Assembly (NCBI RefSeq): GCF_947568905.1
Contig: NC_079166.1
Location: 69,626,001-69,690,000 of the forward strand
Direction: 5' to 3'
DNA from: Ostrea edulis
Lineage: Eukaryota
Length of the DNA stretch: 64,000 nucleotides
Shown here one piece after another: positions 1 through 64,000 of this stretch; positions within the stretch are counted from its first letter, which is position 1; every line of letters begins with the position of its first letter. The translations under genes were made by a program, and so were the position numbers. The notes below the pieces were generated by a model. The model did no database searches, had not been told where the DNA came from, and saw nothing but the letters and a program-made list of their open reading frames with translations.

Positions 1-601
1 CTAAAATAAAGCATTTATCATGTTTATAAATCCATATTTCTTTTATTTTACTTTTGAATCGTAAATAAAATAAACCTGATTTAACATTATTTCTTCATCA
101 ACAAAATCTTAGATGATATAATGATTGAACTGACCCATCATGGAATTAAATCCAGTTATAGATATGAAAGATGCTGTACACACAGCAGAAATAATAGATA
201 GAATCAATTGTAACTGATTGTTCAGATAGGACGAGGTCATAATCACAGGTAGCAATAGCTATATAGGTAATCGAAGGCGTGGACATGTTACATTCTTGAC
301 CAATCAGCTGCATCCAACAGACCATTTTAACTTCTGTACCCATTGTACCCTAGGTTATGTAGAGCCACCTCATGTAATTCTTACTTTCAATTTACATGAT
401 TTGTGCTGTACCCTTTCTGTAACTTTTGTATAAAGGAATATAGAGCATGTAACCTTGGGTACAAAAGAAGCACTTAAAAACTGAGTCCTTATTCCTTGCC
501 ATATATGTGATTATTTGGCAAATAGATATTGTTTAAATTGAACCTGATCAAAGCATGAACATTACAATAGATATATTGTTTAAATCACGGGCACTGGAAG
601 T

Positions 602-711
602 TAATGTAAATATATAGTATGTGCATGTATAAAAAAGGAGGGGGGGGGGGGGGGGGTCCATACCAAATGTGGATATATTTTTATACATGCACATACTATA
701 TATTTACATTA
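602..711. repeat. Perfect 34-bp inverted repeat around a poly-G spacer (tiny MITE-like hairpin)
   Basis: 602-635 taatgtaaatatatagtatgtgcatgtataaaaa is the exact reverse complement of 678-711; the spacer contains a G17 run (640-656); both ends are TA. Confidence 0.8.
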
Positions 712-1446
712 CAAAATTTAATCTGTACATACATGAAGCTGCGCTCGCTCAAACAGTAGCACCGTCAACATATTAATTTAAAAAATGATTAAAAAGGAAC
801 ATACCACACAGAAAATAGCTAGCGCAATCATGACTGAATTTGTTTACCGTTCAGGATTCAAAGCGAAAGAAAAAGTTACAATGCGCATGCGCAACTCTGT
901 AGCAGGGAGCTGCCGAAAGTTGAATTTTTATATTAACGACGTCGCGTCATACAAGTCATACAAAGAGATTTTAATTTAAACGATTACAAATTTTATTAAA
1001 GCACAAAATCAAACATTTATTTGATAGTTTTGACTATCCAAAATGTTAGATTTGTTCATAATGTTGATTTTAAAGATTTATGCTCGTTTCCGAATATTAC
1101 CGAGGTCATTCCGGAAAATACCGAGCTCTCGTGCTCAATTGTACATCAGCTACCTTAATAGATTCTAAGATAAAACAAGAAACAGATACGTTTGTTAACT
1201 TGCACAAAATTATTACACAGAAGTACTTTCTACTTACACAGTGCTATATGTAATGCGAGGTGTACTATGTTAGAACGTTTCCCCAATTTAACACCCCTTT
1301 GCCTGTTTGTGAAAGGCGACATAATTGGAGCGACATGTCCATTCAACGGAGGCTCTAAATGGCTGCAAGTTATATTAGATAATGCTGCACTGCAAGTATT
1401 TCGAAATACCAGAAAAACATTACAATTTTTGTAATCGTAGTAGATC

Positions 1447-1773
1447 TGCTGGTGGACTGTTAGTCCCCGAGGGTCTCTACAGCCCAGTAGCTAAGTATTT
1501 CGTTACTAGCTTGAAAATACGGATGTATATTTAATTGCTGTTATAAAATTTAGAAATTCATTTCAAAATTAAGGATTATCTCCCTCATGCATAGCTCTTA
1601 TCCTTGGACGAATTTGGCTCCACTTTTTGGCACGCTGTTTTTGGCTCTATTTAGCTCTAAAACTTCATAGTTATTTCGGATTTCAAACATTTCGGTTGAG
1701 CATCACTGAAGAGACATTATTTGTCGAAATGCGCATCTGGTGCATCAAAATTGGTACCGTATAAGTTTTACAT
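1447..1773 (+). mobile_element. Retrozyme-like ~350-bp repeat monomer carrying a hammerhead ribozyme
   Basis: Colinear with 51687-52013 and with the partial copy at 50924-51135; contains the hammerhead motif at 1696-1748. Confidence 0.8.
1696..1748 (+). ncRNA. Minimal type I hammerhead ribozyme
   Basis: Stem I TTGA-GCATCA / TGGTGC-a-TCAA; core CTGAAGA (1706-1712); stem II GACA-ttatt-TGTC; GAAA (1726-1729); palindromic stem III TGCGCA; AUC cleavage triplet ending at 1737. Confidence 0.85.
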
Positions 1774-2820
1774 ACTGTATGCTGACCATTGGAATTGTTT
1801 TGTTATAAGACAAATTTATTAGGAACCTCCAATAGACAGGGGTCTTGTACTGATCAGCCGATGCGTCTGTGTATTAACAGTTTCCCGGAAGGTTTTTGAC
1901 TCTCCAACAGCTATTGAATTGAAAATTTATATATGAACATATATCAATAGATTACAGATCGGGTTTGATTTTCTTGACTATTTTAAAGAGTTACAGACCC
2001 TGGACAAAAGAGATCGCAGGAATTTGACATTTTTCAGATTATTGTTGCCAGGGTTTATCCCTGCAGCTATTCATCTGAAAATTTATACAGAACTTATAAC
2101 AATGGGTTAAAGATCAACTTCAAGTTTGGGCTTTCCTGAAGTATGTTTGACAGAGTTATGGACTTGGAATGCGACAAAGTGCGAACCTTTTAAGATGCCT
2201 GCCACCACATTGATAATAGTACGCAGTTGTGTTATGCAATTATCGATATTTATGCTTATAAAGGAAGTTTCAGTTCACGTACATCATCAGGATCAACGAG
2301 TGGAAATGTTAGGTACAGATTGTGTATCTAATGAGCAGCAAGTTGTATCATGCCCAATTTGAAAACACATGCTATAATGATTCTGTTTTAGTGTAATACG
2401 TGAAAGGTTTCTCCAGTAGGGTTTCCGTTATAACCAATGCACCAAAAGTTTATTTGCAAAGTTTTTCCTGAAATGGCGAAAATAATTATTTCTCCCTTCA
2501 TTTCCTCCCCCTACTCAATCATCTAGGAGTTCCAGCGCGATCAGGCCTTTCTGTTAATTTCTGGATGTTTTCCTTAAAATTTGAGGAAGATAATTAGTCT
2601 TTCCCTCTCTCTCTTTCTGTTACGAATAAGATGTGATATATGAATTTCATTATGTACGTGAAATAGTACCCCGGTACACTTCCAAGGCATCATCAAGTGT
2701 GGAATGATTTCTGTATTTTTTCATGAGAATCGAAATTGACTTTTGCAGTTGTGATTGTAGTTTTGATATCATCAGTTTAAAAATCGCAGAATGTCCTCGT
2801 CAATAAATCATTTAAGCACT

Positions 2821-3133
2821 GTTTCGATACACAAAAGCTTGTTCTGCGTATGATCAGTTTTGAAATTGAAGCAAGCTACTGACAAACAACTTGGTATTAC
2901 AGGGGTTTCCACAGTCTCGTTGAAAGGCTTTTGAAATCGAAGCAGGCTACTGACAAACAAGTTGATATTACAGGGGTTTCAACAGTGTCGTTGAAAGACA
3001 GAATTTCCAGATTCTTTTGTCGTTATAACGATCTAAATATAGGGCCCACAGCGGGTGTGACCGGTCGACAGGAGATGCATATTCATAGGCACCTGATCAC
3101 ACCTCTTTTATATCCAGGGGTCCGTGTTTTCCC

Positions 3134-3181
<48 letters not shown>

Positions 3182-3250
3182 CCTTATAGGAATATTTGTT
3201 ACTGGAATTATGAGATTAATTACTATTCGTTATCTTCACCTTTTCATCTT
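2821..3250 (+). mobile_element. 3' fragment of a Penelope-like/non-LTR retroelement family with a (CT)n expansion
   Basis: Degenerate coding relic resembling RY..ACSAYDQF...LLTNKL.LQGFQQ.RLK; conserved tail ggggtccgtgtt..cccaactctc...ttatcttcacctt shared with at least 8 other loci; (CT)n at 3136-3178. Confidence 0.6.
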
Positions 3251-3275
3251 CTGAAAGGGCAGTTGAAATATAAGA

Positions 3276-3545
3276 TTGATTGATTGATTGGTGTTTTTCA
3301 CCACACTCAATCATTTTTAAGTTATTTGGTGGCGCCCAGTTTTTATTGGTGGAAGAGAGAAACCAGATACAATGTACCTGGGAAGAGACCACCGACCTTC
3401 CGAAAGTAAACTGGGAAACTTTCTCACTTACCGGCGCGAGCGGGATTCGAACCCGTGCCGACCAGAGGTGAGAAGGTGCCGACCAGAGGTGAGATGCCGT
3501 GTGATTCTGAGCGCGATGCTCTAACCACTCGGCCACGGAGGCCCC
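3276..3545 (-). mobile_element. tRNA-derived SINE, full length
   Basis: Minus strand has A box GTGGCCGAGTGG, B box GGTTCGAATCCC and a (CAAT)n tail; 12-bp TSD tgaaatataaga at 3264-3275 and 3546-3557. Confidence 0.88.
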
Positions 3546-4089
3546 TGAAATATAAGAAGAAATAGCAAATGTGGAATGAATGCCAAGTTCGTTAAAATAC
3601 AGTTGTACTAATGAGCCTTCCATACAAAGACATTGTTGTTACAAGCTTCGGCTGCTGGAACCAAAACGTTTTCTTCATGTAATCAATCTAATTCTTTTAT
3701 CACTTCTAATTTCCTAAGCACAGAAGGATAAATGTACTTTTGTTTTGATGCGTTTAATACGTGATTGTAATATTCCATTTATTTTGTTATCCATTCTGAC
3801 AGTGCATTAGGTTCGTCTTCTTTATATTTAATCCATCGTCTGACTTAATCTTCAATGAATTTCATAAAAGAGGTGGGATATTGTATGGTGTCTTTTATTT
3901 CATGTACATTGGAATTTATCGAATCTACATTTGAATGAAAATAAGTAATGCTAATACGTGTAGTTAGTTAAAACGGCGTCGACATATCTAAATGTCGAGT
4001 TGAAGGCCATAGCAAGAATATTTTTTCTTCATGTAAATGATTTTGAAAATTCTGTCTCATAAGAACACAAAACCAGATCCGTCAATAAT

Positions 4090-4383
4090 GAAACACGGTT
4101 ATACATGTACACTAATGTCAGAGTTTAATGTTCTCTGTGAAACACGGCTATACATGTACACTGATGTCAGAGTTTAATGTTCTCTGTGAAACACGGCTAT
4201 ACATGTACACTGATGTCAGAGTTTAATGTTCTCTGTGAAACACGGCTATACATGTACACTGATGTCAGAGTTTAATGTTCTCTGTGAAACACGGCTATAC
4301 ATGTACACTGATGTCAGAGTTTAATGTTCTCTGTGAAACACGGCTATACATGTACACTAATGTCAGAATTTAATGTTCTCTGC
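4090..4383. repeat. Minisatellite, 6 x 49 bp
   Basis: Unit gaaacacggctatacatgtacactgatgtcagagtttaatgttctctgt starts at 4090, 4139, 4188, 4237, 4286 and 4335. Confidence 0.95.
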
Positions 4384-5467
4384 GACTGCACACGGACTTT
4401 ATAAACTGCTTTCGGAAATGTAGATCAAAATATCCATAGATAAACGGATTTACTACGTGATTAATGATATAGGAGCGTCTCAAAATCACTAAGATATTCA
4501 ATAACACATCGTCCAGACGATACCAAAACTCGAATGGATCTTTGCTCGCAACAATTATTAAAATGAGTGCTGGAAGATAGGAAATGACGTAGAATACAAC
4601 AATGGTGATAAACATGGAGGTAAAGTTATGGCGCACGCGTCGTCTGTTTGAATTTTTCTCCTTGTATAGCGAGGTGTCCAGGACATTCTGAAAGTTATGT
4701 TTGTAGTTTGAATTGGCCTCATTTTCAGTTTTACTTGTGCTGTGTGGTTGCTCATCATCTGAGTTTGCCGCGTTTGTTGGTCCGCGTAATGTTCTCTTGC
4801 GTTTAGAGTTCCGAATGTTATGAAATCTTTTGTAAATGGTTATACCTATTGGAATATATAAAGCCACAGTGCAAGCCATGTTGATAAAACTTAACATCAA
4901 TTTCAAGAGAAAGTACAAACTGGAATATAGTCCAACACGCTCCCTCTTTACGCCACACAACGTAACGTTAATCTCCGTGTTTATCAAACTTACGGATCCC
5001 CGTGCTTGTCCCATAAAGTGCAGCAAAGGTAAAGACAGTATAATTGATCCCAAAACGGAACACATAAGACAAATTCTTCTTTTCGTTATTGTCATTTGTC
5101 TTCTATCTGGTCTGCACACTTTGAGGTATCTATAAACAGCTATCACAAGCAATATCAGAACAGATAGGCTTGACGTACACCAAGTGAAAAAGTACATCCA
5201 TTTACACAGGTCCTCCCATACGAATACCAGTCGATAAAAATTAACCAAAATGGGGAAAACACACCCGACCACACATGCTACCAAGTCCACTGCAGAAAGG
5301 AATGGGATGAAATACCTATCCGCGGTACGTGGCATGCGAAACGCATAAAAGTAGAGTGCCACTGCGTTTCCTGCCACTCCAAGAAACAGCAGAATTGATG
5401 TTAGCACTGTGTTGAAATACATTTTCTCACGGAATATCAAATTGTATTCTTCTGCTGTTGAATTCAT
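4370..5467 (-). CDS. Intronless class A (rhodopsin-like) GPCR, 365 aa
   Basis: Seven hydrophobic segments; GN in TM1, D in TM2 (SAVDL), LCK at TM3 start, IAVYRY (DRY variant), SYLP in TM6, NPFIY in TM7. Confidence 0.92.
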   Translation of the reverse strand: MNSTAEEYNLIFREKMYFNTVLTSILLFLGVAGNAVALYFYAFRMPRTADRYFIPFLSAVDLVACVVGCVFPILVNFYRLVFVWEDLCKWMYFFTWCTSSLSVLILLVIAVYRYLKVCRPDRRQMTITKRRICLMCSVLGSIILSLPLLHFMGQARGSVSLINTEINVTLCGVKRERVGLYSSLYFLLKLMLSFINMACTVALYIPIGITIYKRFHNIRNSKRKRTLRGPTNAANSDDEQPHSTSKTENEANSNYKHNFQNVLDTSLYKEKNSNRRRVRHNFTSMFITIVVFYVISYLPALILIIVASKDPFEFWYRLDDVLLNILVILRRSYIINHVVNPFIYGYFDLHFRKQFIKSVCSRREH

Positions 5468-6339
5468 ATTGTAGCTTCCAATTAATTATTACTTTGATAA
5501 GTTAACTCTTTGCACTCAAAAATGAAATTCCTTTCGCTTTTAAACTCAAACATACTAATATTCACACAAATTCCTTATTGGTTTTTAAAAGGCACAGAGG
5601 TCCAACCAAAGGAAAATGTATGTTTTTTTCTGACCTTGTTATTTTTACGATCAATGAAATGTGCTCTACGCTTGATGGCTTTGGAGAGGCTTTTTTATTC
5701 ATGTTATTTCCTTGTGAAATTGATCATTTGATTTTGATTACAAAATATTGAAATACAATATACTGACAACATTTTCGAACATATGTATTCATGTCTAGAA
5801 TATTTTGCGGCATCGAGAATTCAACTGTAACACAAAATTCATGCTTTCATTTGGTAACAGAACTTGTCATCCCCTAAAGACGCTTCGCCTGAGGATGGTT
5901 GGCACCGATTTTGGGGCAGAGTGTTCTTGGCATTTTCCTATTATTATTCAATGTTTGATATGATTTCATGATCATTTTCTATGTAGTCAATTTACATCTT
6001 TGCTAGTAATTTATTGGACTGTTTTAAAGTATAAAAGCAGCATCTCAGTGCGGTTGATACATGCATATGGGACGTCTCCAAATTAAGCAAGACGCCCAAG
6101 ACGTATTTTCTTAACCTGAATCATACTATTTACATGTAAATCGCAAATAATTTGGTTTAATTGTTAATGTGTATAATATGCAACTATATATAAATAAAAT
6201 GGAACAATTTATATGAAAATTAATTAATATTATAAGAATATTACAATTTTGTAGGGTAACATGCAAAATTGTCACCATCAGAAAAACCATTGTTGACCAC
6301 GGCGATGTATTTGATCTTCTATTGTATTCTTACCCTATC

Positions 6340-6592
6340 TCAGCCCCCCCCCCCTCCCCTCCTTGAATTGAGCATATTGGAAATTGAACTGCTTGTAGAT
6401 GCTTGTATGTGAATATGGCTAATCATGACTGTGTTGGTTTTTTATAAGAATTTTAAAGATGCTTCCCTATCGATTTTCCAAATACGGGTAAAACATTGAT
6501 CCTCAATTGTGGCTTCATACCACTTCCGAGGGTCGAACAATCTTAAAACTCCATAATTTGGGGATGCCTGGACATTATCACTAATCATGGCT
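6340..6592 (+). repeat. Helentron-associated satellite-like repeat, left part (interrupted by the Maverick)
   Basis: Degenerate monomer ttttaaagat...taaaacattgatcctcaattgtggc resembles aaaactttgatcccctattgtggc beyond the right Maverick end; left boundary approximate. Confidence 0.5.
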
Positions 6593-6954
6593 AGTAGTAT
6601 AACGCCTCCCGATAGGGGGTTCAACTGAGTGCACTTTTTATGCAAATGAGGTCAAGCAAGGGCGTCTTTTGATTGGTCAAGCGGTGTTGGGGTTAACGGA
6701 GTGGTTCAATATCTAGGACGGGGTTAACCCCAGCAGGGGTTGTAGGCCGGGTGTCGGGTGAATAGGGTGGCCTATGGCCGCTGGTCTAATTTTAGCATGC
6801 GGTACTTTCGCTTTGAGTTCCTGGAATGAGTTCCTGCTATTTTTCTGAAAATCGGTATAAAATCCAGTGAAATCCTGTGAAATCCTGTGTATTAAATCTA
6901 AAACAATAACACAAGGTTTTAAGTTGACATGTTTATTAAAGAACAATGGTACAA
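6593..6954 (+). repeat. Left terminal inverted repeat (362 bp)
   Basis: Reverse complement of 26704-27055 apart from one extra aatcctgtga 10-mer and about two substitutions. Confidence 0.95.
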
Positions 6955-6968
6955 GCATAGAACAATGC

Positions 6969-7040
6969 AAAACAGTTCAATAAGCATGAAAACAGTTCAA
7001 TAAGCATAAAAAACAGTTCAATAAGCATAACAGTTCAAGC
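6969..7040 (+). repeat. Subterminal ~20-bp tandem repeat (about 3.5 copies)
   Basis: aaaacagttcaataagcat repeated directly inside the left TIR. Confidence 0.85.
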
Positions 7041-7048
7041 ACAGTCCA

Positions 7049-7966
7049 TTACTTTCTGCTGAGTTTCTTCTTCTTTTTTGGCCGTTCTTCAGTAGGTGCG
7101 GTTGGATTCCACATCTCTAACGGTGTGTATTCTCTCTTCACAGGGGATTTTGAGCCAGGTACGGACCCAATCATCGCATCTATTTCCAGTTGTTCTTCTG
7201 GACACTCACTAATCCAGTGTCCTATTTTTCCGCATTTGAAGCAAGGATCCTTTTGTTTGGTTTTCTTGCTGGTCTGTTGAGAATCTGCTGACCTCGATTT
7301 CTTACTGGTCTGCGGATAATCTGTTTTCTGTGGGCAATCCGGCGACCAATGTCCTGTTTCTCCACACGTGTAGCACGGGTTAGCAGTGTAATCTGGAGTG
7401 TATTCCTTCCTAGGTTTTTTAGAAGTCAGCTCTTCCAGCTTCTTCAGTAGGATTATGGTATGATTTCCAATCTCATTACTCAGCACATTAATGCGGTTAA
7501 CGATCCCGTCTAGTGTCGTGGTAATGATGGCGAAATCGGTCCTGCTCATGGGGGAATCTTCTCCACCGAAGGGGAGTTTATCGTATAAGCCCATCTCCAG
7601 TCCCGTAGCATCCTGTGAATCGGGAAAATAGAAGCCTAATCCGGGGTCTGTCGGATTCTGGCTAGGGAGGTAATCCGAGGTTTGGGCTATCTTCTCTTGT
7701 CGAGCAACGTGGTCTGAAGGCGTGAGATTGAAGCTCGTGGTCTGGTTCGAGGTCTGGGCCATCTTCTTCTCTTCTCTTCTTCTTTGAGCAACGTAGTCTG
7801 GAGACGTGAGCAAGAAGTTCGAGGTCTTCCCCAGTTCAGTCTTCTGATCGTCACTCTTAGCTTTCTTCAGTTCAATGTAGTCTTTCTGTGGTCCCATCTG
7901 CTTCTGTACCAGCTGATCTATTTTCTTCTGAGCTTTGTCCACAAATTCTAGTTGTTTCTGAGCCAT
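7049..7966 (-). CDS. Double CCHC zinc-knuckle protein, 305 aa
   Basis: CYTCGETGHWSPDC and CFKCGKIGHWISEC fit CX2CX4HX4C; basic C-terminus RPKKKKKLSRK; TATA-like motif at 8019-8025 on the minus strand. Confidence 0.85.
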   Translation of the reverse strand: MAQKQLEFVDKAQKKIDQLVQKQMGPQKDYIELKKAKSDDQKTELGKTSNFLLTSPDYVAQRRREEKKMAQTSNQTTSFNLTPSDHVARQEKIAQTSDYLPSQNPTDPGLGFYFPDSQDATGLEMGLYDKLPFGGEDSPMSRTDFAIITTTLDGIVNRINVLSNEIGNHTIILLKKLEELTSKKPRKEYTPDYTANPCYTCGETGHWSPDCPQKTDYPQTSKKSRSADSQQTSKKTKQKDPCFKCGKIGHWISECPEEQLEIDAMIGSVPGSKSPVKREYTPLEMWNPTAPTEERPKKKKKLSRK

Positions 7967-8126
7967 GTCTTCTGGAAGGTGATTGAAGATCGAATGAGGA
8001 CTGACACTGGGGCTCCGCTTTTATAGCCAGCAAAATGTCTAGACTATTCTGTCTCGTGGGGGGCACGTGGGGAGCACGTGGTTGCATCATCTTTTTCTGG
8101 AAAAACCGGTTTCAGCTAGAACATCG

Positions 8127-8200
8127 CGCGACCAGCGCGTGCTAGTGCACTAATTGAACTTGAAAAGCCGGTTTCTCGCGACCAGCGCGTGCTAGTGCAC
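8127..8200. repeat. Direct repeat, 2 x 24 bp
   Basis: cgcgaccagcgcgtgctagtgcac at 8127-8150 and 8177-8200, each preceded by aaaa(g)ccggtttc. Confidence 0.9.
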
Positions 8201-8286
8201 ATTGGTACACATTGACTTTAGTGGAATGGAACTTATATTGGTGTTTAAAGTAGCCCTAAAAAGGGCTGTGCATGAAGTTTTTATTT

Positions 8287-8793
8287 TTAAAAATGGCCGG
8301 CTTCATACGCAGGTTCTTCTATATACACGTGTAAGTCATGATCTTCGGATATAATGTGTTGTACTAATTGTCGAGCTCTTCTCCCGGGGAAACGTATCTC
8401 TTCGACGGTTTCCCACATCCAGTGTGCATCCCAAAACAATACCCATACACTTCTCCGGTGGCGTGGTTTCTCCAGTCGAATAAATCCCGATACTTTTTGA
8501 GTGCCGTTCAATAACGTGTAAAACTGGTAAATCATGTACTGTATGAGGGGGGAATTTTTCAGGTACATGTCACTTAAACGCAGGTAAATATCCTCCACTG
8601 TTTCATGTGACCGCAATACATAGTCAAAACACCAATTTTTAGATCGGCCCCAGCGTAATGGATGGCGACATCTCTGTACTAAATTGTCCCAGATCTCCAT
8701 CTCGTCTACATAATCTTCCACTATGGTTAAATTCTCCACTGGTTGTATTCCCTGGCGGCGGCGTCTCGCTCTTAAAATTCTCCGTGTATCCAT
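8287..8793 (-). CDS. Protein with a CRESS-virus Rep-like (HUH fold) domain lacking catalytic residues, 168 aa
   Basis: RSKNWCFDY resembles RCR motif I (R..WCFT); YMIYQ...GTQKVSGFIRLEKPR resembles Y...Q.E...GTPHLQGY; FWDAHW resembles the AHWE segment; His of motif II and Tyr of motif III are absent. Confidence 0.6.
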   Translation of the reverse strand: MDTRRILRARRRRQGIQPVENLTIVEDYVDEMEIWDNLVQRCRHPLRWGRSKNWCFDYVLRSHETVEDIYLRLSDMYLKNSPLIQYMIYQFYTLLNGTQKVSGFIRLEKPRHRRSVWVLFWDAHWMWETVEEIRFPGRRARQLVQHIISEDHDLHVYIEEPAYEAGHF

Positions 8794-8828
8794 GACTGAA
8801 GGTCAGACAAGAATGACTGTAGAAAAAC

Positions 8829-8902
8829 CAGCTGACGTACAGGTGTTTGATCACGTGGTGCAGGTGTTTGATCACGTGATGCATAACCTTTACCTATAAA
8901 TA
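8829..8902. promoter_or_regulatory. Divergent promoter with an E-box cluster and TATA box
   Basis: caggtgtttgatcacgtg at 8840-8857 and 8861-8878; CAGCTG and TGACGT upstream; TATAAATA at 8895-8902, 31 nt before the ATG at 8933. Confidence 0.6.
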
Positions 8903-8932
8903 CAGGTGTTTTCTGAACGTTCGTTATTTACT

Positions 8933-9265
8933 ATGGGCGGCAGTGCTACTACGAGAATAAATGGATATAGTTATGTACTACAATGTATGAACGTGGCCTT
9001 ACATAATCCTCACATTCAAAATGCTCGTCAATTTGTACAACAGATGTCACCGGAGGTCAGAAATGTACATAGTTTTCAACGGATTGCTGATTCATTAGCG
9101 GAGAATACCAATACGGGACGTTTACTCATGATTTATTTGTATGCTGAGGAATTGAAACAGAATCTTCCAGACCAGATGAGTGACATTGATCGGATCTCAC
9201 GCGATTGTCTACAAAAAGGATTCGTGGAACTGATTCGTATGAAAGGAATGGCTGCCCTGTTATAA
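8933..9265 (+). CDS. Bcl-2-like alpha-helical protein, paralog A (110 aa)
   Basis: SFQRIADSLAENTNTGRLLMIYLY resembles BH1 (F..V..ELF..G.NWGRIVA.F); N-terminal MGGSAT is compatible with myristoylation. Confidence 0.55.
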   Translation: MGGSATTRINGYSYVLQCMNVALHNPHIQNARQFVQQMSPEVRNVHSFQRIADSLAENTNTGRLLMIYLYAEELKQNLPDQMSDIDRISRDCLQKGFVELIRMKGMAALL

Positions 9266-9304
9266 AACAAGAACGTTTTGGATTTTTTTTTCATTTTGAT
9301 CATC

Positions 9305-9658
9305 ATGGCTGAATTAACCAACAACGTTCTTACCGCTGTATTACAGTATTTCAAGGACTACAAAGAATCGGTGAACAACGCTCGTAGCGCTGCATTACAG
9401 TGTATCAAGGACTGGAAAGAAGAACAGCCGTTGAGATATAAATTCGCCATGAAGTTGGTGATCTTTTGGGAATTTCCTATGACCTTATATGAATATTCCG
9501 GCGTTTGCAAGCATATAGCCGACAACCTGAACAGAGAGTCTGGATTGATCATGATTTATACCATGGAGCAAGAATTTAGACGACGGGAACCTGAGAAGAC
9601 TGGGGCGATTGTAGCGATTACCGATCACTGGTTGGAAAAGGTGTATAAAAAAACCTAA
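9305..9658 (+). CDS. Paralog B of the small helical (Bcl-2-like) family, 117 aa
   Basis: FPMTLYEY...GLIMIYTMEQEFRRREPEKTGAIVAITDHWLEKVY aligns with paralogs C and D. Confidence 0.7.
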   Translation: MAELTNNVLTAVLQYFKDYKESVNNARSAALQCIKDWKEEQPLRYKFAMKLVIFWEFPMTLYEYSGVCKHIADNLNRESGLIMIYTMEQEFRRREPEKTGAIVAITDHWLEKVYKKT

Positions 9659-9686
9659 ACGTTTTCTTTTCCTTTATTCGTGGAGG

Positions 9687-10034
9687 ATGGCCAGCAGTGA
9701 CAACATCGCAGAAAAAGCGCATAACCATGCATTAGAATGGGTCGAGAAAATGCAAGACGATACGGTGTTTCAAGCTGTTAAAAATTATCTGATATCGGGA
9801 GTGTTTCCAATGACTCTGGACGAATATACAGATCTACGGAACCGGATATACATCAATCTCTATAACGATGCGGGATTGATGTTAATTTATGTCCTGGGGG
9901 AGGAATTCAAGAAAAGCATGCCTGAAAAAACCGCCGAGATTGAAAGTATCACCAAGGACTGGCTTCGAGAAGTATACATAAAGTGTGAAGAACTTAATTC
10001 ATTTCATTTATTCCCGGAGGATGGCCAGCAGTGA
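9687..10034 (+). CDS. Paralog C of the small helical (Bcl-2-like) family, 115 aa
   Basis: FPMTLDEY...GLMLIYVLGEEFKKSMPEKTAEIESITKDWLREVY. Confidence 0.7.
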   Translation: MASSDNIAEKAHNHALEWVEKMQDDTVFQAVKNYLISGVFPMTLDEYTDLRNRIYINLYNDAGLMLIYVLGEEFKKSMPEKTAEIESITKDWLREVYIKCEELNSFHLFPEDGQQ

Positions 10035-10326
10035 CCACATCACAGAGAAAGCGATAGTTTATGTATTGGATTATCTCACAGACATTCATTCTTGGCAGAT
10101 TGAATTTGTGTTACACTATATGCGAGAAGAATTATTTCCCATCAGCTTAAAGGACTATCCATGTCTCTGTCAGTATTTGATCGAGAACCGGATCACCCCG
10201 CAAGCCTTAGTACTGATTCATTTAATGGGCCAGGAATTGAAACGAATTCGACCCACAGACAGAGCAGAAATCGAAAAAATCAGACTACGATGTCTTCGAG
10301 AGTTGTACGTCAAGTTAAACGTGTGA
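10021..10326 (+). CDS. Paralog D of the small helical (Bcl-2-like) family, 101 aa
   Basis: Starts ggaggATGGCCAGCAGTGAC like paralog C; FPISLKDY...ALVLIHLMGQELKRIRPTDRAEIEKIRLRCLRELY. Confidence 0.7.
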   Translation: MASSDHITEKAIVYVLDYLTDIHSWQIEFVLHYMREELFPISLKDYPCLCQYLIENRITPQALVLIHLMGQELKRIRPTDRAEIEKIRLRCLRELYVKLNV

Positions 10327-10508
10327 CTTTTAATCTGGACAATAATGAAGTGTATCTGTTACCCGAAGAAGACCGGACAAGTATCTGGATGACTGTAGCC
10401 GCTGATCGATATCGATTTCAACGCAGGATTCGAGAAATGGAAAAAATGTTGGACCCTATTTTAAAAAGACATGTGCATTGGTGTTGTGTGTGGGAGTTAT
10501 GTATTTGA
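10290..10508 (+). CDS. PPP1R15/GADD34/ICP34.5-like PP1 regulatory protein, 72 aa
   Basis: KRVTF (RVxF) followed by W...AADRYRFQRRIREMEKMLDPIL, the conserved C-terminal domain of GADD34/ICP34.5/DP71L; AATAAA at 10522-10527. Confidence 0.88.
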   Translation: MSSRVVRQVKRVTFNLDNNEVYLLPEEDRTSIWMTVAADRYRFQRRIREMEKMLDPILKRHVHWCCVWELCI

Positions 10509-11073
10509 AATATGTGACATGAATAAAATTGTTTACACGAAAGCTGTGTTTGGTTGAGTCTCTCAGAGAAGGGTTTATTTGTTGAGGAATCCAGAAAATC
10601 CTAAAGGTAGAGTGAAAATCGAATCAAATAAGGTGTTTTCTATCGAATAGACCTTATGAGATGTTTTTAGGGATGTACATGGTCGAGAAAATTTTTTTTA
10701 AAGAGGTGGTGAAGAAACATTGAACCTCGACTCGACCTCTTTAACAGCTGTTTCTTTGAAAACTATGCGACGTAGCAAAATAAAAATAAGTTTAACGCAT
10801 TCGCCGTCTCAGAATCTATCAGATTAAATCTACCTTGCACAGATATCGAATGTCTAGAAAAAGACAATGAGAAAAAACTCTCTACTCGAAAGCACAAATC
10901 CGCCATTTTGACGGCCACCATCTTGGCTTCGTCTCCGAAGCGAGGGATGTTTTCGAGGAGGTCCGCGCTTTCCTGATATATACCGGCGCACTCGTCAGTT
11001 CGCTTCACTGGTGATCCAGCACAGTTGTAGAAGATTTTTGAAGATTATTTTACAGAAGAAAGAAGAAAGAAGA

Positions 11074-11859
11074 ATGGCTGCAAGAAGAGACCCGCTCTAC
11101 AATTTCCAGACTTTGCCTGGTTTTCGGTACCGGCTGGTAGTGGTGGCTGAGGAACGGGTAGGGGAGAATTGGGTCGTGCGTTCTGAGAACGACCTGAGCA
11201 CCTTCTCCCCTTTCGACCAGAGTGGGGTCCGTGAGATCATCTGTCGGGTGCGGGCAGAGTATGAAGGGAGGGGACGCCGCCGCACCGCTCGAATCTCCAC
11301 GGCTACGAGACCGCGCCGACGGGCCCCACAGCCACCCTCACCACCACCACCTTACTCCCCGGCGACGCCTACAACACCACCACCAGCGATCCCATCAGCA
11401 CCAGTGGAATACAGCCCGGTGCCGATGAGCGACTCACCAGCGTCACCGGTGGAGTACTCGCCGAGGTCACCGTCCCCCGCACCACCTCCCAGCCCACGTC
11501 AGAGTCCGTCGCTGTTGGTGGCAGGCACGTCATCACCACCGAGACCAGCAGCCCCTGCAAGACCCCCACCACCTACCATCCGGTTTGCAGGGAGGACTCC
11601 ACCACCGAGACCAACCCACGCACCGGTGGCAACTCATCCCCCGAGGAACCACCCTATGACTGTCCCTGGCTGGGCAGATAGGGCGGTTCCTATCTGGTCT
11701 AAGTGCCCTGTCTGCTGGCAAGACAGGGTACACTCCGGTATCACGTGTAGGGGATGTGGGCAGCGCCCAGCTTGCTGCTCGTGCGTGGAAGAGTTACAGG
11801 AGCGGCGACACACCCGGGGACGGTGCCCGTTATGCCGGTTTACCGGAATCAGGGAATGA
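11074..11859 (+). CDS. Proline-rich protein with a PPxY motif and C-terminal RING-like finger (putative E3 ligase)
   Basis: PPPPY motif; C-terminal CPVC-x10-CRGC-x5-CCSC-x13-CPLC with eight potential Zn ligands; start taken at MAARRD. Confidence 0.75.
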   Translation: MAARRDPLYNFQTLPGFRYRLVVVAEERVGENWVVRSENDLSTFSPFDQSGVREIICRVRAEYEGRGRRRTARISTATRPRRRAPQPPSPPPPYSPATPTTPPPAIPSAPVEYSPVPMSDSPASPVEYSPRSPSPAPPPSPRQSPSLLVAGTSSPPRPAAPARPPPPTIRFAGRTPPPRPTHAPVATHPPRNHPMTVPGWADRAVPIWSKCPVCWQDRVHSGITCRGCGQRPACCSCVEELQERRHTRGRCPLCRFTGIRE

Positions 11860-12012
11860 AAGTCGGTCCTTAGGACCAAACGGCCCTTTTCAGGGCCACC
11901 AACTTTTTTGAAAAGACACTTTTTATTGCAAAAATCAAGAAACACACAAGTTTGTTTTAAAAAAAAAAGTTTTATTAACACAAGTAATAGTTAGAATAAA
12001 GCTATAATAAAG

Positions 12013-12510
12013 TTACATTTTCTTGACAATATAAACATGTTTATGATACTGATAAGCAAAGTCACAAATCCATTGTCTATAATGAGTCCAATTGCCTCCG
12101 GCTAATCCACATCCAATACGATAAGGAAACGCTAAAGTCTGGTAAGACAAAGTGCCTAATTCCTGTAAACATTGTTGAAACCAAAGTTCACGTTGTTCGG
12201 GGGTATCGGCATACAAGGGTAAGCGTTGAGTGCCTCTCCCGTAATCCCATTGCGCTAACAAACAGATCACATCAGGATGAGTAGAATGAGGCATAATACA
12301 CACAGTACCCGGTATTCCTCGATCCGCTGCTATAGCTAAATTTCTCCGTCCTAAAGGTTGTCGGGTCGCATACAGATTAGCCCAAGGAAATCGGTCGGCA
12401 ATACGTTGACTTAATCCATGAGGTTTCACCGTTAAACAGTTACATTGTTGTACAATAGCATCCACCCAAGGTAGAGATAATACATCTCCTCGTAGATCCG
12501 TCACCGACAT
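12013..12510 (-). CDS. Macrodomain protein (TARG1/OARD1-like ADP-ribosyl hydrolase), 165 aa
   Basis: GDVL...DAIVQQCNC...GLSQRIADRFP N-terminal signature and LAFPYRIGCGLAGGNW C-terminal signature. Confidence 0.88.
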   Translation of the reverse strand: MSVTDLRGDVLSLPWVDAIVQQCNCLTVKPHGLSQRIADRFPWANLYATRQPLGRRNLAIAADRGIPGTVCIMPHSTHPDVICLLAQWDYGRGTQRLPLYADTPEQRELWFQQCLQELGTLSYQTLAFPYRIGCGLAGGNWTHYRQWICDFAYQYHKHVYIVKKM

Positions 12511-12902
12511 GCTGGTTGACAGGTCTCACAGGTACACGTTGACCGGGGTTCTTGACTGTAAGGACAATGTTGAAACAGGTGGGGTTTAAACTTTCTCTGA
12601 GTCCAGCGCTCTCTAAACTCCTGACAGATCTCACAGGTACAGTCCTTATGCGCTATTTCTTCTTCAGGGGTGATGGTACAATGCTGCGGACACTTACACG
12701 GTAGCCAGGGTTCTCTAGTGTGACCACAACATTTATAGACAAAGGGACAATAATTCAGCTCTGCCATATACTCTATCCACTTATGTTTGGCCAGGATGTT
12801 TTCTTTTTTATAATGAAAACAGCCACAAGTTCTCCAAGGTCCTCGGCAATACCCACACACTAGTACATCTTTCTCATCTTGCACGTACCGTTCAAACGAC
12901 AT
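12501..12902 (-). CDS. Cys/His-rich protein of unknown function
   Basis: Many CxxC/CxC clusters (CGYC, CGC, CKCPQHC, CTCEIC, CTCETC); start taken at MSFERY; overlaps the macrodomain start. Confidence 0.7.
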   Translation of the reverse strand: MSFERYVQDEKDVLVCGYCRGPWRTCGCFHYKKENILAKHKWIEYMAELNYCPFVYKCCGHTREPWLPCKCPQHCTITPEEEIAHKDCTCEICQEFRERWTQRKFKPHLFQHCPYSQEPRSTCTCETCQPACR

Positions 12903-13077
12903 GATTGAGAAAAATGGTAACAAGTGACCTATGTATATAGTGTTTTTTGATGAGTCATCAACATGACGTCAGCCATCTGAGGTAGGGGATGTTTTCGAGG
13001 ACGTCCGCGCTCTCGCCTTTTTAAAACGAGCGCAACGTCAAAATCGGGCATTCCGATTTTTTAAAGGAACCAGAACC

Positions 13078-13377
13078 ATGAGCCGTAGAGTAGGACCAGA
13101 CCCTACAGTGAATGATTATTGTATCAAATGGGAGGAGGATTGGGAGCAAGAGATTGCCCCGCCGGCCTCACGGGAGGCTCTTCCCCCACCGCCCATGAGC
13201 CAGGATCTGCCCCCGCCAGAGGAAAACTGGGACGCAGAGTTAGAAGTGGTGCAACGGCCTCCGGGGAGATTGTTTTTTAAACACGGGTGGTTGCCCGTTT
13301 TTGTGTTTGACCACGAGCAACCCCCGGAGGAGCAGAAAAAGAAGAGAAGAAAGAAGAAGAAGAAGAACAGACAGTGA
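13078..13377 (+). CDS. Small acidic/proline-rich protein with a basic tail, 99 aa
   Basis: Repeated EEDWEQE and EENWDAE motifs; C-terminal KKKRRKKKKK; upstream element shared with the RING gene. Confidence 0.65.
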   Translation: MSRRVGPDPTVNDYCIKWEEDWEQEIAPPASREALPPPPMSQDLPPPEENWDAELEVVQRPPGRLFFKHGWLPVFVFDHEQPPEEQKKKRRKKKKKNRQ

Positions 13378-13626
13378 GGGGGACCGAGAAGAAAAGAAGA
13401 GAAGGAGAAGAGAAGAAGAGAAGGAGAAGAAGGAGAAGAGAGAAGAAGAAGAGAAAAGACCAAGAACAGAGAGAAAGAAAACAGCCCTTTTCAGGGCTAC
13501 CCATTCTTTTTGAAAAGACATGGTTGATTACAATGACAAGAAATTTTTTTTTTTTCCAACGTTTTATTAAACTCCAACTATGAACAATAACAATAACATA
13601 GTTTACAATACATTCAGTCTTTGACA

Positions 13627-14100
13627 TTAACAAGTTTGTCCTTGATGGGTTCTCGGTTTTCGGAAGGTCTCTTTAAACCAATCCGACACAAAACGATCGC
13701 GTTGTAAGGCCGTGCCTTTCCAGGGAAGTAACCATTCTCGTACGGTGCTTCTATGTCGATGGCGTTGATGTAAAAAATACACACAGTATTGTCCACAGAC
13801 ATCCGTATTCAAATCTTGATAACAATGGGTGTTATGAATCCAAGTCTCTCCGTGGCGTTGAATAAAGTCTTGGATGTCTTTATGGCTGGGAGGTAATCCG
13901 TAAGAATCAAAATATTCGACGGTAGGGCTACTCAAATACAAACAGACCCAATGCGCTCCAGGGCGATCGTGAGGGTCTGTATTCACCACGATGGCTTTGT
14001 GATGAGGTAACAACTCAGGTATGACATCTCGAGGATACACACCTGCAAACGCCGGTCCTAAATCTCGTTGTAAAACATCTCTCAATTGCTGAGTATCCAT
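13627..14100 (-). CDS. pro: Adenain-like cysteine protease (Polinton PRO), 157 aa
   Basis: NTDPHDRPGAHW (catalytic His), YFDSYG (Asp), QDLNTDVCGQYC (Gln and catalytic Cys). Confidence 0.95.
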   Translation of the reverse strand: MDTQQLRDVLQRDLGPAFAGVYPRDVIPELLPHHKAIVVNTDPHDRPGAHWVCLYLSSPTVEYFDSYGLPPSHKDIQDFIQRHGETWIHNTHCYQDLNTDVCGQYCVYFLHQRHRHRSTVREWLLPWKGTALQRDRFVSDWFKETFRKPRTHQGQTC

Positions 14101-14107
14101 CTCTCTC

Positions 14108-15511
14108 TTAGTAATCGATGCTGACTTCTCGTTGTTTGTTGATTTCTAGCAGATTGTCGAACACGGCATACACCACACAGTTTAAGGTCCTGGCCACGTT
14201 GGCGGCAAATTGCACTTCCACTCTCAAGTTCCCCGTCTGTATGAGATGAAATTTATCCGTCTGGGCTTCTTGATCTTTCGTGAAATCCACACACCAGAGG
14301 GTGTAACCGTTTTTATACTCTTCCAGGGTAATGTCCGGAGCCCAGTCCTGGCCTAATTTTCCCAAGCCTTTGTACAGACTCAAATACGATCTCAGGTACT
14401 GATCGTCGGTGAAATTAGGTTCCAAAGGTCGGGTTTCCATCATTTCTCCATTGATACTGATTTCTAATTTCTTGACTCTCTCATTTTGGAAATGAAAGGG
14501 GTTTCTGGTATTATCCCCATTAAAAGCCGCATTGTCCACAAAACCCAACACGATCAGTTTAGGCATCTGTCCTTGAAACAGATGATCGGTGATTTTAGAT
14601 TGGGTGCCACTAGGAATGGTGAAGGTTTTCACTTCCACTCGTCTCAATGGATATTTCGCCGTTTGAGTACTCAGTTGCTGATTGATGAGATTAATGATAC
14701 TCGGCACAGGTTTGACTTTCCTCACCCACAAGATCATACTTTGAATGACCACTTTCCCACTACTCCCGGCATCGGTCATCATGTAGAACTGGGGTCGAGC
14801 GCGATTGAATCTGAGACGGACATCCAAACCATTAGGGAGACATTTCTCTTGCTCAAACAAATCCAGATGTAATCGATCCATCAACACGATCTCCTTACTG
14901 TCTGTAATCTTCTCGTGACGTTTTCTCAACCCTACATTCTTGGAATCATCCGGATACTCGGGAGTCGGGATGACGGCCGCGATGTTGACTTTGTTAGACA
15001 CTACTGCAAATTCCACAGGAGTTTGAGCCAGAGCTTCTAATTTGACCTCATCCATATGTCCTGCCGTATCTTTTTCCCACAAGCTACAGGCTCTCATCTG
15101 GGTTTCCAGAGTCTTGGGTGCATAAGACAGCAATTTCTCCAGATACGCTTTGTAGGGATAAGTATCCGTCCCCGGGGTAATGACTTTTCCATTGAGACTG
15201 ACATCGATTTCACTGAACAAGGAATGGAGAATGTTATTCACGGGGGTGGAGGTCGAATGGCCTCCTGCGAGATTCGTTCCATTGGCTTTCGTGAATTTAC
15301 AGACCATCTGGAGATAAGTTTGGGATAAATCCAGATATTCATCTCCTTGTCCTTTGATTTCAAATTCAATCGGAGCCGTATCCGAGTTGAGGGTACTGGA
15401 AATGGGATAATATTCCATCCATTTCGAATCTTCTAAAGTGACGTTGGTCGGGGGCACTTTAAACAGTTCTAAACTGCTGGTGCCACAAGCGCAAGATTCT
15501 CGGTGCATCAT
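14108..15511 (-). CDS. Double jelly-roll major capsid protein (PY/hexon-like), 467 aa
   Basis: LELF.VPPT, PIEFEI...[43 protein letters not shown] and G.LRVEVQF motifs typical of Maverick MCP. Confidence 0.93.
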
Positions 15512-15590
15512 ATTGGAACGATGTGTTACTCAGCGTGAACTGGGATCAAATGTGTTCTGGCCTCCTTCTCACCCCCTTTTTATAGGGTTC

Positions 15591-16283
15591 TCAGTCGAAA
15601 ATATCCAGAGAGCGTTTTGGCTTACCCCTTTTCACTAGCTTCCTACCTCCCTTCCTAGATCGCTCCCTAGGTTGCTTCCTAGGTCTCTTATGAGGCCCTC
15701 CCCGAGCTAAGATACGTTGTTTTCTTTTAACAAATCCTTTTCCTTCCTGTATTCCCACCTGTTTTCCCAACTGTTTTCTTTTGAGGGTCGTGGTTCCAGG
15801 CTTCCTGAGTATTCCTGTGCGTGCTTTTCTTCCTCGTTTGGATGGGGCTTTTCGAGACCTTCGCCTACGGGCATACCCTGCTGTCTCTTTCAGGGCTTGG
15901 GTACCGTGTGTCTTGAGAGCGTCTTTGAGTGATCGTTTATTATCTAACACATCCATCCCTGTTTTAGCAGCAGCCTTTAAGGCACTTTTAGCCCCCGATT
16001 TGAGTAAATCGGTGAAAAATCCTTTTCCCTTCTGCTTTTCAGATTCTGGATCATATTCTTCTGTTGGATGGCTTCTACGTCGTCTCCTCTGATAAGAACG
16101 ATAAGGGCGGTCGTAATCATAATATCTCTCTTGATAGACAGGACGCTGTTGTTGTTGTTGCTGTTGTGTGGGGGCTCCACCTAATAATCCGCTGATCAGG
16201 GGACCCGCCACTTTGCTAGCTATTCCCAACAGGGCTCCAAGCCCGTGACCCTGCTGCCGTATTAAACCTTTATGGTAGTGCAT
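15591..16283 (-). CDS. Basic virion core-like protein with QxGxG motifs, 230 aa
   Basis: QQGHGLG, QKGKGFF and QEGKGFV motifs; amphipathic helix; Arg/Lys-rich C-terminus; adjacent to MCP. Confidence 0.75.
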   Translation of the reverse strand: MHYHKGLIRQQGHGLGALLGIASKVAGPLISGLLGGAPTQQQQQQQRPVYQERYYDYDRPYRSYQRRRRRSHPTEEYDPESEKQKGKGFFTDLLKSGAKSALKAAAKTGMDVLDNKRSLKDALKTHGTQALKETAGYARRRRSRKAPSKRGRKARTGILRKPGTTTLKRKQLGKQVGIQEGKGFVKRKQRILARGGPHKRPRKQPRERSRKGGRKLVKRGKPKRSLDIFD

Positions 16284-16456
16284 CTTGATGTAAATGAACT
16301 TCGTTAGGGGTTACACCCGCTTTTTATACTTTTTACGCCGTCTTTTCTCTTCTTTCCTTGGCCCGCTTGACCCACAATGGCATTGGCAATCCACGGAATG
16401 AGAAACCAGATTCCGTGTCCTTTCTGGCGTCTGACACCTCGATGGTACTTCATCTT

Positions 16457-17455
16457 TCAATACACTTTGCGGAAATGAAGTTTGACTAAGGAGCGCCCAT
16501 TTAAAAACCCCATAGGACGCCCTAAAGAATTCATGATGTGTACCTCAATGGTATCGAAATATTTCTTACTCAGTTTCAAATATTCGGCTCGAATCGGTTC
16601 CCAACGGGCTTGTTGTCGATCGTCGTATTGACCCGTACAGGGGACGACTCTCAATAATTTCAATTTGTTGGTGCCCACCACTTGAGGATCCACAATGTCA
16701 CAATACACATACATGGCTTTCAGATTGTCGTAGACATCCATGGTCGTGTTCCCCAAGTAATTCACGTTGATCCATTTCGTCATGGTTTCATCGCCCAGGA
16801 TCATTTTGTCACTATCCAGACCTAGCTTGTACGCTAAGGGCGTAGGGAAACGAATGCACATGGGGGTGGTTCTCAGTGCTTTCCCATTAAACTGATACTC
16901 GACACGATCGTACTCGGGGTGATACACTAAGATCTGGTTGTTCCCCTCGTCGTTAGGATTCCCTAACTCGCTCCATACTTTCCACAGGGTTCTCCTTAAG
17001 GCTGCGTTGATTTCATTGATTAACGCCAAAGGTTGTGTATAAGCTCCGGGTCGGAAGTGAATGCGAATGATATCGAAGGGAAATAAACTATCCCCTCCCG
17101 CAAAGAGATGGGACCATGGCGTCAGATCCCAGGGGACCACCACCTCACACCTGGCCATCGTGACTTTACCCATATTCTCTGTCTTAAATCTTTCCCATTT
17201 ATAAGTGTTGGGATCTTGGACATGTTTCGTATACGGATCTGGAATGAGAACGTCCACATAAGCCTCGCTATCCGATACGTTTTGTAAGTTGACCGAGTAC
17301 ATCATTTCGGTCAATCCGACTTCCCATGCTCCACCCGTTAAGTCCATGGTGTGTGGCAATAACGTTTTAAATTGAGCAGTCGTATTCGTCGGAAACGATT
17401 CCATCGACCCATCACTCAACAGAGTCATGTAAAACCCTTCTCCTCCTCCAGCCAT
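16457..17455 (-). CDS. Minor capsid protein (penton, PX), 332 aa
   Basis: FYMTLLSD.S...FP.NT...F...L....L.G.WEVGL N-terminus and YVYCDIVDPQVVG....LLRVVP C-terminus. Confidence 0.93.
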   Translation of the reverse strand: MAGGGEGFYMTLLSDGSMESFPTNTTAQFKTLLPHTMDLTGGAWEVGLTEMMYSVNLQNVSDSEAYVDVLIPDPYTKHVQDPNTYKWERFKTENMGKVTMARCEVVVPWDLTPWSHLFAGGDSLFPFDIIRIHFRPGAYTQPLALINEINAALRRTLWKVWSELGNPNDEGNNQILVYHPEYDRVEYQFNGKALRTTPMCIRFPTPLAYKLGLDSDKMILGDETMTKWINVNYLGNTTMDVYDNLKAMYVYCDIVDPQVVGTNKLKLLRVVPCTGQYDDRQQARWEPIRAEYLKLSKKYFDTIEVHIMNSLGRPMGFLNGRSLVKLHFRKVY

Positions 17456-17672
17456 GATGTCTTAAATGAGCCCCTGTCTCTGTTTCCTTCTCTATTTATA
17501 CTCATAACACAATGAACATTTTCATATTTTATTGAACATACAACATAATGTTAATACACAATTTTACATGTCATTCTTCTTGATCGCGACCACCACCCCA
17601 CATCAACGCATCCGAGTCTTCCAACTCTAGTGTTCGTCTCGGGACTAAGCGTCGTCGCATCACCAGATAGTG

Positions 17673-18020
17673 TCAGGTTCCCCAGCAATCGGCTACATCA
17701 TAACCTTCATTGATCATGTCTTTAAAATGTCGGAGACAGTCCTCGGAATGGTCAAACCAAGGACTCTCATTTAAGGTCCAATCGGATTCGTCTTGTCGTC
17801 CCATCAATCCCCAGAAGGCTTTGACTTTCCAACGAAACTCTTGATACTTGGTCTTCATGATAAAGGCTGACCATCCGTGAGGTATCACGATCCGTTTGTA
17901 CAAGTACACCGGTTGATCTAACACTTTGTGTTGTTTACAATGCATCAAACACATCTGCTTATCCCAGAACCAGGTACTTTTCTTCCCCTCTTGTTTCCAG
18001 GCGTACTGTGGCTTAACCAT
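17673..18020 (-). CDS. Trp-rich hypothetical protein, 115 aa
   Basis: Open ORF in the compact gene array; internal repeat STWFWDKQMCLMHCK / SPWFDHSEDCLRHFK. Confidence 0.6.
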   Translation of the reverse strand: MVKPQYAWKQEGKKSTWFWDKQMCLMHCKQHKVLDQPVYLYKRIVIPHGWSAFIMKTKYQEFRWKVKAFWGLMGRQDESDWTLNESPWFDHSEDCLRHFKDMINEGYDVADCWGT

Positions 18021-18270
18021 GGTGAACTGATGAATCTGAAGAAGATCGTTCCTGTTTTATACTCGGGCTCGCTAACGTCATTTGTGGACTAGGCATGACG
18101 TAACCCACGAGAGAACTTAAGGTCACCATCCAAAAATCGCGATTGGGATCGCCTAAGGCTAACATCACGACCGACGTAATAATGATGGTTAAACACAGGA
18201 ATAATTGTGCAAAATACACAATTTCTGCTCGGGGGACTTTTTCACCCAAGAAAGTCCACTGGTTGGTCAT
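18013..18270 (-). CDS. Small two-TM membrane protein, 85 aa
   Basis: Two hydrophobic helices ending in W...LSSLVGYVMPSP; TATA-like motif at 18372-18379 on the minus strand. Confidence 0.7.
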   Translation of the reverse strand: MTNQWTFLGEKVPRAEIVYFAQLFLCLTIIITSVVMLALGDPNRDFWMVTLSSLVGYVMPSPQMTLASPSIKQERSSSDSSVHHG

Positions 18271-19351
18271 GGCCGAATGAGATCCGTTGCGGAATCCATG
18301 AATCAAAACTGGGAGGATATCCTTTCCAACGCACTTTGACTTCTGAAATGACTTTTTTTCCCACACGCCGCTTTTTATACCCTAAAATTTCTTCCACTTC
18401 ATAGACATCATCGTCTTTAATCACTTGTTGTAATTCCTTCTCGTAAAACGTTCCTTCTAATTCTTCCCCGTGATCATCTTGAATGCGATAGACGTTTCGT
18501 CCTGGCACTTTTCTAGAGATGGTAAACAGTTCTTTGGTCCAATTCGGTAAATATCCTTTTTCAAACGTACGTTTAGCTTTACTAATGCGTACACGATCCC
18601 CCACTTGCAAGCGACTCGTGGTATCGGCACTCTGTTTTCCATACAAGGTTTTCCATACGGTCAAGACATTCTTGGCATTGACTTGAGCAGGAGCTCGCCG
18701 GATACTGCGATGATAGGTATGATTGTAACCATACACCAGATCGGCCAAGACATCGACATACCGTCGTGTTTTATGACGTGTAAAATACCGCCACATACGT
18801 GCTTTCAGCGTGCGTTGAAAACGTTCCACAATACTGGCTTTGGTTTCGGCATTACGGGTCGTAAAGAAATGAATGGATTTGAAGGCTTGACGAAATTCTT
18901 TATTGGTAAATTCTTTTCCTTGATCGGACTGAATGCGCACGGGGCGACGTCCCTCTCGAAAAATCCGTCGTAAGCCTCGTATCATTTCTTTCCCCGTTTT
19001 CTGTTTTAAAGGCACGACCCAGGCATATTTAGACAGCACGTCAATGGCACATAATAAAAACGTATACCCATTATTGTCTTGTTTCAAGCTGGAGACATCG
19101 GCTAAATCTAATTGCCATTGTTCATCCATATCCGTCACTCGTGTTTGTCGTCGCTTGAATTTCCTCCGTATCGGTTTATGCAAGGTATAGGTATCTTGAG
19201 CTTTCACCCATTCTCGAATTTGAGACAGGGTAATCTTGTGTCCTAATTGACGCACTTGACGATACAACGCCTGGACTCCCCCATACCCTGTCTTGGGATC
19301 GTAATACAGTCGCTGTAAGATCTGTTCTGCTTTCATGGTAGATTTAACCAT
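18242..19351 (-). CDS. int: Retroviral-type (rve) integrase with C-terminal chromodomain
   Basis: QLDLAD, QSDQGKEF and IVERFQRTLK give D-D-E; YEVEEIL...VKVRWKGYPPSFDSWIP is a chromodomain. Confidence 0.96.
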   Translation of the reverse strand: MVKSTMKAEQILQRLYYDPKTGYGGVQALYRQVRQLGHKITLSQIREWVKAQDTYTLHKPIRRKFKRRQTRVTDMDEQWQLDLADVSSLKQDNNGYTFLLCAIDVLSKYAWVVPLKQKTGKEMIRGLRRIFREGRRPVRIQSDQGKEFTNKEFRQAFKSIHFFTTRNAETKASIVERFQRTLKARMWRYFTRHKTRRYVDVLADLVYGYNHTYHRSIRRAPAQVNAKNVLTVWKTLYGKQSADTTSRLQVGDRVRISKAKRTFEKGYLPNWTKELFTISRKVPGRNVYRIQDDHGEELEGTFYEKELQQVIKDDDVYEVEEILGYKKRRVGKKVISEVKVRWKGYPPSFDSWIPQRISFGHDQPVDFLG

Positions 19352-20100
19352 TTTCCAATTTCACGTGATGTCTTTTTACTGGCCTCCCAGATATTTTTAG
19401 GGGTCATCATTCGTCTGGGAGTTTCATAGAACGATTGGTCAAAACCAGAGATTTCTTGAAATCCGCTCTCCTCTTCCTCTAGAGGTCTAGGCGTACTGAT
19501 TTTCCCTGGTTTGTCCATGGCTTTTATAACATCCCGATTGTTCACATATCCTTTGGGAGCATGAGTCTCTTTTAACGCTTGAGCAAATTCCTCTAATCCC
19601 GTGGGGGGATCACGATGTCTTAAGGGTCTTTGTCGTTGGGCTTCGGTCATTAAATCCACAATATTGGAATCGGGAACCCTGCGTCCTCTATAACTGATTT
19701 CTCCTTCTTTATTCCAAGTCACCACTTTGGATTTCTTGAGATGATCGAGTAATAAACCTGCTTTCTTTCGACCCGGTTTATTGACGCTTTTGATAATCTG
19801 TTCCTCCAAGTCATCGGATGCTGAGGCGGCTGAGGGTGGTGAGGCAGCACTGGCTGCACTGGTTGGGGAGGGCAGAGTCGCTGTGGTGGGATGTCGAGCT
19901 TGTTGTAAATATTGACGATAGCGATGAAGTTGATGCCCGTACAACCCCACTTTTTCTTTCTCGGTTAAATCATCTCGATGTTCAATCTCGTCCAAATCAG
20001 TGCGTAAACCAATAGTCGAGGTAAATTCGGGAGGTTTAGGTAATTTGCCTTTTAATTCGTTGAGCATCGCTTCCGGTACCAACACCATTTTTCGACTCAT
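19333..20100 (-). CDS. Conserved Maverick protein of unknown function (PW/PZ class), 255 aa
   Basis: RKMVLVP, DL.EKEKV.LY...L.RY and WN..GEI...G..VP.SNIVDL motifs recurring in Mavericks. Confidence 0.75.
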   Translation of the reverse strand: MSRKMVLVPEAMLNELKGKLPKPPEFTSTIGLRTDLDEIEHRDDLTEKEKVGLYGHQLHRYRQYLQQARHPTTATLPSPTSAASAASPPSAASASDDLEEQIIKSVNKPGRKKAGLLLDHLKKSKVVTWNKEGEISYRGRRVPDSNIVDLMTEAQRQRPLRHRDPPTGLEEFAQALKETHAPKGYVNNRDVIKAMDKPGKISTPRPLEEEESGFQEISGFDQSFYETPRRMMTPKNIWEASKKTSREIGKWLNLP

Positions 20101-20426
20101 GATTTCTTACAAATCTTGCCACACACAAACGAACCCAATCCTTTTTGGTGGATGAGTATACCTCGTCGTTTTTTCACGGGTTGAGGGTGGACTAAGCGTC
20201 TTAAGATGTGTTTCTTTCGACCCAGTTGTCGCTTCTGAGTAGGATTGAGAGGAATCACCCCTTTTAATAGATTGTACACAATCTCACAAATCTTTAAAAT
20301 GCAGTCATTGGAACAATGTTTCAACACCTCTGTCTTTAATTTGCTGGAATAGTGAGGAGCCGCTAACGTCTGCAAGAGCGGTAAATGAGGTCGTAATCGA
20401 CATTCACACTTCTTCGTATGAGCCAT
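20097..20426 (-). CDS. Basic core-like protein, 109 aa
   Basis: ICEIVYNLLKGVIPL...KRQL...K..LRRL...QKGLG; ATGA stop/start overlap with the next ORF; TATA-like motif at 20458-20465. Confidence 0.7.
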   Translation of the reverse strand: MAHTKKCECRLRPHLPLLQTLAAPHYSSKLKTEVLKHCSNDCILKICEIVYNLLKGVIPLNPTQKRQLGRKKHILRRLVHPQPVKKRRGILIHQKGLGSFVCGKICKKS

Positions 20427-20466
20427 GGTAATGAAGGGTGGGGCACCTTCCCCCTCCTTTTTATAC

Positions 20467-21351
20467 CTAGTCCAGGACAATGGCACTCGGATGTTTAGGA
20501 TCAAAACGCTTGTGATGGACGGTCTCTTCGTGACGATTGCGGTTCTCTCTCGCATTGAAGACCAGAGGGCAAAATTTACATTTATATTTCTTTTGCACCT
20601 GAACCGGTGTTGAGGTGGTTAAGGGTTGAAATTTCATGCTTCCAAAGGTATGAGCAAAACTCGGTAGAGCCGTATCACTGGTTCTGGAACTTCCTATAGG
20701 CCCATGCATGGGTCGTTCCATTTTCTTTTGAGCTAATCCGGCTTTCAGATTGGCTAACGTTTTAGTGACCTTGGGGGGAGTGGCCTTGGGAAACGGCATC
20801 TTCACAATGAGAGGGGTTTTCTTTGGAGCCCAATTGGGAAACGGATTCTTCATCCTGAGAGGTGTCTTCTTAGGGGATTTCTTAGGGGACTTCTTAGGGG
20901 ACTTCTTAGGTGTCTTCTTAGGTAAGCGAATAATGAGTTTAGGAATTCTCTGAGGTGATTTTTTAGCTTTCTTAGCCCGTGGCTTCTTGGTTTTCTTGGG
21001 TTGTCCCCCACGGGGCTTACGGCCTGTTTCCCATTTGAATAAATGACGAATAATGGTCCCTCCTAAGAATCCGGCGCCTCCTCGTTTCAAAATGGCTTTT
21101 TTACGCTCTTCTTCATTGGACTTCTTATCGGCAATGACACTCAAGTCTTGGCGATGGGATTGAATGAACCGCTGAGTGATTTTATTGCCTGGTAAGACGC
21201 CTCGCAATAAATTTCGATCGCCCATCGCAAACCAGTTGAGTAAGGCTCTACGTCCTAATTCAATGAGATGGCTCCGTTGAACGGGATCCCGTTCCCGTTG
21301 TAAACGGCGTAACGTTTTGACTAATTTACTCTTCGCGGAAGGTCTACCCAT
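20467..21351 (-). CDS. Core-protein paralog fused to histone H1-like SPKK repeats and a C2H2 zinc finger
   Basis: NLLRGVLPG...KKAILKRGGAGFLGG resembles the 20097-20426 protein; PKKTPKKSPKKSPKKSPKKTP; YKCKFCPLVFNARENRNRHEETVH; start at MGRPSAK preferred because of the TATA-like motif at 21398-21405. Confidence 0.75.
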   Translation of the reverse strand: MGRPSAKSKLVKTLRRLQRERDPVQRSHLIELGRRALLNWFAMGDRNLLRGVLPGNKITQRFIQSHRQDLSVIADKKSNEEERKKAILKRGGAGFLGGTIIRHLFKWETGRKPRGGQPKKTKKPRAKKAKKSPQRIPKLIIRLPKKTPKKSPKKSPKKSPKKTPLRMKNPFPNWAPKKTPLIVKMPFPKATPPKVTKTLANLKAGLAQKKMERPMHGPIGSSRTSDTALPSFAHTFGSMKFQPLTTSTPVQVQKKYKCKFCPLVFNARENRNRHEETVHHKRFDPKHPSAIVLD

Positions 21352-21400
21352 GATGAAGACTGTCTTTCGAATGATACACCTGCCCATGATGTGACATTAT

Positions 21401-22054
21401 TTATACTCTCGGGGGCATGTGCACAGCCAAGTTGGTAAAGAGTTGACTTCTTAATCTTAAATCGTCCGACGTCTGAGGACTCAAGTCCACTAGTAAATAC
21501 CCGTGAGGTACACGGGTGGCGTCCTCATAGGCTGGAAGTAAATGCGGCATTTGTAATTGCCGACTTAACACCCCAATCTGAGATTTATCTCGAGGATTTT
21601 TAAACAGCACAAGATAGTGAGCATTCAGACTGATGGTACGATGTTGTACTGCTCGATCAAACAGATTTTGTGTGATATAAATGACACTGGTATTTCGATG
21701 ATGCGCTTTGCGCGTAAACCAGTCGACAATCGATTCGATGGCTTTACCTCCCATCATATCATCAAAAATGAGTAGATGACGCGTACTGAGATCCGCCACT
21801 ATCTGCTCATCGTCTTGAGGTATATTGCGGATAAAAGTGACCTTGTCCTGTAAGGATTCGTACGCGGACTGCCATTCTCGATAACACCATACTATCTTTT
21901 CGGGAGGCGGTGCAATCCACTGCGTATTTTGTACCAGTTGCTTGACAAATTCCGTTTTACCCGATTTAGAGGGTCCAGCCACCACCATGGTAAATTCATG
22001 TTTCAACTGAAAAGGCTCAAGTGTCTCGTAGGTATACATCTTGATAAATGACAC
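21401..22054 (-). CDS. FtsK/A32-like DNA packaging ATPase, 217 aa
   Basis: Walker A GPSKSGKT, Walker B LLIFDD, and RKAHHRNTSVIYITQNLF. Confidence 0.95.
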   Translation of the reverse strand: MSFIKMYTYETLEPFQLKHEFTMVVAGPSKSGKTEFVKQLVQNTQWIAPPPEKIVWCYREWQSAYESLQDKVTFIRNIPQDDEQIVADLSTRHLLIFDDMMGGKAIESIVDWFTRKAHHRNTSVIYITQNLFDRAVQHRTISLNAHYLVLFKNPRDKSQIGVLSRQLQMPHLLPAYEDATRVPHGYLLVDLSPQTSDDLRLRSQLFTNLAVHMPPRV

Positions 22055-22079
22055 AAGTTCATGGGATCATACATATTTA

Positions 22080-22610
22080 TTAACAAATAAAAATACGTAC
22101 AGCTTGCTCAACACTATGTCTACAAATAGGACATTGTTTCAGTCCCGTAGCACATATAGCACAAGTACATAAATGACCACAAGGTAAAAAAGCTATTCTC
22201 AAGTCTCTTTCTAAACACAGATGACATTTCTCCGTCGTCGTAGCCGGATTCTCCACACTGTCTACAGACAAGTCTCCCCAATCCTTCCCTGTGTCTCGCA
22301 TTCGGCTAACGGCGTCGAACATTTGGCGTACCCATTGTTTGCCCTTATTACACTTCAGGTAAGGACAGTGAGGATACCAATAAGCATGTTGTATCCAAGG
22401 ATTGTCGACAGCTCCCCAATGGTGAAGTCCAAAGTTGCAATAAAAACAGCACGTGCTATCCCCGTACCCTTTGTAAAAGTATCCCGCTTCTGCAATGGTA
22501 GGTAATAGCTTCTGCAAGTGTTCGGAAGCATTTTCAAACGACGCTACTCGATCTGACAGTAGAGCATAACGTGGTGTACCCGGGTTATGTAGTGATTCGT
22601 AGTCCGTCAT
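22080..22610 (-). CDS. iap: Inhibitor of apoptosis protein (single BIR + RING), 176 aa
   Basis: BIR: R..SF...AEAGYFY.G..D...CFYC...L..W...DNPW.QHA.W.P.C; RING: C..C...R...FLPCGH...C..CA..L..CPICR. Confidence 0.95.
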   Translation of the reverse strand: MTDYESLHNPGTPRYALLSDRVASFENASEHLQKLLPTIAEAGYFYKGYGDSTCCFYCNFGLHHWGAVDNPWIQHAYWYPHCPYLKCNKGKQWVRQMFDAVSRMRDTGKDWGDLSVDSVENPATTTEKCHLCLERDLRIAFLPCGHLCTCAICATGLKQCPICRHSVEQAVRIFIC

Positions 22611-22646
22611 TTTTGCCGACTGATGGTTTTCTCTAGCATGTCCTTT

Positions 22647-25600
22647 TTAATACCCGTAAGGCAGCGTGTCATAGTCATTAATACGTTGACGTTTATCATA
22701 CACCATGCGGTATTTCTTCACCAGAGGAATGGTTCGCACATCATGTTGGCGGGTTCGTTGAATAAAGTGCGGATAGCGGACATGGACTTCTTCTTCTTCT
22801 CCTTTTAACATTTTTTCCAACGTATCGAGAGACACGACTCTAGAGGCACGATAATTGAGTGTCAATCCTTTGACTTTGCAGACAGATTTTCCCCCCTGGG
22901 TCTCGTATGCATAATTTTTGGGCCCGCCCGACATGTACTTGATGATACGATCTCCACCCAATTCATCGGTCCAGCCGCCTAAACTGTTGATAATGGTCGG
23001 ATTGAACTGGGTCTCGTCGTGCTGATAGATGATACTATCCGTGTCAAAGTATAAGACACGCTCTCCCAAAGGCTGTAACGTCTCGTACAAATGTAAACGA
23101 GCATGAGCTGTTGTAAAACACGCCAGCACCACGTTTCCAAAGGGACAGTCTTCTAAAAATTCTTCTTTCTCCTGATAATTGATCAGCATCATATCACATT
23201 CGGGGCGTTCACGATTTTCTAAGAGTTCGATGCCTTTGACTTCTAAAGTGGCATCTTGTAATTTCTGTTGTAATTCTTCTTCTTCCGTGAGATACAGGGA
23301 TTTGGGTAATTGTAATCGTTGAGCAAATTTTCCCCACAAGCAATTTAAAAAGAGTTTGGCAATGGTTCTTCGGACCGGATTTTTCTGGATGTCTGCCGGG
23401 TTCATGGCAATGCCTTCTCGTTGCTGAATTTCCTCAATGTAATGTTGCTGCTGTTGGGCTGTTTGACAATCCTCGGGGAATCCGGAAGCTTCTTGTTTAA
23501 TTTTCAAAAAGGTGTTGATATACGCTCGAAATAAGTGGTCACTGGTTTTCTCAAAATGCCAAACTTCGTAAATGCGGTCGAGACGATAACCCAGATCTAA
23601 TGCTTTGTGAAGTTCGGTGGTCACCCAGGTGCCAGTGAGACTGCGTTCAGAATCGGTGTGCTGGCACCGCTCGTCGGGTCCTAAGTTGCGCTGTTCCGCA
23701 CAGGTGCGGCATAAGGGAAAGAGTAATTTACCCCCGGTCTTGTAAGGTAATACGGGGTGATACAGCTCTCGGGGTGGGAGGACACGACAACGAATGAGCC
23801 CGAAATAGTCTCTGACATCGGTGAAATGGCTGGTGATGACTTGGGGATGTTGGACGGGAAATGGCTTGTATTTCAACACGTACGGGTACAGGGAACAGAC
23901 ATCCACGTATCGCATGTCACCCTCCTCACAATACAGTCGTGTAGCATTGGTCCGGCCTCCGTACAAAGCGTCACGGGGATTCAAAGGATCTTGTATATCG
24001 ACTCCTTGTAAAAATTCCTGTAAGTCGGGATTGGTCTGGGTCTGACGATCAAACTCGTGTTCCCATATACTCACGACTGTATAGTCTTGGTCTTCTAAAG
24101 CACTGGCTCGTTTTAAGGTGTCCAGGTAGAGGTCTTGATACGTATGCTGAACACGATGAGGATGGATGTCAGTCAACAGATTCGGGAAACAGGTGGGACA
24201 GCCGTGCCAGTAACAGCCATAGAATTCGTACACGATACGAGATTCCTCATCATACCCATCTACTGTATAGGGTCCAAGCGTGACTTCGCCCCCATTTCTA
24301 GCATGTCGTATGCAGTGATGTTGATGTTCTAGCCAGGCGAGCCATCGACAAGCTTTAGCTGAATATCGTCGTGCTGGCCGGTAGCCCATATTAGGAATGA
24401 TGGCGATGGTATTTTCAACCATGAATCCTCGTCGGTAGGCTAAATTAGCCGTGCTGGCAAACGTGATGGATTCTTGAAAGGGGTCTACTTCCACCAGATC
24501 AAACAGGGTGGACTTGAAATGGGCACAACACCGGCGTAAAATATCCACGTCCGAGATGCAGTAAGCTAAGAATTCTTTCTGGAAATCAAAGACTTTGCCC
24601 TCTTGTTGATGGTACCAAGTATAGAAGGCTTCACGATTGGCGGTGGACATATCGTCAGGATTGTAGAAATGAGCGGCCGGGTAAGGACCCACATACTGCT
24701 GGTTCTCTGTCGTGTTGAAAAAGTGCGGGAAATATCCTTTTTTCAATTCCGTTAATCCGAAAGCAGAGGGCATCTTGGCAAGAGCAAAGGGTAGAAAGTT
24801 GTAAGAATCGATGAATCTCAACCCCAAGACTTGCATGGATAAGATTTTACTGCCGTTCAGGATGACGGTGGGTTTGATACACGCCGTGTGCACCAGGTAA
24901 TTCAAAATAAACTGCCCATCGTATCCTTTGAAATTGTGGGCAATGATGGTGGCTTCATCGTGTTTGAGTTCCACATAACCTTGCTCATCGGTCTCGCTCT
25001 GTAAGAGCCATTCCATAAACTGTTTTAACGTGTCGGGTCCTTGAAATAGGAAGCGGCGTTGTGATCCGAATCCTTCACAATGAGAACAGGGCTTGTCGAT
25101 ATCCACACTGTCGCAATGTTGACACACACGTTCTGCCACGCATAAATTGGGGATGTGAATACCGTTTTCCTGACTGCATTCGAAATCGTAATAAATGTAT
25201 ATTTTCAACTCCTCTTCTTCTTTTTCTTTCTTAGGTTTGGGTTTCGTCTGTACAAAGCAGTGATGAGGCATGGTGACGACTTTGTGACAGATGCGGCATT
25301 CGGTTTGACCCCCACACGCGTGGCGTTTTAATAATTGCTTGGACATCCATTTCTGACACTGGTTACAGCGCCCCATTAAACTGCAGACCGTGGTCTTTGT
25401 ATTACTGCTGTAAGGTTTTAAATGGGTCTGGTAACAAGCTGCATTTCTGAAAAATCCCTTACAATGAGGGCAATTCGTCTGAGTCCCGTCCGGGGTACAG
25501 GGGGTATCGGTTAAACAAAATGAGCATCGATGAGGACAGACGGTCCGATGATCTTCAATGTGACTGTAGCCAACATCGCAATAATCGCAATAGTATTTGT

Positions 25601-26627
25601 TTTCCGTCACTCCAGGCATAGACACAATGGCATCGTAATGCTCGTTATCCAGCAGGATATTCAAACAAGTCCCGTGCCCCGGTCCTTTGTAAATAGGTTC
25701 CAGTCGTAAACGAGTTGTATTCGTTTTGAATTGAAATATTTTCAATCGATACTGTGGGGCGAGCGCGTGCTGTAATTGCTCCCATTCACGTGGCCCACAC
25801 GGCTGGTTCATAACACACCCAGCTTGTTCCATCAAGGCTTTCGCTTCTCGTTTCTGATCGAGAGAATCTTTATCCCCTTTTCTCATGCGTAACCATCTCG
25901 TTTCCCATACCGGGTCGTTTGATTTCTGGCTGTGTAGACGTGCTACCACAATAGCCCGGGACAAGCAGAGAGAATCCTCAGGATTTTGAATGCGAACGAT
26001 CGCTCTCTTGGAGTTTTTGAATTTCTCCTTATCCACGTGTAGATGTTTTTTCTTAGTGCACCCGCTGCCTTGTGGATATTTGACATGGAAAAAATCCACC
26101 TGCACTGCCCCGTCGGTGATTAGGAATTCCTTTTTAGATTGCTGGACGGATTCTATTTTGTTCAGAATTTTGTCCTCGTTGAGCTGATTGGACTGCGTAA
26201 ATTCGTACCAAATAGCTGAATCCAGAGACGGGTGCCGAATATTTAAACGTAGATAATCATTGGGATTGCACTGCATTTCCTGTTTCACATTTTTTAACAT
26301 ATCCCGGAAGAGGCGACGAATGAAGGCTGTATTTTCTTTCTCTGGAATAGGTTTGAAGGCAACATTGTAGACATTTTCCTTGACTTTAAATTTCCGTGAT
26401 TGACGTCCTCGTTCCAGTTGAATTTTGTAATAATCCGAAATGAGTTTCTTTTTCCCCCCTCCCCGCTGTAAATACTGTAGTCGCCGTTGATTCTCTCTGC
26501 GGAGTTGTAATTCACGCTGCCGTTGTCTGTTCAGCTGATCATTCAAAAATCTCAATCGCTGTTCAATATAACTCCGTGGAAGTCCAGTAGGTAACTTGTC
26601 TGACATGATGTCGAAAGTGACACCCAA
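22647..26627 (-). CDS. polB: Protein-primed family B DNA polymerase with N-terminal terminal-protein-like region, 1326 aa
   Basis: Exonuclease YDFE, AHNFKGYDG and YCISDVDIL; polymerase YVDVCSLYP, KLFLNCLWGK and YFDTDS; YEFYGCYWHGC Vsr-like insert. Confidence 0.97.
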   Translation of the reverse strand: MGVTFDIMSDKLPTGLPRSYIEQRLRFLNDQLNRQRQRELQLRRENQRRLQYLQRGGGKKKLISDYYKIQLERGRQSRKFKVKENVYNVAFKPIPEKENTAFIRRLFRDMLKNVKQEMQCNPNDYLRLNIRHPSLDSAIWYEFTQSNQLNEDKILNKIESVQQSKKEFLITDGAVQVDFFHVKYPQGSGCTKKKHLHVDKEKFKNSKRAIVRIQNPEDSLCLSRAIVVARLHSQKSNDPVWETRWLRMRKGDKDSLDQKREAKALMEQAGCVMNQPCGPREWEQLQHALAPQYRLKIFQFKTNTTRLRLEPIYKGPGHGTCLNILLDNEHYDAIVSMPGVTENKYYCDYCDVGYSHIEDHRTVCPHRCSFCLTDTPCTPDGTQTNCPHCKGFFRNAACYQTHLKPYSSNTKTTVCSLMGRCNQCQKWMSKQLLKRHACGGQTECRICHKVVTMPHHCFVQTKPKPKKEKEEEELKIYIYYDFECSQENGIHIPNLCVAERVCQHCDSVDIDKPCSHCEGFGSQRRFLFQGPDTLKQFMEWLLQSETDEQGYVELKHDEATIIAHNFKGYDGQFILNYLVHTACIKPTVILNGSKILSMQVLGLRFIDSYNFLPFALAKMPSAFGLTELKKGYFPHFFNTTENQQYVGPYPAAHFYNPDDMSTANREAFYTWYHQQEGKVFDFQKEFLAYCISDVDILRRCCAHFKSTLFDLVEVDPFQESITFASTANLAYRRGFMVENTIAIIPNMGYRPARRYSAKACRWLAWLEHQHHCIRHARNGGEVTLGPYTVDGYDEESRIVYEFYGCYWHGCPTCFPNLLTDIHPHRVQHTYQDLYLDTLKRASALEDQDYTVVSIWEHEFDRQTQTNPDLQEFLQGVDIQDPLNPRDALYGGRTNATRLYCEEGDMRYVDVCSLYPYVLKYKPFPVQHPQVITSHFTDVRDYFGLIRCRVLPPRELYHPVLPYKTGGKLLFPLCRTCAEQRNLGPDERCQHTDSERSLTGTWVTTELHKALDLGYRLDRIYEVWHFEKTSDHLFRAYINTFLKIKQEASGFPEDCQTAQQQQHYIEEIQQREGIAMNPADIQKNPVRRTIAKLFLNCLWGKFAQRLQLPKSLYLTEEEELQQKLQDATLEVKGIELLENRERPECDMMLINYQEKEEFLEDCPFGNVVLACFTTAHARLHLYETLQPLGERVLYFDTDSIIYQHDETQFNPTIINSLGGWTDELGGDRIIKYMSGGPKNYAYETQGGKSVCKVKGLTLNYRASRVVSLDTLEKMLKGEEEEVHVRYPHFIQRTRQHDVRTIPLVKKYRMVYDKRQRINDYDTLPYGY

Positions 26628-26703
26628 TGCACCGCGCGCCGCTTTATATATATTACCTGTAGACAGCGCTGGGTAAAACTAGGGATCGTGCCAGCTCTGG
26701 GGA

Positions 26704-27055
26704 TTGTACTATTGTTCTTTAATAAACATGTCAACTTAAAACCTTGTGTTATTCTTTTAGATTTAATACACAGGATTTCACTGGATTTTATACCGATTTT
26801 CAGAAAAATAGCAGGAACTCATTCCAGGAACTCAAAGCGAAAGTACCGCATGCTAAAATTAGACCAGCGGCCATAGGCCACCCTATTCACCCGACACCCG
26901 GCCTACAACCCCTGCTGGGGTTAACCCCGTCCTAGATATTGAACCACTCCGTTAACCCCAACACCGCTTGACCAATCAAAAGACGCCCTTGCTTGACCTC
27001 ATTTGCATAAAAAGTGCACTCAGTTGAACCCCCTATCGGGAGGCGTTATACTACT
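26704..27055 (-). repeat. Right terminal inverted repeat (352 bp)
   Basis: Reverse complement of 6593-6954. Confidence 0.95.
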
Positions 27056-27061
27056 ATGGCT

Positions 27062-27653
27062 CGTTGTTCGTAATAGGAAGAGTTCTAAAATAAAAACAAA
27101 TACCTTTGTACTTGTACAGTGTATCTCCATATAAAACTTTGATCCCCTATTGTGGCTCCACTCTACCCCAGGGCATGATTTGAAATAAATAGAACCTCCA
27201 CTACCTCGGAATGCTGAGGTATTAATATGACTAATTATGACCCCACTGCTCTTGAGAAGAATATTTTTTAAAGATTTCTGCTATACATCTCCATGTACAC
27301 ATTTGTTTCCCTATTCTGACCTAACCTTACAATAAGAATTTACACTATGTCAGGAAGCTTTCATGTATATTTTAATCTTTCTGGCTCAGTGATTCTTGAG
27401 AATTTTTGTAAATGACCCCACACTATTTTGTCTTTTTTTCCCATGATCTCCACTCTGAAATTATAATGGCCCTTCCTTCAACAAACTTCATTATACTCTT
27501 TAATTAATGATGGTTTGTACCAAGTTTGTTGACATTGGTGCAGTAGTTGTGGAACAGAAGTAAAAAATGTTAAATGTTTACGGATGAGAGGACGGATGCC
27601 GGACAAATGTGATCAGAAAAACTTACTTGAGCTTTCACCTCAGACAAGCTAAA
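27062..27653 (+). mobile_element. Non-autonomous Helentron-like element with degenerate satellite-like monomers, right part
   Basis: Monomers of the type ttgatcccctattgtggc...ttcttgagaa...ttttta; 3' end ggacaaatgtgatcagaaaaacttacttgagctttcacctcagacaagctaaa is typical of oyster Helentron-type elements. Confidence 0.6.
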
Positions 27654-28079
27654 CATGTTAATGGTTCAAATTTCACAAGATTGTACATGTTCGTCAAGTT
27701 ATGATGTAGGTGCTTACAATACACTTATCTCTTACTTGGAAATTTGCGATGGAAACTGTTTTGTTTGATAGCGACTACAAGTTATTATTTAGAAAAGAAA
27801 GATTTTATAATGAAGAGGGGGTTTCCATTAATGAACTTCCAATCTCCTCTACACCATGATGGCGATAATTCTCTATATACGCTAATTACTCCAACATGGT
27901 GAATCAGGTAGTTTTCCTCTGTCTGTTGCTAAATATTCAACAATGATCTCGTATTGGGAAAAATGTTTCAAGGCAAAGAAAATAAAACTGTATTTACTGT
28001 ATACAGATATCTATTTAATCGATATATGTATGATAATGAGAGTGTGAGCTCATTGGTCAATTCTCTGTAATGCTTAATG

Positions 28080-28540
28080 TCAAATGGATGACTACTGTAA
28101 TTAAACAAAGACTAAAAGACTAGTTTATACAGAAGTGGACACATGATATGGATAATTCGTCAAAGGGCTAACTCTATAAAAATCTTACGCTAAACTTTGG
28201 CTTCGAGAAAACATTTTGGAAACCTCTTGTTAAATTCAGAACAACAAACTAACATTTGCCCATAGAAGTAGGTAGATGGTTTAGGGAGATCCAGTAATTG
28301 ATAGAAATTCCACAGTCTGTAATACTGGTAAATTAACCGACGAATATATGTACCACTTTATCTTAGAATGTAAATCCCTATCCACTTTACGGAAAGAATA
28401 TTTGGTTTCTAGATATTGTCATGTACCAACGCAAATACACCGAAATGTATAGAATTAATGACAACATCAAATTAGACTTTATAATATTATAAAAACTATC
28501 TATATTTATTTAAAAAATCCAGAAGGTAGTTTGATGTCCT
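28080..28540 (+). mobile_element. Degenerate 3' fragment of a CR1/L2-like LINE
   Basis: Relic translation KFRTT...LPIEVGRW...C..CN.....DEY.HFILEC matches LINE ORF2 C-termini; boundaries approximate. Confidence 0.55.
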
Positions 28541-29871
28541 CCCTAATATGCATATTTATCAAATTCCCGAATCTTTTTCTATCCATTAACCACCCACCCA
28601 CCCCCCTCTTTTTGTTGTAATGGACAGATTATTATTTATATATTTGTACCCTTGGCAATATTGTTTAAATAATCATAAAATCATATTTATATACATATGC
28701 CTCATGTACCATTGTGAATGGTTTGAGTGAATGGATGAACAAGTTGATGGTATGATAGAGTGTGTGCATAATGTAAATGCACTTTAAGCTTGTCCGTGAT
28801 AACAATAGTACATAATTGTAACACTGAAGATTAAACGGAAGTGGAGTGAACACCTTACATCGAGCCGGAAACCACAGCCCTGGACATGACTGCACGACAT
28901 GTGGACTCTAGGTGTCTGTTTACAGTATCATTATTTCCTGGTTTGTCGTTTAACGTGAACAGTATCTTGCACTGTCCACTTCCATACTTTAAGATTCGGT
29001 TGATTCTTTCTAAATTCTTTACTTTTCAGTTATTTCTATAAAAAAAAAAGAAAAAAAAAAAAAGAAGAGAACTTCTGCATTGCATTTTGACTGCATATAA
29101 CGTACACGTACATCAATACTACATGTTTCTATATAAAATATTTTATATATTATTTCATTATTCTAAGTATATTAAGATATCTGAATCTATTTAGTAAATG
29201 AGAAGCGTTTTTCACATGTCATTGAGACTTTATCATATTGATGTAAACATGCTAACTCTGTTTCTACATGTGTGTAAACGGCTGTTACCAACGTTTGTAT
29301 TCATTTTGTTTATGTCAAATTAGCCACTAATCGCAAATCACGAAATCAATCAGTGTTGTTATATATAGATACACTGTACATGTACATATGCACGTAAAAC
29401 GCCAAGGTCCTGATGAAATTTAGAGGCATCTGTTATACTGTCTTTGGTACAGTGTCGATCAAAAATGTATGACAGACTTTAGGAATGATGGAATTGTATA
29501 TGCATATGTATGTTGCATTCTCGAAATCTACACGGTGAAGTTTTGATTTATCATACATGGATATATTTGAACGACTTGTTATAGTACTGCAACCCGTATA
29601 ATAAACTCCGGAATGGACAATGGTATTTATAATGGTCGGGTAAACGGGCAACGTCAACACTTTTTGTTTTAGATAAAACATGGAAAGGGTGTGTTTCCGT
29701 TAATATGGAGAATCTATCAAGTAGGCGTGAGTGAATTATTATTACATGCTAGGGATTCCAAAGCCACATCAAGCCTAAATATTGAATGTAGTTCATAAAC
29801 AAATAACAACAGATGAGAGAACAAAATATAATCTGCTATACTGTTCTCCGACTAAGATATATAATAGTATT

Positions 29872-31071
29872 TCAAAACGTTGAACGCAACTGTCCTTTTC
29901 TACAACAAATCAACAAATTAATAAGTTCACGTCGGAAAGACAAGTCAAAATAACTATAAATGAATGGATTAACAATGTTATTCAATACGAAAGCTCTCTG
30001 GAGAAATACGAGGCCGTTTAACTCTACTGCACTCCTTGAAAACCAGAACTGTGCGGGGTTGCTTCCTGGCAGCATAACCAATATAAGTGTTGGCACGTAA
30101 GCTAGAACATAAATTATGATAATCATAGCAAACATGAGTGTAAAGTTGTGTCTGGCTTGTTTCCGTCTGGTATTCTTTCTTCGGTTTAGGGAAGATACTC
30201 GGGGTTTGATTTCAGTTTCTGATGGTTTAGCACCCGTTGCACATTTCGTCGAAATCTCATTATCACTCATATCAACAGAGGCCTCTGACATCACGGACGT
30301 TTCATTATCGGGTACATTTACACACAGCCTTTGATGTGTTGGCGGCGATGCAACACTCCCAGAAATTGTTGATAAGACCGTAGAACTTGATCTTTGTTTT
30401 GAATTTTGTTGGATTATTCGGAACCTGCGATATATACTCACACCTACGGGGATGTACAACCCACAGGTGACCATCATGTTCAGCAGAGCTAGGAAAATTT
30501 CAAAACCGAAATAAGCATATTGTAACTGGTTCATCATTCCGTCACTAAAACGCAATGTACAAAGCGTGGCGTTTAGAGCTTGTCCCTTAAAAACGTACGG
30601 AACGTTCCGTCCGCCCAGAAAATATAACATGGGTAGTGACGTCACGAAGGCTATGCAAACCATGACAATTAAAGCTCTTCTTTTCCTTACAACAGTAAGT
30701 TGCGGACTCGTGGGACGGCATATCATGAGGTGACGATTTAAGGCGATTAGGAGGATAAGAAATCCGGAAACGGAAGTCGTAGTCCAGGTAAAGAAATATC
30801 CGACCTTACAAAACGTATCAAGTTGGTAATTAGCTCTGTTGAAATTCGACACGATACCAAGAATGATCCCAGCCAGGCAGGCAAAAATGTCGGAGACAGC
30901 AAGCATGGGAATGAAGTATCTTTCCTCTGTCTTTTTCATTTTGCGGGTATAAATGTATAAAACACATGAATTTCCTGTAAGTCCGAGAAAAAGATATACA
31001 GATAAAAGTCCGGTGTTAAAATGGAGGTGTTGTGTTACCTCCTTGTTAAGGTCCTCGGCTGTATAATTCAT
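29872..31071 (-). CDS. Intronless class A GPCR, paralog of 4370-5467, 399 aa
   Basis: Same motif pattern (RYFIP.L...D, FCK..YFFTW, IALNRH, AYVP, NPFIYSYFD). Confidence 0.92.
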   Translation of the reverse strand: MNYTAEDLNKEVTQHLHFNTGLLSVYLFLGLTGNSCVLYIYTRKMKKTEERYFIPMLAVSDIFACLAGIILGIVSNFNRANYQLDTFCKVGYFFTWTTTSVSGFLILLIALNRHLMICRPTSPQLTVVRKRRALIVMVCIAFVTSLPMLYFLGGRNVPYVFKGQALNATLCTLRFSDGMMNQLQYAYFGFEIFLALLNMMVTCGLYIPVGVSIYRRFRIIQQNSKQRSSSTVLSTISGSVASPPTHQRLCVNVPDNETSVMSEASVDMSDNEISTKCATGAKPSETEIKPRVSSLNRRKNTRRKQARHNFTLMFAMIIIIYVLAYVPTLILVMLPGSNPAQFWFSRSAVELNGLVFLQRAFVLNNIVNPFIYSYFDLSFRRELINLLICCRKGQLRSTF

Positions 31072-33115
31072 GACTAACTTTTAATCATCAGTCAGTGTAG
31101 ATTTCATATAATAACGCGGAATTAATTCTCTTGGTAATTACATGTAATGAATATCGACTCAATATTATGCTCTTAAAAGGATTTCACTAACGGGAAGGAT
31201 GAGCTATATTTGGTTATTACTACTCGTACATGATGTTATTGTTCAATAATGCTTAAATAATTCGTTTCAAAATTATGTGTAAATTAAAAAAAAAACTGGT
31301 GTGGATCATCTATGAAATATAAATACATGTATATGTGAAAAGTCATCTTAGCGTATCGAAAAATGCCAATCATTGTTACATTTTGTACCGATAAAATTGC
31401 AATGATACTGAAAATCATGCAATTATCAATAACAAACAACGGATACTCTTTAAAAACTTTGATTAAGACTAGTCAATAATTAAAAATATTCTGATCATTG
31501 CTTTAATTCATTTTCAAGTGAGTGTCCAAACTAAATGAACTGTTGACCGCTAATGACAACCGAATGCTATGACTTCACTTTTCCCCCTCTAAAAATTGAA
31601 GAAAAAAATACCAACCAAATTTTGAATGGTTTATCACACACTGGGCATTTTTTTCTCTCAAAATATTGGAACCTTGTTGAAAATGTCTCGTGAGATTACA
31701 ATTACGCGCACCTGTACATCCTACTGCGTATTATCACAAGTTTGAGATCATTTTTGAACTTTACACACACTGAAACTGATTTAATGTACATATATAAATT
31801 AGTGAATAGAATGATTTGACTGAAGACATTCACCAACTTTCAATTAACGCATTTGACATTTCAAACAGAAATTAGTCTGTTTTATGTTTACAACTGAAAG
31901 CGATATCATGGTTTATAATTAATATGACATGCACTTTTTAATAAGTACATGTCTGTGTTCGACAATATTCGTTAATCTGTCTTTTATCATTCGACCACAT
32001 TCCATGGAAAATAATCAATCGTAAACCTTAATTTACGAACACCACTGTGATTGGAAAGCCGGAAATGACATGGTGTGTCTTCATTTTGACTTATCGTGTT
32101 CCCGTTGTTGACCTTTGGAAAAACACATAATAGGATTTAACTAGTCGAAGTTAAATCGGTTTATCTAAGCTAAATATCAATATTAATCATTAATCTGTAT
32201 CACCGGGATAATTTCCCGCTGCCAGCTATTCTCTTTTCGGGTATAAGTGAGGTAATAAATTACCTCATGACCACCGTCGCCTTTATTTTTAATAAAAATG
32301 GGGGTAATAGTTACTGGCCTCGGCAAGCGCCTAATTATTGTCTTGAGCTGGGTTACAATGTGCCCAATAAAATCAAAGTTCAAATTGCTAATAATGTCCT
32401 GATGTTCTGAGCGAACGCTCTAACCTCTAGACCACCGCGGCGGTTGGATGTTGAATGTGACGTCATGGGGTTATAATAAATGTGTGTGTGCAGCATACTG
32501 TTATCATTGAAACTGGTTCAATCCTTTATAATGTAACGATTAAGTTCTTTATTAGTTAGAATAATCTAACCTTGTCTCGTAACACGACCTCACCACAGTT
32601 AGAATGCCCCCCCCCCCTACCCGTAATGGGAATACTTCTAGTATAACGGTCCCCAAAATATGGCGCTATATATATACGATCACGTTAGCGATAAGTAAAA
32701 TCGCCAAAACGGAAAAAAATCACAAAAATAAATCCAAATTTGAATTCCTTGCTAAAAATGAAGTTTTTAAAATCCGAAATGAAAAATAATGCAAGAAGAC
32801 GTAATTTTTTTGTTCCAAAAATGGAATCCATTGTTGAGAAAAATCGTCGAGTGCCCTTTATTATACGTAATTTTCATGAATATTTGTATGATACGACGTC
32901 ACTGGTGTTGATGTAAAGAAACTGAACAGCTGATTTGCGATGAAATGCCCCTAATTTAAAACTGAAAGCATTGTTTTTATTTGTGCTATTGTAAAAGAGA
33001 TGATTCACTGGTTAATAGGATTATCTGTTTTGATAAATTTGGACTGCAATTTGTGGCAGCCGTGACAACGGGAAATTTGGATTAAGAAAGGATTCGTCAT
33101 ATTCAAGCGACAAAT

Positions 33116-33830
33116 TTGTATGGAGATGTTCTAATAAAACCTGCAATAAAAATCTCCATCAAGTCTGGTAGCTGGTTTGAAAAGCACAAATTAACGCTGG
33201 AAAAAGTTCTGTTAATTACATATTTCTGGGTATACAAAGCTAGTGAAAGTTTCGTGAGACACGACCTTGAAATTGCAAGTCAAACTGTTGTTGATTTGTA
33301 TAATTATTCCAGAGAAGTGTGTACCTGCATTTTAGAGAAGAATTCAGAAAAAATAGGAGTGGGGAAATTTGTTGAAATTGACGAAAGTAAATTTGGGAAA
33401 GGAAAATTTCAGATGGGGCGGAAAGTTGACGGTGTTTGGGTTATTGGTGGCATTGAAAGGGAGACGAAAAGTGGTAGATCGAACACGAGAAACTGCTTGA
33501 AATAATAAAAGCCAACATACAGCCCTGTACAACAATGATTAGCGATTACTGGAAAGCTTATGATATTCTTGATAAAGAAAGGTTCGGACAGTTAAAAGTA
33601 AATCATTGTGTAAAGTTTGTACATATTGATACAGGGGCACACGCCAATACTATAGAATCTACCTGGCGTGCATTAAAAAAGTAATTACCAGTCAGTGGCA
33701 CTGTTAAATCTCTATACGATACTTATTTTAGTCAGTACTGCATCCGAAAAAGATATCTTACAGACTGCCAAGATCCATTCCTTAAATTTCTACAACTCAT
33801 TAAATCTGTATATGACCCTCGATACTCGCA
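33116..33830 (+). pseudogene. ISXO2-like DDE transposase pseudogene
   Basis: VEIDESKFGK.K...GRKVDGVWVIGGIERET and, after a frameshift, ISDYWKAY...VNH...F....TGAHANTIESTWRALK. Confidence 0.8.
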
Positions 33831-33942
33831 CCCAACCTTACTTCATCAAAGTCAAATGAATCCTTGATTGCCAAACAACGACCAGTTCTTCAACCCTCGA
33901 TCTGATTAATCCAAACAACAGCTTAGATGATTTCATGTTGTA

Positions 33943-34115
33943 TTGATTGATTGATTTGCTGTTTTCCGCCAAACTCAACAATATTTTCAGTTATCTTGTG
34001 GCGCCCAGTTTTTATTGGTGAAAGAGATAACCCAGATATATTGTACCTGGGAAGAAACCACCGACTATCCGAAAGTAAACTGGGAAATTTCCTCACTTAC
34101 ATGTACCGGCGCGAC
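33943..34115 (-). mobile_element. 5'-truncated copy of the tRNA-derived SINE
   Basis: Matches the 3' half of 3276-3545; flanked by tttcatgttgta (33931-33942) and tttcatgctgta (34116-34127). Confidence 0.8.
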
Positions 34116-34665
34116 TTTCATGCTGTAAGGTAAGGCAATTTTCAACTATATTTGTCTTGTCGGGGGCTGCCACCTTAGTATACTCAAACACCATTGGGCT
34201 TTTATTTTTATTGCACGATTTTCATTGTTCATCATCCGAGGCGAAAATGCAAATGGCGGCATATTTACATTCCGCTTAGCAACGGCAAGGGAAATAACTG
34301 TTCGTGTACTTCTAGGGACCGGTATACTAGAAACTTTCCCAAAAAATATATAATCGTAAAATGATATTGTAAATTGAACACTTTAGAATGTCACTTTCCT
34401 CGATTCAAATTGACTACCATTTTACCAGAAAGTGTCATCGTAACACCCTGCTGTTTTCGAAGAAGAAACACCCACTGCCATTCATACACGGAAAACGTAC
34501 CTTTCACAAAGAGCTTGAAAGCAGAAAGTGTACAATGTGCAGTGGGGACAGAATTGCCCTCTAGATTTGAAGACGAACAGGCAGAAATGCTGAAGAGAAA
34601 ATATTTGTTTGCCAGTGCAATCTGGTTAATGTTCTTTATTCAGTTAATGAAAGCAATTTTCACCA

Positions 34666-34775
34666 AAAGAAAGGTGAAGATAACGAACATTGATCAATCC
34701 CATAATTCATATAAGGAATACAAAACAAAGAGTTGGGCAAACATGAACCCCTGGATAGAAGAAATATCAAATCTT
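34666..34775 (-). mobile_element. Penelope-like family 3' fragment
   Basis: aaaggtgaagataacgaaca...agagttgggcaaacatgaacccctgga shared tail. Confidence 0.6.
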
Positions 34776-35129
34776 TATATCAATTCAATTTTACGTTACA
34801 ATGTTGACTTAACTTTTTTAATTTACAATGTTTATTTGAGACTATATGTTAAATTCCGTGTAAAATATTGGCGTAGTAAAGATCGTAATAACATTTCCAT
34901 AAAATATCATGGCTCCATATTTGGAACCGCTCTATAAAAAGCTGTGTGATTATGCAATGACAAATTCCGGTAGAATAAAAACTATAAACAGCAATTTTTT
35001 TCCGATTGAAACATAAATCGAGTGCAATTTTTAAATTTACTGTTGTTACATGATAGCAATATTAGACGTATTCTATCGTTTAACCGGGTCCATAGAAAAT
35101 TATAATTTTTACTAGAACATTATATGAAG

Positions 35130-35295
35130 ATATAGGGTTCACTGCAGGTGTGAATGGTCGATTGGGGATGCTTACTCCTCTTAGGTACCTGATCCCACCC
35201 CTGGTACATCAAGAGGTCTGTGTTTGCCTAACTCTCTATTTTGTATTGCTTATAGGAGTCATGAGATTGATAACTGTTCGTTAGCTCTTCCTTTC
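35130..35295 (+). mobile_element. Penelope-like family 3' fragment
   Basis: ggggatgcttactcctc..ggtacctgatcccacc...tattttgtattgcttataggag shared tail. Confidence 0.6.
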
Positions 35296-35782
35296 AAAAT
35301 TCGTATTAACACTACAAAGTTGCGATTAAGATAATTTTGGGGACAATAACTTTGCAAATTTCTAAGGATTTAGGAGGAATCCAAAAGTTTGACTGTCATT
35401 CAGACCGACCAACATAGGGCCACTTCGAACGAAATGAAGTCGAGGGTTTGAAGTTTTAAACATCGGTAAAGGAGTCGATGATGCTGACCAGATTTTAAAA
35501 AAACTTTGCTTTAGCATTGTGGTGACTATTTTGTTGTAGTTTGATCATACCGGGGCAAAAACGGTCAGTTATTGGGAAGTGCTTAGAATCCACATTTGAT
35601 TTGCCCCATTTGTAAACTGCAGTGTTCCTCCTTCACAGTAACTCATTTTGCATGAGGAGTAAAAATATGAGTTTGGTGGATGCAGCAATGTCTCTCTATT
35701 TTCAATGTTTTCTGTGAAGTTTAGGATTTCAGTATAGAAATTAGATCTTATGTTCATTCGTCCCATTGACTGGGATTTTAAA

Positions 35783-36223
35783 TGAAAGGTGAAGATAACA
35801 AACAGAGATCAGCCCCATAACTCCCACAAGCAATACAAAAGAGATACATGTAGTTGAGCAAACACGGACCCCTGGACACATCAAAGGTGGGACCAGGTGC
35901 CTAGGAGGAGTAAGCATCCCCTGTCGACCGACCACACCCGCCGAGATCCCCATATTTTGATCAGGTAAACCGAGTCATTCTTAGTCAAACTCAGTGTGCC
36001 AAGAATGGTCCAACAATCGGCATGAAACATGTCAAAAAGAATTTGATGTAATGATAGGTTGTATTGGCAAAGTATATCGCTATAACGACCATAGAATTTG
36101 CGAAATACTGGCTTTAAACGAGACTGTTGAAACCCCTGTAGCAACTTGTTTTTTTTTTCAGAAGCTTGCCTCGATTTAAAAAAACTGATTATACGCATAA
36201 CAAGCCCTTGTGTATCGAATAAG

Positions 36224-36283
<60 letters not shown>

Positions 36284-36495
36284 CCCAACTATCTATTTTG
36301 TATTGCTTATAGGAGTTATGAGATTGTTCACTGTCCGTTATCTTCACTTTTCATAGTGTATAGGGGATGATTACTCCTCCTAGGCACCTGATTCCACCTC
36401 TGGTGTGTCCAGGGGTCCGTGTTTGCCCAAATATCTATTTTGTATTGCTTGTAGGAGTTATGAGATTGATCACTGTTCGGTATCTTCACTTTGCA
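35783..36495. mobile_element. Inverted cluster of Penelope-like fragments separated by (TA)28
   Basis: Minus copy 35783-36224 (relic QGFQQSRLK..FRKFYGRY.D); (TA)n 36225-36280; two plus-strand tails at 36281-36355 and 36362-36495. Confidence 0.65.
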
Positions 36496-38079
36496 TATCA
36501 AAGTGGATTGAATTATTGTAAAACTGAGAAGAAATAATGGCAAATCTAGCATATCTGTTTTCAGATTTAGTGTATTTTAACGAGTGTGGTTTGTCTAAAC
36601 AATTTCACAAAGTCCCGAGAACCTTAAGGTTGATGGATGTTGTGCAGACTTTTAGAACACATGTTATCAAATAATCATTTGCAGTATTATTTTCATGTAA
36701 ACTAAATTGTTTTTTGTTGTTGTCGAAAATGCTGTCTTCAAAAAAAAAATATACTCTACGTATTATTTAAAGATTTAGTTATTAATCATAAATAATTGTA
36801 TGATGCAACTAGATAATTGATGTACTGTTTTTTTTTTATATTTATTATACCGCATAGCTATTCGTTGAACATTTTCTTCACTCAAAGCGACTTTGCCTGA
36901 TCGGGTGCGTGTACTGCACATGTATAATTACAAATAATATGTAAGGTAACATAGTAAATTGCGCATATAAATGCACCATGCATTGTATATGCAAGTGTGA
37001 TTAATTTTAGTTACTTTAGATATCTGGAACTCAGTCTGATTCAATTTTTCCTGTTTAATGCTAAATCATTCAATTTTGTATGATACACGCTTTTTCATTG
37101 CTTGAAAAATTATTGGAATATCTCATCCAACGAAAACAAAAAAGTCGCCGGAACTACTTTCTATTGGAATGTTGGGAATTCCTCTGGATGCTTCGTGTGT
37201 ATAGATCTGTTTATAGATAGGGAATCCTTTAAAGAAAAACTTAACAATCATATCGATCTATATAGATTTCTTCAACAAAACCAAACAAATATCAAATATA
37301 ATAATTAATTAGGCTTATGCAAAATGAAATAAACATGGCTATTTAAGGACACCTCTCCCCCCAAATAGTACACGTTTGTTTCTGCTATTCCGGGCTGAGA
37401 GTCAAATGCATTTAACCGGAGATGACAATAGTCCAGTCTTGACCTTGCGACAACTTCCTCCATGTTACAAACCCAAATGCCAGATACACCACACACTGCC
37501 TCAGAGATACTGCAATATCGCAGCCCCGGCCTTGACGATTATGGTTTCGAACTCCGACATAATATGTTTATGAGTGTGCACCGGAATGAGGTTTCCGTAC
37601 GACGTTATAACAGCTCAGACGCCTGAGGAATTACCTGATAAAACTCGAAAAACCCTCTGTAACACTCACTTGTCCACCTGGAAAACGGTGACAACCCTCA
37701 AAAGAACCTGACATTCCACATCATGATCATACACGTGTCCCACGCTTGCCGCGCAGTTAGTACCGACATCGAACCTTGTACTTAATTCCAGTTCCATTCA
37801 ACAAAATTCCAACATTTGTTTCTCAACATGACTTATATCTAACTCATCCTTTTAAAACTACATTCTTCATTCCACAAGAAACCCATTTACTCAACGGTAA
37901 ACAATAGTTCGTGTAATCCACCATTAACGGGTTTAATTGAAGTTTTTCAAGTTGTGTATTCACAAATTACTACGCCCATCTCGAAATGACATAGAATGTA
38001 GTCCAAAAGAAAATCGTTAATTCAACCCTAATCATACCATGTTTTATTATATAAACTCAATGTTTTAAAATATTAAATG

Positions 38080-38206
38080 ATAAGGAATAAATTCATTATT
38101 TTTTCGTTGGTTGGAGGTATACCACGAAAACAAAAGACCGAAAACTTTTGCATTATGCGCTACGCCCAATGATGCAATTTTCCGTCATTGTTTTATGGTA
38201 TACCTC
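38080..38206. repeat. Foldback (palindromic MITE-like) element, left part
   Basis: gaggtatacca...tggtatacctc hairpin at 38114-38206; the outer arm resumes at 52152-52190. Confidence 0.7.
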
Positions 38207-38343
38207 TGTAATGTTCTGGATTCCGCATGATTTGTTTTGTATGTTAGCATATATACTTCCATAATTAATAGTTTGTAACTGCATGGAGCGGTGTTATAAC
38301 CCTGATTTATTCGAGTGAATATACAACATATCTGGCGAAGAGG

Positions 38344-41300
38344 ATGGCCACCGGTCGTATAGGAAGACTCGATGTGTTCGATCCGGCAATCGAAACGTGG
38401 ATGACTTACGAAGAAAGGTTGGTTATTTATTTCACAGCAAACAAAGTGGACAATGACAAAAAAGTTTCCGCACTTCTGAGCCTCGTGGGGCCCAAAACGT
38501 ATGCATTATTGAAAGAATTAACAGCATCCGAAGTCTAAGACCTATCAAGAAGTCACAAAAGCATTGAAGGATCATAATGCACCGAAACCATTAGTGATTG
38601 TCGAAAGATTCAGATTTCACAAGTGTGACCAGAAGGAGGGAGAGACCGTCCGTGAGTACATTTCTGATCTTCGAAACCTAGCAAATTTTGTGAGTCTAAA
38701 GATGTTCTAAATGACACATTAAGGGACAAATTTGTGTTTGGGTTAAGAAATGAACACACTCAAAAGAATTTCTATCAGAAAAAGATCTCACATACCAAAA
38801 AGTGCTTGACATTGCTATTCCAATGGAGACAGCGATAAATGACGCTGTGGAGATACCAACGAAACACCCATCACCTACGTCCGGTATCAACAAGCTCAGC
38901 ACGTCTAAAGACAAGAAAAAAAAGTCACCAAAATAAATCTACGGCAGCCCAACAGTGTTATCAGTGCAATGGAAACCATGTCTCGGATGCCTGCGGATTT
39001 ATCAAGGAAACGTGTAGGCAGTGTGGAAAAAGGGGAAACATGCAACGAGCTTGTCGTTCAAAAACATCTGTAAAACCACCAAAAAAGAACAACAGGAAAA
39101 TATACATGAAATGGAAGTGTCAGATGATTTTGAACCAATGTTTTCACTAAGTGACATCGCTATGGGATGAGTCAAGGATGTAATTTAGATAAAGCCCCAT
39201 GTGAATGGAAAGGAATTTCCTATCGAACTGGACACAGAATCAGCAATGTCGGTTATTAACAGTGAAACCTACCGTCAAAATTTTTCAAACGTAAGGTTCT
39301 CTTAGAACGTACTCTGAAGAAGACATCAAGACACTGGGTGTGTGTTCAGTCAACGTGAAAATGGATTATCAACAACAATTAAATTTGTATGTAGTCGACA
39401 AAGGGGACCACCCTTATTTGGTTGTGAGTGAATAAGAAACTCAAACTAAACTCAAGGCATTGGAGACTAGAAAACAAAGTGTAAGGGAAGTTCCTGAGAG
39501 ATACAAAAATGCTTTACTGATGATCTGGGAATGCTGAAGGACATATCATACAAGAATACAAGTACGATTTTTTAAAAATATATTCCTTGCGCCTCAAAGT
39601 TGATCAGGGACTTGGCCGTCTTATCAAAACTGGAATCCTGAGCAAAGTAGAAAACAGTGAATTGCCTACCTGCATTGTTCCTATTCCAAAAAATGGATGA
39701 ATATGTGAGAATTTGTGGTGACTTCAAGGTCACAAATAATTCTGTCTTGGATGTAGACCAGTACCCACTGTCAAAAATTGAAGACATATTTGCAAATTTG
39801 GCAGGAGGACAAAAGTTTACAAAATTGGACTTGAAAAACGTCTTTTTACAAATGACAGTGAGGGAACAGGACATACCATACCTCACAATAAACACTCACC
39901 GTGGACTGTTCCAGTACAACAGACTCGTGTTTGGAATAGCCTCCGCCCAAGCAATATAACAAAGAGCCATGGATACAGTTTTACAAGGACTAAAGGGAGT
40001 ACTCTGCAACATAGATGATATGATAATAACCAGGAGAATGGCTGAGGGACGTCTGGAAAACTTTGATCAACTTTTGAAACGACTCGATCGCTATAGATCA
40101 AAAGCAACTGTTGCTAAGAGTGAGTTCATGAAGGACGAAATCGAATTTTGTGGCCATTTTATAGACGCAGAAGGTCTGCACAAGACATCAAAGAACATCG
40201 AGGCTGTACTGAATGCCCTATAACCAAAAAATTTGTCCGAACTCAGAGCCTTCCTGGGACTCCTGAATTACTATGGACATTTCATGGAGAACTTGGCTAC
40301 TCACTCAACACCATTGTATAACCTTCTTAAAGACAATTCTAGATTCAGAAAAAATGGTCAGAAGCATTTCAGAAAATCAACGAACTTGTGACGTCAGAAA
40401 CTTGTCCATTTTGATCCACAGAAACCCGTAACGCTAGCAACAGATGCATCACCATATAGTCTTGTAGCCGTACTGTCTCATGCGATGTCTGGTGGTTCTG
40501 AAAAGCCAATCGTCTATGCATCTAGATCTCTAAGTCAAGCGGAGAAAAAGTATGCGCAAATCGATAAAGAGGCACTAGGATTGATGTGGGGAGGAAGAAA
40601 TATCGCACATACTTGTATGGGAAAAAGGTGCATCTTAGTGACTGATCACCAGCGTCTAGTATCTATGAAAGGTGAATATAACGAACAGTGATCAATCTCA
40701 TAACTCCTATAAGCAATGTAAAATACATAGTTGGGCAAACACGGACCCCTGGACACACCAGAGGTAGAATCAGGTGCCTAGGAGGAGTAAGCATCCCCTG
40801 TTGACCGGTGAAACTAGCCGTGAGCCCTATATCCAGATCAGATAAACGGAATTATCCGTAGTCAAAATCAGTGTACCGAGAACGGCCTAACAATCGGTAT
40901 GAAGCACGTCAGACACCATTTGACTCAATGATAGGTTGTATTGACGAACTAGATCGTTATAACGTCCATATAATTTGCGAAATTTATGTTAAATCCTGCG
41001 AAAGAATGTCCTATGACTACAGGAAGACTGCAGAGGTATGCGGTCTTTTTATCTGAGTTCTAATATGATATTCGATATAAATACACAGGAAACACAGCAA
41101 CGCTGACGCAATATCAAGACTGTCAGTTCCAACTGGAAACGAAGAGTTGAATGAAGAATCATATGATGTAACTGAACTGTACATGAATCAGCAACTCGAC
41201 AGCATACCTATTAGTAGAGAGAAACTGTGAAGAACACTACTGTGACATGACTGCATCAGGATGGGCAGCATCTGCAAATAACCTGAATGAAGCTCTGAAG

Positions 41301-41831
41301 GCATTCTTTACCCGCAGAAATGAAATCTCCATTTATTAGGGATGGTTACTTCGGGGAATTCGTGTTATCATTCCTCAGAACATTCGTTCCCGTGTCTTAG
41401 AGGAACTTGACGTGGGACACCCTGGAATTGTTAAGGTGAAAACTGTCGCAAGTAGTCTAGTATGGTGGCCTGGTATTGACAAAGACCTAGAAACTCTCTT
41501 GTAAAAAACTGTAAAGGGTGTCAAAACAACCAACCCATGCCACCAGAAGCGCTTATTTATCCGTGGGAATGGCCCCAACGCGCATGACAAAGGATACACG
41601 TAGACTTTGCTGGTCCATTCCAAGGAAGTATGTTCTTAGTTGCAGTTGACCGCACAGTGGATGTAATATTTTCATGAAATATTCACTTGTTTCAGACAAC
41701 GAACCACAGATTGTGTCTGAAACCTTCGAAGACTGCATGAAGTACAACGGAATTTGTTATGTGACTTCCGCTCCGTATCACACGAGAACAAATGGACTAG
41801 CAGAGAGACTAGTCCAGACACTGAAACAGTG
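38344..41831 (+). pseudogene. gag-pol pseudogene of the outer Gypsy (gag, CCHC, protease, RT, RNase H, integrase N-part)
   Basis: FDP..E.W..YEERL gag start; ELDTES protease; VRICGDFKVT, FTKLDLKN and NIDDM RT; DASP, KPIVYASRSL and TDH RNase H; HVDFAGP and NGLAERLVQTLK integrase; many stops and frameshifts. Confidence 0.9.
40670..41005 (-). mobile_element. Penelope-like fragment inserted in the outer Gypsy RNase H
   Basis: Shared tail; Gypsy reading TDHQRLVS resumes as NPAK...MTTGRLQRYAVFL after the insert. Confidence 0.7.
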
Positions 41832-42583
41832 TGTAACCGTCATGTATTTAAATCAAAACACACTGGTGGTTCGGGTTCTAAAGTTCTTTATTTTGATATC
41901 CTAATTCTGGAGGATGATCTAAAAAATATGTAAAATACATGTAATTAAGTTCTCTCTCACTCTATCATTCACACGTTTAGTTATATTAAAATAATGATTA
42001 CAAAATATTTATAAATTAATGTAATAGATAAATATTTACCAATAGAGTAAATTCAAACTCTTACCGTAAACTCGGAAGAACAGAAACTGCAGTAAAACTT
42101 AGTTCATCCCCATGAATATGAATGAAATGAAACGACTTACGATGAAATCAGTAACGTAATGAAATTATATTAGTATGTTAAATATGAATTATTTCATCCT
42201 GTGACATTCTCCCCCTCTTAGAGAAAATGTCTCCTGACATTTCTAAGATCAGAACTCAGGACTGTAATAAAATTCAATTAAATATTAATATTAATAATGA
42301 TACTAATGCAACTGATCTGGAAAGGAATCCTCTTCTGTAAATAAGAAGATCAAATAACAGAAGCTGCAACATGTAAATACTCATGGCCGCAACATGCAAG
42401 ATAATCAGTTTTAGTGCACATTGTAATGTCATAAATAAAATTGGATCAGATACTGCTCTGAAAAATTATATGATTAATCCACTTAAAATAAATTAAGCTA
42501 AATCCTAACTAATCATATGAATAAGTTATAAGTACGAAATATCCTAAAACTATCTAGACTGTTTCATCCTGTGACATTCTCCC

Positions 42584-45500
42584 CTAAACATACCAAACTT
42601 GCGCAGTTTGTTCACCTACAACCCATTCCCCATATCTATCTGGATGTTTTCGTACGCGATCTGAGCGACGGATTTGTGGACTGAATGTAGACCGGCTCGA
42701 TTCACTATTTCTTGACGGATTATTTATATTTACGTTCGAATAATCTGCAAAAGAGTTGGTGTTAGAGCTATTCCGGAGTTCAACAGAAGAAAATGTTTCT
42801 TGCTGTAGTGAGGGTCTACTATCATCAACACTAAAAGTATAGATTGTCCCTATATCACCTGATCCCATATGTTCACTTGAACTATTGAGACAAGTATTGT
42901 GATTAACACCTGAAGTGTTTAAGACATTTCTATCCGTATATGATACGGGTTTGGACACAAATATAATTTGATCCTTCTCCGAATCGCTTGATTCTGAGTC
43001 GCTATCGGTACTGATACTCCCGCTTTCTTGTTTCTTCTCTGTTGTATTCCTAGTGTACTTACTTCGCTTGGAAACAGTTTGGGGAATTTCTGAAGCGCAA
43101 TCATCATCTGAAAGATACATAAAGGGTAATAATAAATTTCTATGTAAATATCTAGATTGACCCTTGCCAGATGATCTTTGAACTCTGTACACAGGAATAT
43201 CGTCATTTGGAATGTCCAAGACGACATAAGGATCTTTTTCCCATTTGTCTGATAGTTTACTTTTCCCTTTCTTTGCTAAAAGTCTAACTAAGACACGATC
43301 ACCAATCTCTAATTTGGAATAACGTACTTTGTTGTCATAGTAATGCTTATGCCTGGAATTATTTTTCTCTATGTTTTTCTTGGCAACATTATATGCAAAC
43401 TTTAGTCTTTTCTTAAGTTTTTCTGCATAATTTGCACGACTAGTTGGCTTTGATGTATCCGAGTCATCTAAATTTAAAAATGCGTCGACAGCAAGTCTAG
43501 GATGCCACCCAAACATTAAATAATGAGGTGAAAATCCTGTGGTGTCTTGCCTTGTTGCATTATATGCATGTACCAAAGGAAGTATACATGATTTCCAGTC
43601 TTCCTTCTTGTAATTTTCTAAAGTTCCCAACATTTTTATCAAGGTTTGATTGAATCGTTCCACAAGACCATTACCCATTGGATGATAAGGTGTAGTTCGA
43701 CTCTTACTGACACCAGCAATTTTACATAATTCTCTGATGATTTTACTTTCAAAATTTCTACCTTGATCGGAATGTAGTCTCTCAGGAAAACTATAATGAC
43801 AAATGAAATTTTCGAATAGAGCCTTTGCTGTTGTCTTAGCAAGTTGGTTGCGTGTAGGAACTGCCATAGCAAATCTAGTAAAATGGTCAGTAATGACTAA
43901 AACATTTTCAAAACCACCTTTTGACCTTTCTAGAGTCAAAAAATCAATACATAATATCTCTAATGGTTTTGTGCTTTGAATGTTTACCAGATTAGCTCTA
44001 GGTATCTCTGATGTTTTTCTCCTCACACATCTACCACATGTTTCAACTCTATCCTTGATTTCCTTATCCATTCCACTCCAATAAAATCGCTGTTTCGCTA
44101 ACCATAAAGTTTTATCCCTACCTTGATGACCTGCATCATTGTGTATTCCCTTGAAAGCTGTTTCTCTGAACTGGAAAGGTAAGACTAACTGCCTAGCATT
44201 TGAGCTTTCTACTAAAGTGTTTCTGTATAGAATACCTTTTCTTATTTCAAAATCCTTCCAATTTTTCAAATAATCTCTAACTTCATAAGTTTCTTTCTGT
44301 AATTCTTTACCACTAGGTCTTAAACCTGATTTAAGTAAATCTAAAACTCTGTTGATGGAATAATCCTTCCTTTGCTCCTCTATCCAGTCTATGTTTCGAA
44401 AATCATCTTGTGATATATCATCCTTGAAATTTTCAAGTTCTGCACTCTGGGATAAAACAATACATTCTGCGAGTGGTAGTTCCTCCTTCTCAACTAAAAC
44501 AGCAGAAGTAAAAGCTTTTATAACATCAGGAAAGACTTCAGTAGATCTGCGAGATAACCCATCAGCATCTCTATTAGATTTACCAGTTTTGTAAATCAAT
44601 TTGAAATTGTAATTGGAAAGGGATGCCAACCACCTATGCGACATTGCATCTAGTTTGGCTGTGGTTGTAACATAAGTTAATGGGTTATTATCTGTATAGA
44701 CTTGGAAAGTATTTCCATACAGATAATCATGGAATTTATCACACAATGCCCATTTTAAACACAAAAATTCTAACTTGTGGGCAGGGTAATTACATTCGCT
44801 TGGTCGCAAACTTCTACTGGCATACGCAATTACTCTGTCTTTAACGCCTTGATTTTGGTATAAAACAGCACCAAGACCATCTTTGGATGCATCTATATTG
44901 ACAATAAAAGGTTTGGTAAAGTCTGAAAACGCTAATATTGGGGGTGAAGTAAGTTTTTCTATCAAACTATTGAATGCTTGTTGTTCTTTCTTACCCCATA
45001 TCCATGGTACTTTCTTTCTCTTAGACGATTTCGCCTTTTTATTTGTTGGATGTCCTACCAAGAGATTGTTCAAGGGTTTTACTAACCTTGCATAGTCTTT
45101 GACAAACCTCCTGTAGTACCCAGTAAATCCTAGAAAGGAACGTAATGATTTAATATTTTTAGGGACTGGCCAGGTTTTCAAAGCCGATATCTTTTCAGGA
45201 TCTGTTTGAATACCATTTTCTGAGACAACATGTCCCAAATATTTTACTTCCGATTTGAAAAACTCGCACTTGGAAGGTTTTAATTTCAAATTATGTTTTT
45301 CTAATCTAGTGAATACACCCTCTAATCTCTCTAAATGTTCTTCAAATGTAGATGAAAAGACAAGAATGTCATCCAAAAATATTAAACACTCTTTAAGATT
45401 CATTTCACCCATACAAGTCTCCATTAATCGCTGAAACGTAGCGGGTGCATTGGTTAATCCAAAAGCCATGCGATTACATTCATAAAATCCTAAAGGACCT

Positions 45501-46447
45501 AATGAAAAAGCTGTTTTATGCTTATCTTCCTCTTTGATCTCAACTTGCCAATAACCAGATCGAAGATCTAACTTTGAAAAATACTTACTTCCCAAAAGAG
45601 TATCTATTGTCTCATCCACTCTAGGAAGATTGTAAGCATCTTTAATGGTTCTGTTATTTAGTTTTCGCAAGTCTATACAAAACCTAAGAGAACCGTCAGC
45701 TTTTCTAGCAAGTACCACATTCGAACAATATGGACTTTTAGATTCTCTAATTGCTCCGGCCTCTAGCATTTCTTTAAGATGTTGCCTTACCTCTTCATAC
45801 ATTGCAGGTGGTATTCTCCTGTATGGTTCTTTGAACGGTGTATGATCTGACAACCTTATTTCGTGTTCTACTAGATCGGTTCTTCCAATGTCAATAAAGG
45901 ACGTCGAAAAAATATGTTTCCACCTATTCAAGAAATCATAACTCTTTTCTACCTGATCCTCAGACAAATTAGTTTCATTAACCTTGACTCCTAATTCTAC
46001 TAAATTGACATTTGAGATATCTTGACTTGCAATTGTCTTTGATGGTTCCCAAGAATCAACAACTTTGGCGGTACTCAACTTGCATATTACAGACTTTGGT
46101 TGAATCTTAATAGCTTGAGGCGACATATTGCATACCCGCACGGGAACTCTTGAGGTTTTACCATTTTTAATAGACACAACCCTAGGACAGACTAAAAGAC
46201 TTTGGTTTGGAAATGTATCTGTTTGCTCTGTAATAGCTGTATCTACATTATTGGCATTCACTGATTTTACTATCCCCGACAGGGTTTTAACCTCATGTGG
46301 TCCAATCGTAATAGAATATCTGTTAGTTGTTTTGACAGGAATCCCACTAGCACTTAAGTTTGAAAAAGCTAATTCCCACTCATCTGGTACCTCTAAATCC
46401 TCATATTGTGAGAACTCTGCATATTTTGATAATATTAGTGCCCACAA
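42584..46447 (-). CDS. pol: pol (RT, RNase H, integrase) of the inner Gypsy; open frame but disconnected from protease by a frameshift
   Basis: LRFCIDLRKLN, FSKLDLRSGYWQ, MAFGLTNAPATFQR and IFLDDILV; DASKDGLGAVL; H...GHQG...C..C; IDFL, SDQGRNFES and GNGLVERFNQTL. Confidence 0.9.
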   Translation of the reverse strand: MWALILSKYAEFSQYEDLEVPDEWELAFSNLSASGIPVKTTNRYSITIGPHEVKTLSGIVKSVNANNVDTAITEQTDTFPNQSLLVCPRVVSIKNGKTSRVPVRVCNMSPQAIKIQPKSVICKLSTAKVVDSWEPSKTIASQDISNVNLVELGVKVNETNLSEDQVEKSYDFLNRWKHIFSTSFIDIGRTDLVEHEIRLSDHTPFKEPYRRIPPAMYEEVRQHLKEMLEAGAIRESKSPYCSNVVLARKADGSLRFCIDLRKLNNRTIKDAYNLPRVDETIDTLLGSKYFSKLDLRSGYWQVEIKEEDKHKTAFSLGPLGFYECNRMAFGLTNAPATFQRLMETCMGEMNLKECLIFLDDILVFSSTFEEHLERLEGVFTRLEKHNLKLKPSKCEFFKSEVKYLGHVVSENGIQTDPEKISALKTWPVPKNIKSLRSFLGFTGYYRRFVKDYARLVKPLNNLLVGHPTNKKAKSSKRKKVPWIWGKKEQQAFNSLIEKLTSPPILAFSDFTKPFIVNIDASKDGLGAVLYQNQGVKDRVIAYASRSLRPSECNYPAHKLEFLCLKWALCDKFHDYLYGNTFQVYTDNNPLTYVTTTAKLDAMSHRWLASLSNYNFKLIYKTGKSNRDADGLSRRSTEVFPDVIKAFTSAVLVEKEELPLAECIVLSQSAELENFKDDISQDDFRNIDWIEEQRKDYSINRVLDLLKSGLRPSGKELQKETYEVRDYLKNWKDFEIRKGILYRNTLVESSNARQLVLPFQFRETAFKGIHNDAGHQGRDKTLWLAKQRFYWSGMDKEIKDRVETCGRCVRRKTSEIPRANLVNIQSTKPLEILCIDFLTLERSKGGFENVLVITDHFTRFAMAVPTRNQLAKTTAKALFENFICHYSFPERLHSDQGRNFESKIIRELCKIAGVSKSRTTPYHPMGNGLVERFNQTLIKMLGTLENYKKEDWKSCILPLVHAYNATRQDTTGFSPHYLMFGWHPRLAVDAFLNLDDSDTSKPTSRANYAEKLKKRLKFAYNVAKKNIEKNNSRHKHYYDNKVRYSKLEIGDRVLVRLLAKKGKSKLSDKWEKDPYVVLDIPNDDIPVYRVQRSSGKGQSRYLHRNLLLPFMYLSDDDCASEIPQTVSKRSKYTRNTTEKKQESGSISTDSDSESSDSEKDQIIFVSKPVSYTDRNVLNTSGVNHNTCLNSSSEHMGSGDIGTIYTFSVDDSRPSLQQETFSSVELRNSSNTNSFADYSNVNINNPSRNSESSRSTFSPQIRRSDRVRKHPDRYGEWVVGEQTAQVWYV

Positions 46448-46808
46448 TTATAGGAACCTTACTACTATATTCTGTTCCTTTTGTGACCAAAACGGGTGCA
46501 TAAATTGGTTTAGAAGATAGAAAAGGGATCTTAAGCTCTACCTCTACATAACCTGAAAATGGTAATGCGCTACCCTCAGCACTATAGACCTTCAATTCAA
46601 AATCTTCAATATCACGCAAAACAGGCTTATTTTCAAACAAATTATAAAATTGCTCTGACATGCAAGTGATCATTGAACCGGTATCAATCAAGGTTTCCGT
46701 TTCAACTCCGTTAATATATATTTTGCTCTCATTCGGTTCACCTACCATTCTTGATAATAAATTTGAATTTTGATTAGGGCTTTTACTATTCTCTCGTTCC
46801 CCCTCCAT
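46401..46808 (-). CDS. Aspartic protease of the inner Gypsy
   Basis: LIDTGSMIT active site and PIIVGTN C-terminal motif. Confidence 0.88.
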   Translation of the reverse strand: MEGERENSKSPNQNSNLLSRMVGEPNESKIYINGVETETLIDTGSMITCMSEQFYNLFENKPVLRDIEDFELKVYSAEGSALPFSGYVEVELKIPFLSSKPIYAPVLVTKGTEYSSKVPIIVGTNIIKICRVLTI

Positions 46809-46828
46809 TCGCCCTGTAATAGAAGAGG

Positions 46829-47952
46829 TTACTCTTTTAACTGAGAGTCTGCTTCTTCTGTTTTTATAGCATAATTTTGACCTCGACCTTTGCCTCTATT
46901 ATGACCTCTACTCCTATTGTTATAACTTTGGCTTCGTCCTTGGTCCATTTTCTGATGACTTTGTACAGGTGCATTGTTTTCTAACTGATGAACCCTTTTA
47001 TTCAGTTGTTGAAAACTTTTTGAATTGTCATCTATTTTCTGTTCTAACCTTTGAAGTGAAGCTATCATCTTCTGTAGGTCATTATGCAAATCTGTAGATG
47101 TATCTGCTCTCTCCGCATGTAAAACCGTTGGTCTGGATCTAATTCTTCTTGTAGAGCCTTGCAATGATATCTCCTCCCGCTGAACCTTCCTGATCTCCCT
47201 AAGAAGAGTTTCAAAGTTTTTAATAGTGTCAAACAAATGTCTAGTACTTTAATTGTTGACTATTCAAACCAGTCCAAAATTTACTCCTAAGCATTCCATC
47301 TTTCGCTACTCCATCAATGTGACCAAAAGTTATAGCTTTTGACAAGGTATCTTCTAACCTTGAAGCATATACTATGATAGACTCATTGTCCTTTTGACAA
47401 TCATTATAAAATGACTGCATCAATGTCTCACCTGATGCAACATTTCCAAAAAAAAACATCAAGTTTCTTCAGAATGTCCCTGACAGAAGCTTTTTCACCA
47501 ACTGATACCAGCATACTTCTAGCTAAACCTTTTAGTGAATTCCGCACTACTTGATGTAAAACATGTTCAGGATACTGTCCTGAATTCTGAAGACATTTCA
47601 CTTCAAAATTCCATACTTCGTACTTAACCTCACCTTTCTGTGGTTCGTCGGTTCCACTAAATGTAGGTAACTTTGGATTCTGAAATTGGTTTGTAGACAT
47701 TGTAACATTACCTTGTAACCTTGACTCTTCTCTGGTTTTATTCATCGCATTGACTAGCCTAGTCAAAGGGGGAGGTGTACCCTTAGCTATGGGAGTACTG
47801 GTTACTTGCTCTCTTTTGAGACTAGCATTTAATAATACTTCATATTCCTTTCTCGTAAGGACTTTATAATCTGGACATTGATTTATTTTTTCAATATGCT
47901 GCTTTAAATCCTCTAGTTCAGTCTCCTTACTTGTTTCCCTATCAGTGGCCAT
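46829..47952 (-). pseudogene. gag: PNMA-like gag of the inner Gypsy with one frameshift and one stop
   Basis: PKLPTFSG...KGEV.YE.W..EV motif; frameshift at the A-run near 47449-47457; TAG at ~47241. Confidence 0.85.
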
Positions 47953-48264
47953 GTTTACCTAAATAATGGGGTTACTGACTGACTGCATATACAAGTAAAT
48001 AATATCTTATAAATGAAATAGTATGTAAATAATTTACAACTGCATGAATAAGATGGAACAACAGTATGACTGGGTCAATCCCTACCTACACTGACTCAGC
48101 AGAGCAAAATCTAAACATACTAGATACATATTAGATAATATCTATGGCACTATCTACTAGAAACAGGTATAGACTCTGTGATTGGGTCTGTCCCTACCTA
48201 CAGAGACCTGCCTCACATGTGAAGTCCCAATACAACATAATGTTAAAACGAACAAGACATAGAA

Positions 48265-48981
48265 TCAACAATGAATAAAAATATTCTCTATGAGTCTCTT
48301 CAACCAGACACGGGATAACGTATAATCTGGGTGAACACCATCCAAATACAGACTGAAATTGTAAGAAATTCTATGTGATTTACCTTTTTCTTTTCTGTAT
48401 CTCAATGTGTCTAGTTTATATTTTGGGCCAAACACTGAGCGAAGACCGTTGATATATCTGATGTAATCGTTTAAAATGCCAATGATCTCACTCAGAACTT
48501 TGTCCTTCTCTCTAAATATTTCAGGATCACTGTGACCCTTGGATTTATTCCATTGTACAATCGAGTATGGTGGAATTTCCAAAAATATAGGAATTACCTC
48601 TGGAAAGTTTTGGATGTATGCCCTAAACAAATCTATGTAGTAGGTTATATTCCTAACACAGGAGGAATGGTCTACATACCTGAAATCTATGAACTTCCCA
48701 TTCTTCCTGGTAACGTCACAGGTCCCAAGCCAGATGTAAAGCGTAACGCGTCCGTGTCGCTTGATAAGTTCAGGCAAATTCCGTTTTATCCACGGCAAGA
48801 AATCAGGAAATCGAGCACCTGGTCTACATTCAAATTGTATATGAAGTTTTACCTGCTTCAACAAATCAAAATGTTTTCTTAAATAATTCCCTATGCTAGT
48901 AGAAATAAGTACAGGCTGACTTGCTATAGATTTCGATACTAAAGGTCTCTCTAAATACTTAAGTAATTTACTATTACTCAT
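48265..48981 (-). CDS. SGNH/GDSL hydrolase-fold protein in the leader of the inner Gypsy, 238 aa
   Basis: Blocks I STSIG, II RPGA, III WLGTCD and V DGVHP in the correct order and spacing; located between the PBS and gag. Confidence 0.78.
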   Translation of the reverse strand: MSNSKLLKYLERPLVSKSIASQPVLISTSIGNYLRKHFDLLKQVKLHIQFECRPGARFPDFLPWIKRNLPELIKRHGRVTLYIWLGTCDVTRKNGKFIDFRYVDHSSCVRNITYYIDLFRAYIQNFPEVIPIFLEIPPYSIVQWNKSKGHSDPEIFREKDKVLSEIIGILNDYIRYINGLRSVFGPKYKLDTLRYRKEKGKSHRISYNFSLYLDGVHPDYTLSRVWLKRLIENIFIHC

Positions 48982-50573
48982 GTAATTTAAATAAACATAC
49001 ACTAAGCAATCTAACAACGTACTGCTACAACACCTGTAATAGATATATGTTAAATAAAAAAATCACTGCTAGGGTCTCATCTGAAAGAAATATACTAAGT
49101 TAATATCATAGCATGTATATTTACATTTGAAAACTGCAGCTCAATTTAACACAAGCGTAAATATGAAAATCTATTTGATCACCTGTAAAATGAAAATATA
49201 CTCTAGAAATTTCTGTTTTAGTAATTTGTTATTTCATGATGAATGATTGACGATGATATTTAAGATTGTACGTTCAAATCACACCACGAACCGATTACAG
49301 CTCACGTTTTCCGAACTCGTACTTGCTGTCACACTTCAGTGCTTTCGCTTCAAGTTAAATAGTGCAAAATATTAGTAACATGCAAGGGAATTAGAAAATG
49401 TCGGTACTTAGGTTTTTTTTTCTTTAACCTGAATTCACCTCAGTTCATACAAGAAATTATTTAGATTTAGTTAAACTTTCACTCCAAAATCTCTCATACT
49501 ACATAGTACAAAATATATAACTAGTGCGTATATGATCAATGTAAAATTGAAATTTTCACAATATAAAACCATTAATAATCATAAAGAAAGAGTCAAAGGA
49601 TTGAAAACATGATCCAACGTTGATTTATGAATCCTGAGAGTCTGGGCACTGCATATATTACGTACGTATAGACGAATTACGGAATCGGCATGAATATACT
49701 CAGCCGTAGTCACGTGACTGAACGAATCGTGGGGTATAACGGTTAATGTTCACAAACAGTTCATCACCGGCCGGGCTGAAGAATTCTTGTTGAAATCTGC
49801 TCAGAACGGAATTAATAGATCTAGATCTGTAGTACTGAATGGCCTATTTGTTCGAATAGAGATCTCATTAGCGAGCGTAGTTGCAACTTGAAGATGTTTT
49901 AAATATAAAAGTACTCATCACAGAGAATAGAAATCATGACAAACTCCAACGTAGATACAGATCATCCTGTATTGGTTAGGAACTCAAACATCAACGTGGG
50001 CGCCATTGTAACCGTCATGTATTTAAATCAAAACACACTGGTGGTTCGGGTTCTAAAGTTCTTTATTTTGATATCCTAATTCTGGAGGATGATCTAAAAA
50101 ATATGTAAAATACATGTAATTAAGTTCTCTCTCACTCTATCATTCACACTTTTAGTTATATTAAAATAATGATTACAAAATGTTTATAAATTAATGTAAT
50201 AGATAAATATTTACCAATAGAGTAAATTCAAACTCTTACCGTAAACTCGGAAGAACAGGAACTGTAGTAAAACTTAGTTTCTTTGATGTGACAATATGTG
50301 AATAATAAGTCACTCAGTCCGGGTATGGAGTGTTGCTGGGTTCGTTTCTGGAATTGGCGTGAATCTTGCTTATATAGCACCAAACCAGTAAAACAACTCA
50401 CAAGATACTCACAACTACACACAAACCATACTGACCTTTCACACTTCTCTCTCTACCAATCAGCGTTCATCCCCATGAATATGAATGAAATGAAACGACT
50501 TACGATGAAATCAGTAACGTAATGAAATTATATTAGTATGTTAAATATGAATTATTTCATCCTGTGACAAGTG

Positions 50574-51400
50574 GATACGTGCATCAAAAGTAAGCATCTA
50601 TTATGAAACGACTTGCTAGATTTCTGTTAACATATAGAACTTCGCCGCATTCAACAACAGGGGAAACACCTGTAAAGCTGTTCATGGGACGTGAACTATT
50701 TACTAGCCTTACACGACTAAAACCAAATATTCGCAACACTGTAGAAGCGAAACAAGAGAAAATGTGTTACCCGCGCACTTCTGAACCTGACTGCCAGTTC
50801 AACATCGGTAACAAGGTTGCTGTTCGTGACTATCGCTGCAATGGTGAGAAATGGATTCCCGGCACAATTGATTGTAAAACAGGACCCCTTTCGTTTAAGG
50901 TGGCAATTACACTTAAATTACACTTCATTTCAAATTTAAGGATTATCTCCCTCACGCATAGCTCTTATCCTTAAACGAATTTGACTCCACTTTTTTGGCA
51001 CACTGTTTTCCCCTATAATAGCTCTATAACTTGTTATTTCAGATTCCAAACATTTCGGTTGAGCATCACTGAAGAGACATTATTTGTCAAAATGCGCATC
51101 TGGTTAATCAAAATTGATACCGTATACATTTTACACCAGGCACAACGTGACGACGTCATACCGATCAGATCCGATCGGCATATTTCTTTAATTCTCCTCA
51201 AATTTCACTGAACTTAAATTGTGATCAACCATCAATATCTTCGTACGATACTACTCCACCATTAGAAATCTCGGACGATCATGTTGTTGGCCAGCAGGAC
51301 AAGGGCAATTAAATAGAGACCAAATGTTGTGCACCTGAACCGACTCTGCCTGCTTCTGCAACCCCTGAAAAACGTTACCCAGCCCAATCCACGCAAAACG
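50574..51400 (+). pseudogene. Integrase C-terminal part of the outer Gypsy
   Basis: RLARFLLTYRTSPHSTTGETP...GRELFT.L..LKP, F..G.KVAVRDYR...KW.PG and RRH.DQIR continue the frame broken at 41831. Confidence 0.85.
50924..51135 (+). mobile_element. Truncated retrozyme copy with an inactivated hammerhead
   Basis: Same repeat as 1447-1773; core GAAA changed to AAAA and stem I 3' strand altered (tggtta). Confidence 0.75.
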
Positions 51401-51585
51401 TTACCAGGACTGATGAAACACTATTTCTATATGCATGCAACATTTTGAATAGTTAACATTTTAAACTTGTCAAAGTCCAGTCAAGACTCTATACTTGCAA
51501 GTTAGTATGTAAATATTCATTCTTTATGTATTCCTTTCACTAGACTAAACTAGTGTGAAGTATTTGTTTATTTCCAACATTTCGG

Positions 51586-51638
51586 TTGAGCATCACTGAA
51601 GAGACATTATTTTTCGAAATGCGCATCTGGTGCATCAA
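51586..51638 (+). ncRNA. Minimal type I hammerhead ribozyme (one stem II mismatch)
   Basis: Core intact; stem II GACA/TTTC instead of GACA/TGTC; predicted cleavage after 51627. Confidence 0.75.
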
Positions 51639-51935
51639 AATTGGTACCGTATACGTTTTACATTATGATCCCTGGGTTGAGGCCTTTGCTGGTGGACTGT
51701 TAGTCCCCGGGGGTGTCTACAGTCCAGTAGCTACGTACTTCGTTACTAGCTTGAAAATACGGATGTATATTTAATTGCTGTTATAAAATTTAGAAATTCA
51801 TTTCAAAATTAAGGATTATCTCCCTCATGCACAGCTTTTATCCTTAGACGAATTTGACTCAACTTTTTTGGCACGCTGTTTTTGGCTATAATATCTCTAA
51901 AACTTCATTGTTATTTCGGATTTCAAACATTTCGG

Positions 51936-51988
51936 TTGAGCATCACTGAAGAGACATTATCTGTCGAAATGCGCATCTGGTGCATCAA
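51936..51988 (+). ncRNA. Minimal type I hammerhead ribozyme (intact)
   Basis: GCATCA-CTGAAGA-GACA-ttatc-TGTC-GAAA-TGCGCA-TC-TGGTGC; predicted cleavage after 51977. Confidence 0.85.
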
Positions 51989-52631
51989 GATTGGTACCTT
52001 ATAAGTTTTACATTTAAAGGAGAAGGAATGCAATGTTCCGAATTTCGCACAATTTGGTTTTGTATTTTAGCATATATAATTTGGTAAAAATTAGTTTGTA
52101 ACCGCGTGGAGCTGTGTTATAACTCTGATTTATTCGAGTGAATATACAACAACCTCCATCTAACGAAAAATAATAAATTAATTCCTTAAAACGCGGACAT
52201 TCGGTCGATTGCATGATCAGTGAACGTGTCCTTGAGTGCGTTCAAGGTCGCCGTTCCCGTTGTTCTCATGCTCCGTTCTTAGAGTCGCAAACGACGAGAA
52301 CATGTGCGCAGGAACGTGTTCTTCCTTTTTCGACCACACTACATACAGAGGTGGTGTGAGTTCTTGCACCTCGAACCCGTTCACGGGTTGCGTACTCGGC
52401 GTTCGGGATCGACAGGAATTTGTACTCGTACACAGAACGGCGATGTCGAACGCACTCCAGGTTTCTTCATTTATAAAACGTACTAAATTCACCACTTTTT
52501 TGGAAGACGAAATATCTGGTTCAGTAATTTCGTAATATAATTTTCTGAACAAATTACATGATTCGTGTTTAATAGGTCACAAATAGTTATCACAAAAAGT
52601 TTGATGCAATTCTATTTACTACTAAGAGAGA

Positions 52632-52950
52632 TATGAAAGGTGGATATTACGAACAGTGATCAATCTCATAACTCCTATAATCAATACAAAATGGATAGTC
52701 GGGAAAACACGGACCCCTGGGCACACCAGAGATGGGATCAGGTGCCTAGGAGGAGTAAGCATTCCCTGTCGACCGGACACACTAGCCTTGAGCCCTATAT
52801 TTGACCAGGTAAACGGAATTATCCTTAGTCTAAATCAATGTACCAAGAACGGCCAAACAATCGTTATGAAACACGTCAAACAGTATTTGACCCAATGATC
52901 AATTGTATTGATGAACGAGATCGTTAGAACGACCATATAATTTGCGAAAT
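52632..52950 (-). mobile_element. Penelope-like family 3' fragment
   Basis: Shared tail aaaggtggatattacgaacagtgatcaatctcataactcc...ggacccctgggcacacc. Confidence 0.6.
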
Positions 52951-52990
52951 GGTGATTTCAATCCGTACTACATTTACCGCCTGCCCCTTT

Positions 52991-53955
52991 CACTGTCTAG
53001 TTATTTTACAAGATGGGGCAAAATGAATGATAATAAAGTACTCACGGATCTGAATTGTTATGACAATGTTATTGAACATATTTAATGTCACATGTACTTT
53101 TCATTTTCGGCTAATCTTTTCAGACGTGTTTACATTCAAGATGTTACTCTTGTAAAAACGATCACTGAGTAAATCCACCGATAAACCATCATTAGAAGCT
53201 ACCCATCAAGAGTATAACGATCTCCGACAAACACTCAAGTATCAAATGAAAAAGATTATCTGATTCGAAAACTTAAATGAGCTCAAAATTGCCAAAAGAA
53301 CAAACTACCACTCACGAATTTCTACTTTCACCTAGCAAAAGTTATGTAACTTGTCTTGATCATGAATATACTTGGAATAGGCATTGCAGTCAAGAGTCGA
53401 GGTGATCTAGATTTCGGAAAAACTTGCATATTTCATATTAGTGCAAATTTTAAAATCAATAAATTTTCTTCAATGAAATAAGACATCTCTAATTTTTGAT
53501 ATGTAATTCTAGTATATACGATATGCATTCATCAATGTAAGAATAACCCACCAGTAGTTGTATTTCTGCACAAAACTGAAACAATTTTCTCTCATTTTCA
53601 GTGGAATTGTTTGGAGGCATTTGAAGGCATATATTTCGTGTTAAAGCATTCCAGCAAATTACTTTTATTTTTAAAAAAATATACATCATAGCTTAGTTAA
53701 TTAGTAATGGGAAGTTAAATGAAAAAATGAATAAACACATCTTTAGAAGAAAAAAATCAACATTTACTGAGCTCACCTCTTTGCACAAGATCGGATGTCT
53801 TGTTCGTATGGAAACACAAGTCAAAGCACATTTTTAAAGGTGTCATGATTAAAAGACTAAAATATTTATACAGATGTACTTGGTATAAAAAGTCATCAAA
53901 AGTGTTGTCAGTCGTTTTCCACACGTCTTGATGTTTACAGAGAATGGCTCTTAAT
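52991..53955 (+). repeat. Left member of a ~0.9-kb diverged inverted repeat pair
   Basis: Colinear blocks with the reverse complement of 57088-57962, e.g. ccactgaaaatgagagaaaattgtttca, ttccaagtatattcatgatcaagacaagttac and atcggatgtcttgtt. Confidence 0.75.
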
Positions 53956-54024
53956 AGCCAAATTTTTCATTAAGAATCTTTTTTTATTGACAGTGAACAT
54001 TCTTAAGTAACCCCGACACCAGAA

Positions 54025-54270
54025 ATGGATCCGTTGGGCAGAGCTCAGGTTATTCTACTGTGTGACTCCTGTAAAACAGCCCATCTAGAGAGTCACTGTG
54101 AACGTTGTCATAAAAACCTATGCAAAGCCTGTGTTTATGACCACCTCTCGGATTCGTCTATAAGACACAACGTCGTGCTCTATAAATACAGAAAATCTCT
54201 TACATGTAACTACTGAAACTTTTCACACCATGTCGATAAATACATTACTGTGAGAAATGTAATGGAATAT
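54025..54270 (+). pseudogene. Truncated B-box (TRIM-like) gene start
   Basis: MDP..AQ...CDSC......HCERCHKNLCKACVYDHL....HNVV; stop at 54214-54216 before a degenerate second B-box (cactgtgagaaatgt). Confidence 0.7.
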
Positions 54271-54462
54271 CTAATTTAGCTTTTTTCTCCATCATCACAT
54301 CTCAACTACTGCTTTCTAGTTAAGTAAAACAGAAATTAGAAGAAATGCAAAATCTAACCATACTTCTAGGTATATTGTGAAATGCTTTGTTTAATCTCTT
54401 CGCGAATATAAACTAAATGTTCACCACGTAATTCTATGCTTTCTATATGTGATTAATTTCAG

Positions 54463-54678
54463 ATGATGTGGACATCATTTGCGCAGCCAACGACTCTGTG
54501 TGCAAAGACATTTTGAAAAACTTTTTGACATCGTTCCAAAAAGATGAGCTGCTTCAAAATATACAGAAAAACAATGATGAAGAAATAGTTTTATTAAAAT
54601 CCTCAATATTCGTATTCCTCGACGGTCCAGCAATTGATGAGGGTATTAACACTACACTACACAACGTCAATCCAGATG
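54463..54678 (+). other. Candidate isolated coding exon (216 nt, phase 1-1)
   Basis: ttaatttcag acceptor, open frame DDVDIICAAND...HNVNPD, gtaagg donor; product not recognised. Confidence 0.4.
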
Positions 54679-57087
54679 GTAAGGATTTACCTGGATACAT
54701 GTACAAAATAAACGATTTTCATCTTTTAAATATTTTTTTTATACTAAATGTCTAATCTGTTTACGAGAATTAGGTTTAATCACAATCTTAGATCAGTTTT
54801 TGTTTGATTTAAAAAAGAGCAAGGGGCAATACGCTACAACATGTGTCCCACATATTTTTTTATATTCCAAACAAATCTAATGTTTAGAAGTTTAATATTG
54901 CATTGAAATACACGTTTTTGTCTTCTCAATAGTGATCTAATTAATCTTATTTTTACATTGGTAACCAAGGTATCCCAGATTAAATTAGTCATATTTTTCC
55001 GGAAACCATGTTTTCCCATCAAAACAATATTTTCATGATGAAATTTAGATATATCCGCAGCAAAACAACGGAATAAAATTTAATGAGAAGAACAAAAGTT
55101 AATGTATAAATCTCCAATAAAATATATTTCCCTTATTTTCATGCAAACATCACAACATTTTAAAAAGTTGTCGTTTTTTAACACGCGAATTTCCCGGGTC
55201 GGATTTTTCTTTTATAAAACAACACAAGTTCTAAGCAGACATCAAGTGTAAACAAAGAATGCGACACCAGCAATGACAACGGGATCGAAGGAAATTAACG
55301 ACTAAAATCCAATACAGAGAAACTGATAAGAATACTGAGAAGTTTTAGTATATAAAAATTTAGCAATATATATGCAAAATACACGATACTGTATGCAGAA
55401 ACGAGAGGTGTAGATAGCTGACAGCCATCCGCCAAGGTTCTACATAGGCCAAGTACTTACGACACGGTATGTTTCACAATGTTATGGTACATTCCCATAG
55501 AAAGCCTTTTTAAAAGGAACGATAGATGGATAATATTTATTTGTAAGTTTTGGTTTTTGTGAAAGTGTGATATATTACTGTGATGAACTGTATGTCCATC
55601 GTCTACAGCTTGGCCGCCCTAATACATGTATTCGATCGTATGTTGTCAAAGTGAATATGACTAAGAAATGTAGAGGTGCGTAAAGAATACATACATTGGT
55701 ATAACCAACGAAAGAAGATAGCCCTAGATCCGGTGTAGTCTCAACATTGCTGAGAACGACAGCTGAACTAAACTCGACATTATCAGTGCAATATATTGGT
55801 GTGCTATTTTTTAATAACTTGCCCTTTATTTTTTTCGTGTAGGTGTGAAGTGAATTCGTCCCCTACCCAAATGACTCCCTTTCGAAATTTTAAATATACT
55901 TGGCCGAGCCAAAGTATTGCAATTAATTACAAAGTGATTAATATTATTATTATTTTAGTTTATTGATTTTAAACCCTGTTTTCCCTCAACTAATGTAGAA
56001 GTTGTAAAAAAACAAACCCATGAAAAAACACAGTACAATCAGTTATAGATACATGTGTATTTGAATAAAAAAAACCCAATAATAATTAAAACATAAATAT
56101 TAAGTTTATAATTCATATTCTTGTTTTCATTCAAATGTTATAGATGACTCAACTTTATGTTTTGTATACTATATATTTTAAAGGAATTAAAAAAATAATA
56201 ATCTAGAACTCATTTGTGCTGGGAGTTAATTATTTTGAGATCTAAAACATTTGTATTTGAGTCATTGACAGTTCATCTTTGATTAACAACTGTAGATATA
56301 TGACTATTGAAACTCAAACTTGTAGTCTTTATTTCTTGTATACACTGTATGATCCTTTTTAAGGGTAGAATGAAAACTAGAGTATGCACTTAGTTTAGTG
56401 TACAATCCATTATTGATGTTCAGAAAAGAGTTAACACAAATTACACATAATGCTGTTGTTTATAGTTTTTATACAATATCCTTAGATAATTTAATCATGA
56501 TTTAGAAAGAGATGTCTTTTAGGAAATTAATTATATAGAAAAAGAAGTTCACTCATTTATGGCACAACATTGTTTGTTATGCCCCTGTAATGAGAGATTT
56601 GGCAGTATATATATAGTTTTAAGCTTGTCTGTCTATCTGCATAAACTTTACTTTGGCTATAACATTTTAAATGGTTAGTACTACTAGGGATTTATGTTTA
56701 ACGTGTGTTCTTTGTGACAAGACCCTCTTCAGTACCAACATTTTATTTTCATGATTTTGACCTTTTTTGTTTGAACTACATTTGAAGACCACAAAAGCAA
56801 GATGGTGACATCAGTGTTTCACAAACAGGGTATTCCTTGAATGCCAAAAATTCTACACCCCCCCCAAAAAAAACATAAGGGGTGTTGTGTTAATTGATGG
56901 CCTCTCAAAAGAATGTATAGTAAATCATAGTTTAATAAATGATATGAAATTAAATCAGCAACTTGTTTTGCGTAAAGATTTTTTAAAATTATTTTAATGA
57001 AAATATATTTTAAAAAATTCCTTTCAATGGTTATTTGAAAAGATTAAAATCAAGAAATAATATGATGAAATGAAATGAAATGTTAAT

Positions 57088-57962
57088 TATTTTAAGAGTC
57101 ATTCTCTGTAAGCATCAAAACATGTGGAAAACGACCGAAACGGATTTTGACGAAATTTTACTTAAAGTATACGTACTTCAATCCTTTAATCATTACACCT
57201 TTAAAAATGGGCTTTGACTCGTGTTTCCATGGCAACAAGACATCCGATTTTGTGCAAAGACGTGAGCCTCAGTAAATATTGAATGCTCCTTTATAAAAAT
57301 GTGTATATATATTTTTTTGATTTAATTGCCATTGCAATTTAATTAAGCTAAGTTGTGTGTAATTTTTAAAAATAAAATTGATTTGCTGCAACACCTTAAC
57401 ATGAAATATATTCCCTCAAATACCCCCAAAATCCCACTGAAAATGAGAGAAAATTGTTTCAATTTTGTGCAGAAACACAACCACTGTTGGATTGTTCTTA
57501 CATTGATAAATGTGTATTGTATCAAAAAATTAGAGATGTCATATTCCATTTAAGAAAATAAATTGATTTTAAAATTTGCACATTCCAAGTATATTCATGA
57601 TCAAGACAAGTTACCTCCCCTTTCTGAAGTGAAAGTAGAAATTCTTGAGTGGTGATTTTGGATATTTTGAGCTGGTTTAAGTCTTTAAATCAACTAGACG
57701 TTTTCATGTGATACTTAAGTGTTTGTCGGAGACCGTTATACTATCGATGGGTAGCTTTCAATGATGATCTATCAGTGGATTTACGCTGCGATCATGATTA
57801 CGACAGGGAGAACTTGTGTGCAAAAACTTCTGAGAAGATTAGCCGAAAAAGAAACGCACAGTAGGCATTAAATGTGTCCAATGCTGTTATCATAACAATT
57901 CAGATCCGTAAGTACTTTACTATCATTCATTTTGCCGCAGTTTGTAAAATAACTAAACAGTA
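57088..57962 (-). repeat. Right member of the ~0.9-kb inverted repeat pair
   Basis: See 52991-53955. Confidence 0.75.
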
Positions 57963-60689
57963 AACAAATATATACATCTATCCAAATATATGCAATTCAC
58001 CGTTGAATATAAACTTCAAGCAAAATCTTGTACATGAGAAATGCCTGTGTCGATAGTTGTTTGTGAATAAGATTGATCACAATAACTTTAACGTTTGCAA
58101 ATATTCATAAATCTGTCAATTCAATTTCATTTTGAAGTTTGCATTTGCTCAATTCTGATGTTATTTAACCATATGACAACGCAGTTGTGGGTAATTAAAA
58201 ATTAAATGGATCCAACATGGCTGTAACTTGTTTAAAGATTGTTCAGCTGGAATGTGTCCACTGAGAAATTACAGAGGCTGAAGCTGTTGGAGAATATTTG
58301 ATGACCAGTTTTTGAATTTCTCATCCCATTTCATGGAAGGAACGAACTGTACTTAACTGAGCAATGCAACTGTACATGTCCATAGTTGACAGAAAAATAC
58401 TGATATACATGCAAAAACAAATATTATAGTGTGTTAGTCATTGTTTACAAACTAATTTTTAGATAAAGCTTGAATATATAATTGAAGATTGTTTAATTCA
58501 TTTTCTTCACAGTCTACAATTTAAAATGTACAATTTTTAATCTAATAGAAACCAATCAGATAAGTCTGACAGAAACAGGACAACTTTAAATTCATATTCT
58601 TAATATAACCAAGATGGACACAAAATTTGCTTTTAAAAACAAAATAACACCAACACCCTGAGTTGAAAGTAGGGCAGTATTGTTTGTAATGCATGCATCT
58701 TATAAGTCATTCATCCACAAGTATGACACATAAACCCATATAATAATTTTGATACAAAATCTAAACCTGTTTTTGACAACAGCAATTCCCCACCCCTGTA
58801 AATTGTGTTGTTATAAGCAATGGATGTGTTGGGAATTTTAATGGGCATTGATTTTGCATTCCAAATCTTTTTTAATGCTGTCATCACAGAATCTGATATT
58901 CATGGAAATGAATGAAATTATTTGCTACAAAGTAATTAGAAAAGTGCACTTATGTACTTGTGGAGAAAGTACTGATCAAAGCCAAAAGACCATCTATATT
59001 CAGGTTTTTTCTCTCTCACTAAAGTTGGATTAATCGAGAAAGAAAGAAATGAAATGAAAGGATGGTGTAAGTAGATTATGACCTAAGTAACATCATCTTC
59101 CTGGTACCTTGTAGCTTTCGTTGACACTCAAAATAATTTAGAAACCTTTAGTACATATGTATGTGAGTAGGTGATAAAAATCAGTGTCAAGAAAATGTTG
59201 GGAAAAGAATGCATACCCAATCATTAATATACTACTGTTACATGTAGCTGCTACAGTTTCTATTAATGTTTCCATGGAGACAAAACAGTCAGATTACCAA
59301 CATTTTCATAACAGGACTTTTGGACTAGCTATCTCTGGTCAAAACTGACTCAACTTGATATAAGTAGATAAATTACTTGTTTAAAATGTAGATGAAAAGA
59401 AATCTAAATAGACAACATAATGTTTCCATGGAAGCAGGTTTCTATTGCAACTAAACTACGAATTGAATTCTTTCTTAATTAGTATATTTTAATCAGGCTA
59501 TTCGTACAAAGATATTATAGAGTAAATGTACTGAAATACATTAAATTGTTTTCAATGATAATGGTTGCTGGCCCTATCGTTTCTATAGTAACACATTTTT
59601 CTTTATATTTTCCCCTTCGTAATAATTAAAATCAAATGATTAAACAGAGTCATATAATGTTTTTACAGGAAATACCTGGATATTAGAATGAAGTTTATCA
59701 GTGATTGTGCCATTTTTTGATTGATTGCTCTTTAACTTATAGCATTATAGGTACTACTTCATAGATATGAAAGAACGTTCCTAAATCTTCTTAAAAGAGC
59801 TTAAATTGAACGTTTGATTTGGTGGCATGTTGGTAACATTATTTAACATGTGATTTTTATTGATGAAGGCATTCTATCGGCTTTTTGAATGAACAAATGA
59901 ATAAAAGTTTAATGGAGATCTTTTGAGTTACGTACATCTTTTGTGTGCAAATCGGAAAGTAAATTCTACTGCGCTAAGTTAAGGGTATGTTCTGACCCAT
60001 AACAGAATTGAGGGCTCGTCCGGGACAAGAAACAAAAAAATACATCGCATTTTGTTTTTCAAAATTTCAATTTCATTTCTTCTGAAGCAATTGATTAAGG
60101 AATATCATGATAAGTATGATGTAATGATTCTTTCATATGACATTAACAAACTTATGATGTATATATCTGATCAACAAGTACACAAACTTTAACACTATAA
60201 TAAAGGTAGCCTGTCAGTCAAGTATAGAAACGATGTGAAGCAGGTGCGGCTAAAATCATTCCTGCAAACACCAGGCATACAAACCGTCAAATAAAATCAA
60301 TATAGTTTTATTTGTGTACCGAACAATACCACTTTAACAATGTTTTATCTCCCCTAGTCGATATCAATACATATAGTAACTACATGTCGTAACTCAATAC
60401 AGTAACTGACTTTGCATTTTCAAGTCGTGAAATAAAAACTATTGTTCTATATAGTACTTAGTTGATAACATTTATTAATCAATCAAGTTAAACTATTCTT
60501 GAGAAGTTTTTATTTATCATACTTATTATAAATATACGTAAACTACCTCCCAAGTCTTTAGATATTTTTTTTTCTGTACTTTAACAATATCTTATTATGC
60601 AACACATAGTGATTAGACAAAAGGCTGAGGATGTATATGACTTCTTCTTTAAAATGCAAAACAGATCCACATAAGGGTATATGATACAA

Positions 60690-61512
60690 AGTGAAGATAG
60701 CTAACAATGTCTCTAAATTTGTATAAGCAATATAAAATAGAGAGTTGGACAAATACGGACCCCTGGACACATCCGATGTGGGAGCATTTTAAAAGTAAAT
60801 TAATCAAAAGAAAACAAAGACGGGAAGGGTGGGACAAACTAAGAAAAACATACACGTCAGTATCGATTCAACCGCAGTGTGACACTTCGCAACAGATTTC
60901 GACATATCAATACAAAGAAAACGTAACGAGAACACAAACAACTAAACAACAAAATCATTATTTCACATCATAGAAATTCTAGTCGTGACATAAAAACCTG
61001 AACGACAAAGGATCTGGTGTTGTATTTTCATTATACTGCTTATACACTGTGTATTGATTCTAATATATCTCTTTTATAGTAAACTAATATTAGTGATAAT
61101 GAAATATAGCATTTTAAGTAAAACATCACAAAGAACTCAAATTGTGACTGAATGGACACAACGACAAATTTCAGTTAGGCAACATACTTCTCACAGCTAA
61201 GCATTCTATAGTTAGACATTTAATTCAAGTGTGTCACATTGTTAATTAAGATAATCATCGAAGGAAAATCCATGTCAAGGTGATTTCAAATATTCAAAGT
61301 TAACGGTTATTTGTAATCTGCATAATTTGAAAGGTGTAAATAGGCAAACATTTTCAGAAATAGTGATGTCTACTATACAGCATGAATCAAGGTAAGCAGA
61401 CTACTCAAAGTTAGGCATTTGGGTATCACTCTGAGTTAGGCATTTATGTATTACTCCGAGGTAAGTTTTTAAATTACACAAAACATTACCATGTAGATAG
61501 TGTTTAGCTACA
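60690..61512 (+). repeat. Copy A of a diverged ~0.8-kb direct duplication
   Basis: Colinear with 62430-63250 (agaaattctagtcgtga, ggatctggtgttgtattttcat, gcagactactcaaagttaggcatttgggta). Confidence 0.8.
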
Positions 61513-62429
61513 TGTAAAATATTCTAGAAGAAAAGGTCTTTGCTTCCAGGAAATCTGTTTTGTTTTGATGAATTAAAAAGATAGTCCTGAAAGTAGCACT
61601 TCTTCAATTAGAAAGGTACCCCTGCACTTGAGGTTAAACATAACGGATAAACTTAACTAAAATGAAGGTTTGTCTGGCTATACAGTTACACAGGTCCGTC
61701 AAATCTGATGATTGAAACATATTTAAGATAGAGGGAGGGGGATTCCAAGGTTGGTTTCTATTATGAAGAGTTATACTGAAGTTCGTCCTGATTTTAGACA
61801 GATTGCTAGCTTAATCCATTTTCTGTTTGATTAAAATATATGTGCTATGCATATACATTACCCACCATGAATAAGCATACCCATAAGCGTTTTACACATT
61901 TTGGCAAGAAATATATTCAATACAAGGAAGAAGAACTGGATTCACTTTGTATAACTTTCAATTCATAACAGCGAAATAATCAGTTAACGGTACAGCTTCA
62001 GTCTGTTAAATTGTGATATTGATCTATTTCAGGTAAAAAAAAAATCGAAGAATCTAAAATGTAACATCAATACGGATGAATCATACGGTGCATATGCGGT
62101 ATTCTTGTTGACAACGCCGTTATCTGATGAATATGAATGAATCGAGGATTGTACCTTATCAGCAATTGGGAATTATCGTCACGTATATAGCACACAAAGA
62201 TATTGAAAAGACTTTAGAAACTGTTTACAATCATCCATACTTAATTTTGATAATAAAAACAATTAAAAGTTCTTGAATTTCTGCTTGCAAATTTTCGCCG
62301 CTAGGATTCCGTGTGTATACAAGAACGCCCAACTACAGCCACATAATAAGACAGTAACTATAAATACCCATCGTCTAAAATGTGAAGATAACGAACAAAG
62401 ATCAATTTCATAATGAAAGGAAAAGATAA

Positions 62430-63250
62430 CGAACAATATCTTATCATTCGTATAAGCAACACAAAAAAAGAGAGTTGGGCAAACACGGACCCCTGGACAC
62501 CTCAGAAGTGGAATCATTTTAAAGTAATCTAATTAAAAGAAAACAAAGATGGGGAAAAGTGAGGAAAGGGTAGGACAAACTAAGAAAACTGTACATGGCG
62601 GTTCCGATTCAACCCCCAGGGTGACAAATGAAATGTCACAAGAGCAAGGGAAACAAATAACTACACAACAAAATCATTATTTCGCATCACAGAAATTCTA
62701 GTCGTGAGATAAAAAATTGAAAGCTAAAGGATCTGGTGTTGTATTTTCATCATACTGTTTATAAATTGTGTATTGGTTCTAATATATCTCTTTCATAGTA
62801 AATTCATAATAATGATAGTGAAATATTGAATTTTAAACAAAACGTTAGATGGAAAGTCAAATTGTGACAAAAGGAACCCAACGACAAATTTCAACTAGGC
62901 AAAATACTTCACACAGCTAAGCATTTTATAGTTAGGCATTTGATTCAAGTTCATCTAATGTATCATATTGTTATCAAACATAATTATCGAAGGAAAATCC
63001 AAGTTAAAGTGCTTTCAAATAATCAACGTAAACAGTTATTTGATTATGTAATCTGTAGGATTTGAAAGGTGTAAACAGGTAAACATTTTCAAAAATAGTG
63101 ACGCCTACTATATAGCATGTATCAAGGTATGCAGACTACTCAAAGTTAGGCATTTGGGTAACACTCTGAGCTAGGCATTTATGTATTACTCCGAGATTAG
63201 GCTTTTAAATTACACAAAACGTCACTATGTAGATAGTATTTTAGCTACAG
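62430..63250 (+). repeat. Copy B of the diverged ~0.8-kb direct duplication
   Basis: See 60690-61512; both copies begin with a Penelope-like tail fragment. Confidence 0.8.
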
Positions 63251-64000
63251 TACACGACACGAGTTTTATACACCCCACCGTGGAATGACCACGGTGGAAA
63301 ATCCACGGAGATACACCGTGTCCTCCGTGTTCCATGGTGTGTGTTATTTGCGAATAGACACAGCTGCTAAGAGCTTTGTTCTGGCCACGGGCGCCTTGCG
63401 GGAGATGGGAAAATGTGCCGCAGGCCATATAATCAAGATAAGGATGGAATTTTAATAAAAGAAAAAAATGTCAATATTTTCCCTCCTGATACTGATATTG
63501 TTTTTCAGCATTTTGAGCCAATTCCAACGATACCAAACACTATATATTATGTTTTTAAGAAAACCTGGTTTTGAAATTTTTTTCTTTAATAGTCTTCTTT
63601 CTTCATTAAAATATTCTTAAATTCTATGTTTAAATAATGCGTACTTGCAAGCAATTCCTGTTTTGAATGCGAATTAGTATATTCAGTAAATGAAAAACAT
63701 ACATGTACAACATGTGATAGGGATGTTTAATAATTACAGATGTGCTCTCTCTCTCTCTCTCTCTCTCTGACAAATGCGCTGTTTAACATAATTACTTCCA
63801 TCATATTGTGCTAATATGCATCTTGACAAATATAACTTGATCCAATATAGAAATTAGCATTGTCGATTATTAACAATTTGGAATTAATTTATTACGTAAT
63901 TAATAGAAGCAAAAATACAAACCATCGAATGATTTATTTTTAAAATCCCGAGTTAATTACATTTGACCGAGACTTATATTCGATGTACTTTGGTAGAGAT

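Follow-up and report, generated by a model that had tools for sequence, protein, structure and literature searches.

A complete Maverick carries the Rep-like gene

The window, that is the whole 64,000-nt stretch of DNA analysed here, contains a complete Maverick/Polinton of 20.5 kb (6593..27055), recognised by its terminal inverted repeats, target duplication and Pfam genes. The inverted repeats, placed by a repeat search at 6593..6879 (+) and 26769..27055 (-), are perfect over 288 nt, and the 6-bp target duplication, ATGGCT, lies at 6587-6592 and 27056-27061. Pfam matches identify pPolB (22647-26606), IAP (22080-22610), the A32 ATPase (21401-22039), the rve integrase (18242-19351) and an adenain-type protease (13627-14100). 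A 467-aa ORF at 14108-15511 is the probable major capsid gene, judged from its size, position and strong conservation and having no Pfam capsid match, and a probable minor capsid gene, assigned by size and position without a Pfam match, lies at 16457-17455. The Rep-like gene (8287..8793, -) is flanked by a zinc-knuckle gene near the left end of the element (7049-7966) and by four helical paralogues read divergently from it. A reading of this DNA made earlier from the letters alone (hereafter the sequence-only reading) had taken the host of the gene to be a Maverick, and the inverted repeats, the 6-bp duplication and the pPolB, integrase, ATPase and protease genes bear this out.

Several other features of the element and its surroundings were noted. 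The four helical paralogues are tandem ORFs of 101-117 aa (8933-10326, +), 15-21% identical to the first of them, with a common L-x-x-I-x5-E motif and a copy number that differs between elements. A resemblance to Bcl-2 BH1 was considered; a Bcl-2-like identity was dropped, as it had neither PDB nor Pfam support. A 115-aa ORF (10161-10508, +) overlaps the fourth paralogue in another frame, its C-terminal part being kept in other alleles at 49-67%. Further along, a 165-aa ORF (12013-12510, -), doubled in some copies (L038, L046), gives weak PDB matches to two hypothetical proteins (E 0.003) and to a macrodomain protein (E 0.21), and a purine-rich low-complexity repeat with spurious ORFs (13240-13627) separates the protease gene from the accessory arm. 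A conserved, hairpin-like short word of the CAGCCCTTTT..AGGGCT type follows gene ends at 8250-8269, 11878-11914 and 13479-13515, and is possibly a transcription end signal. The insertion is flanked by two intronless rhodopsin-type GPCR genes recognised by Pfam (4370-5467 and 29872-31071, -), and an LTR retrotransposon with gag-like, protease, RT, RNase H and integrase regions (Pfam) occupies 42584-48981 (-) of the window.

The Rep-like protein stops at the endonuclease domain boundary

The gene at 8287..8793 (-) encodes a protein of 168 aa, assigned by Pfam, HHalign and Foldseek/VIA as a CRESS-type HUH endonuclease domain, apparently inactivated. All motifs named in the sequence-only reading are present: WCF at residues 54-56, YMIYQ at 86-90, GTQKVSGFI at 97-105 and AHW at 123-125. 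The last of these holds as letters and fails as a conserved motif, since its H is found in only 5 of the 20 aligned family members and is replaced by Asp in 8 of 82 close copies; its likeness to a Rep motif is thus partly coincidence.

The HUH-fold core spans residues 48-168 (8290..8652, -), which VIA aligns to residues 2-96 of 6h8o. In a joint alignment with CRESS domains, the motif I equivalent is W54-L60 (8614..8634, -), without the motif I Thr; the motif II equivalent is G97-F104 (8482..8505, -), with K100 and S102 in the His and Gln columns; and the motif III equivalent is H146-I-I-S149 (8347..8358, -), where CRESS Reps and the family's subfamily D have YxxK. An Arg-rich N-terminal stretch (8755..8784, -) is a candidate nuclear-localisation signal, and basic runs N-terminal of motif I occur also in alleles B, C and D. 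Near the C-terminus, Y163-E-A-G166 resembles the E-x-G that is found at most 16 residues past YxxK in 66 of 93 CRESS domains. By both VIA and the alignment, the ORF reaches just to the limit of the Rep endonuclease domain, and the oligomerisation and SF3 helicase domains of active CRESS Reps are absent from it. The missing helicase domain had been remarked on before; we likewise found none in the 168-aa ORF, nor any fused form or longer relative in a (weak) search among longer proteins.

Sequence comparisons point to a CRESS-type Rep

Viral_Rep (PF02407) is the sole Pfam family matched by the 168-aa protein, at 16.6 bits (E=0.0094), which falls below the curated cut-off of 26 bits. Weak matches to the same family were given by 6 of 13 aligned family members and by 5 of 12 outside relatives. 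The CRESS comparison set was obtained by scanning IMG/VR with a circovirus-type motif II pattern, 94 of the 124 loci yielding usable natural domains, and is therefore biased. HHalign of the family against these 94 domains gave a probability of 95.1-95.9; because the set had been chosen by motif II, the comparison was also made with motif II masked, and the probability was then 88.3-93.3, as against at most 5.4 for 40 column-shuffled control alignments. The profile check proposed in the sequence-only reading thus turned out positive, weakly so by Pfam and at high probability by HHalign.

Taken alone, the window protein scored 8.3 bits against the CRESS profile; the 99th percentile of shuffles was 4.0, and the best of 1000 reached 11.4. 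Among the 20 family members, 17 exceeded the 99th percentile of 1000 shuffles and only 2 the best shuffle, and neither reversed sequences nor 21 other ORFs of the element scored above 0.7 bits. ESM Atlas gave 0.77 for the whole window protein, which we treat as a lead only, and 0.95 to CRESS clusters for residues 28-148 of the relative P0030, with 199 of 256 features in common. Motifs I, II and III follow the CRESS order, with insertions of ~6-8 residues between them.

Other searches were less productive. PDB sequence and profile searches brought up kinesin and further chance matches but no Rep, and a single-sequence homologue search found P0001 only. A PF02407 scan of this genome for endogenous CRESS Reps gave no match anywhere, its controls being equally silent. 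The TPR-like proteins P0006-P0010 and P0013, which resemble repeat artefacts, and P0012, a partial relative with an unrelated-looking tail, were kept out of the alignments.

Predicted structures rank Rep endonuclease domains first

The model of the window protein has a pLDDT of 61.5 (core about 80), and a second model, that of P0030, a pLDDT of 64.8. In spite of this modest pLDDT, the strand-helix order of the window model agrees with the alpha-beta fold of HUH/Rep domains. Foldseek against the PDB placed nanovirus M-Rep on top for the window model (E=5.6e-4), followed by Vientovirus, geminivirus and circovirus Rep domains, and placed circovirus Rep first for the P0030 model (E=1.1e-4). In BFVD, the window model had 123 matches at E<=0.001, and every named entry among the best 50 was a Rep protein. 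VIA aligned 95 residues of it with nanovirus M-Rep (6h8o; Z 10.1, rmsd 2.5), circovirus, Vientovirus, plasmid RepB and HPV18 E1 domains following at Z 9.1-9.6. The check by model and Foldseek that had been suggested beforehand therefore favours Rep endonuclease domains. For the P0030 model, adenovirus E4-ORF3 (Z 8.6), a metal-binding domain (8.5) and PCV2 Rep' (8.1) were tied; on this predicted structure VIA cannot tell Rep and generic ferredoxin folds apart. For the window model, identity was 14-21% to CRESS domains and 6-10% to the others. Over both models, identity in the structure alignments was 14-25% to CRESS domains (Vientovirus 12-16%) and 4-10% to plasmid RepB, papillomavirus E1 and E4-ORF3.

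It could be argued that the protein has a generic ferredoxin/RRM-like fold which resembles Rep motifs by chance. A Pfam score below cut-off, the lack of any PDB sequence match to Rep and the VIA ties of the second model would all suit this explanation. It has difficulty, however, in accounting for three motifs in the right order, for a profile match that persists with motif II masked, for YxxK in 9 of 20 family members and for the higher identity to CRESS than to non-CRESS domains. A non-Rep origin is in our opinion largely refuted and scarcely credible, and the gene has very probably descended from a CRESS-type Rep.

As for the proximate donor, the sequence-only reading had proposed a transfer from an ssDNA virus to a Polinton. 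A Rep-derived gene does reside in a Maverick, as that proposal requires; its direct donor may instead have been a virophage (10.64898/2026.10.13.758929). Whatever the function of the gene, a Rep-bearing virophage or Polinton-like virus could have supplied it, as Gulliviroviridae are described as tending to have circovirus Rep-like nickases and replicases as moving widely among polisuviruses (10.64898/2026.10.13.758929), and HUH genes are reported in mriyavirus-like PLV groups (10.64898/2026.06.19.733378). Since a virophage family already uses circovirus Rep-like nickases, the transfer was not necessarily straight from an ssDNA virus. On the other hand, the nearest clusters and models are those of CRESS viruses, and our IMG/VR scan contained no intermediate, so that we regard a virophage or Polinton-like donor as possible, though somewhat unlikely. 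Scans of viral and metagenome collections gave no genomic context for subfamily D or for P0002/P0003, and a phage collection gave no match. The lone scan match, L123, proved to be an unrelated phage stretch and was rejected.

Catalytic residues are replaced in the Rep-like domain

In CRESS Reps, as described in PMC8780604, the His and Gln of motif II together with a Glu of strand 2 are metal ligands, the Thr of motif I positions these ligands, and motif III provides the Tyr nucleophile and a Lys. In the joint alignment, the window protein has K100 and S102 in the motif II columns, Y92 in the Glu column, no Thr, and H146 and S149 in the Tyr and Lys columns. The motif II columns are K and S in 20/20 family members each, as against H and Q in 94/94 CRESS domains each, and of the 119 matches from 122 loci of this genome, 116 have KVS at motif II. 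The earlier statement that HUH has become KVS is thus correct. The accompanying statement that the motif III position reads L is not, as L143 lies three residues N-terminal of the Tyr column; the substitution itself is real, Tyr being found there in 0 of 113 in-frame matches from this genome. Four residues, K100, S102, R111 and R139, are invariant in 20/20 family members.

The nine family members with YxxK are all metagenome proteins of subfamily D, in which motif II reads K-I-S. Subfamily D also has a Glu, for which a catalytic role was considered and set aside; it stands one column off the CRESS Glu, the column of which is Tyr in 19/20 family members, and the register is uncertain for that reason. 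Judged by its residues, the Rep-like domain is predicted to be catalytically dead, with neither metal-binding nor cutting residues. The simplest reading, with the tree unrooted, would be that the metal ligands were lost before the Tyr, since subfamily D still has YxxK. The central claim of the sequence-only reading, that a Maverick carries a Rep domain of CRESS type which is catalytically dead, thus stands on Pfam, HHalign, Foldseek and the motif columns.

The gene is a lineage-specific accessory gene with several alleles

The genome (895 Mb, 52 contigs) was searched for the gene, and 150 of 153 candidates were scored. The 147 matches consist of 82 full-length copies of allele A (95-100% identical), 8 pieces, which represent 4 broken A-like copies, and 57 matches at 27-59%. 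Three alleles (A, B and C) occupy one slot and are 43-52% identical (A vs C 43-45%). In a sample of 20 further loci, the zinc-knuckle gene lay beside it in all 20 and the first helical gene in 18, and the divergent loci belong to alleles B and C; the element terminus, near the gene, is common to 37 of 40 further loci. The gene lies at most 35 kb away, and on the expected side, from each of the 79 closest (near-identical) ATPase copies, and beside 29 of 35 ATPase copies at 87-92%. Eight loci of the lineage lack it: two show separate clean deletions in degraded copies, one of them bounded by direct repeats, and in the other six the entire arm is missing within the 20 kb examined. Four distant ATPase loci, 40 kb each, gave no match to the family profile. 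In a public run, a 1027-nt contig holds a gene of about 90% identity beside the same neighbour. Because of this distribution across ATPase copies and distant loci, the Rep-like gene is regarded as a lineage-specific accessory gene.

In allele C, one and the same repeat flanks the Rep-like gene left and right, read in the same direction (L266 8210-8500 and the flanks in L041), and one allele C copy has lost the gene between direct repeats. Such repeats are a possible route for cassette exchange.

A gene that is kept in 79/79 closest copies might be thought to help replication, its product binding either the termini or the single strand that is displaced in protein-primed strand-displacement replication. 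The element terminus starts AGTAGTATAAC, which is like the circovirus nonanucleotide in 8 of 9 positions. Rep endonuclease domains are moreover described as binding ssDNA (PMC8780604). However, positions 8-9 of the terminal word differ between copies, and the protein diverges much faster than the core genes. Other Mavericks apparently manage without the gene, since the four distant ATPase loci gave no match, and a distant Maverick that lacks it starts AGTAGTGTAA. Terminal TAGTATAAC was discarded as a nonanucleotide target on account of the variation among copies and of this gene-less element, and we consider a replication helper quite unlikely.

The gene is kept under purifying selection

Selection was assessed by counting variants column by column among 82 A copies that had been selected for being intact; the counts take no account of recombination, and dS is near saturation. 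Shared variants of allele A gave a dN/dS of 0.33 (20 syn : 21 nonsyn, P=4.7e-4) and private variants one of 1.01, as would be seen if elements were under selection while they replicate and drifted once inserted. The same count on shared variants gave 0.19 for the capsid gene, 0.12 for the protease, 0.29 for the RING gene and 0.34 for the first helical gene, and 0.93 and 1.08 for two other accessory ORFs. For allele C the shared dN/dS was 0.34 (P=0.014, 26 copies), and for allele B it was 0.79, not significant (P=0.35, 11 copies, 4 frameshifted). The test that had been proposed thus indicates purifying selection in alleles A and C. Between alleles, dN/dS was 0.18-0.42 (NG86; one of 19 pairs saturated). 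The Rep-like gene is kept under purifying selection.

Between alleles, the gene has a dN of 0.37-0.49 and a dS of 1.2-2.6 (NG86), and the capsid gene a dN of 0.06-0.09 and a dS of about 0.8. As its dN is far above that of the capsid gene, the Rep-like alleles are older or faster than the backbone, and they may have been swapped as cassettes. Fast divergence of this kind, with three alleles in one slot, would also suit a protein-interaction module in which the dead fold acts on the host (cell cycle, antiviral or death pathways) and not on the DNA of the element. The gene lies in an accessory arm with RING, macrodomain-like and tandem helical ORFs, the element carries an IAP, and adenovirus E4-ORF3 is a fold neighbour, at Z 8.1-8.6 and 5-6% identity. 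A helicase-less Rep relative with host partners is also described, mastrevirus RepA, which binds host RBR and GRAB proteins (PMC10548238), but its host-binding motifs map to a region that is absent from the Rep-like protein. Moreover, the invariant residues are basic and include old nucleic-acid-binding positions, which speaks against a protein-interaction module. A role on the host is in our view unlikely.

Repeats beside the gene suggest a role in regulation

Two direct repeats with the core AGCGCGTG were found by a repeat search at 8124..8200 (+), between the Rep-like gene and the TATA box of the zinc-knuckle gene. They are candidate binding sites, either iteron-like or for a host factor. 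On the other side of the gene, sequence inspection points to a divergent promoter region between it and the four helical ORFs (8794..8932). The AGCGCGTG core occurs 3 times in the 20.5-kb element, where 0.3 would be expected, 2 of the 3 copies lying just downstream of the gene, and in 37 of 40 further loci it lies at most 600-700 nt from the gene. In all three alleles, variable-number tandem repeats with this core adjoin the gene upstream of TATA boxes. Against a regulatory role through these repeats, they do not change along with the allele: nearly the same repeat is found in A and C, whose proteins are 43-45% identical. The core also fits a host bHLH-type site, and the repeats of allele B contain an E2F-type site.

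A fold that is dead and yet constrained must have a non-catalytic job. We propose, tentatively and at somewhat less than an even chance, that the product is a nuclear, non-cutting DNA-binding protein which tunes the neighbouring promoters of the element. A circo/nano-type rep gene would have entered an ancestor of the lineage, either straight from a CRESS virus or by way of a Rep-bearing polisuvirus, and would then have been trimmed to the boundary of the endonuclease domain, losing its metal ligands first and its Tyr later. The Lys and Ser that are invariant at the former active site may, together with several invariant Arg/Lys, now hold DNA without cleaving it; the new invariants (K100, S102, R111, R139) do lie at or near that site, which supports DNA binding. 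The basic N-terminus would direct the protein into the nucleus, the localisation signal of PCV2 Rep being described in the N-terminal region (PMC10193959). Its binding sites there would be the short tandem repeats next to the gene, from which it would repress or switch the transcription units on either side, like geminivirus Rep at iterons, whose autorepression is reported to be independent of replication activity (PMC10548238). The sequence-only reading cited E1 and large T as a precedent, and PMC6668415 agrees that their origin-binding domains are HUH domains that have lost activity.

More specifically, a Polinton lineage may have turned a circovirus-type nickase into a stand-alone iteron-binding switch between latency and activity of the integrated virus, an idea which we put forward as doubtful. 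If it were true, the transition from HUH to origin-binding domain seen in papilloma- and polyomaviruses would have been replayed independently, and an intermediate that kept the Tyr after losing its metal ligands would survive to this day.

The protein resembles captured Reps of other dsDNA viruses

The closest parallel is provided by avipoxvirus apvRep-1, -3 and -4, CRESS Reps captured by a dsDNA virus, consisting of the endonuclease domain only and lacking HUH and Tyr (PMC10193959). The apvReps belong to a cytoplasmic poxvirus and have lost the localisation-signal region, whereas the present gene belongs to an integrating Maverick and its product keeps a basic N-terminus (PMC10193959). Compared by description, and assuming independent origins, a Tyr-retaining intermediate subfamily exists among the relatives of the present protein, unlike in the apvReps. 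ApvRep-1 is reported to be under purifying selection, and its authors propose either regulation or a dominant-negative defence (PMC10193959).

The second of these proposals would make the present protein a decoy that occupies the origin of co-infecting CRESS viruses or poisons their Rep. For the apvReps it was devalued because they are cytoplasmic (PMC10193959); here a nuclear location is conceivable, since the basic N-terminus is kept, and several old alleles would suit an arms race. Nevertheless, the idea is weakened by the absence of an oligomerisation domain for joining Rep hexamers (domain roles as in PMC8780604), and the strand-4 region, which sets ssDNA specificity, aligns poorly with CRESS Reps. 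We therefore consider a decoy very unlikely and retain promoter regulation as the preferred reading.

With the circovirus/nanovirus Rep endonuclease domain (PF02407; 6h8o, 6wdz, 7kij) the protein shares the fold, the order of motifs I-II-III and the domain end. It differs from it in lacking the His/Gln/Glu ligands, the motif I Thr, the catalytic Tyr (alleles A-C) and the oligomerisation and SF3 helicase domains, and in the insertions between motifs. Papillomavirus E1 and polyomavirus large T have the inactivated HUH fold in common with it (PMC6668415; VIA Z 9.1 for HPV18 E1). These domains remain fused to a helicase, are indispensable for initiating replication and retain none of the three motifs, and identity is here about 10%. 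HHV-6 U94 and fowl adenovirus ORF12 are likewise ssDNA-virus Reps captured by dsDNA viruses (PMC10193959, PMC11071296), although their described donor is a parvovirus and not of the CRESS type; U94 has inactivated nuclease motifs, as here, but keeps a working helicase. Gulliviroviridae nickases and the mriyavirus HUH also lie within capsid-related dsDNA viruses. They are treated as replicases, and the mriyavirus HUH is predicted to be active (PMC11253617), whereas the present element has an intact pPolB and carries its Rep domain as a dead accessory gene. The Rep-like protein is thus akin to a captured apvRep or an origin-binding domain and stands outside the active Rep family.

Literature searches, which included two adintovirus papers (PMC8502044, PMC11071296) and PMC11296320 and covered subscription journals thinly, brought up no dead Rep domain in a Maverick/Polinton. 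As far as these searches reach, the Maverick host is new, and the sequence-only reading was right to that extent; the kind of gene, and both the regulator and the decoy proposal, had already been published for apvRep-1/3/4 (PMC10193959).

Rep capture, known from pox-, herpes- and adenoviruses, is hereby extended to Mavericks, which integrate. By implication, an ancestral Maverick met a CRESS virus or a Rep-bearing polisuvirus inside one cell, which agrees with Mavericks behaving as real viruses. The gene is also a convenient case for testing how a nickase turns into a DNA-binding protein, because it is small, shows graded catalytic loss in four allele groups and has candidate target repeats adjoining it. 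To our knowledge, the control of Mavericks' own activity is poorly known, and an element-encoded regulator, if true, would be a first handle on it.

Related and rearranged elements in the genome

A distant Maverick-like element of 13.7 kb (L256-L259; G000:C1:82616551-82630204) has ~2-kb inverted repeats, an ATPase and an integrase; no pPolB or Rep-like gene was detected in it. L268-L269, L274-L275 and L278-L279 are derivatives with internal deletions that leave the left terminus 2-4 kb away from the ATPase gene. At L032 (3305-7862), the left arm is duplicated in inverted orientation around one Rep-like gene, giving two zinc-knuckle genes and two outward-facing termini.

Follow-up and report, generated by a model that had tools for sequence, protein, structure and literature searches.

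It is still debated whether animal Polintons should count as infectious viruses or only as transposons that carry capsid genes; adenoviruses are akin to them, with a similar size and a protein-primed polymerase. In characterised viral Bcl-2 proteins, the Gly-Arg of the BH1 motif grips an Asp of the BH3 helix. The BH3 groove is formed by α2–α5 (PMC4358236), and within the poxvirus Bcl-2 set it has been kept in some members and lost in others (PMC4358236, PMC2494871). ORFV125 binds a BH3 helix with a degenerate BH1 (PMC7719400), and A52, B14 and A49 are Bcl-2 scaffolds with other binding partners (PMC2494871, PMC4358236). Homologues of Bcl2 and IAP have already been reported in adintoviruses by Starrett et al. 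(PMC8502044); the text of that paper's supplement carries three ‘Bcl’ labels and none reading ‘GADD’, and its maps are pictures that may hold an array. DP71L of ASFV recruits PP1, leading to dephosphorylation of eIF2α (PMC10807198). Two further reviews are cited here (PMC7022251, PMC6431247).

The locus compared with these systems lies in a window of 64 kb from Ostrea edulis (the whole stretch of DNA that was analysed, positions being counted from its first letter).

6593-27055 (20,463 bp): intact Polinton/Maverick element of adintovirus type, carrying the array of paralogues A–D
8933-9265, + strand: paralogue A, 110 aa, A-type, BH1-like NTGR at residues 60–63, predicted Bcl-2-like five-helix domain
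9305-9658, + strand: paralogue B, 117 aa, without NxGR, first helix duplicated internally
9687-10034, + strand: paralogue C, 115 aa, without NxGR, best structural match Bcl-xL/Bcl-2
10021-10326, + strand: paralogue D, 101 aa, without NxGR, overlapping C by 14 nt and gene E by 37 nt

The element and its four paralogues

The initial annotation placed the array within a Polinton, and the structure of the element bears this out. Its terminal inverted repeats are perfect over 287 nt from the ends, the 6-bp target-site duplications are identical (6587-6592/27056-27061), and further hallmarks of the class are present, namely pPolB (PF03175, E 3e-57), an integrase with chromodomain (rve, E 1.6e-11), a packaging ATPase (Pox_A32, E 5.4e-7) and an adenain protease (Peptidase_C5, E 2.4e-4). 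The perfect ends suggest that the insertion is recent. The core genes lie on the − strand and the A–D array on the + strand. Two regions, 14108-15511 and 16457-17455, gave no relevant Pfam match and are candidates for a further Polinton/Maverick hallmark by size and position only.

Several other reading frames were noted. At the left end of the element, 7049-7966 (− strand) encodes a protein of 305 aa that has two CCHC zinc knuckles, and 8287-8793 (− strand) is an ORF of 168 aa matching Viral_Rep weakly (E 0.009). A basic 230-aa ORF with amphipathic segments (15591-16283, − strand) resembles, by eye, the cupiennin-like virion proteins (PMC8502044). The element is flanked by two similar single-frame rhodopsin-type receptor ORFs, at 4370-5467 (− strand, from Pfam) and 29872-31080 (− strand, by eye), which mark the host as an animal, and a Gypsy-like pol ORF lies at 42584-46447.

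Four adjacent, related ORFs of 100–117 aa had been called at 8933-10326; coordinates, sizes (101–117 aa) and paralogy all hold. The ORF check found all four frames uninterrupted, and the local alignment score exceeded that of all 2000 shuffles in each of the six pairs, with identities from 12/40 to 35/98. B, C and D are mutually closer (29/92 to 35/98) than any of them is to A (12/40 to 17/46), and no further copy was found in the 64-kb window by tblastn (E<=1). Identity at codon positions 1+2 (0.45–0.72) is higher than at position 3 (0.25–0.43) in 6/6 pairs, which, with a protein-guided alignment that itself favours positions 1+2, is modest evidence for coding constraint. The shared motif survives in a relaxed form, L..I[YH]....E.....P.....I..I....L, in all four paralogues; its strict form does not, as FP is missing from A and L++IY is found in three, D having IH.

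Two local repeats were also seen. The first helix of B has undergone an 18-codon tandem duplication (9320-9367/9374-9421, + strand, 83% identical), also found in relatives P0006-P0008, which could restore an extra N-terminal helix to B. The start regions of C (9664-9719) and D (9998-10053), both on the + strand, are 88% identical, compared with 35% for the proteins, suggesting either recent conversion or strong constraint on promoter and start.

Promoter-like sequences precede each paralogue, and one polyadenylation-type hexamer follows the cluster.

8895-8929, + strand: promoter-like, A; TATA 8895, Inr-like 8924, the pattern being chosen after the sequence was viewed
9261-9296, + strand: promoter-like, B; TATA 9261-9266, Inr-like 9291, overlapping the stop of A
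9644-9679, + strand: promoter-like, C; TATA 9644-9649, Inr-like 9674, inside the 3′ end of B
9975-10009, + strand: promoter-like variant, D; variant TATA 9975-9982 and Inr-like, inside C
10522-10527, + strand: AATAAA, the first downstream of the A start, after gene E

In each case a TATA-like box lies 38–46 nt before the ATG, with an initiator-like hexamer 29–30 nt past the box. With patterns to which the D variant was added after its sequence had been viewed, the 14 TATA-like sites on the element's + strand yielded only four TATA/Inr-like pairs, those of A–D, and the TATA/Inr/ATG layout occurred at 7 of 723 ATGs. The TATA-like boxes of B, C and D lie within the last codons of the preceding paralogue, so the unit of duplication would be a gene plus the next promoter. 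Since the first AATAAA past the A start lies after gene E, it is likely to be the shared poly(A) signal of A–E, serving nested transcripts with one 3′ end. Upstream of the A TATA, between divergent genes, 8835-8880 holds two tandem copies of an 18-nt unit with E-box-like hexamers.

An in-phase shifty-type heptamer (10314-10320, + strand) raised the possibility of a −1 frameshift that would join D to E, which is unsupported. The folding of the RNA beyond the heptamer is not better than that of shuffled sequences (z +1.0 to +1.4), heptamers of this type are found at 47 of 5666 codon positions (about 4% per five codons), and a separate ATG in good context is available to gene E.

Sequence family and predicted fold

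Word-based searches returned 1, 8 and 14 relatives and an exhaustive profile search 27 at E<=0.001; none is informatively named, and those with contig data lie on short contigs. Left out before alignment were P0023 and P0032 (long proteins with scattered short matches), P0022, P0024, P0028, P0030 and P0034 (partial, chimeric or two-repeat) and fragments P0043-P0046; fragments P0017, P0021, P0027, P0031 and P0035 were left out of the tree. In the tree of 30 rows, rooted at its midpoint and with long branches, so that duplication order is not given, eight rows form an A type (support 100/99) and the remainder a looser B/C/D type. The profiles of the two types are homologous (probability 97.9, E 3e-13, 92 columns, nearly gap-free). 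A pattern search for bacterial or archaeal relatives, with the A-type pattern only, gave 10 matches, none confirmed. One relative of 195 aa (P0034) has two B/C/D-type cores in one chain, a possible fused tandem.

The NTGR said to be kept in A and lost in B–D was found in A only, and the split extends to the family: NxGR is present in 11 of 14 A-type sequences and in none of the 23 others, the three exceptions being one divergent protein and two pieces without that region. Gly and Arg are kept in 10/11 aligned A-type rows, with five different states at the residue before them. In all 18 B/C/D-type rows the residue aligned with A Arg63 is Gly, Ala, Ser, Pro or Glu, and the one aligned with A Asn60 is Lys or Arg in 11 of these. 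Glu72, Glu73 and Lys75 of the central helix are nearly invariant and give one side of this helix an unusual amount of charge, as would suit an exposed face of a soluble protein. The possible myristoylation site proposed for A does fit an N-myristoylation pattern. That pattern is met by 3/8 full-length A types, two of them near-identical, and by 0/22 others, and myristoylation is rejected as a family trait.

The proteins had been described as helical, and the two that were modelled, A and C, agree: each model has five helices in the same layout, forming a bundle around a central helix, α5. Although A and C are only 15–17% identical and were modelled separately, Bcl-2 chains ranked top for both in two structure-search programs. 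In A, NTGR stands at the start of the central helix (residues 61–77), where BH1 lies. A comparison with poxviral N1, A46 and F1 had been proposed; F1L and A46, with M11L and ORFV125, are among the structural matches, whereas N1, like A52, B14 and K7, is not among the 50 listed and may still match. The C model is nearer to cellular Bcl-xL than to poxviral chains and matches Bcl-xL/Bcl-2 better than A does. Against BFVD, the fourth-ranked match of A was the Bcl2 of a Branchiostoma lancelet adintovirus (TM 0.50).

Sequence comparison gave no significant signal. None of the four proteins exceeded the PF00452 cut-off of 31.4 bits, the best relatives scoring 13.4–13.5 bits, and the A–D family had no significant Bcl-2 match in Pfam or among PDB sequences. 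The Atlas held no usable feature match for A or P0009, and none of the 10 structure matches listed for P0009 is a Bcl-2 protein. Prediction of an A homodimer gave no answer (score 0.01, mark 0.32, alignment unused) and counts neither for nor against.

Five helices compare with seven to eight in the full Bcl-2 fold; one N-terminal helix is absent, and the last long helix may be a fused α6 and α7. Which helix is missing matters, because the BH3 groove is α2–α5. Most alignments to monomeric templates start in template helix α1, so that the α3 region would be the part lost; those to α1-swapped templates such as F1L and ORFV125 run from α2 on, so that α1 would be lost. Such a swap is described for templates of this kind (PMC7719400). 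For C the α1-start reading is ahead by about 1 Z unit (8.9 vs 7.9), and for A the two are tied. An aromatic-aliphatic pair in helix 1 recalls BH4, and in 7/23 B/C/D types helix 2 closes with L-x3-G, which is half of a BH3 signature; contrary to these hints, the Pfam match puts the end of helix 2 on α3. No membrane tail was found in A–D (maximum 19-residue hydropathy 0.73–0.94; C-terminal maximum −0.11 to 0.87), nor was the BH3 signature LxxxGD in the first 45 residues of any of the four.

Taken together, Bcl-2 ancestry of A–D is probable. The interpretation offered in the initial annotation is supported in part: the structure searches favour a Bcl-2 fold, but by Pfam score, helix count and missing anchor A–D are not strict members and are best filed as a truncated Bcl-2-like variant. 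Most likely, the set works as Bcl-2 scaffolds in the manner of poxviruses.

Neighbouring genes and a proposed mechanism

Two further genes of the element enter the argument.

10290-10508, + strand: gene E, 72 aa (longer frame from 10161), predicted DP71L/ICP34.5/GADD34-like PP1-recruiting protein
22080-22610, − strand: IAP with a single BIR (Pfam E 2.8e-15) and RING (E 1.8e-12), directly after pPolB

Gene E matches Pfam PP1c_bdg above the cut-off (E 1.3e-6), and the best of its seven matches among PDB sequences is ASFV DP71L (71 aa, E 2.3e-5), followed by CReP. It carries RVxF and a downstream W..A.DR.RF..RI motif, the eIF2α-binding region. In relative P0019 a D-type domain is fused to an E-like domain (score 140, shuffle maximum 55), so the D–E linkage is not unique to this copy; the fusion test gave one clear and one marginal case among eight relatives. 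The IAP is, judged from its domains, a second anti-death gene of the element. Also on the cassette's strand, 11074-11859 encodes a proline-rich protein of 261 aa whose C terminus holds a RING-like finger (Pfam E 0.015), possibly a ubiquitin ligase. A 165-aa ORF at 12013-12510 (− strand), without a Pfam match, looks by eye like a macrodomain, an ADP-ribose eraser, and would then make a fourth anti-defence gene.

We propose that an intact Polinton carries the array as a cassette against host defence. In this scheme a Bcl-2-family gene, once captured, would have been cut to a soluble five-helix domain, comprising two N-terminal helices and an α4-α5-α6/7 core without membrane tail, and the trimmed gene duplicated in tandem, each copy with its own promoter. 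A, with the BH1 Gly-Arg, would use a remodelled groove to bind the Bax/Bak-like BH3 helix of the host and in this way block mitochondrial apoptosis. B–D, lacking Gly-Arg, would use the scaffold for other host proteins, as do poxvirus A52, B14 and A49. As two further arms of defence, gene E would recruit PP1 and so keep translation on, and the IAP would block caspases. We infer expression, BH3 binding by A and new ligands of B–D from sequence and models, and hold this division of labour (A on Bax/Bak-type BH3 through Gly-Arg, B–D on other defence proteins, E on translation, the IAP on caspases) with middling confidence as the most likely account.

All four proteins might instead be Bcl-2-derived and act in the death pathway, B–D binding other BH3 proteins through a relocated arginine or tuning A. 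Tanapox 16L and sheeppox SPPV14 make the BH3 salt bridge from other arginines (PMC7719400), Lys or Arg occupies the Asn60 column in 11/18 B/C/D-type rows, C fits the pro-survival Bcl-xL/Bcl-2 better than A does, and an IAP lies in the same element. We nevertheless give this a minor chance, because in 18/18 such rows the Arg63 column is itself occupied by Gly, Ala, Ser, Pro or Glu. In addition, the best C alignments run from template helix α1, implying an α3 loss as in the groove-less A52 and B14 (PMC2494871). Alternatively, a groove deleted before the duplications would leave all four Bcl-2-derived and none able to bind BH3, even A being an innate-signalling or other scaffold. The five helices, their common layout in A and C, the nearly gap-free alignment between types, the missing anchor (hydropathy maximum 0.73–0.94), the absence of LxxxGD from all four and the precedent of A49, A52 and B14 are consistent with this, but the retention of Gly and Arg in 10/11 A-type rows beside a residue with five states makes it improbable.

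That the five-helix bundle is unrelated and its Bcl-2 likeness due to chance or convergence, in which case the paralogy would still stand, we regard as quite improbable, since separate models of two such dissimilar proteins both rank Bcl-2 chains top in two programs and NxGR lies at the BH1 position. A role for A–D as pro-death, membrane-active Bax/Bak-like cores that have lost an inhibitory first helix and serve cell exit is very improbable: the central helix is charged at nearly invariant positions, hydropathy values are low, a BH3 signature is lacking and pro-survival genes lie alongside.

Comparison with known systems

Building on the proposed mechanism, we tentatively suggest that animal Polintons harbour a family of minimal Bcl-2 derivatives with five helices that has not been described before and escapes sequence search. 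Within these elements, and independently of poxviruses, the family would have radiated into an A type that binds BH3 and several retargeted types; together with a GADD34 mimic and an IAP it would make up a three-armed module dedicated to anti-defence. Four Bcl-2-like genes, each with its own promoter, and a translation-rescue mimic take up about 1.6 kb of a 20-kb genome, an outlay that indicates selection acting against cell death and the shut-off of translation in infected cells and suggests that Polinton elements actively counter host defences. If the suggested radiation and module are real, they would be strong genomic evidence for a true infectious cycle of 20-kb elements under host immune pressure, a second case after poxviruses of the duplicate-and-retarget route, and a working core smaller than the known Bcl-2 fold, in which a helix of the host perhaps stands in for the missing one. 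The family would serve as a naturally occurring deletion series that could show which helices are required for BH3 binding by a Bcl-2 protein. This significance is tempered by the earlier report of single Bcl2 and IAP genes in adintoviruses, and functions are here predicted from sequence and models. In the literature searched, outside which lie most subscription journals, we found no report of a Bcl-2 paralogue array or of a GADD34 mimic in a Polinton.

Gene E resembles the short form of ASFV DP71L, HSV ICP34.5 and GADD34/CReP in its size (70–72 aa) and in combining RVxF with an eIF2α-binding region (PMC10807198); unlike them it lies in a Polinton, overlaps a Bcl-2-like gene and has a D-type fusion in P0019. 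Adenovirus E1B-19K, which according to a review has no solved structure, is also a Bcl-2-like inhibitor (PMC11209288), but a single gene against the four here. Cellular Bcl-xL, Bcl-2, Mcl-1 and BAK have up to eight helices, whereas A–D have five and lack the BH3 signature, a clear BH2, the transmembrane tail and introns.

The Branchiostoma lancelet adintovirus Bcl2 (A0A5H3CWZ2, 197 aa) belongs to the same element class, with the same kind of anti-apoptotic Bcl2/IAP cargo (PMC8502044). However, it is about twice as long and recognised by sequence, and the adintovirus Bcl labels in that source appear singly, whereas here there are four five-helix paralogues of 101–117 aa, 11% identical to it and without significant sequence signal. 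In the poxvirus set (F1, M11 and N1 as against A46, A49, A52, B14 and K7), as is proposed here, one captured gene was duplicated and diverged; its 11 genes are scattered in a 200-gene genome, while the four described here are adjacent in a 20-kb element and have fewer helices.

What the first reader, a model, noticed from the sequence alone, without database searches (positions are those of the whole stretch)
10290..10508. Minimal ICP34.5/GADD34 mimic
Seen: a 72-aa protein consisting almost only of RVxF plus the DR.RF.RRI eIF2-alpha-binding segment; the ORF track start (10161) hides it. Established: HSV ICP34.5 and ASFV DP71L recruit PP1 to dephosphorylate eIF2-alpha and reverse translational shut-off. 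Inference: this element expects to face the integrated stress response, which fits a true viral phase rather than pure transposition.
Basis: partly seen in the sequence, partly recalled or inferred. Interest (0 to 1): 0.75.

Follow-up and report, generated by a model that had tools for sequence, protein, structure and literature searches.

The report
Polinton-borne GADD34 mimic overlapping Bcl-2-like gene
An intact virus-like mobile element (Polinton) in a mollusc-like genome carries a small conserved gene matching the stress-reversing core of animal GADD34 and swine fever virus DP71L, which likely lets it switch host protein synthesis back on; we found no report of this in Polintons.

Summary
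The ORF is real. It passes the Pfam PP1c_bdg cut-off (28.7 vs 26.1 bits), and its best solved relatives are ASFV DP71L and PPP1R15B. It keeps RVxF, phi-phi and the PP1-, eIF2-alpha- and G-actin-facing residues, with one Gly-to-Ser departure from the published consensus. It lies in an intact 20.5-kb Polinton (6593-27055). The genome gave 150 scored matches, dN/dS is about 0.13-0.41 between subfamilies, and 82 of 82 near-identical capsid genes have it nearby. Other Polinton clades and metagenome contigs carry relatives. The extra 43 residues overlap an upstream gene with a predicted Bcl-2-like fold; they are kept open but not conserved. The product likely recruits PP1 and G-actin to dephosphorylate eIF2-alpha and may be made by leaky scanning; nothing was assayed. 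The gene alone does not prove a virion phase; capsid selection (dN/dS 0.11-0.12) is better evidence. Diverged copies sit in endogenous herpesvirus-like elements. Verdict: a new variant of a known viral strategy in an unreported carrier.

The parts
10290..10508 (+). PPP1R15/GADD34-type core, short form (72 aa)
   Evidence: PF10488 28.7 bits; DP71L and PPP1R15B matches; this ATG in 40 of 78 copies
10161..10508 (+). Long form (115 aa): same core plus a 43-aa spacer read in the -1 frame of the upstream gene; likely the more general start
   Evidence: ATG at this offset in 73 of 78 copies; frame open more often than synonymous recoding gives, P 0.004-0.065; spacer residues not conserved
10317..10331 (+). 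RVxF motif KRVTF; the upstream gene's stop codon lies inside it
   Evidence: sequence; aligns with DP71L V16/F18
10350..10355 (+). phi-phi motif V21-Y22
   Evidence: alignment to DP71L and PPP1R15B; GADD34 V564-H565 described in PMC10743859
10374..10430 (+). R29-x3-W33...D39-R40-x-R42-F43-x-R45-R46-I47, equivalent by spacing to PPP1R15A R578, W582, R591, F592, R594, R595, I596
   Evidence: the tested motif set kept in 71 of 78 in-register copies
10449..10463 (+). LDPIL, aligned to DP71L LSAVL; both needed leucines kept
10522..10527 (+). AATAAA, the only such site between 8957 and the ORF end; likely shared by the upstream paralogs
   Evidence: present within 200 nt of the core in 77 of 78 copies
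10021..10326 (+). Overlapping upstream gene (paralog 4), five-helix model with Bcl-2-like fold (middling match)
   Evidence: pLDDT 90; ASFV A179L Z 7.6, rmsd 3.3, 100 aligned; Mcl-1 TM 0.56, E 1.5
8933..10034 (+). Three further tandem paralogs (8933-9265, 9305-9658, 9687-10034), each with a TATA box 38-44 nt before its ATG
   Evidence: alignment
9977..9982 (+). TATA-like CATAAA 44 nt before the paralog-4 ATG, implying a very short leader (inferred)
6593..27055 (.). Complete Polinton/Maverick: identical terminal inverted repeats of about 287 nt, AGTAGT...ACTACT ends, 6-bp target duplication ATGGCT (6587-6592, 27056-27061)
   Evidence: end motifs as in PMC8097293
22647..26606 (-). Protein-primed DNA polymerase B
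   Evidence: PF03175 E 3e-57
22080..22610 (-). IAP (BIR + RING)
   Evidence: PF00653, PF13920
21401..22039 (-). Packaging ATPase
   Evidence: PF04665
18242..19351 (-). Integrase with chromodomain
   Evidence: PF00665, PF00385
14108..15511 (-). Major capsid protein; label from position and recalled resemblance, no family or PDB hit
   Evidence: dN/dS 0.11-0.12
13627..14100 (-). Adenain-type protease
   Evidence: PF00770 at the cut-off

Best explanation
This is a Polinton accessory gene encoding the isolated PPP1R15/GADD34 core, which likely binds host PP1 and G-actin and is predicted to direct them to dephosphorylate eIF2-alpha, reversing stress-induced translational shut-off while the element is expressed. 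Shown: family membership, motif retention, purifying selection, constant linkage to the capsid gene, overlap with the upstream gene. Inferred from PPP1R15A and DP71L work: RVxF, phi-phi and R29 dock on PP1; W33, R42 and R45 position the substrate; F43, R46 and I47 bind actin. More weakly inferred: it has no promoter of its own and is read by leaky scanning from the short-leader mRNA of the overlapping Bcl-2-like gene, mostly from 10161 and, in this subfamily, also from 10290. It belongs to a defence-antagonist set with four Bcl-2-like paralogs and an IAP.
For: Pfam over cut-off. PDB relatives are all PPP1R15 family, DP71L first. dN/dS 0.13-0.41 in 14 of 15 pairs among six representative copies, P<0.05 in 13 of 15 (pairs not independent). 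71 of 78 in-register copies keep the tested motif set without a stop. 82 of 82 near-identical and 41 of 47 more distant capsid genes have the gene within 11 kb. Other Polinton clades in this genome carry their own free-standing 74- and 85-aa versions. 4 of 11 metagenome loci lie beside a Polinton protease or capsid gene and 4 more beside other genes shared with this element. The host has PP1 and an intron-bearing PPP1R15 gene. DP71L, made only of these motifs, suppresses the ISR in cells (10.1101/2025.02.28.640897). Leaky scanning: TATA boxes before each paralog, one shared AATAAA, and in 22 of the 62 copies whose patterns were printed the first ATG after the paralog-4 start is in this frame.
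Against: No binding or activity data. The strict published eIF2-alpha consensus is missed at one place, Ser for Gly/Asn/Leu; Ser is common in relatives (52 of 119) but no tested Ser variant is known to me. One pair of close copies gave dN/dS 0.56, not significant. Expression is not shown. The paralog-4 ATG is in strong context, and in the window's subfamily one or two other ATGs precede 10161, which counts against simple leaky scanning. For the window's subfamily the open spacer is not significant (P 0.065). The count of 78 is conditional on a motif-anchored pattern; 14 of 92 loci fell out, three of them (L067, L080, L083) damaged copies.
Confidence: 0.8

Rival explanations
1. It binds PP1 but is not an eIF2-alpha phosphatase subunit: it redirects PP1 to another substrate, or sequesters PP1 from host GADD34 and so keeps eIF2-alpha phosphorylated.
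For: Gly-to-Ser departure from the consensus. A DP71L C-terminal deletion that still binds PP1 raised eIF2-alpha-P (PMC5346070). PP1 has other innate-immune substrates (PMC10807198).
Against: The substrate-facing and actin-facing residues and both LSAVL-type leucines are kept across subfamilies; a plain PP1 sponge would need only RVxF.
Confidence: 0.1
2. It works as proposed but serves intracellular copying or survival of the carrying cell under stress (for example in the germ line), with no extracellular virus phase.
For: All copies seen are integrated; no free genome or particle was detected; IMG/VR gave no relative in three scans.
Against: Capsid and protease genes are under purifying selection, the same capsid carries three different alleles of this gene (61, 15 and 6 copies), and similar selection is read as reinfection in PMC8097293. 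This rival concerns the life cycle and is compatible with the best explanation's biochemistry.
Confidence: 0.3
3. A captured host fragment that is no longer translated and is carried passively.
For: No promoter of its own, weak context at 10161, no real RNA support.
Against: Purifying selection downstream of the overlap, a spacer frame kept open at P 0.004-0.008 in five KC-type copies where no other start exists, 2-5 stops in the same frame of the other paralogs against none in paralog 4.
Confidence: 0.05

Closest known systems
ASFV DP71L (short form; PDB 9nb9)
   Same: About 70-aa PP1- and eIF2-binding core only; RVxF, R-x3-W, DRxRFxRRI and the two LSAVL leucines align.
   Different: Carried by an integrated Polinton; Ser at the consensus Gly; overlaps an upstream gene and may have a 43-aa spacer; untested.
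HSV-1 ICP34.5
   Same: Viral PPP1R15 core with RVxF (PMC10807198).
   Different: No RARA motif here; ICP34.5's long N-terminal part (recalled) is absent.
Cellular PPP1R15A/GADD34 and PPP1R15B/CReP; host gene at G000:C6:28294153
   Same: Conserved core residues; host GADD34 is controlled by upstream ORFs (PMC10743859).
   Different: No PEST or membrane regions, no intron (the host gene has one inside KK|VHF); about 30% identical to the host exon and not its sister in an unresolved tree.
Polintons/Mavericks (adintoviruses)
   Same: Inverted repeats, end motifs, 6-bp duplication, core genes, accessory region.
   Different: No GADD34-type accessory gene found in print in my searches.

Membership tests
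PPP1R15/GADD34 core (PF10488) | Score over the Pfam gathering cut-off | tested here: met
   28.7 vs 26.1 bits
PPP1R15/GADD34 core (PF10488) | RVxF PP1-docking motif | tested here: met
   KRVTF; KCVTF-type in 36 of 78 copies
PPP1R15/GADD34 core (PF10488) | phi-phi and Arg (R578) PP1 contacts | tested here: met
   V21-Y22, R29 by alignment
PPP1R15/GADD34 core (PF10488) | Strict eIF2-alpha-binding consensus Rx[Gnl]x1-2Wxxx[Arlv]x[Dn][Rg]xRFxx[Rlvk][Ivc] (quoted in PMC5346070) | tested here: not met
   Ser at the [Gnl] place, all other places match; Ser in 52 and Gly in 57 of 119 relatives scored
PPP1R15/GADD34 core (PF10488) | Substrate- and actin-facing residues (W582, R591, F592, R594, R595, I596 equivalents) | tested here: met
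   W33, R42, F43, R45, R46, I47
PPP1R15/GADD34 core (PF10488) | Binds PP1 and G-actin and dephosphorylates eIF2-alpha | not testable with these tools
   needs bench assay
Polinton/Maverick | Terminal inverted repeats, (AGT)2/(ACT)2 ends, 6-bp target duplication | tested here: met
Polinton/Maverick | pPolB, integrase, ATPase, protease | tested here: met
Polinton/Maverick | Double jelly-roll major capsid protein | tested here: inconclusive
   467-aa ORF in the expected place, no Pfam, NCBIfam or PDB sequence hit; not folded
Polinton with an extracellular virus phase | Virions or free genomes | not testable with these tools
   indirect only:
Viral Bcl-2-like proteins (upstream paralog 4) | Bcl-2 helical fold | tested here: inconclusive
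   Bcl-2 family dominates full-length matches, best Z 7.6, under the level the tool calls safe for helical proteins; no sequence match

The most novel reading that the evidence does not exclude
The overlap is a regulatory device: the Bcl-2-like gene acts as an inhibitory upstream ORF, so the GADD34 mimic is made mainly when eIF2-alpha is phosphorylated, rebuilding the host's GADD34 feedback loop from two viral genes. The arrangement recurs with a different upstream partner (a PC4-like gene in L118-L120), and animal Polintons are a large reservoir of ISR antagonists that passed this one to a herpesvirus.
Probability: 0.2. Interest if true: 0.82.

Novelty: new variant of a known kind. Interest (0 to 1): 0.6.

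Why it matters
Whether animal Polintons live as real viruses is still open. A selected antagonist of translational shut-off, beside an IAP and predicted Bcl-2-like genes, is the kit of viruses that meet host cell defences, and this gene can be assayed alone in cells. It extends a strategy known from herpesviruses and ASFV to another class of element in several clades. Many short natural variants exist (1,556 clusters at E<=1e-3; 111 of 151 listed are 130 aa or less; their genomic context is mostly unknown), relevant to work on DP71L as an ISR inhibitor. The herpesvirus-like copies point to gene flow between endogenous viruses in one genome.

Tried and rejected
RNA evidence: of 4 runs laid, the only recorded RNA run gave one 153-nt contig (10386-10538); contigs cannot show start, strand or level, and no splice joint was seen. 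Not used as support. IMG/VR: no relative in 3 scans; phages: none. The 54-sequence alignment was too diverse for a locus scan. Tree of 153 cores on 62 columns is largely unresolved and dates no capture. A -1 frameshift from paralog 4 was considered; by eye I saw no canonical slippery heptamer near 10270-10290. A splice acceptor before 10161 is possible from the sequence but has no read support. Paralog family: no Pfam, PDB or named homolog. Earlier findings: none. Literature: polinton+GADD34 0 papers; polinton+eIF2 3 papers, unrelated by title; no polinton paper in the listed results; adintovirus paper and supplement without GADD34/PP1 terms. Rojas 2015 was not held. The 391-protein Table II of the DP71L preprint was not visible and could hold such proteins.

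Full report
Observation. The ORF 10290-10508 exists and is the 3' part of a 115-aa ORF from 10161. It scores 28.7 bits on Pfam PP1c_bdg, cut-off 26.1. Its significant PDB sequence matches are ASFV DP71L and PPP1R15B, and a profile of 54 relatives finds 8 chains, all PPP1R15 family. By spacing and alignment it has RVxF (KRVTF), phi-phi (V21-Y22), R29 and W33 (PPP1R15A R578, W582), R42, F43, R45, R46, I47 (R591, F592, R594, R595, I596) and the two leucines of DP71L LSAVL. The roles of those residues come from passages of PMC8500838, PMC10743859 and PMC5346070: R591 and R594 face eIF2-alpha, F592 and R595 face G-actin. The strict consensus quoted in PMC5346070 fails at one place (Ser); among 119 relatives that could be scored, Gly and Ser are about equally common (57 and 52).

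Setting. The gene lies in a complete Polinton, 6593-27055, with identical inverted repeats, AGTAGT/ACTACT ends and a 6-bp duplication, and with polymerase, integrase, ATPase, protease and IAP genes. The capsid label rests on position and recalled resemblance. The genome is 895 Mb; its own PPP1R15 gene has an intron inside the RVxF motif and groups with a Saccostrea protein, so a bivalve host is inferred. The search returned 150 scored matches of 198 candidates. 82 of 82 capsid genes at 98-100% and 41 of 47 at 78-91% have the gene within 11 kb, and one capsid backbone carries three alleles.

Selection. Over 42 codons downstream of the overlap, six representative copies give dN/dS 0.13-0.41 in 14 of 15 pairs and 0.56 in one close pair; 13 of 15 have P<0.05, and pairs are not independent. 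71 of 78 in-register copies keep the tested motif set; 14 of 92 loci were outside the pattern (7 second-clade copies, 2 herpesvirus-like, 1 host, 1 other clade, 3 damaged).

Start codon and overlap. ATG 10290 is in 40 of 78 copies; an ATG 51-54 codons before the RVxF lysine is in 73 of 78. The KC-type subfamilies have only the upstream one. The spacer lies in the -1 frame of paralog 4, whose stop falls inside the RVxF codons. That frame has no stop over the last 55 codons of paralog 4, against 2-5 in the other paralogs; synonymous recoding leaves it open with P 0.004-0.008 in five KC-type copies and 0.065 in two of the window's type. Its residues are not conserved, so it is a passive spacer. 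Each paralog has a TATA or TATA-like box 38-44 nt before its ATG, neither mimic start has a canonical one, and one AATAAA at 10522 follows. I infer nested 3'-co-terminal mRNAs and leaky scanning past a cap-proximal ATG. Against this, the paralog-4 ATG is in strong context and one or two ATGs intervene in the window's subfamily. RNA data did not decide it.

The neighbour. Paralog 4 folds confidently (pLDDT 90) and matches Bcl-2 proteins over its whole length, best ASFV A179L at Z 7.6 and Mcl-1 at TM 0.56, E 1.5. These scores are middling for a helical protein, so Bcl-2-like is a lead. With the IAP it would form an anti-death, anti-shut-off set.

Spread. Other Polinton clades in the genome carry free-standing 74- and 85-aa versions. 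Of 11 metagenome loci, 4 lie beside a Polinton protease or capsid gene, 4 beside other genes shared with this element and 3 have no such match. In several the mimic overlaps a PC4-like gene instead. The profile finds 1,556 clusters at E<=1e-3; 111 of 151 listed proteins are 130 aa or shorter, mostly unnamed and without context. Four diverged copies lie in endogenous herpesvirus-like elements. They keep the Polinton-type spacer and a trace of the paralog-4 frame, which suggests the Polinton as donor, but show no purifying selection. The tree cannot date or order the captures.

Mechanism. Most likely (0.8) the product is a PPP1R15-type subunit that assembles PP1 and G-actin on phosphorylated eIF2-alpha, as DP71L does (section 8 of 10.1101/2025.02.28.640897). 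Oyster PERK is induced by poly(I:C) (abstract start and passages of PMC9680061), so the pathway is plausibly engaged in bivalves. All binding and activity steps are inferred. Host GADD34 is translated through upstream ORFs under stress (PMC10743859), which prompts the untested idea that the overlap makes the mimic stress-gated (0.2).

Novelty. The strategy is known from HSV-1, ASFV and TGEV (passages of PMC10807198). I found no report in Polintons: 0 papers for polinton+GADD34, 3 unrelated by title for polinton+eIF2, none in the listings, and no matching terms in the adintovirus paper's text or supplement or in the Maverick paper's text. Not seen: Rojas 2015, the preprint's 391-protein table, and most subscription journals. 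Verdict: new variant of a known kind; interest 0.6.

Noticed in passing
G000:C8 near 52.26-52.37 Mb and 25.25-25.62 Mb (L044, L045, L108-L111, L129-L137): Gene-dense endogenous herpesvirus-like elements: four terminase genes over the PF02499 cut-off; the one tested also has PF02500 and matches HSV terminase subunit 3 at E 6e-30; BIR genes; a scaffold-like ORF as a lead only. Four copies of this gene lie there; two are 73-75% identical in DNA to window 10200-10556 and keep a trace of the paralog-4 frame, which suggests Polinton-to-herpesvirus transfer. The mimic frame is open in 4 of 4, but the motif is altered and dN/dS is 0.9-1.9, so function is doubtful.
   Followed up: partly
window 8933-10326: Four tandem 101-117-aa paralogs; paralog 4 model resembles Bcl-2 proteins; paralog 1 has a stretch recalling BH1 (recalled motif).
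   Followed up: partly
L046-L050, L084, L085, L034, L106: Other Polinton clades with a free-standing mimic; CARD-PC4 fusion genes lie beside it in L046 and L106.
   Followed up: partly
L118-L120, L123, L124: In metagenome contigs the mimic overlaps the end of a long upstream ORF, PC4-like in the three scanned, whose stop falls 19 nt after the RVxF valine.
   Followed up: partly
genome-wide: One near-identical capsid backbone carries three alleles of the mimic (61, 15, 6 copies): accessory-module recombination.
   Followed up: partly
window 12013-12510 (-): 165-aa ORF with weak matches to two hypothetical-protein structures; macrodomain-like by recalled resemblance only.
   Followed up: partly
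window 4370-5467 and 29872-31071 (-): The Polinton sits between two single-ORF rhodopsin-type GPCR genes.
   Followed up: no
window 42584-46126 (-): Long open RT-RNase H-integrase ORF of an LTR retroelement.
   Followed up: no
window 4040-4431: 49-nt tandem repeat running into the end of the first GPCR gene.
   Followed up: no

Follow-up and report, generated by a model that had tools for sequence, protein, structure and literature searches.

Why should a Ty3/Gypsy element carry, ahead of its capsid gene, an open reading frame that looks like a small esterase, and does this gene belong to the element at all? The first-pass annotation of the window (the whole 64,000-nt stretch of Ostrea edulis DNA analysed here) described an intact 238-aa sense ORF between the primer-binding site (PBS) and gag, with SGNH-type sequence blocks that retained Ser and Asp-x-x-His but had STS for GDS and GTCD for GxND. 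To answer this question, we first re-examined the ORF and its surroundings, and this observation proved to be correct. The ORF, which we call ORF0, runs from ATG to stop (250 aa if counted from an upstream TTG at 49017), and the conserved N-terminus of relatives supports the ATG. The motifs were as described: S27-T28-S29, G86-T87-C88-D89 and D214-x-x-H217. ORF0 is sense to an LTR retrotransposon whose gene order is that of Ty3/Gypsy, and the features of this element are collected in the table below.

Features of the ORF0-bearing Ty3/Gypsy element (positions in the window)
Coordinates	Strand	Feature	Length	Properties
41832..50569	-	Whole Ty3/Gypsy LTR retrotransposon	8,738 bp	Flanked by the 4-bp target-site duplication CACT (minus-strand reading) at 50570-50573 and 41828-41831
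50007..50569	-	5' LTR	563 bp	TG...CA ends; contains a TATA-like motif
49994..50005	-	Primer-binding site (TGGCGCCCACGT)		Starts 1 nt after the 5' LTR
48982..49993	-	Long non-coding leader		No sense ORF of 40 aa or more; about 82% identical to the leader of the closest relative, L008
48265..48981	-	ORF0, stand-alone predicted SGNH-fold esterase-like protein	238 aa plus stop	Basic (pI 9.75), no transmembrane stretch; S29 / G55 / C88 (in place of Asn) / D214 / H217
47953..48264	-	T-rich spacer between ORF0 and gag	312 nt	8 stops in the ORF0 frame, its own included
46833..47952	-	gag (PNMA/PEG10-type capsid), broken		2 frame changes relative to an intact relative, no stops inside the aligned stretches
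42584..46832	-	pol (protease, RT, RNase H, integrase), broken		1 frame change relative to an intact relative, no stops inside the aligned stretches
42207..42219	-	Polypurine tract (AAGAGGGGGAGAA)		Abuts the 3' LTR
41832..42206	-	3' LTR	375 bp	TG...CA ends; 188 bp shorter than the 5' LTR through one internal indel; otherwise 4 mismatches in 375 aligned bases

The small number of differences between the two LTRs indicates that this is a young copy. One correction concerns the position of the ORF: a leader of about 1 kb separates the PBS from ORF0, so that ORF0 is not close to the PBS. Counted from the LTR end, these 1,025 nt hold 22 ATGs, and ATG counts in the leader and in the spacers were as expected from base composition. 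No tRNA gene in the window matched the PBS, and no second copy of the ORF was present in the window. The first-pass annotation also pointed out that the ORF stays open while gag is broken. This is true, but it carries no statistical weight: three frame changes in about 5.4 kb of gag-pol predict about 0.4 in 717 nt, and an intact ORF0 is therefore expected about two times in three.

In the next step, we asked which fold the ORF0 protein would adopt. The protein alone gave no Pfam hit at E up to 1 and no hit by sequence in the PDB, whereas a word search returned 32 homologs of 33-88% identity, nearly all of about 240 aa. With 21 of them as the alignment, AlphaFold2 gave a model with pLDDT 93.7 and pTM 0.90. 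The 50 PDB matches listed by Foldseek were, apart from a few designed scaffolds, SGNH/GDSL hydrolases, at probability 1.00 and TM up to 0.68, and the named matches in BFVD were likewise SGNH esterases, from phages. The model thus has the flavodoxin-like three-layer alpha/beta/alpha fold with a parallel central sheet that is expected of this superfamily. Support from Pfam was weaker, as only 4 of 22 relatives reached Lipase_GDSL (PF00657), with a best E of 7e-6. Family profiles searched against the PDB gave only spurious coiled-coil hits, and two of them (A1 and A3) hit no esterase at E up to 10.

The motif residues were found where the fold requires them: S29 follows strand 1 (residues 22-27), G55 follows strand 2 (49-52), G86-T87-C88-D89 follows strand 3, and D214-x-x-H217 lies just before the last helix (220-237). 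In 98 full-length relatives, we counted the block I Ser in 98, the block II Gly in 92, the block III Gly in 98, Cys in place of the block III Asn in 98, Asp in 97 and His in 98. GTCD in place of GxND is therefore not a defect of this copy but a signature of the whole family, and although the canonical Asn is absent, the fold assignment stands, since solved SGNH members without this Asn exist (PMC10792757). The case of STS in place of GDS is different. Of the 98 relatives, 84 have Asp before the Ser and 90 have Lys after it, while the window copy and its closest relative have T or N, and I, at these places. The block I Asp normally forms an Asx-type motif that holds the Ser backbone (PMC10792757); we infer that a Thr could do the same as an ST-motif.

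We then examined whether ORF0 is part of the element or a secondary insertion; this, together with a fold other than SGNH, had been set beforehand as a result that would refute the reading, and neither was found. Relatives of 35-88% identity lie at the same place, 226-461 nt upstream of gag, in diverged, intact elements with near-identical LTRs. Among the loci carrying relatives of ORF0 (numbered L002 to L030), the order ORF0-gag-pol recurred in L002-L005, L006, L011 (two units in tandem), L017, L018, L021 and L028. In L003 and L004 (48% identity), an ORF0 of 245 aa is followed by gag of 415 and 403 aa and pol of 1,420 aa, all open; the LTRs are 1,112 bp and 99.9% identical. The closest relative, L008 (88% amino-acid identity), aligns with the window from the leader through ORF0 and the spacer into gag. 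Against L008, ORF0 shows no gaps, 88% nucleotide identity and 88 nucleotide differences, which fall 17/15/56 by codon position. The dN/dS was 0.11 (NG86) to 0.20 (YN00), in comparison to 0.31-0.40 for the first 109 codons of gag, which indicates purifying selection. A chance ORF and a secondary insertion were both rejected on these grounds. ORF0 is stand-alone in all 20-odd contexts; in the nine contexts examined for reading frame, it is a separate cistron, with 1-14 stops in the ORF0 frame from its own stop to the next ORF, whose frame varies. An alignment of the 120 nt before the gag start in six lineage-A elements (the Gypsy lineage of the window copy) showed no shared motif, and we make no claim about a splice acceptor or an internal ribosome entry site.

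The same ORF family was also found with other kinds of retroelements. A second Gypsy lineage (B), in which gag matches PEG10 capsid and pol is only 27-29% identical to lineage A, carries it in L006, L028 and the contig of one relative, P0083. In mussels, the ORF is followed by LINE genes instead. An ORF1 with a PHD or other zinc finger and then an ORF2 with APE endonuclease and RT follow the ORF in L009, L012-L014, L020, L022, L024, L027, L029 and L030. L009 has an 860-aa ORF1 and a 1,194-aa ORF2 and no LTRs, and in L012, L013 and L014 the ORF1 has a PHD finger. L020 is a second LINE type with all three ORFs open; its ORF1 has a FYVE/PHD-like zinc finger, and its ORF2 is only 21% identical to that of L009. 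Finally, the ORF accompanies a BEL/Pao element (L015 and L016), where one relative, P0098, lies next to a 2,071-aa gag-pol (Peptidase_A17, E 1.8e-44; DUF1759; DUF5641). The two BEL/Pao contigs are circular permutations of one another, and the LTR could not be placed by eye in the 760-nt or the 396-nt gap, so that a position upstream of gag-pol is likely but not settled for BEL/Pao. L007, L010, L019, L023, L025 and L026 were too short or too decayed to assign a carrier. Comparison of the mostly Gypsy-linked alignment with the alignment of the clade holding the LINE-linked members by hhalign gave probability 100 and E 6.6e-90 over 241 columns, and LINE-linked proteins matched the window ORF end to end (tblastn E 7e-34 to 2e-47), in agreement with one family.

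To distinguish exchange from common descent, we compared ORF0 with the polymerases of its carriers. Within lineage A, pol (55-69% identity) is better conserved than ORF0 (about 47-49% between the window and L003 or L005). Between lineages A and B, however, pol identity drops to 27-29%, and against BEL/Pao it is undetectable, while ORF0 stays at 32-41% across the same pairs. In a neighbour-joining tree of 105 proteins, the carriers have their own clades: Gypsy A (57 sequences, 174 of 200 bootstraps), Gypsy B (15 sequences, 166 of 200) and LINE type 1 (25 sequences, 156 of 200), and the BEL-linked and LINE type 2 members fall in a small separate group. This pattern fits a few old transfers between retroelement lineages followed by long retention in each, although the tree, which has no usable outgroup, does not give the direction of transfer (LINE to LTR or the reverse).

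A full HMM search returned 1,852 cluster representatives at E up to 0.001 and 284 at E up to 1e-30, so the family comprises at least 1,852 clusters; the best 150 are nearly all stand-alone proteins of about 240 aa. A scan of viral contigs found no relative. Every named source is a bivalve (Crassostrea gigas, Saccostrea cucullata, Mytilus edulis, M. coruscus and M. galloprovincialis) or a metagenome bin of a bivalve symbiont (Candidatus Thiodiazotropha and Sedimenticola), which we take to be host contamination. As this range rests on few named records, a restriction to bivalves is not shown. The closest named relatives are from oysters.

Taken together, we consider ORF0 a true, selected accessory gene of this Gypsy lineage. 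In this view, it encodes a small, basic, cytosolic, SGNH-fold serine hydrolase-like protein with an intact Ser-Asp-His triad and a backbone Gly in the oxyanion hole, in which a family-wide Cys replaces the usual oxyanion Asn; it is a separate first cistron, never fused to gag, and belongs to one large family of roughly 240-aa ORFs that sit ahead of the structural gene in at least four retroelement lineages of bivalves, namely Gypsy lineage A, Gypsy lineage B and two LINE types. By analogy with the esterase domain of the zebrafish ZfL2-1 ORF1 protein, which is active at low turnover and binds acidic phospholipids (PMC3905857), it would hydrolyse at low turnover, or bind, an acyl ester or acidic lipid, and help a step common to all retroelements, such as assembly, trafficking or membrane association of the RNA-protein particle. 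What our data establish is the predicted fold with its motifs and conserved triad, the basic character of the protein (family median pI 9.5) and its lack of a membrane anchor, its position as a separate first cistron, its conservation under purifying selection, and its distribution and exchange among carriers, while catalysis, the substrate and the step served are inferences. Several points speak against a working enzyme of this kind. No activity, substrate or expression data exist for any member; the Cys in place of Asn could lower or change the chemistry; the window copy and its nearest relative have also lost the block I Asp and the following Lys; no sequence similarity to any PDB chain was detected, so that kinship to the solved LINE esterase (4C1B) is unproven; and the 1-kb leader with 22 ATGs makes it unclear how ORF0, or gag after it, is translated. 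We are therefore highly confident that ORF0 is an SGNH-fold accessory gene integral to the element and lean towards this explanation as a whole, but that it is a working hydrolase serving particle or membrane biology is about as likely as not. The interpretation in the first-pass annotation, an env-independent accessory gene for membrane interaction or deacylation that is not a standard Gypsy component, was supported as far as it could be tested, with its function remaining inferred. The link it drew to LINE esterases is stronger than it had guessed, since members of the very same family head bivalve LINEs.

Among the alternatives, the one that survives best, though it appears unlikely, is a pseudoenzyme in which the SGNH scaffold is kept as a binding module for lipid, RNA or a host protein without hydrolysis, as in the Oskar OSK domain. 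The Cys in 98 of 98 members, the basic character of the proteins and the very low turnover and acidic-lipid binding of the ZfL2-1 esterase are compatible with this reading, and SGNH-fold proteins without catalytic residues are on record (PMC10792757). However, Ser, Asp and His are invariant or nearly so across all four carrier groups despite only 32-41% overall identity, which would not be expected of a pure binding module, and SGNH members that lack the block III Asn but keep the triad are listed among solved enzymes. More doubtful still is a host-directed enzyme that removes an acyl mark from, or destroys a small molecule of, a bivalve defence or silencing pathway. This would explain why LTR elements and LINEs, which replicate differently, all keep the module, and it would agree with the named bivalve sources and the conserved triad, but there is no direct evidence of any kind, and esterases also occur in LINEs and Penelope-like elements of many phyla (PMC3905857), which argues for a general rather than a host-specific role. 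An envelope substitute or receptor-destroying enzyme acting outside the cell, like the haemagglutinin-esterases of some enveloped viruses, is suggested only by several close structural matches to sialate O-acetylesterases and is contradicted by the lack of a signal peptide-like or transmembrane stretch (the highest 19-residue hydropathy is 0.89), by the absence of an env gene or other ORF downstream of pol in the window, and by the presence of the ORF in LINEs, which have no extracellular stage. A passenger (a host gene fragment or unrelated insertion), for which only the long, otherwise non-coding leader and the dispensability of such an ORF in canonical Gypsy elements could be cited, is refuted by the recurrent position in more than ten independent, diverged elements, by the dN/dS values, by the lack of repeats or a duplication of its own around the ORF, and by the fact that the named stand-alone proteins whose loci were looked up (P0075, P0086 and P0087) lie in retroelements.

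A more speculative possibility, which we regard as unlikely but cannot exclude, is that ORF0 is a mobile front-end module that bivalve retroelements of at least four unrelated lineages have passed to one another, and that its invariant Cys next to the catalytic centre marks a changed chemistry, for example acyl transfer through a thiol or a redox-gated esterase. It would then be aimed at something all retroelements face in these hosts, such as a lipid-linked trafficking step or a host restriction pathway, and would be a common dependency of otherwise unrelated mobile elements.

Esterase domains in retroelements have been a puzzle since 2003, as they recur in LINEs, Penelope-like elements and rotifer LTR elements, yet no role has been shown. 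The present family offers a clean natural comparison: one stand-alone protein, kept under purifying selection, heads Gypsy elements and LINEs of the same host group, which copy themselves in quite different ways, and accompanies a BEL/Pao element, and this points to a step or host factor common to all of them. It also provides a large alignment (1,852 clusters) with a fixed Asn-to-Cys change, useful for structural and evolutionary work. In practical terms, many members are currently annotated as host genes or as bacterial proteins in symbiont bins, and transposon annotation pipelines that expect gag as the first gene will miss this ORF. In the literature searched, which did not include Repbase reports and subscription journals, we found no paper describing an SGNH ORF ahead of gag or this bivalve family. 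Esterases in retroelements are already known, and what is new here is the position, the stand-alone form, the fixed Asn-to-Cys change and the sharing across Gypsy, LINE and probably BEL/Pao.

By structure, the best matches are small bacterial and fungal SGNH acetyl-esterases of the PAF-acetylhydrolase-like group (the Bacteroides acylhydrolases 4iyj, 4ppy, 4hf7 and 3p94; 2hsj; yeast Iah1, 3mil; the sialate O-acetylesterases 6njc and 7pzh; PatB, 8tlb), with E 3e-7 to 1e-4, TM 0.5-0.68, the same block order and a similar size. Identity is only 12-18%, however, and the ORF0 model has no block III Asn and two extra beta-hairpins (residues 91-100 and 193-207), the second in a basic stretch of lower confidence. 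An additional ORF between the 5' LTR and gag also occurs in plant Ogre-type Gypsy elements, where it is not known to have an assigned fold; we mention this as a lead only. The esterase domain of LINE ORF1 proteins (type IV ORF1 of CR1, L2 and RTEX; Kapitonov & Jurka 2003; ZfL2-1 structure 4C1B, Schneider et al. 2013, PMC3905857; PMC4120745), which is also known from Penelope-like elements, shares the SGNH fold with a conserved Ser-Asp-His triad, the placement ahead of the polymerase gene and the presence in LINEs whose ORF1 has a PHD finger, the last applying to relatives of the same family, as the carrier of the window copy is a Gypsy element. There is short motif likeness in blocks II, III and V to the ZfL2-1 blocks tabulated in PMC10792757, and 3p94, the best HHpred match reported for L2 esterases (PMC4120745), is among our top Foldseek matches. 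On the other hand, in LINE ORF1 proteins the esterase is a domain joined to a coiled coil or zinc finger, while ORF0 is a stand-alone ORF of about 240 aa with neither and with Cys for the block III Asn, and by motif comparison the residue at the place of the "transposon-specific" His of ZfL2-1 is Trp or Phe. In the Jockey-superfamily survey, the esterase ORF1 was seen only in vertebrate subgroups. The precedent among LTR elements is the GDSL esterase ORF3 of bdelloid rotifer Vesta retrotransposons, shared with Athena Penelope-like elements (Rodriguez, Kenefick & Arkhipova 2017, PMC5408684). There, too, an extra GDSL/SGNH ORF of unknown function, without a transmembrane or coiled-coil part, is shared between unrelated retroelement classes, but it lies downstream of pol, keeps the canonical S-G-N-H residues and belongs to a different host phylum, whereas the ORF described here lies upstream of gag, has Cys for Asn, and is shared across Gypsy, LINE and probably BEL/Pao elements.

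The Gypsy element seems to have landed in repetitive DNA: tandem-like repeats lie just outside its 5' LTR and a pair of direct repeats brackets the element.

Related observations were made at loci and in proteins of other records that carry the ORF0 family, the small predicted SGNH-fold esterase-like ORF. In L011, a locus from one of the public bins considered below, two copies of the whole ORF0-gag-pol unit were found in tandem, 8,874 bp apart and 99.9% identical, which is either a tandem LTR-element array or an assembly effect. Another locus, L001, has the identical 245-aa ORF, but no gag or pol gene was called downstream of it, and it may be a truncated or interrupted copy. The short-read contigs of the BEL/Pao element (L015 and L016) were exact circular permutations of each other, and L006, a locus of the second Gypsy lineage, repeats its first 119 bases at its end; collapsed LTRs or circular forms are both possible.

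Public bins named as bacteria (Candidatus Thiodiazotropha and Sedimenticola) contain complete animal retroelements with this ORF, as seen for the loci L011 and L018-L020 and for the family proteins P0038, P0056, P0106, P0162 and P0260. This is most likely explained by bivalve host DNA that was binned with the symbiont. In addition, family members or fusions with the neighbouring LINE ORF1 carry host-gene names in public Mytilus records (proteins P0227 and P0268; CXXC1/CPS40 and RAB3GAP1), which are probably annotation transfers from the PHD finger, or chance.

Coordinates of the features observed around the Gypsy element and at related loci
Sequence	Positions	Strand	Feature
Window	4370-5467	minus	Intron-less ORF matching rhodopsin-family 7TM receptors (E 1e-22)
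Window	7000-26700	minus	Dense ORF array, GC 42-48% against 33-38% around it
Window	7049-7966	minus	CCHC zinc-knuckle protein
Window	13627-14100	minus	Weak adenovirus-type protease match
Window	18242-19351	minus	Integrase with chromodomain
Window	21401-22054	minus	A32-like packaging ATPase
Window	22080-22610	minus	BIR+RING IAP-like gene
Window	22647-26627	minus	Protein-primed DNA polymerase B (PF03175, E 3e-57)
Window	29872-31071	minus	Intron-less ORF matching rhodopsin-family 7TM receptors (E 4e-26)
Window	40664-40983 and 52632-52950		Direct repeats, 86-89% identical, spacing about 11,967
Window	50924-52012		Tandem-like repeats
L001	10001-10738		245-aa ORF
L011	1-16932		Two tandem copies of the ORF0-gag-pol unit

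Apart from the Gypsy element, the window holds a dense array of ORFs of higher GC content than its surroundings, flanked by two ORFs that match 7TM receptors. The array, in which a protein-primed DNA polymerase B is found together with an A32-like packaging ATPase, an integrase and a weak match to an adenovirus-type protease, looks like an element of the Maverick/Polinton type.
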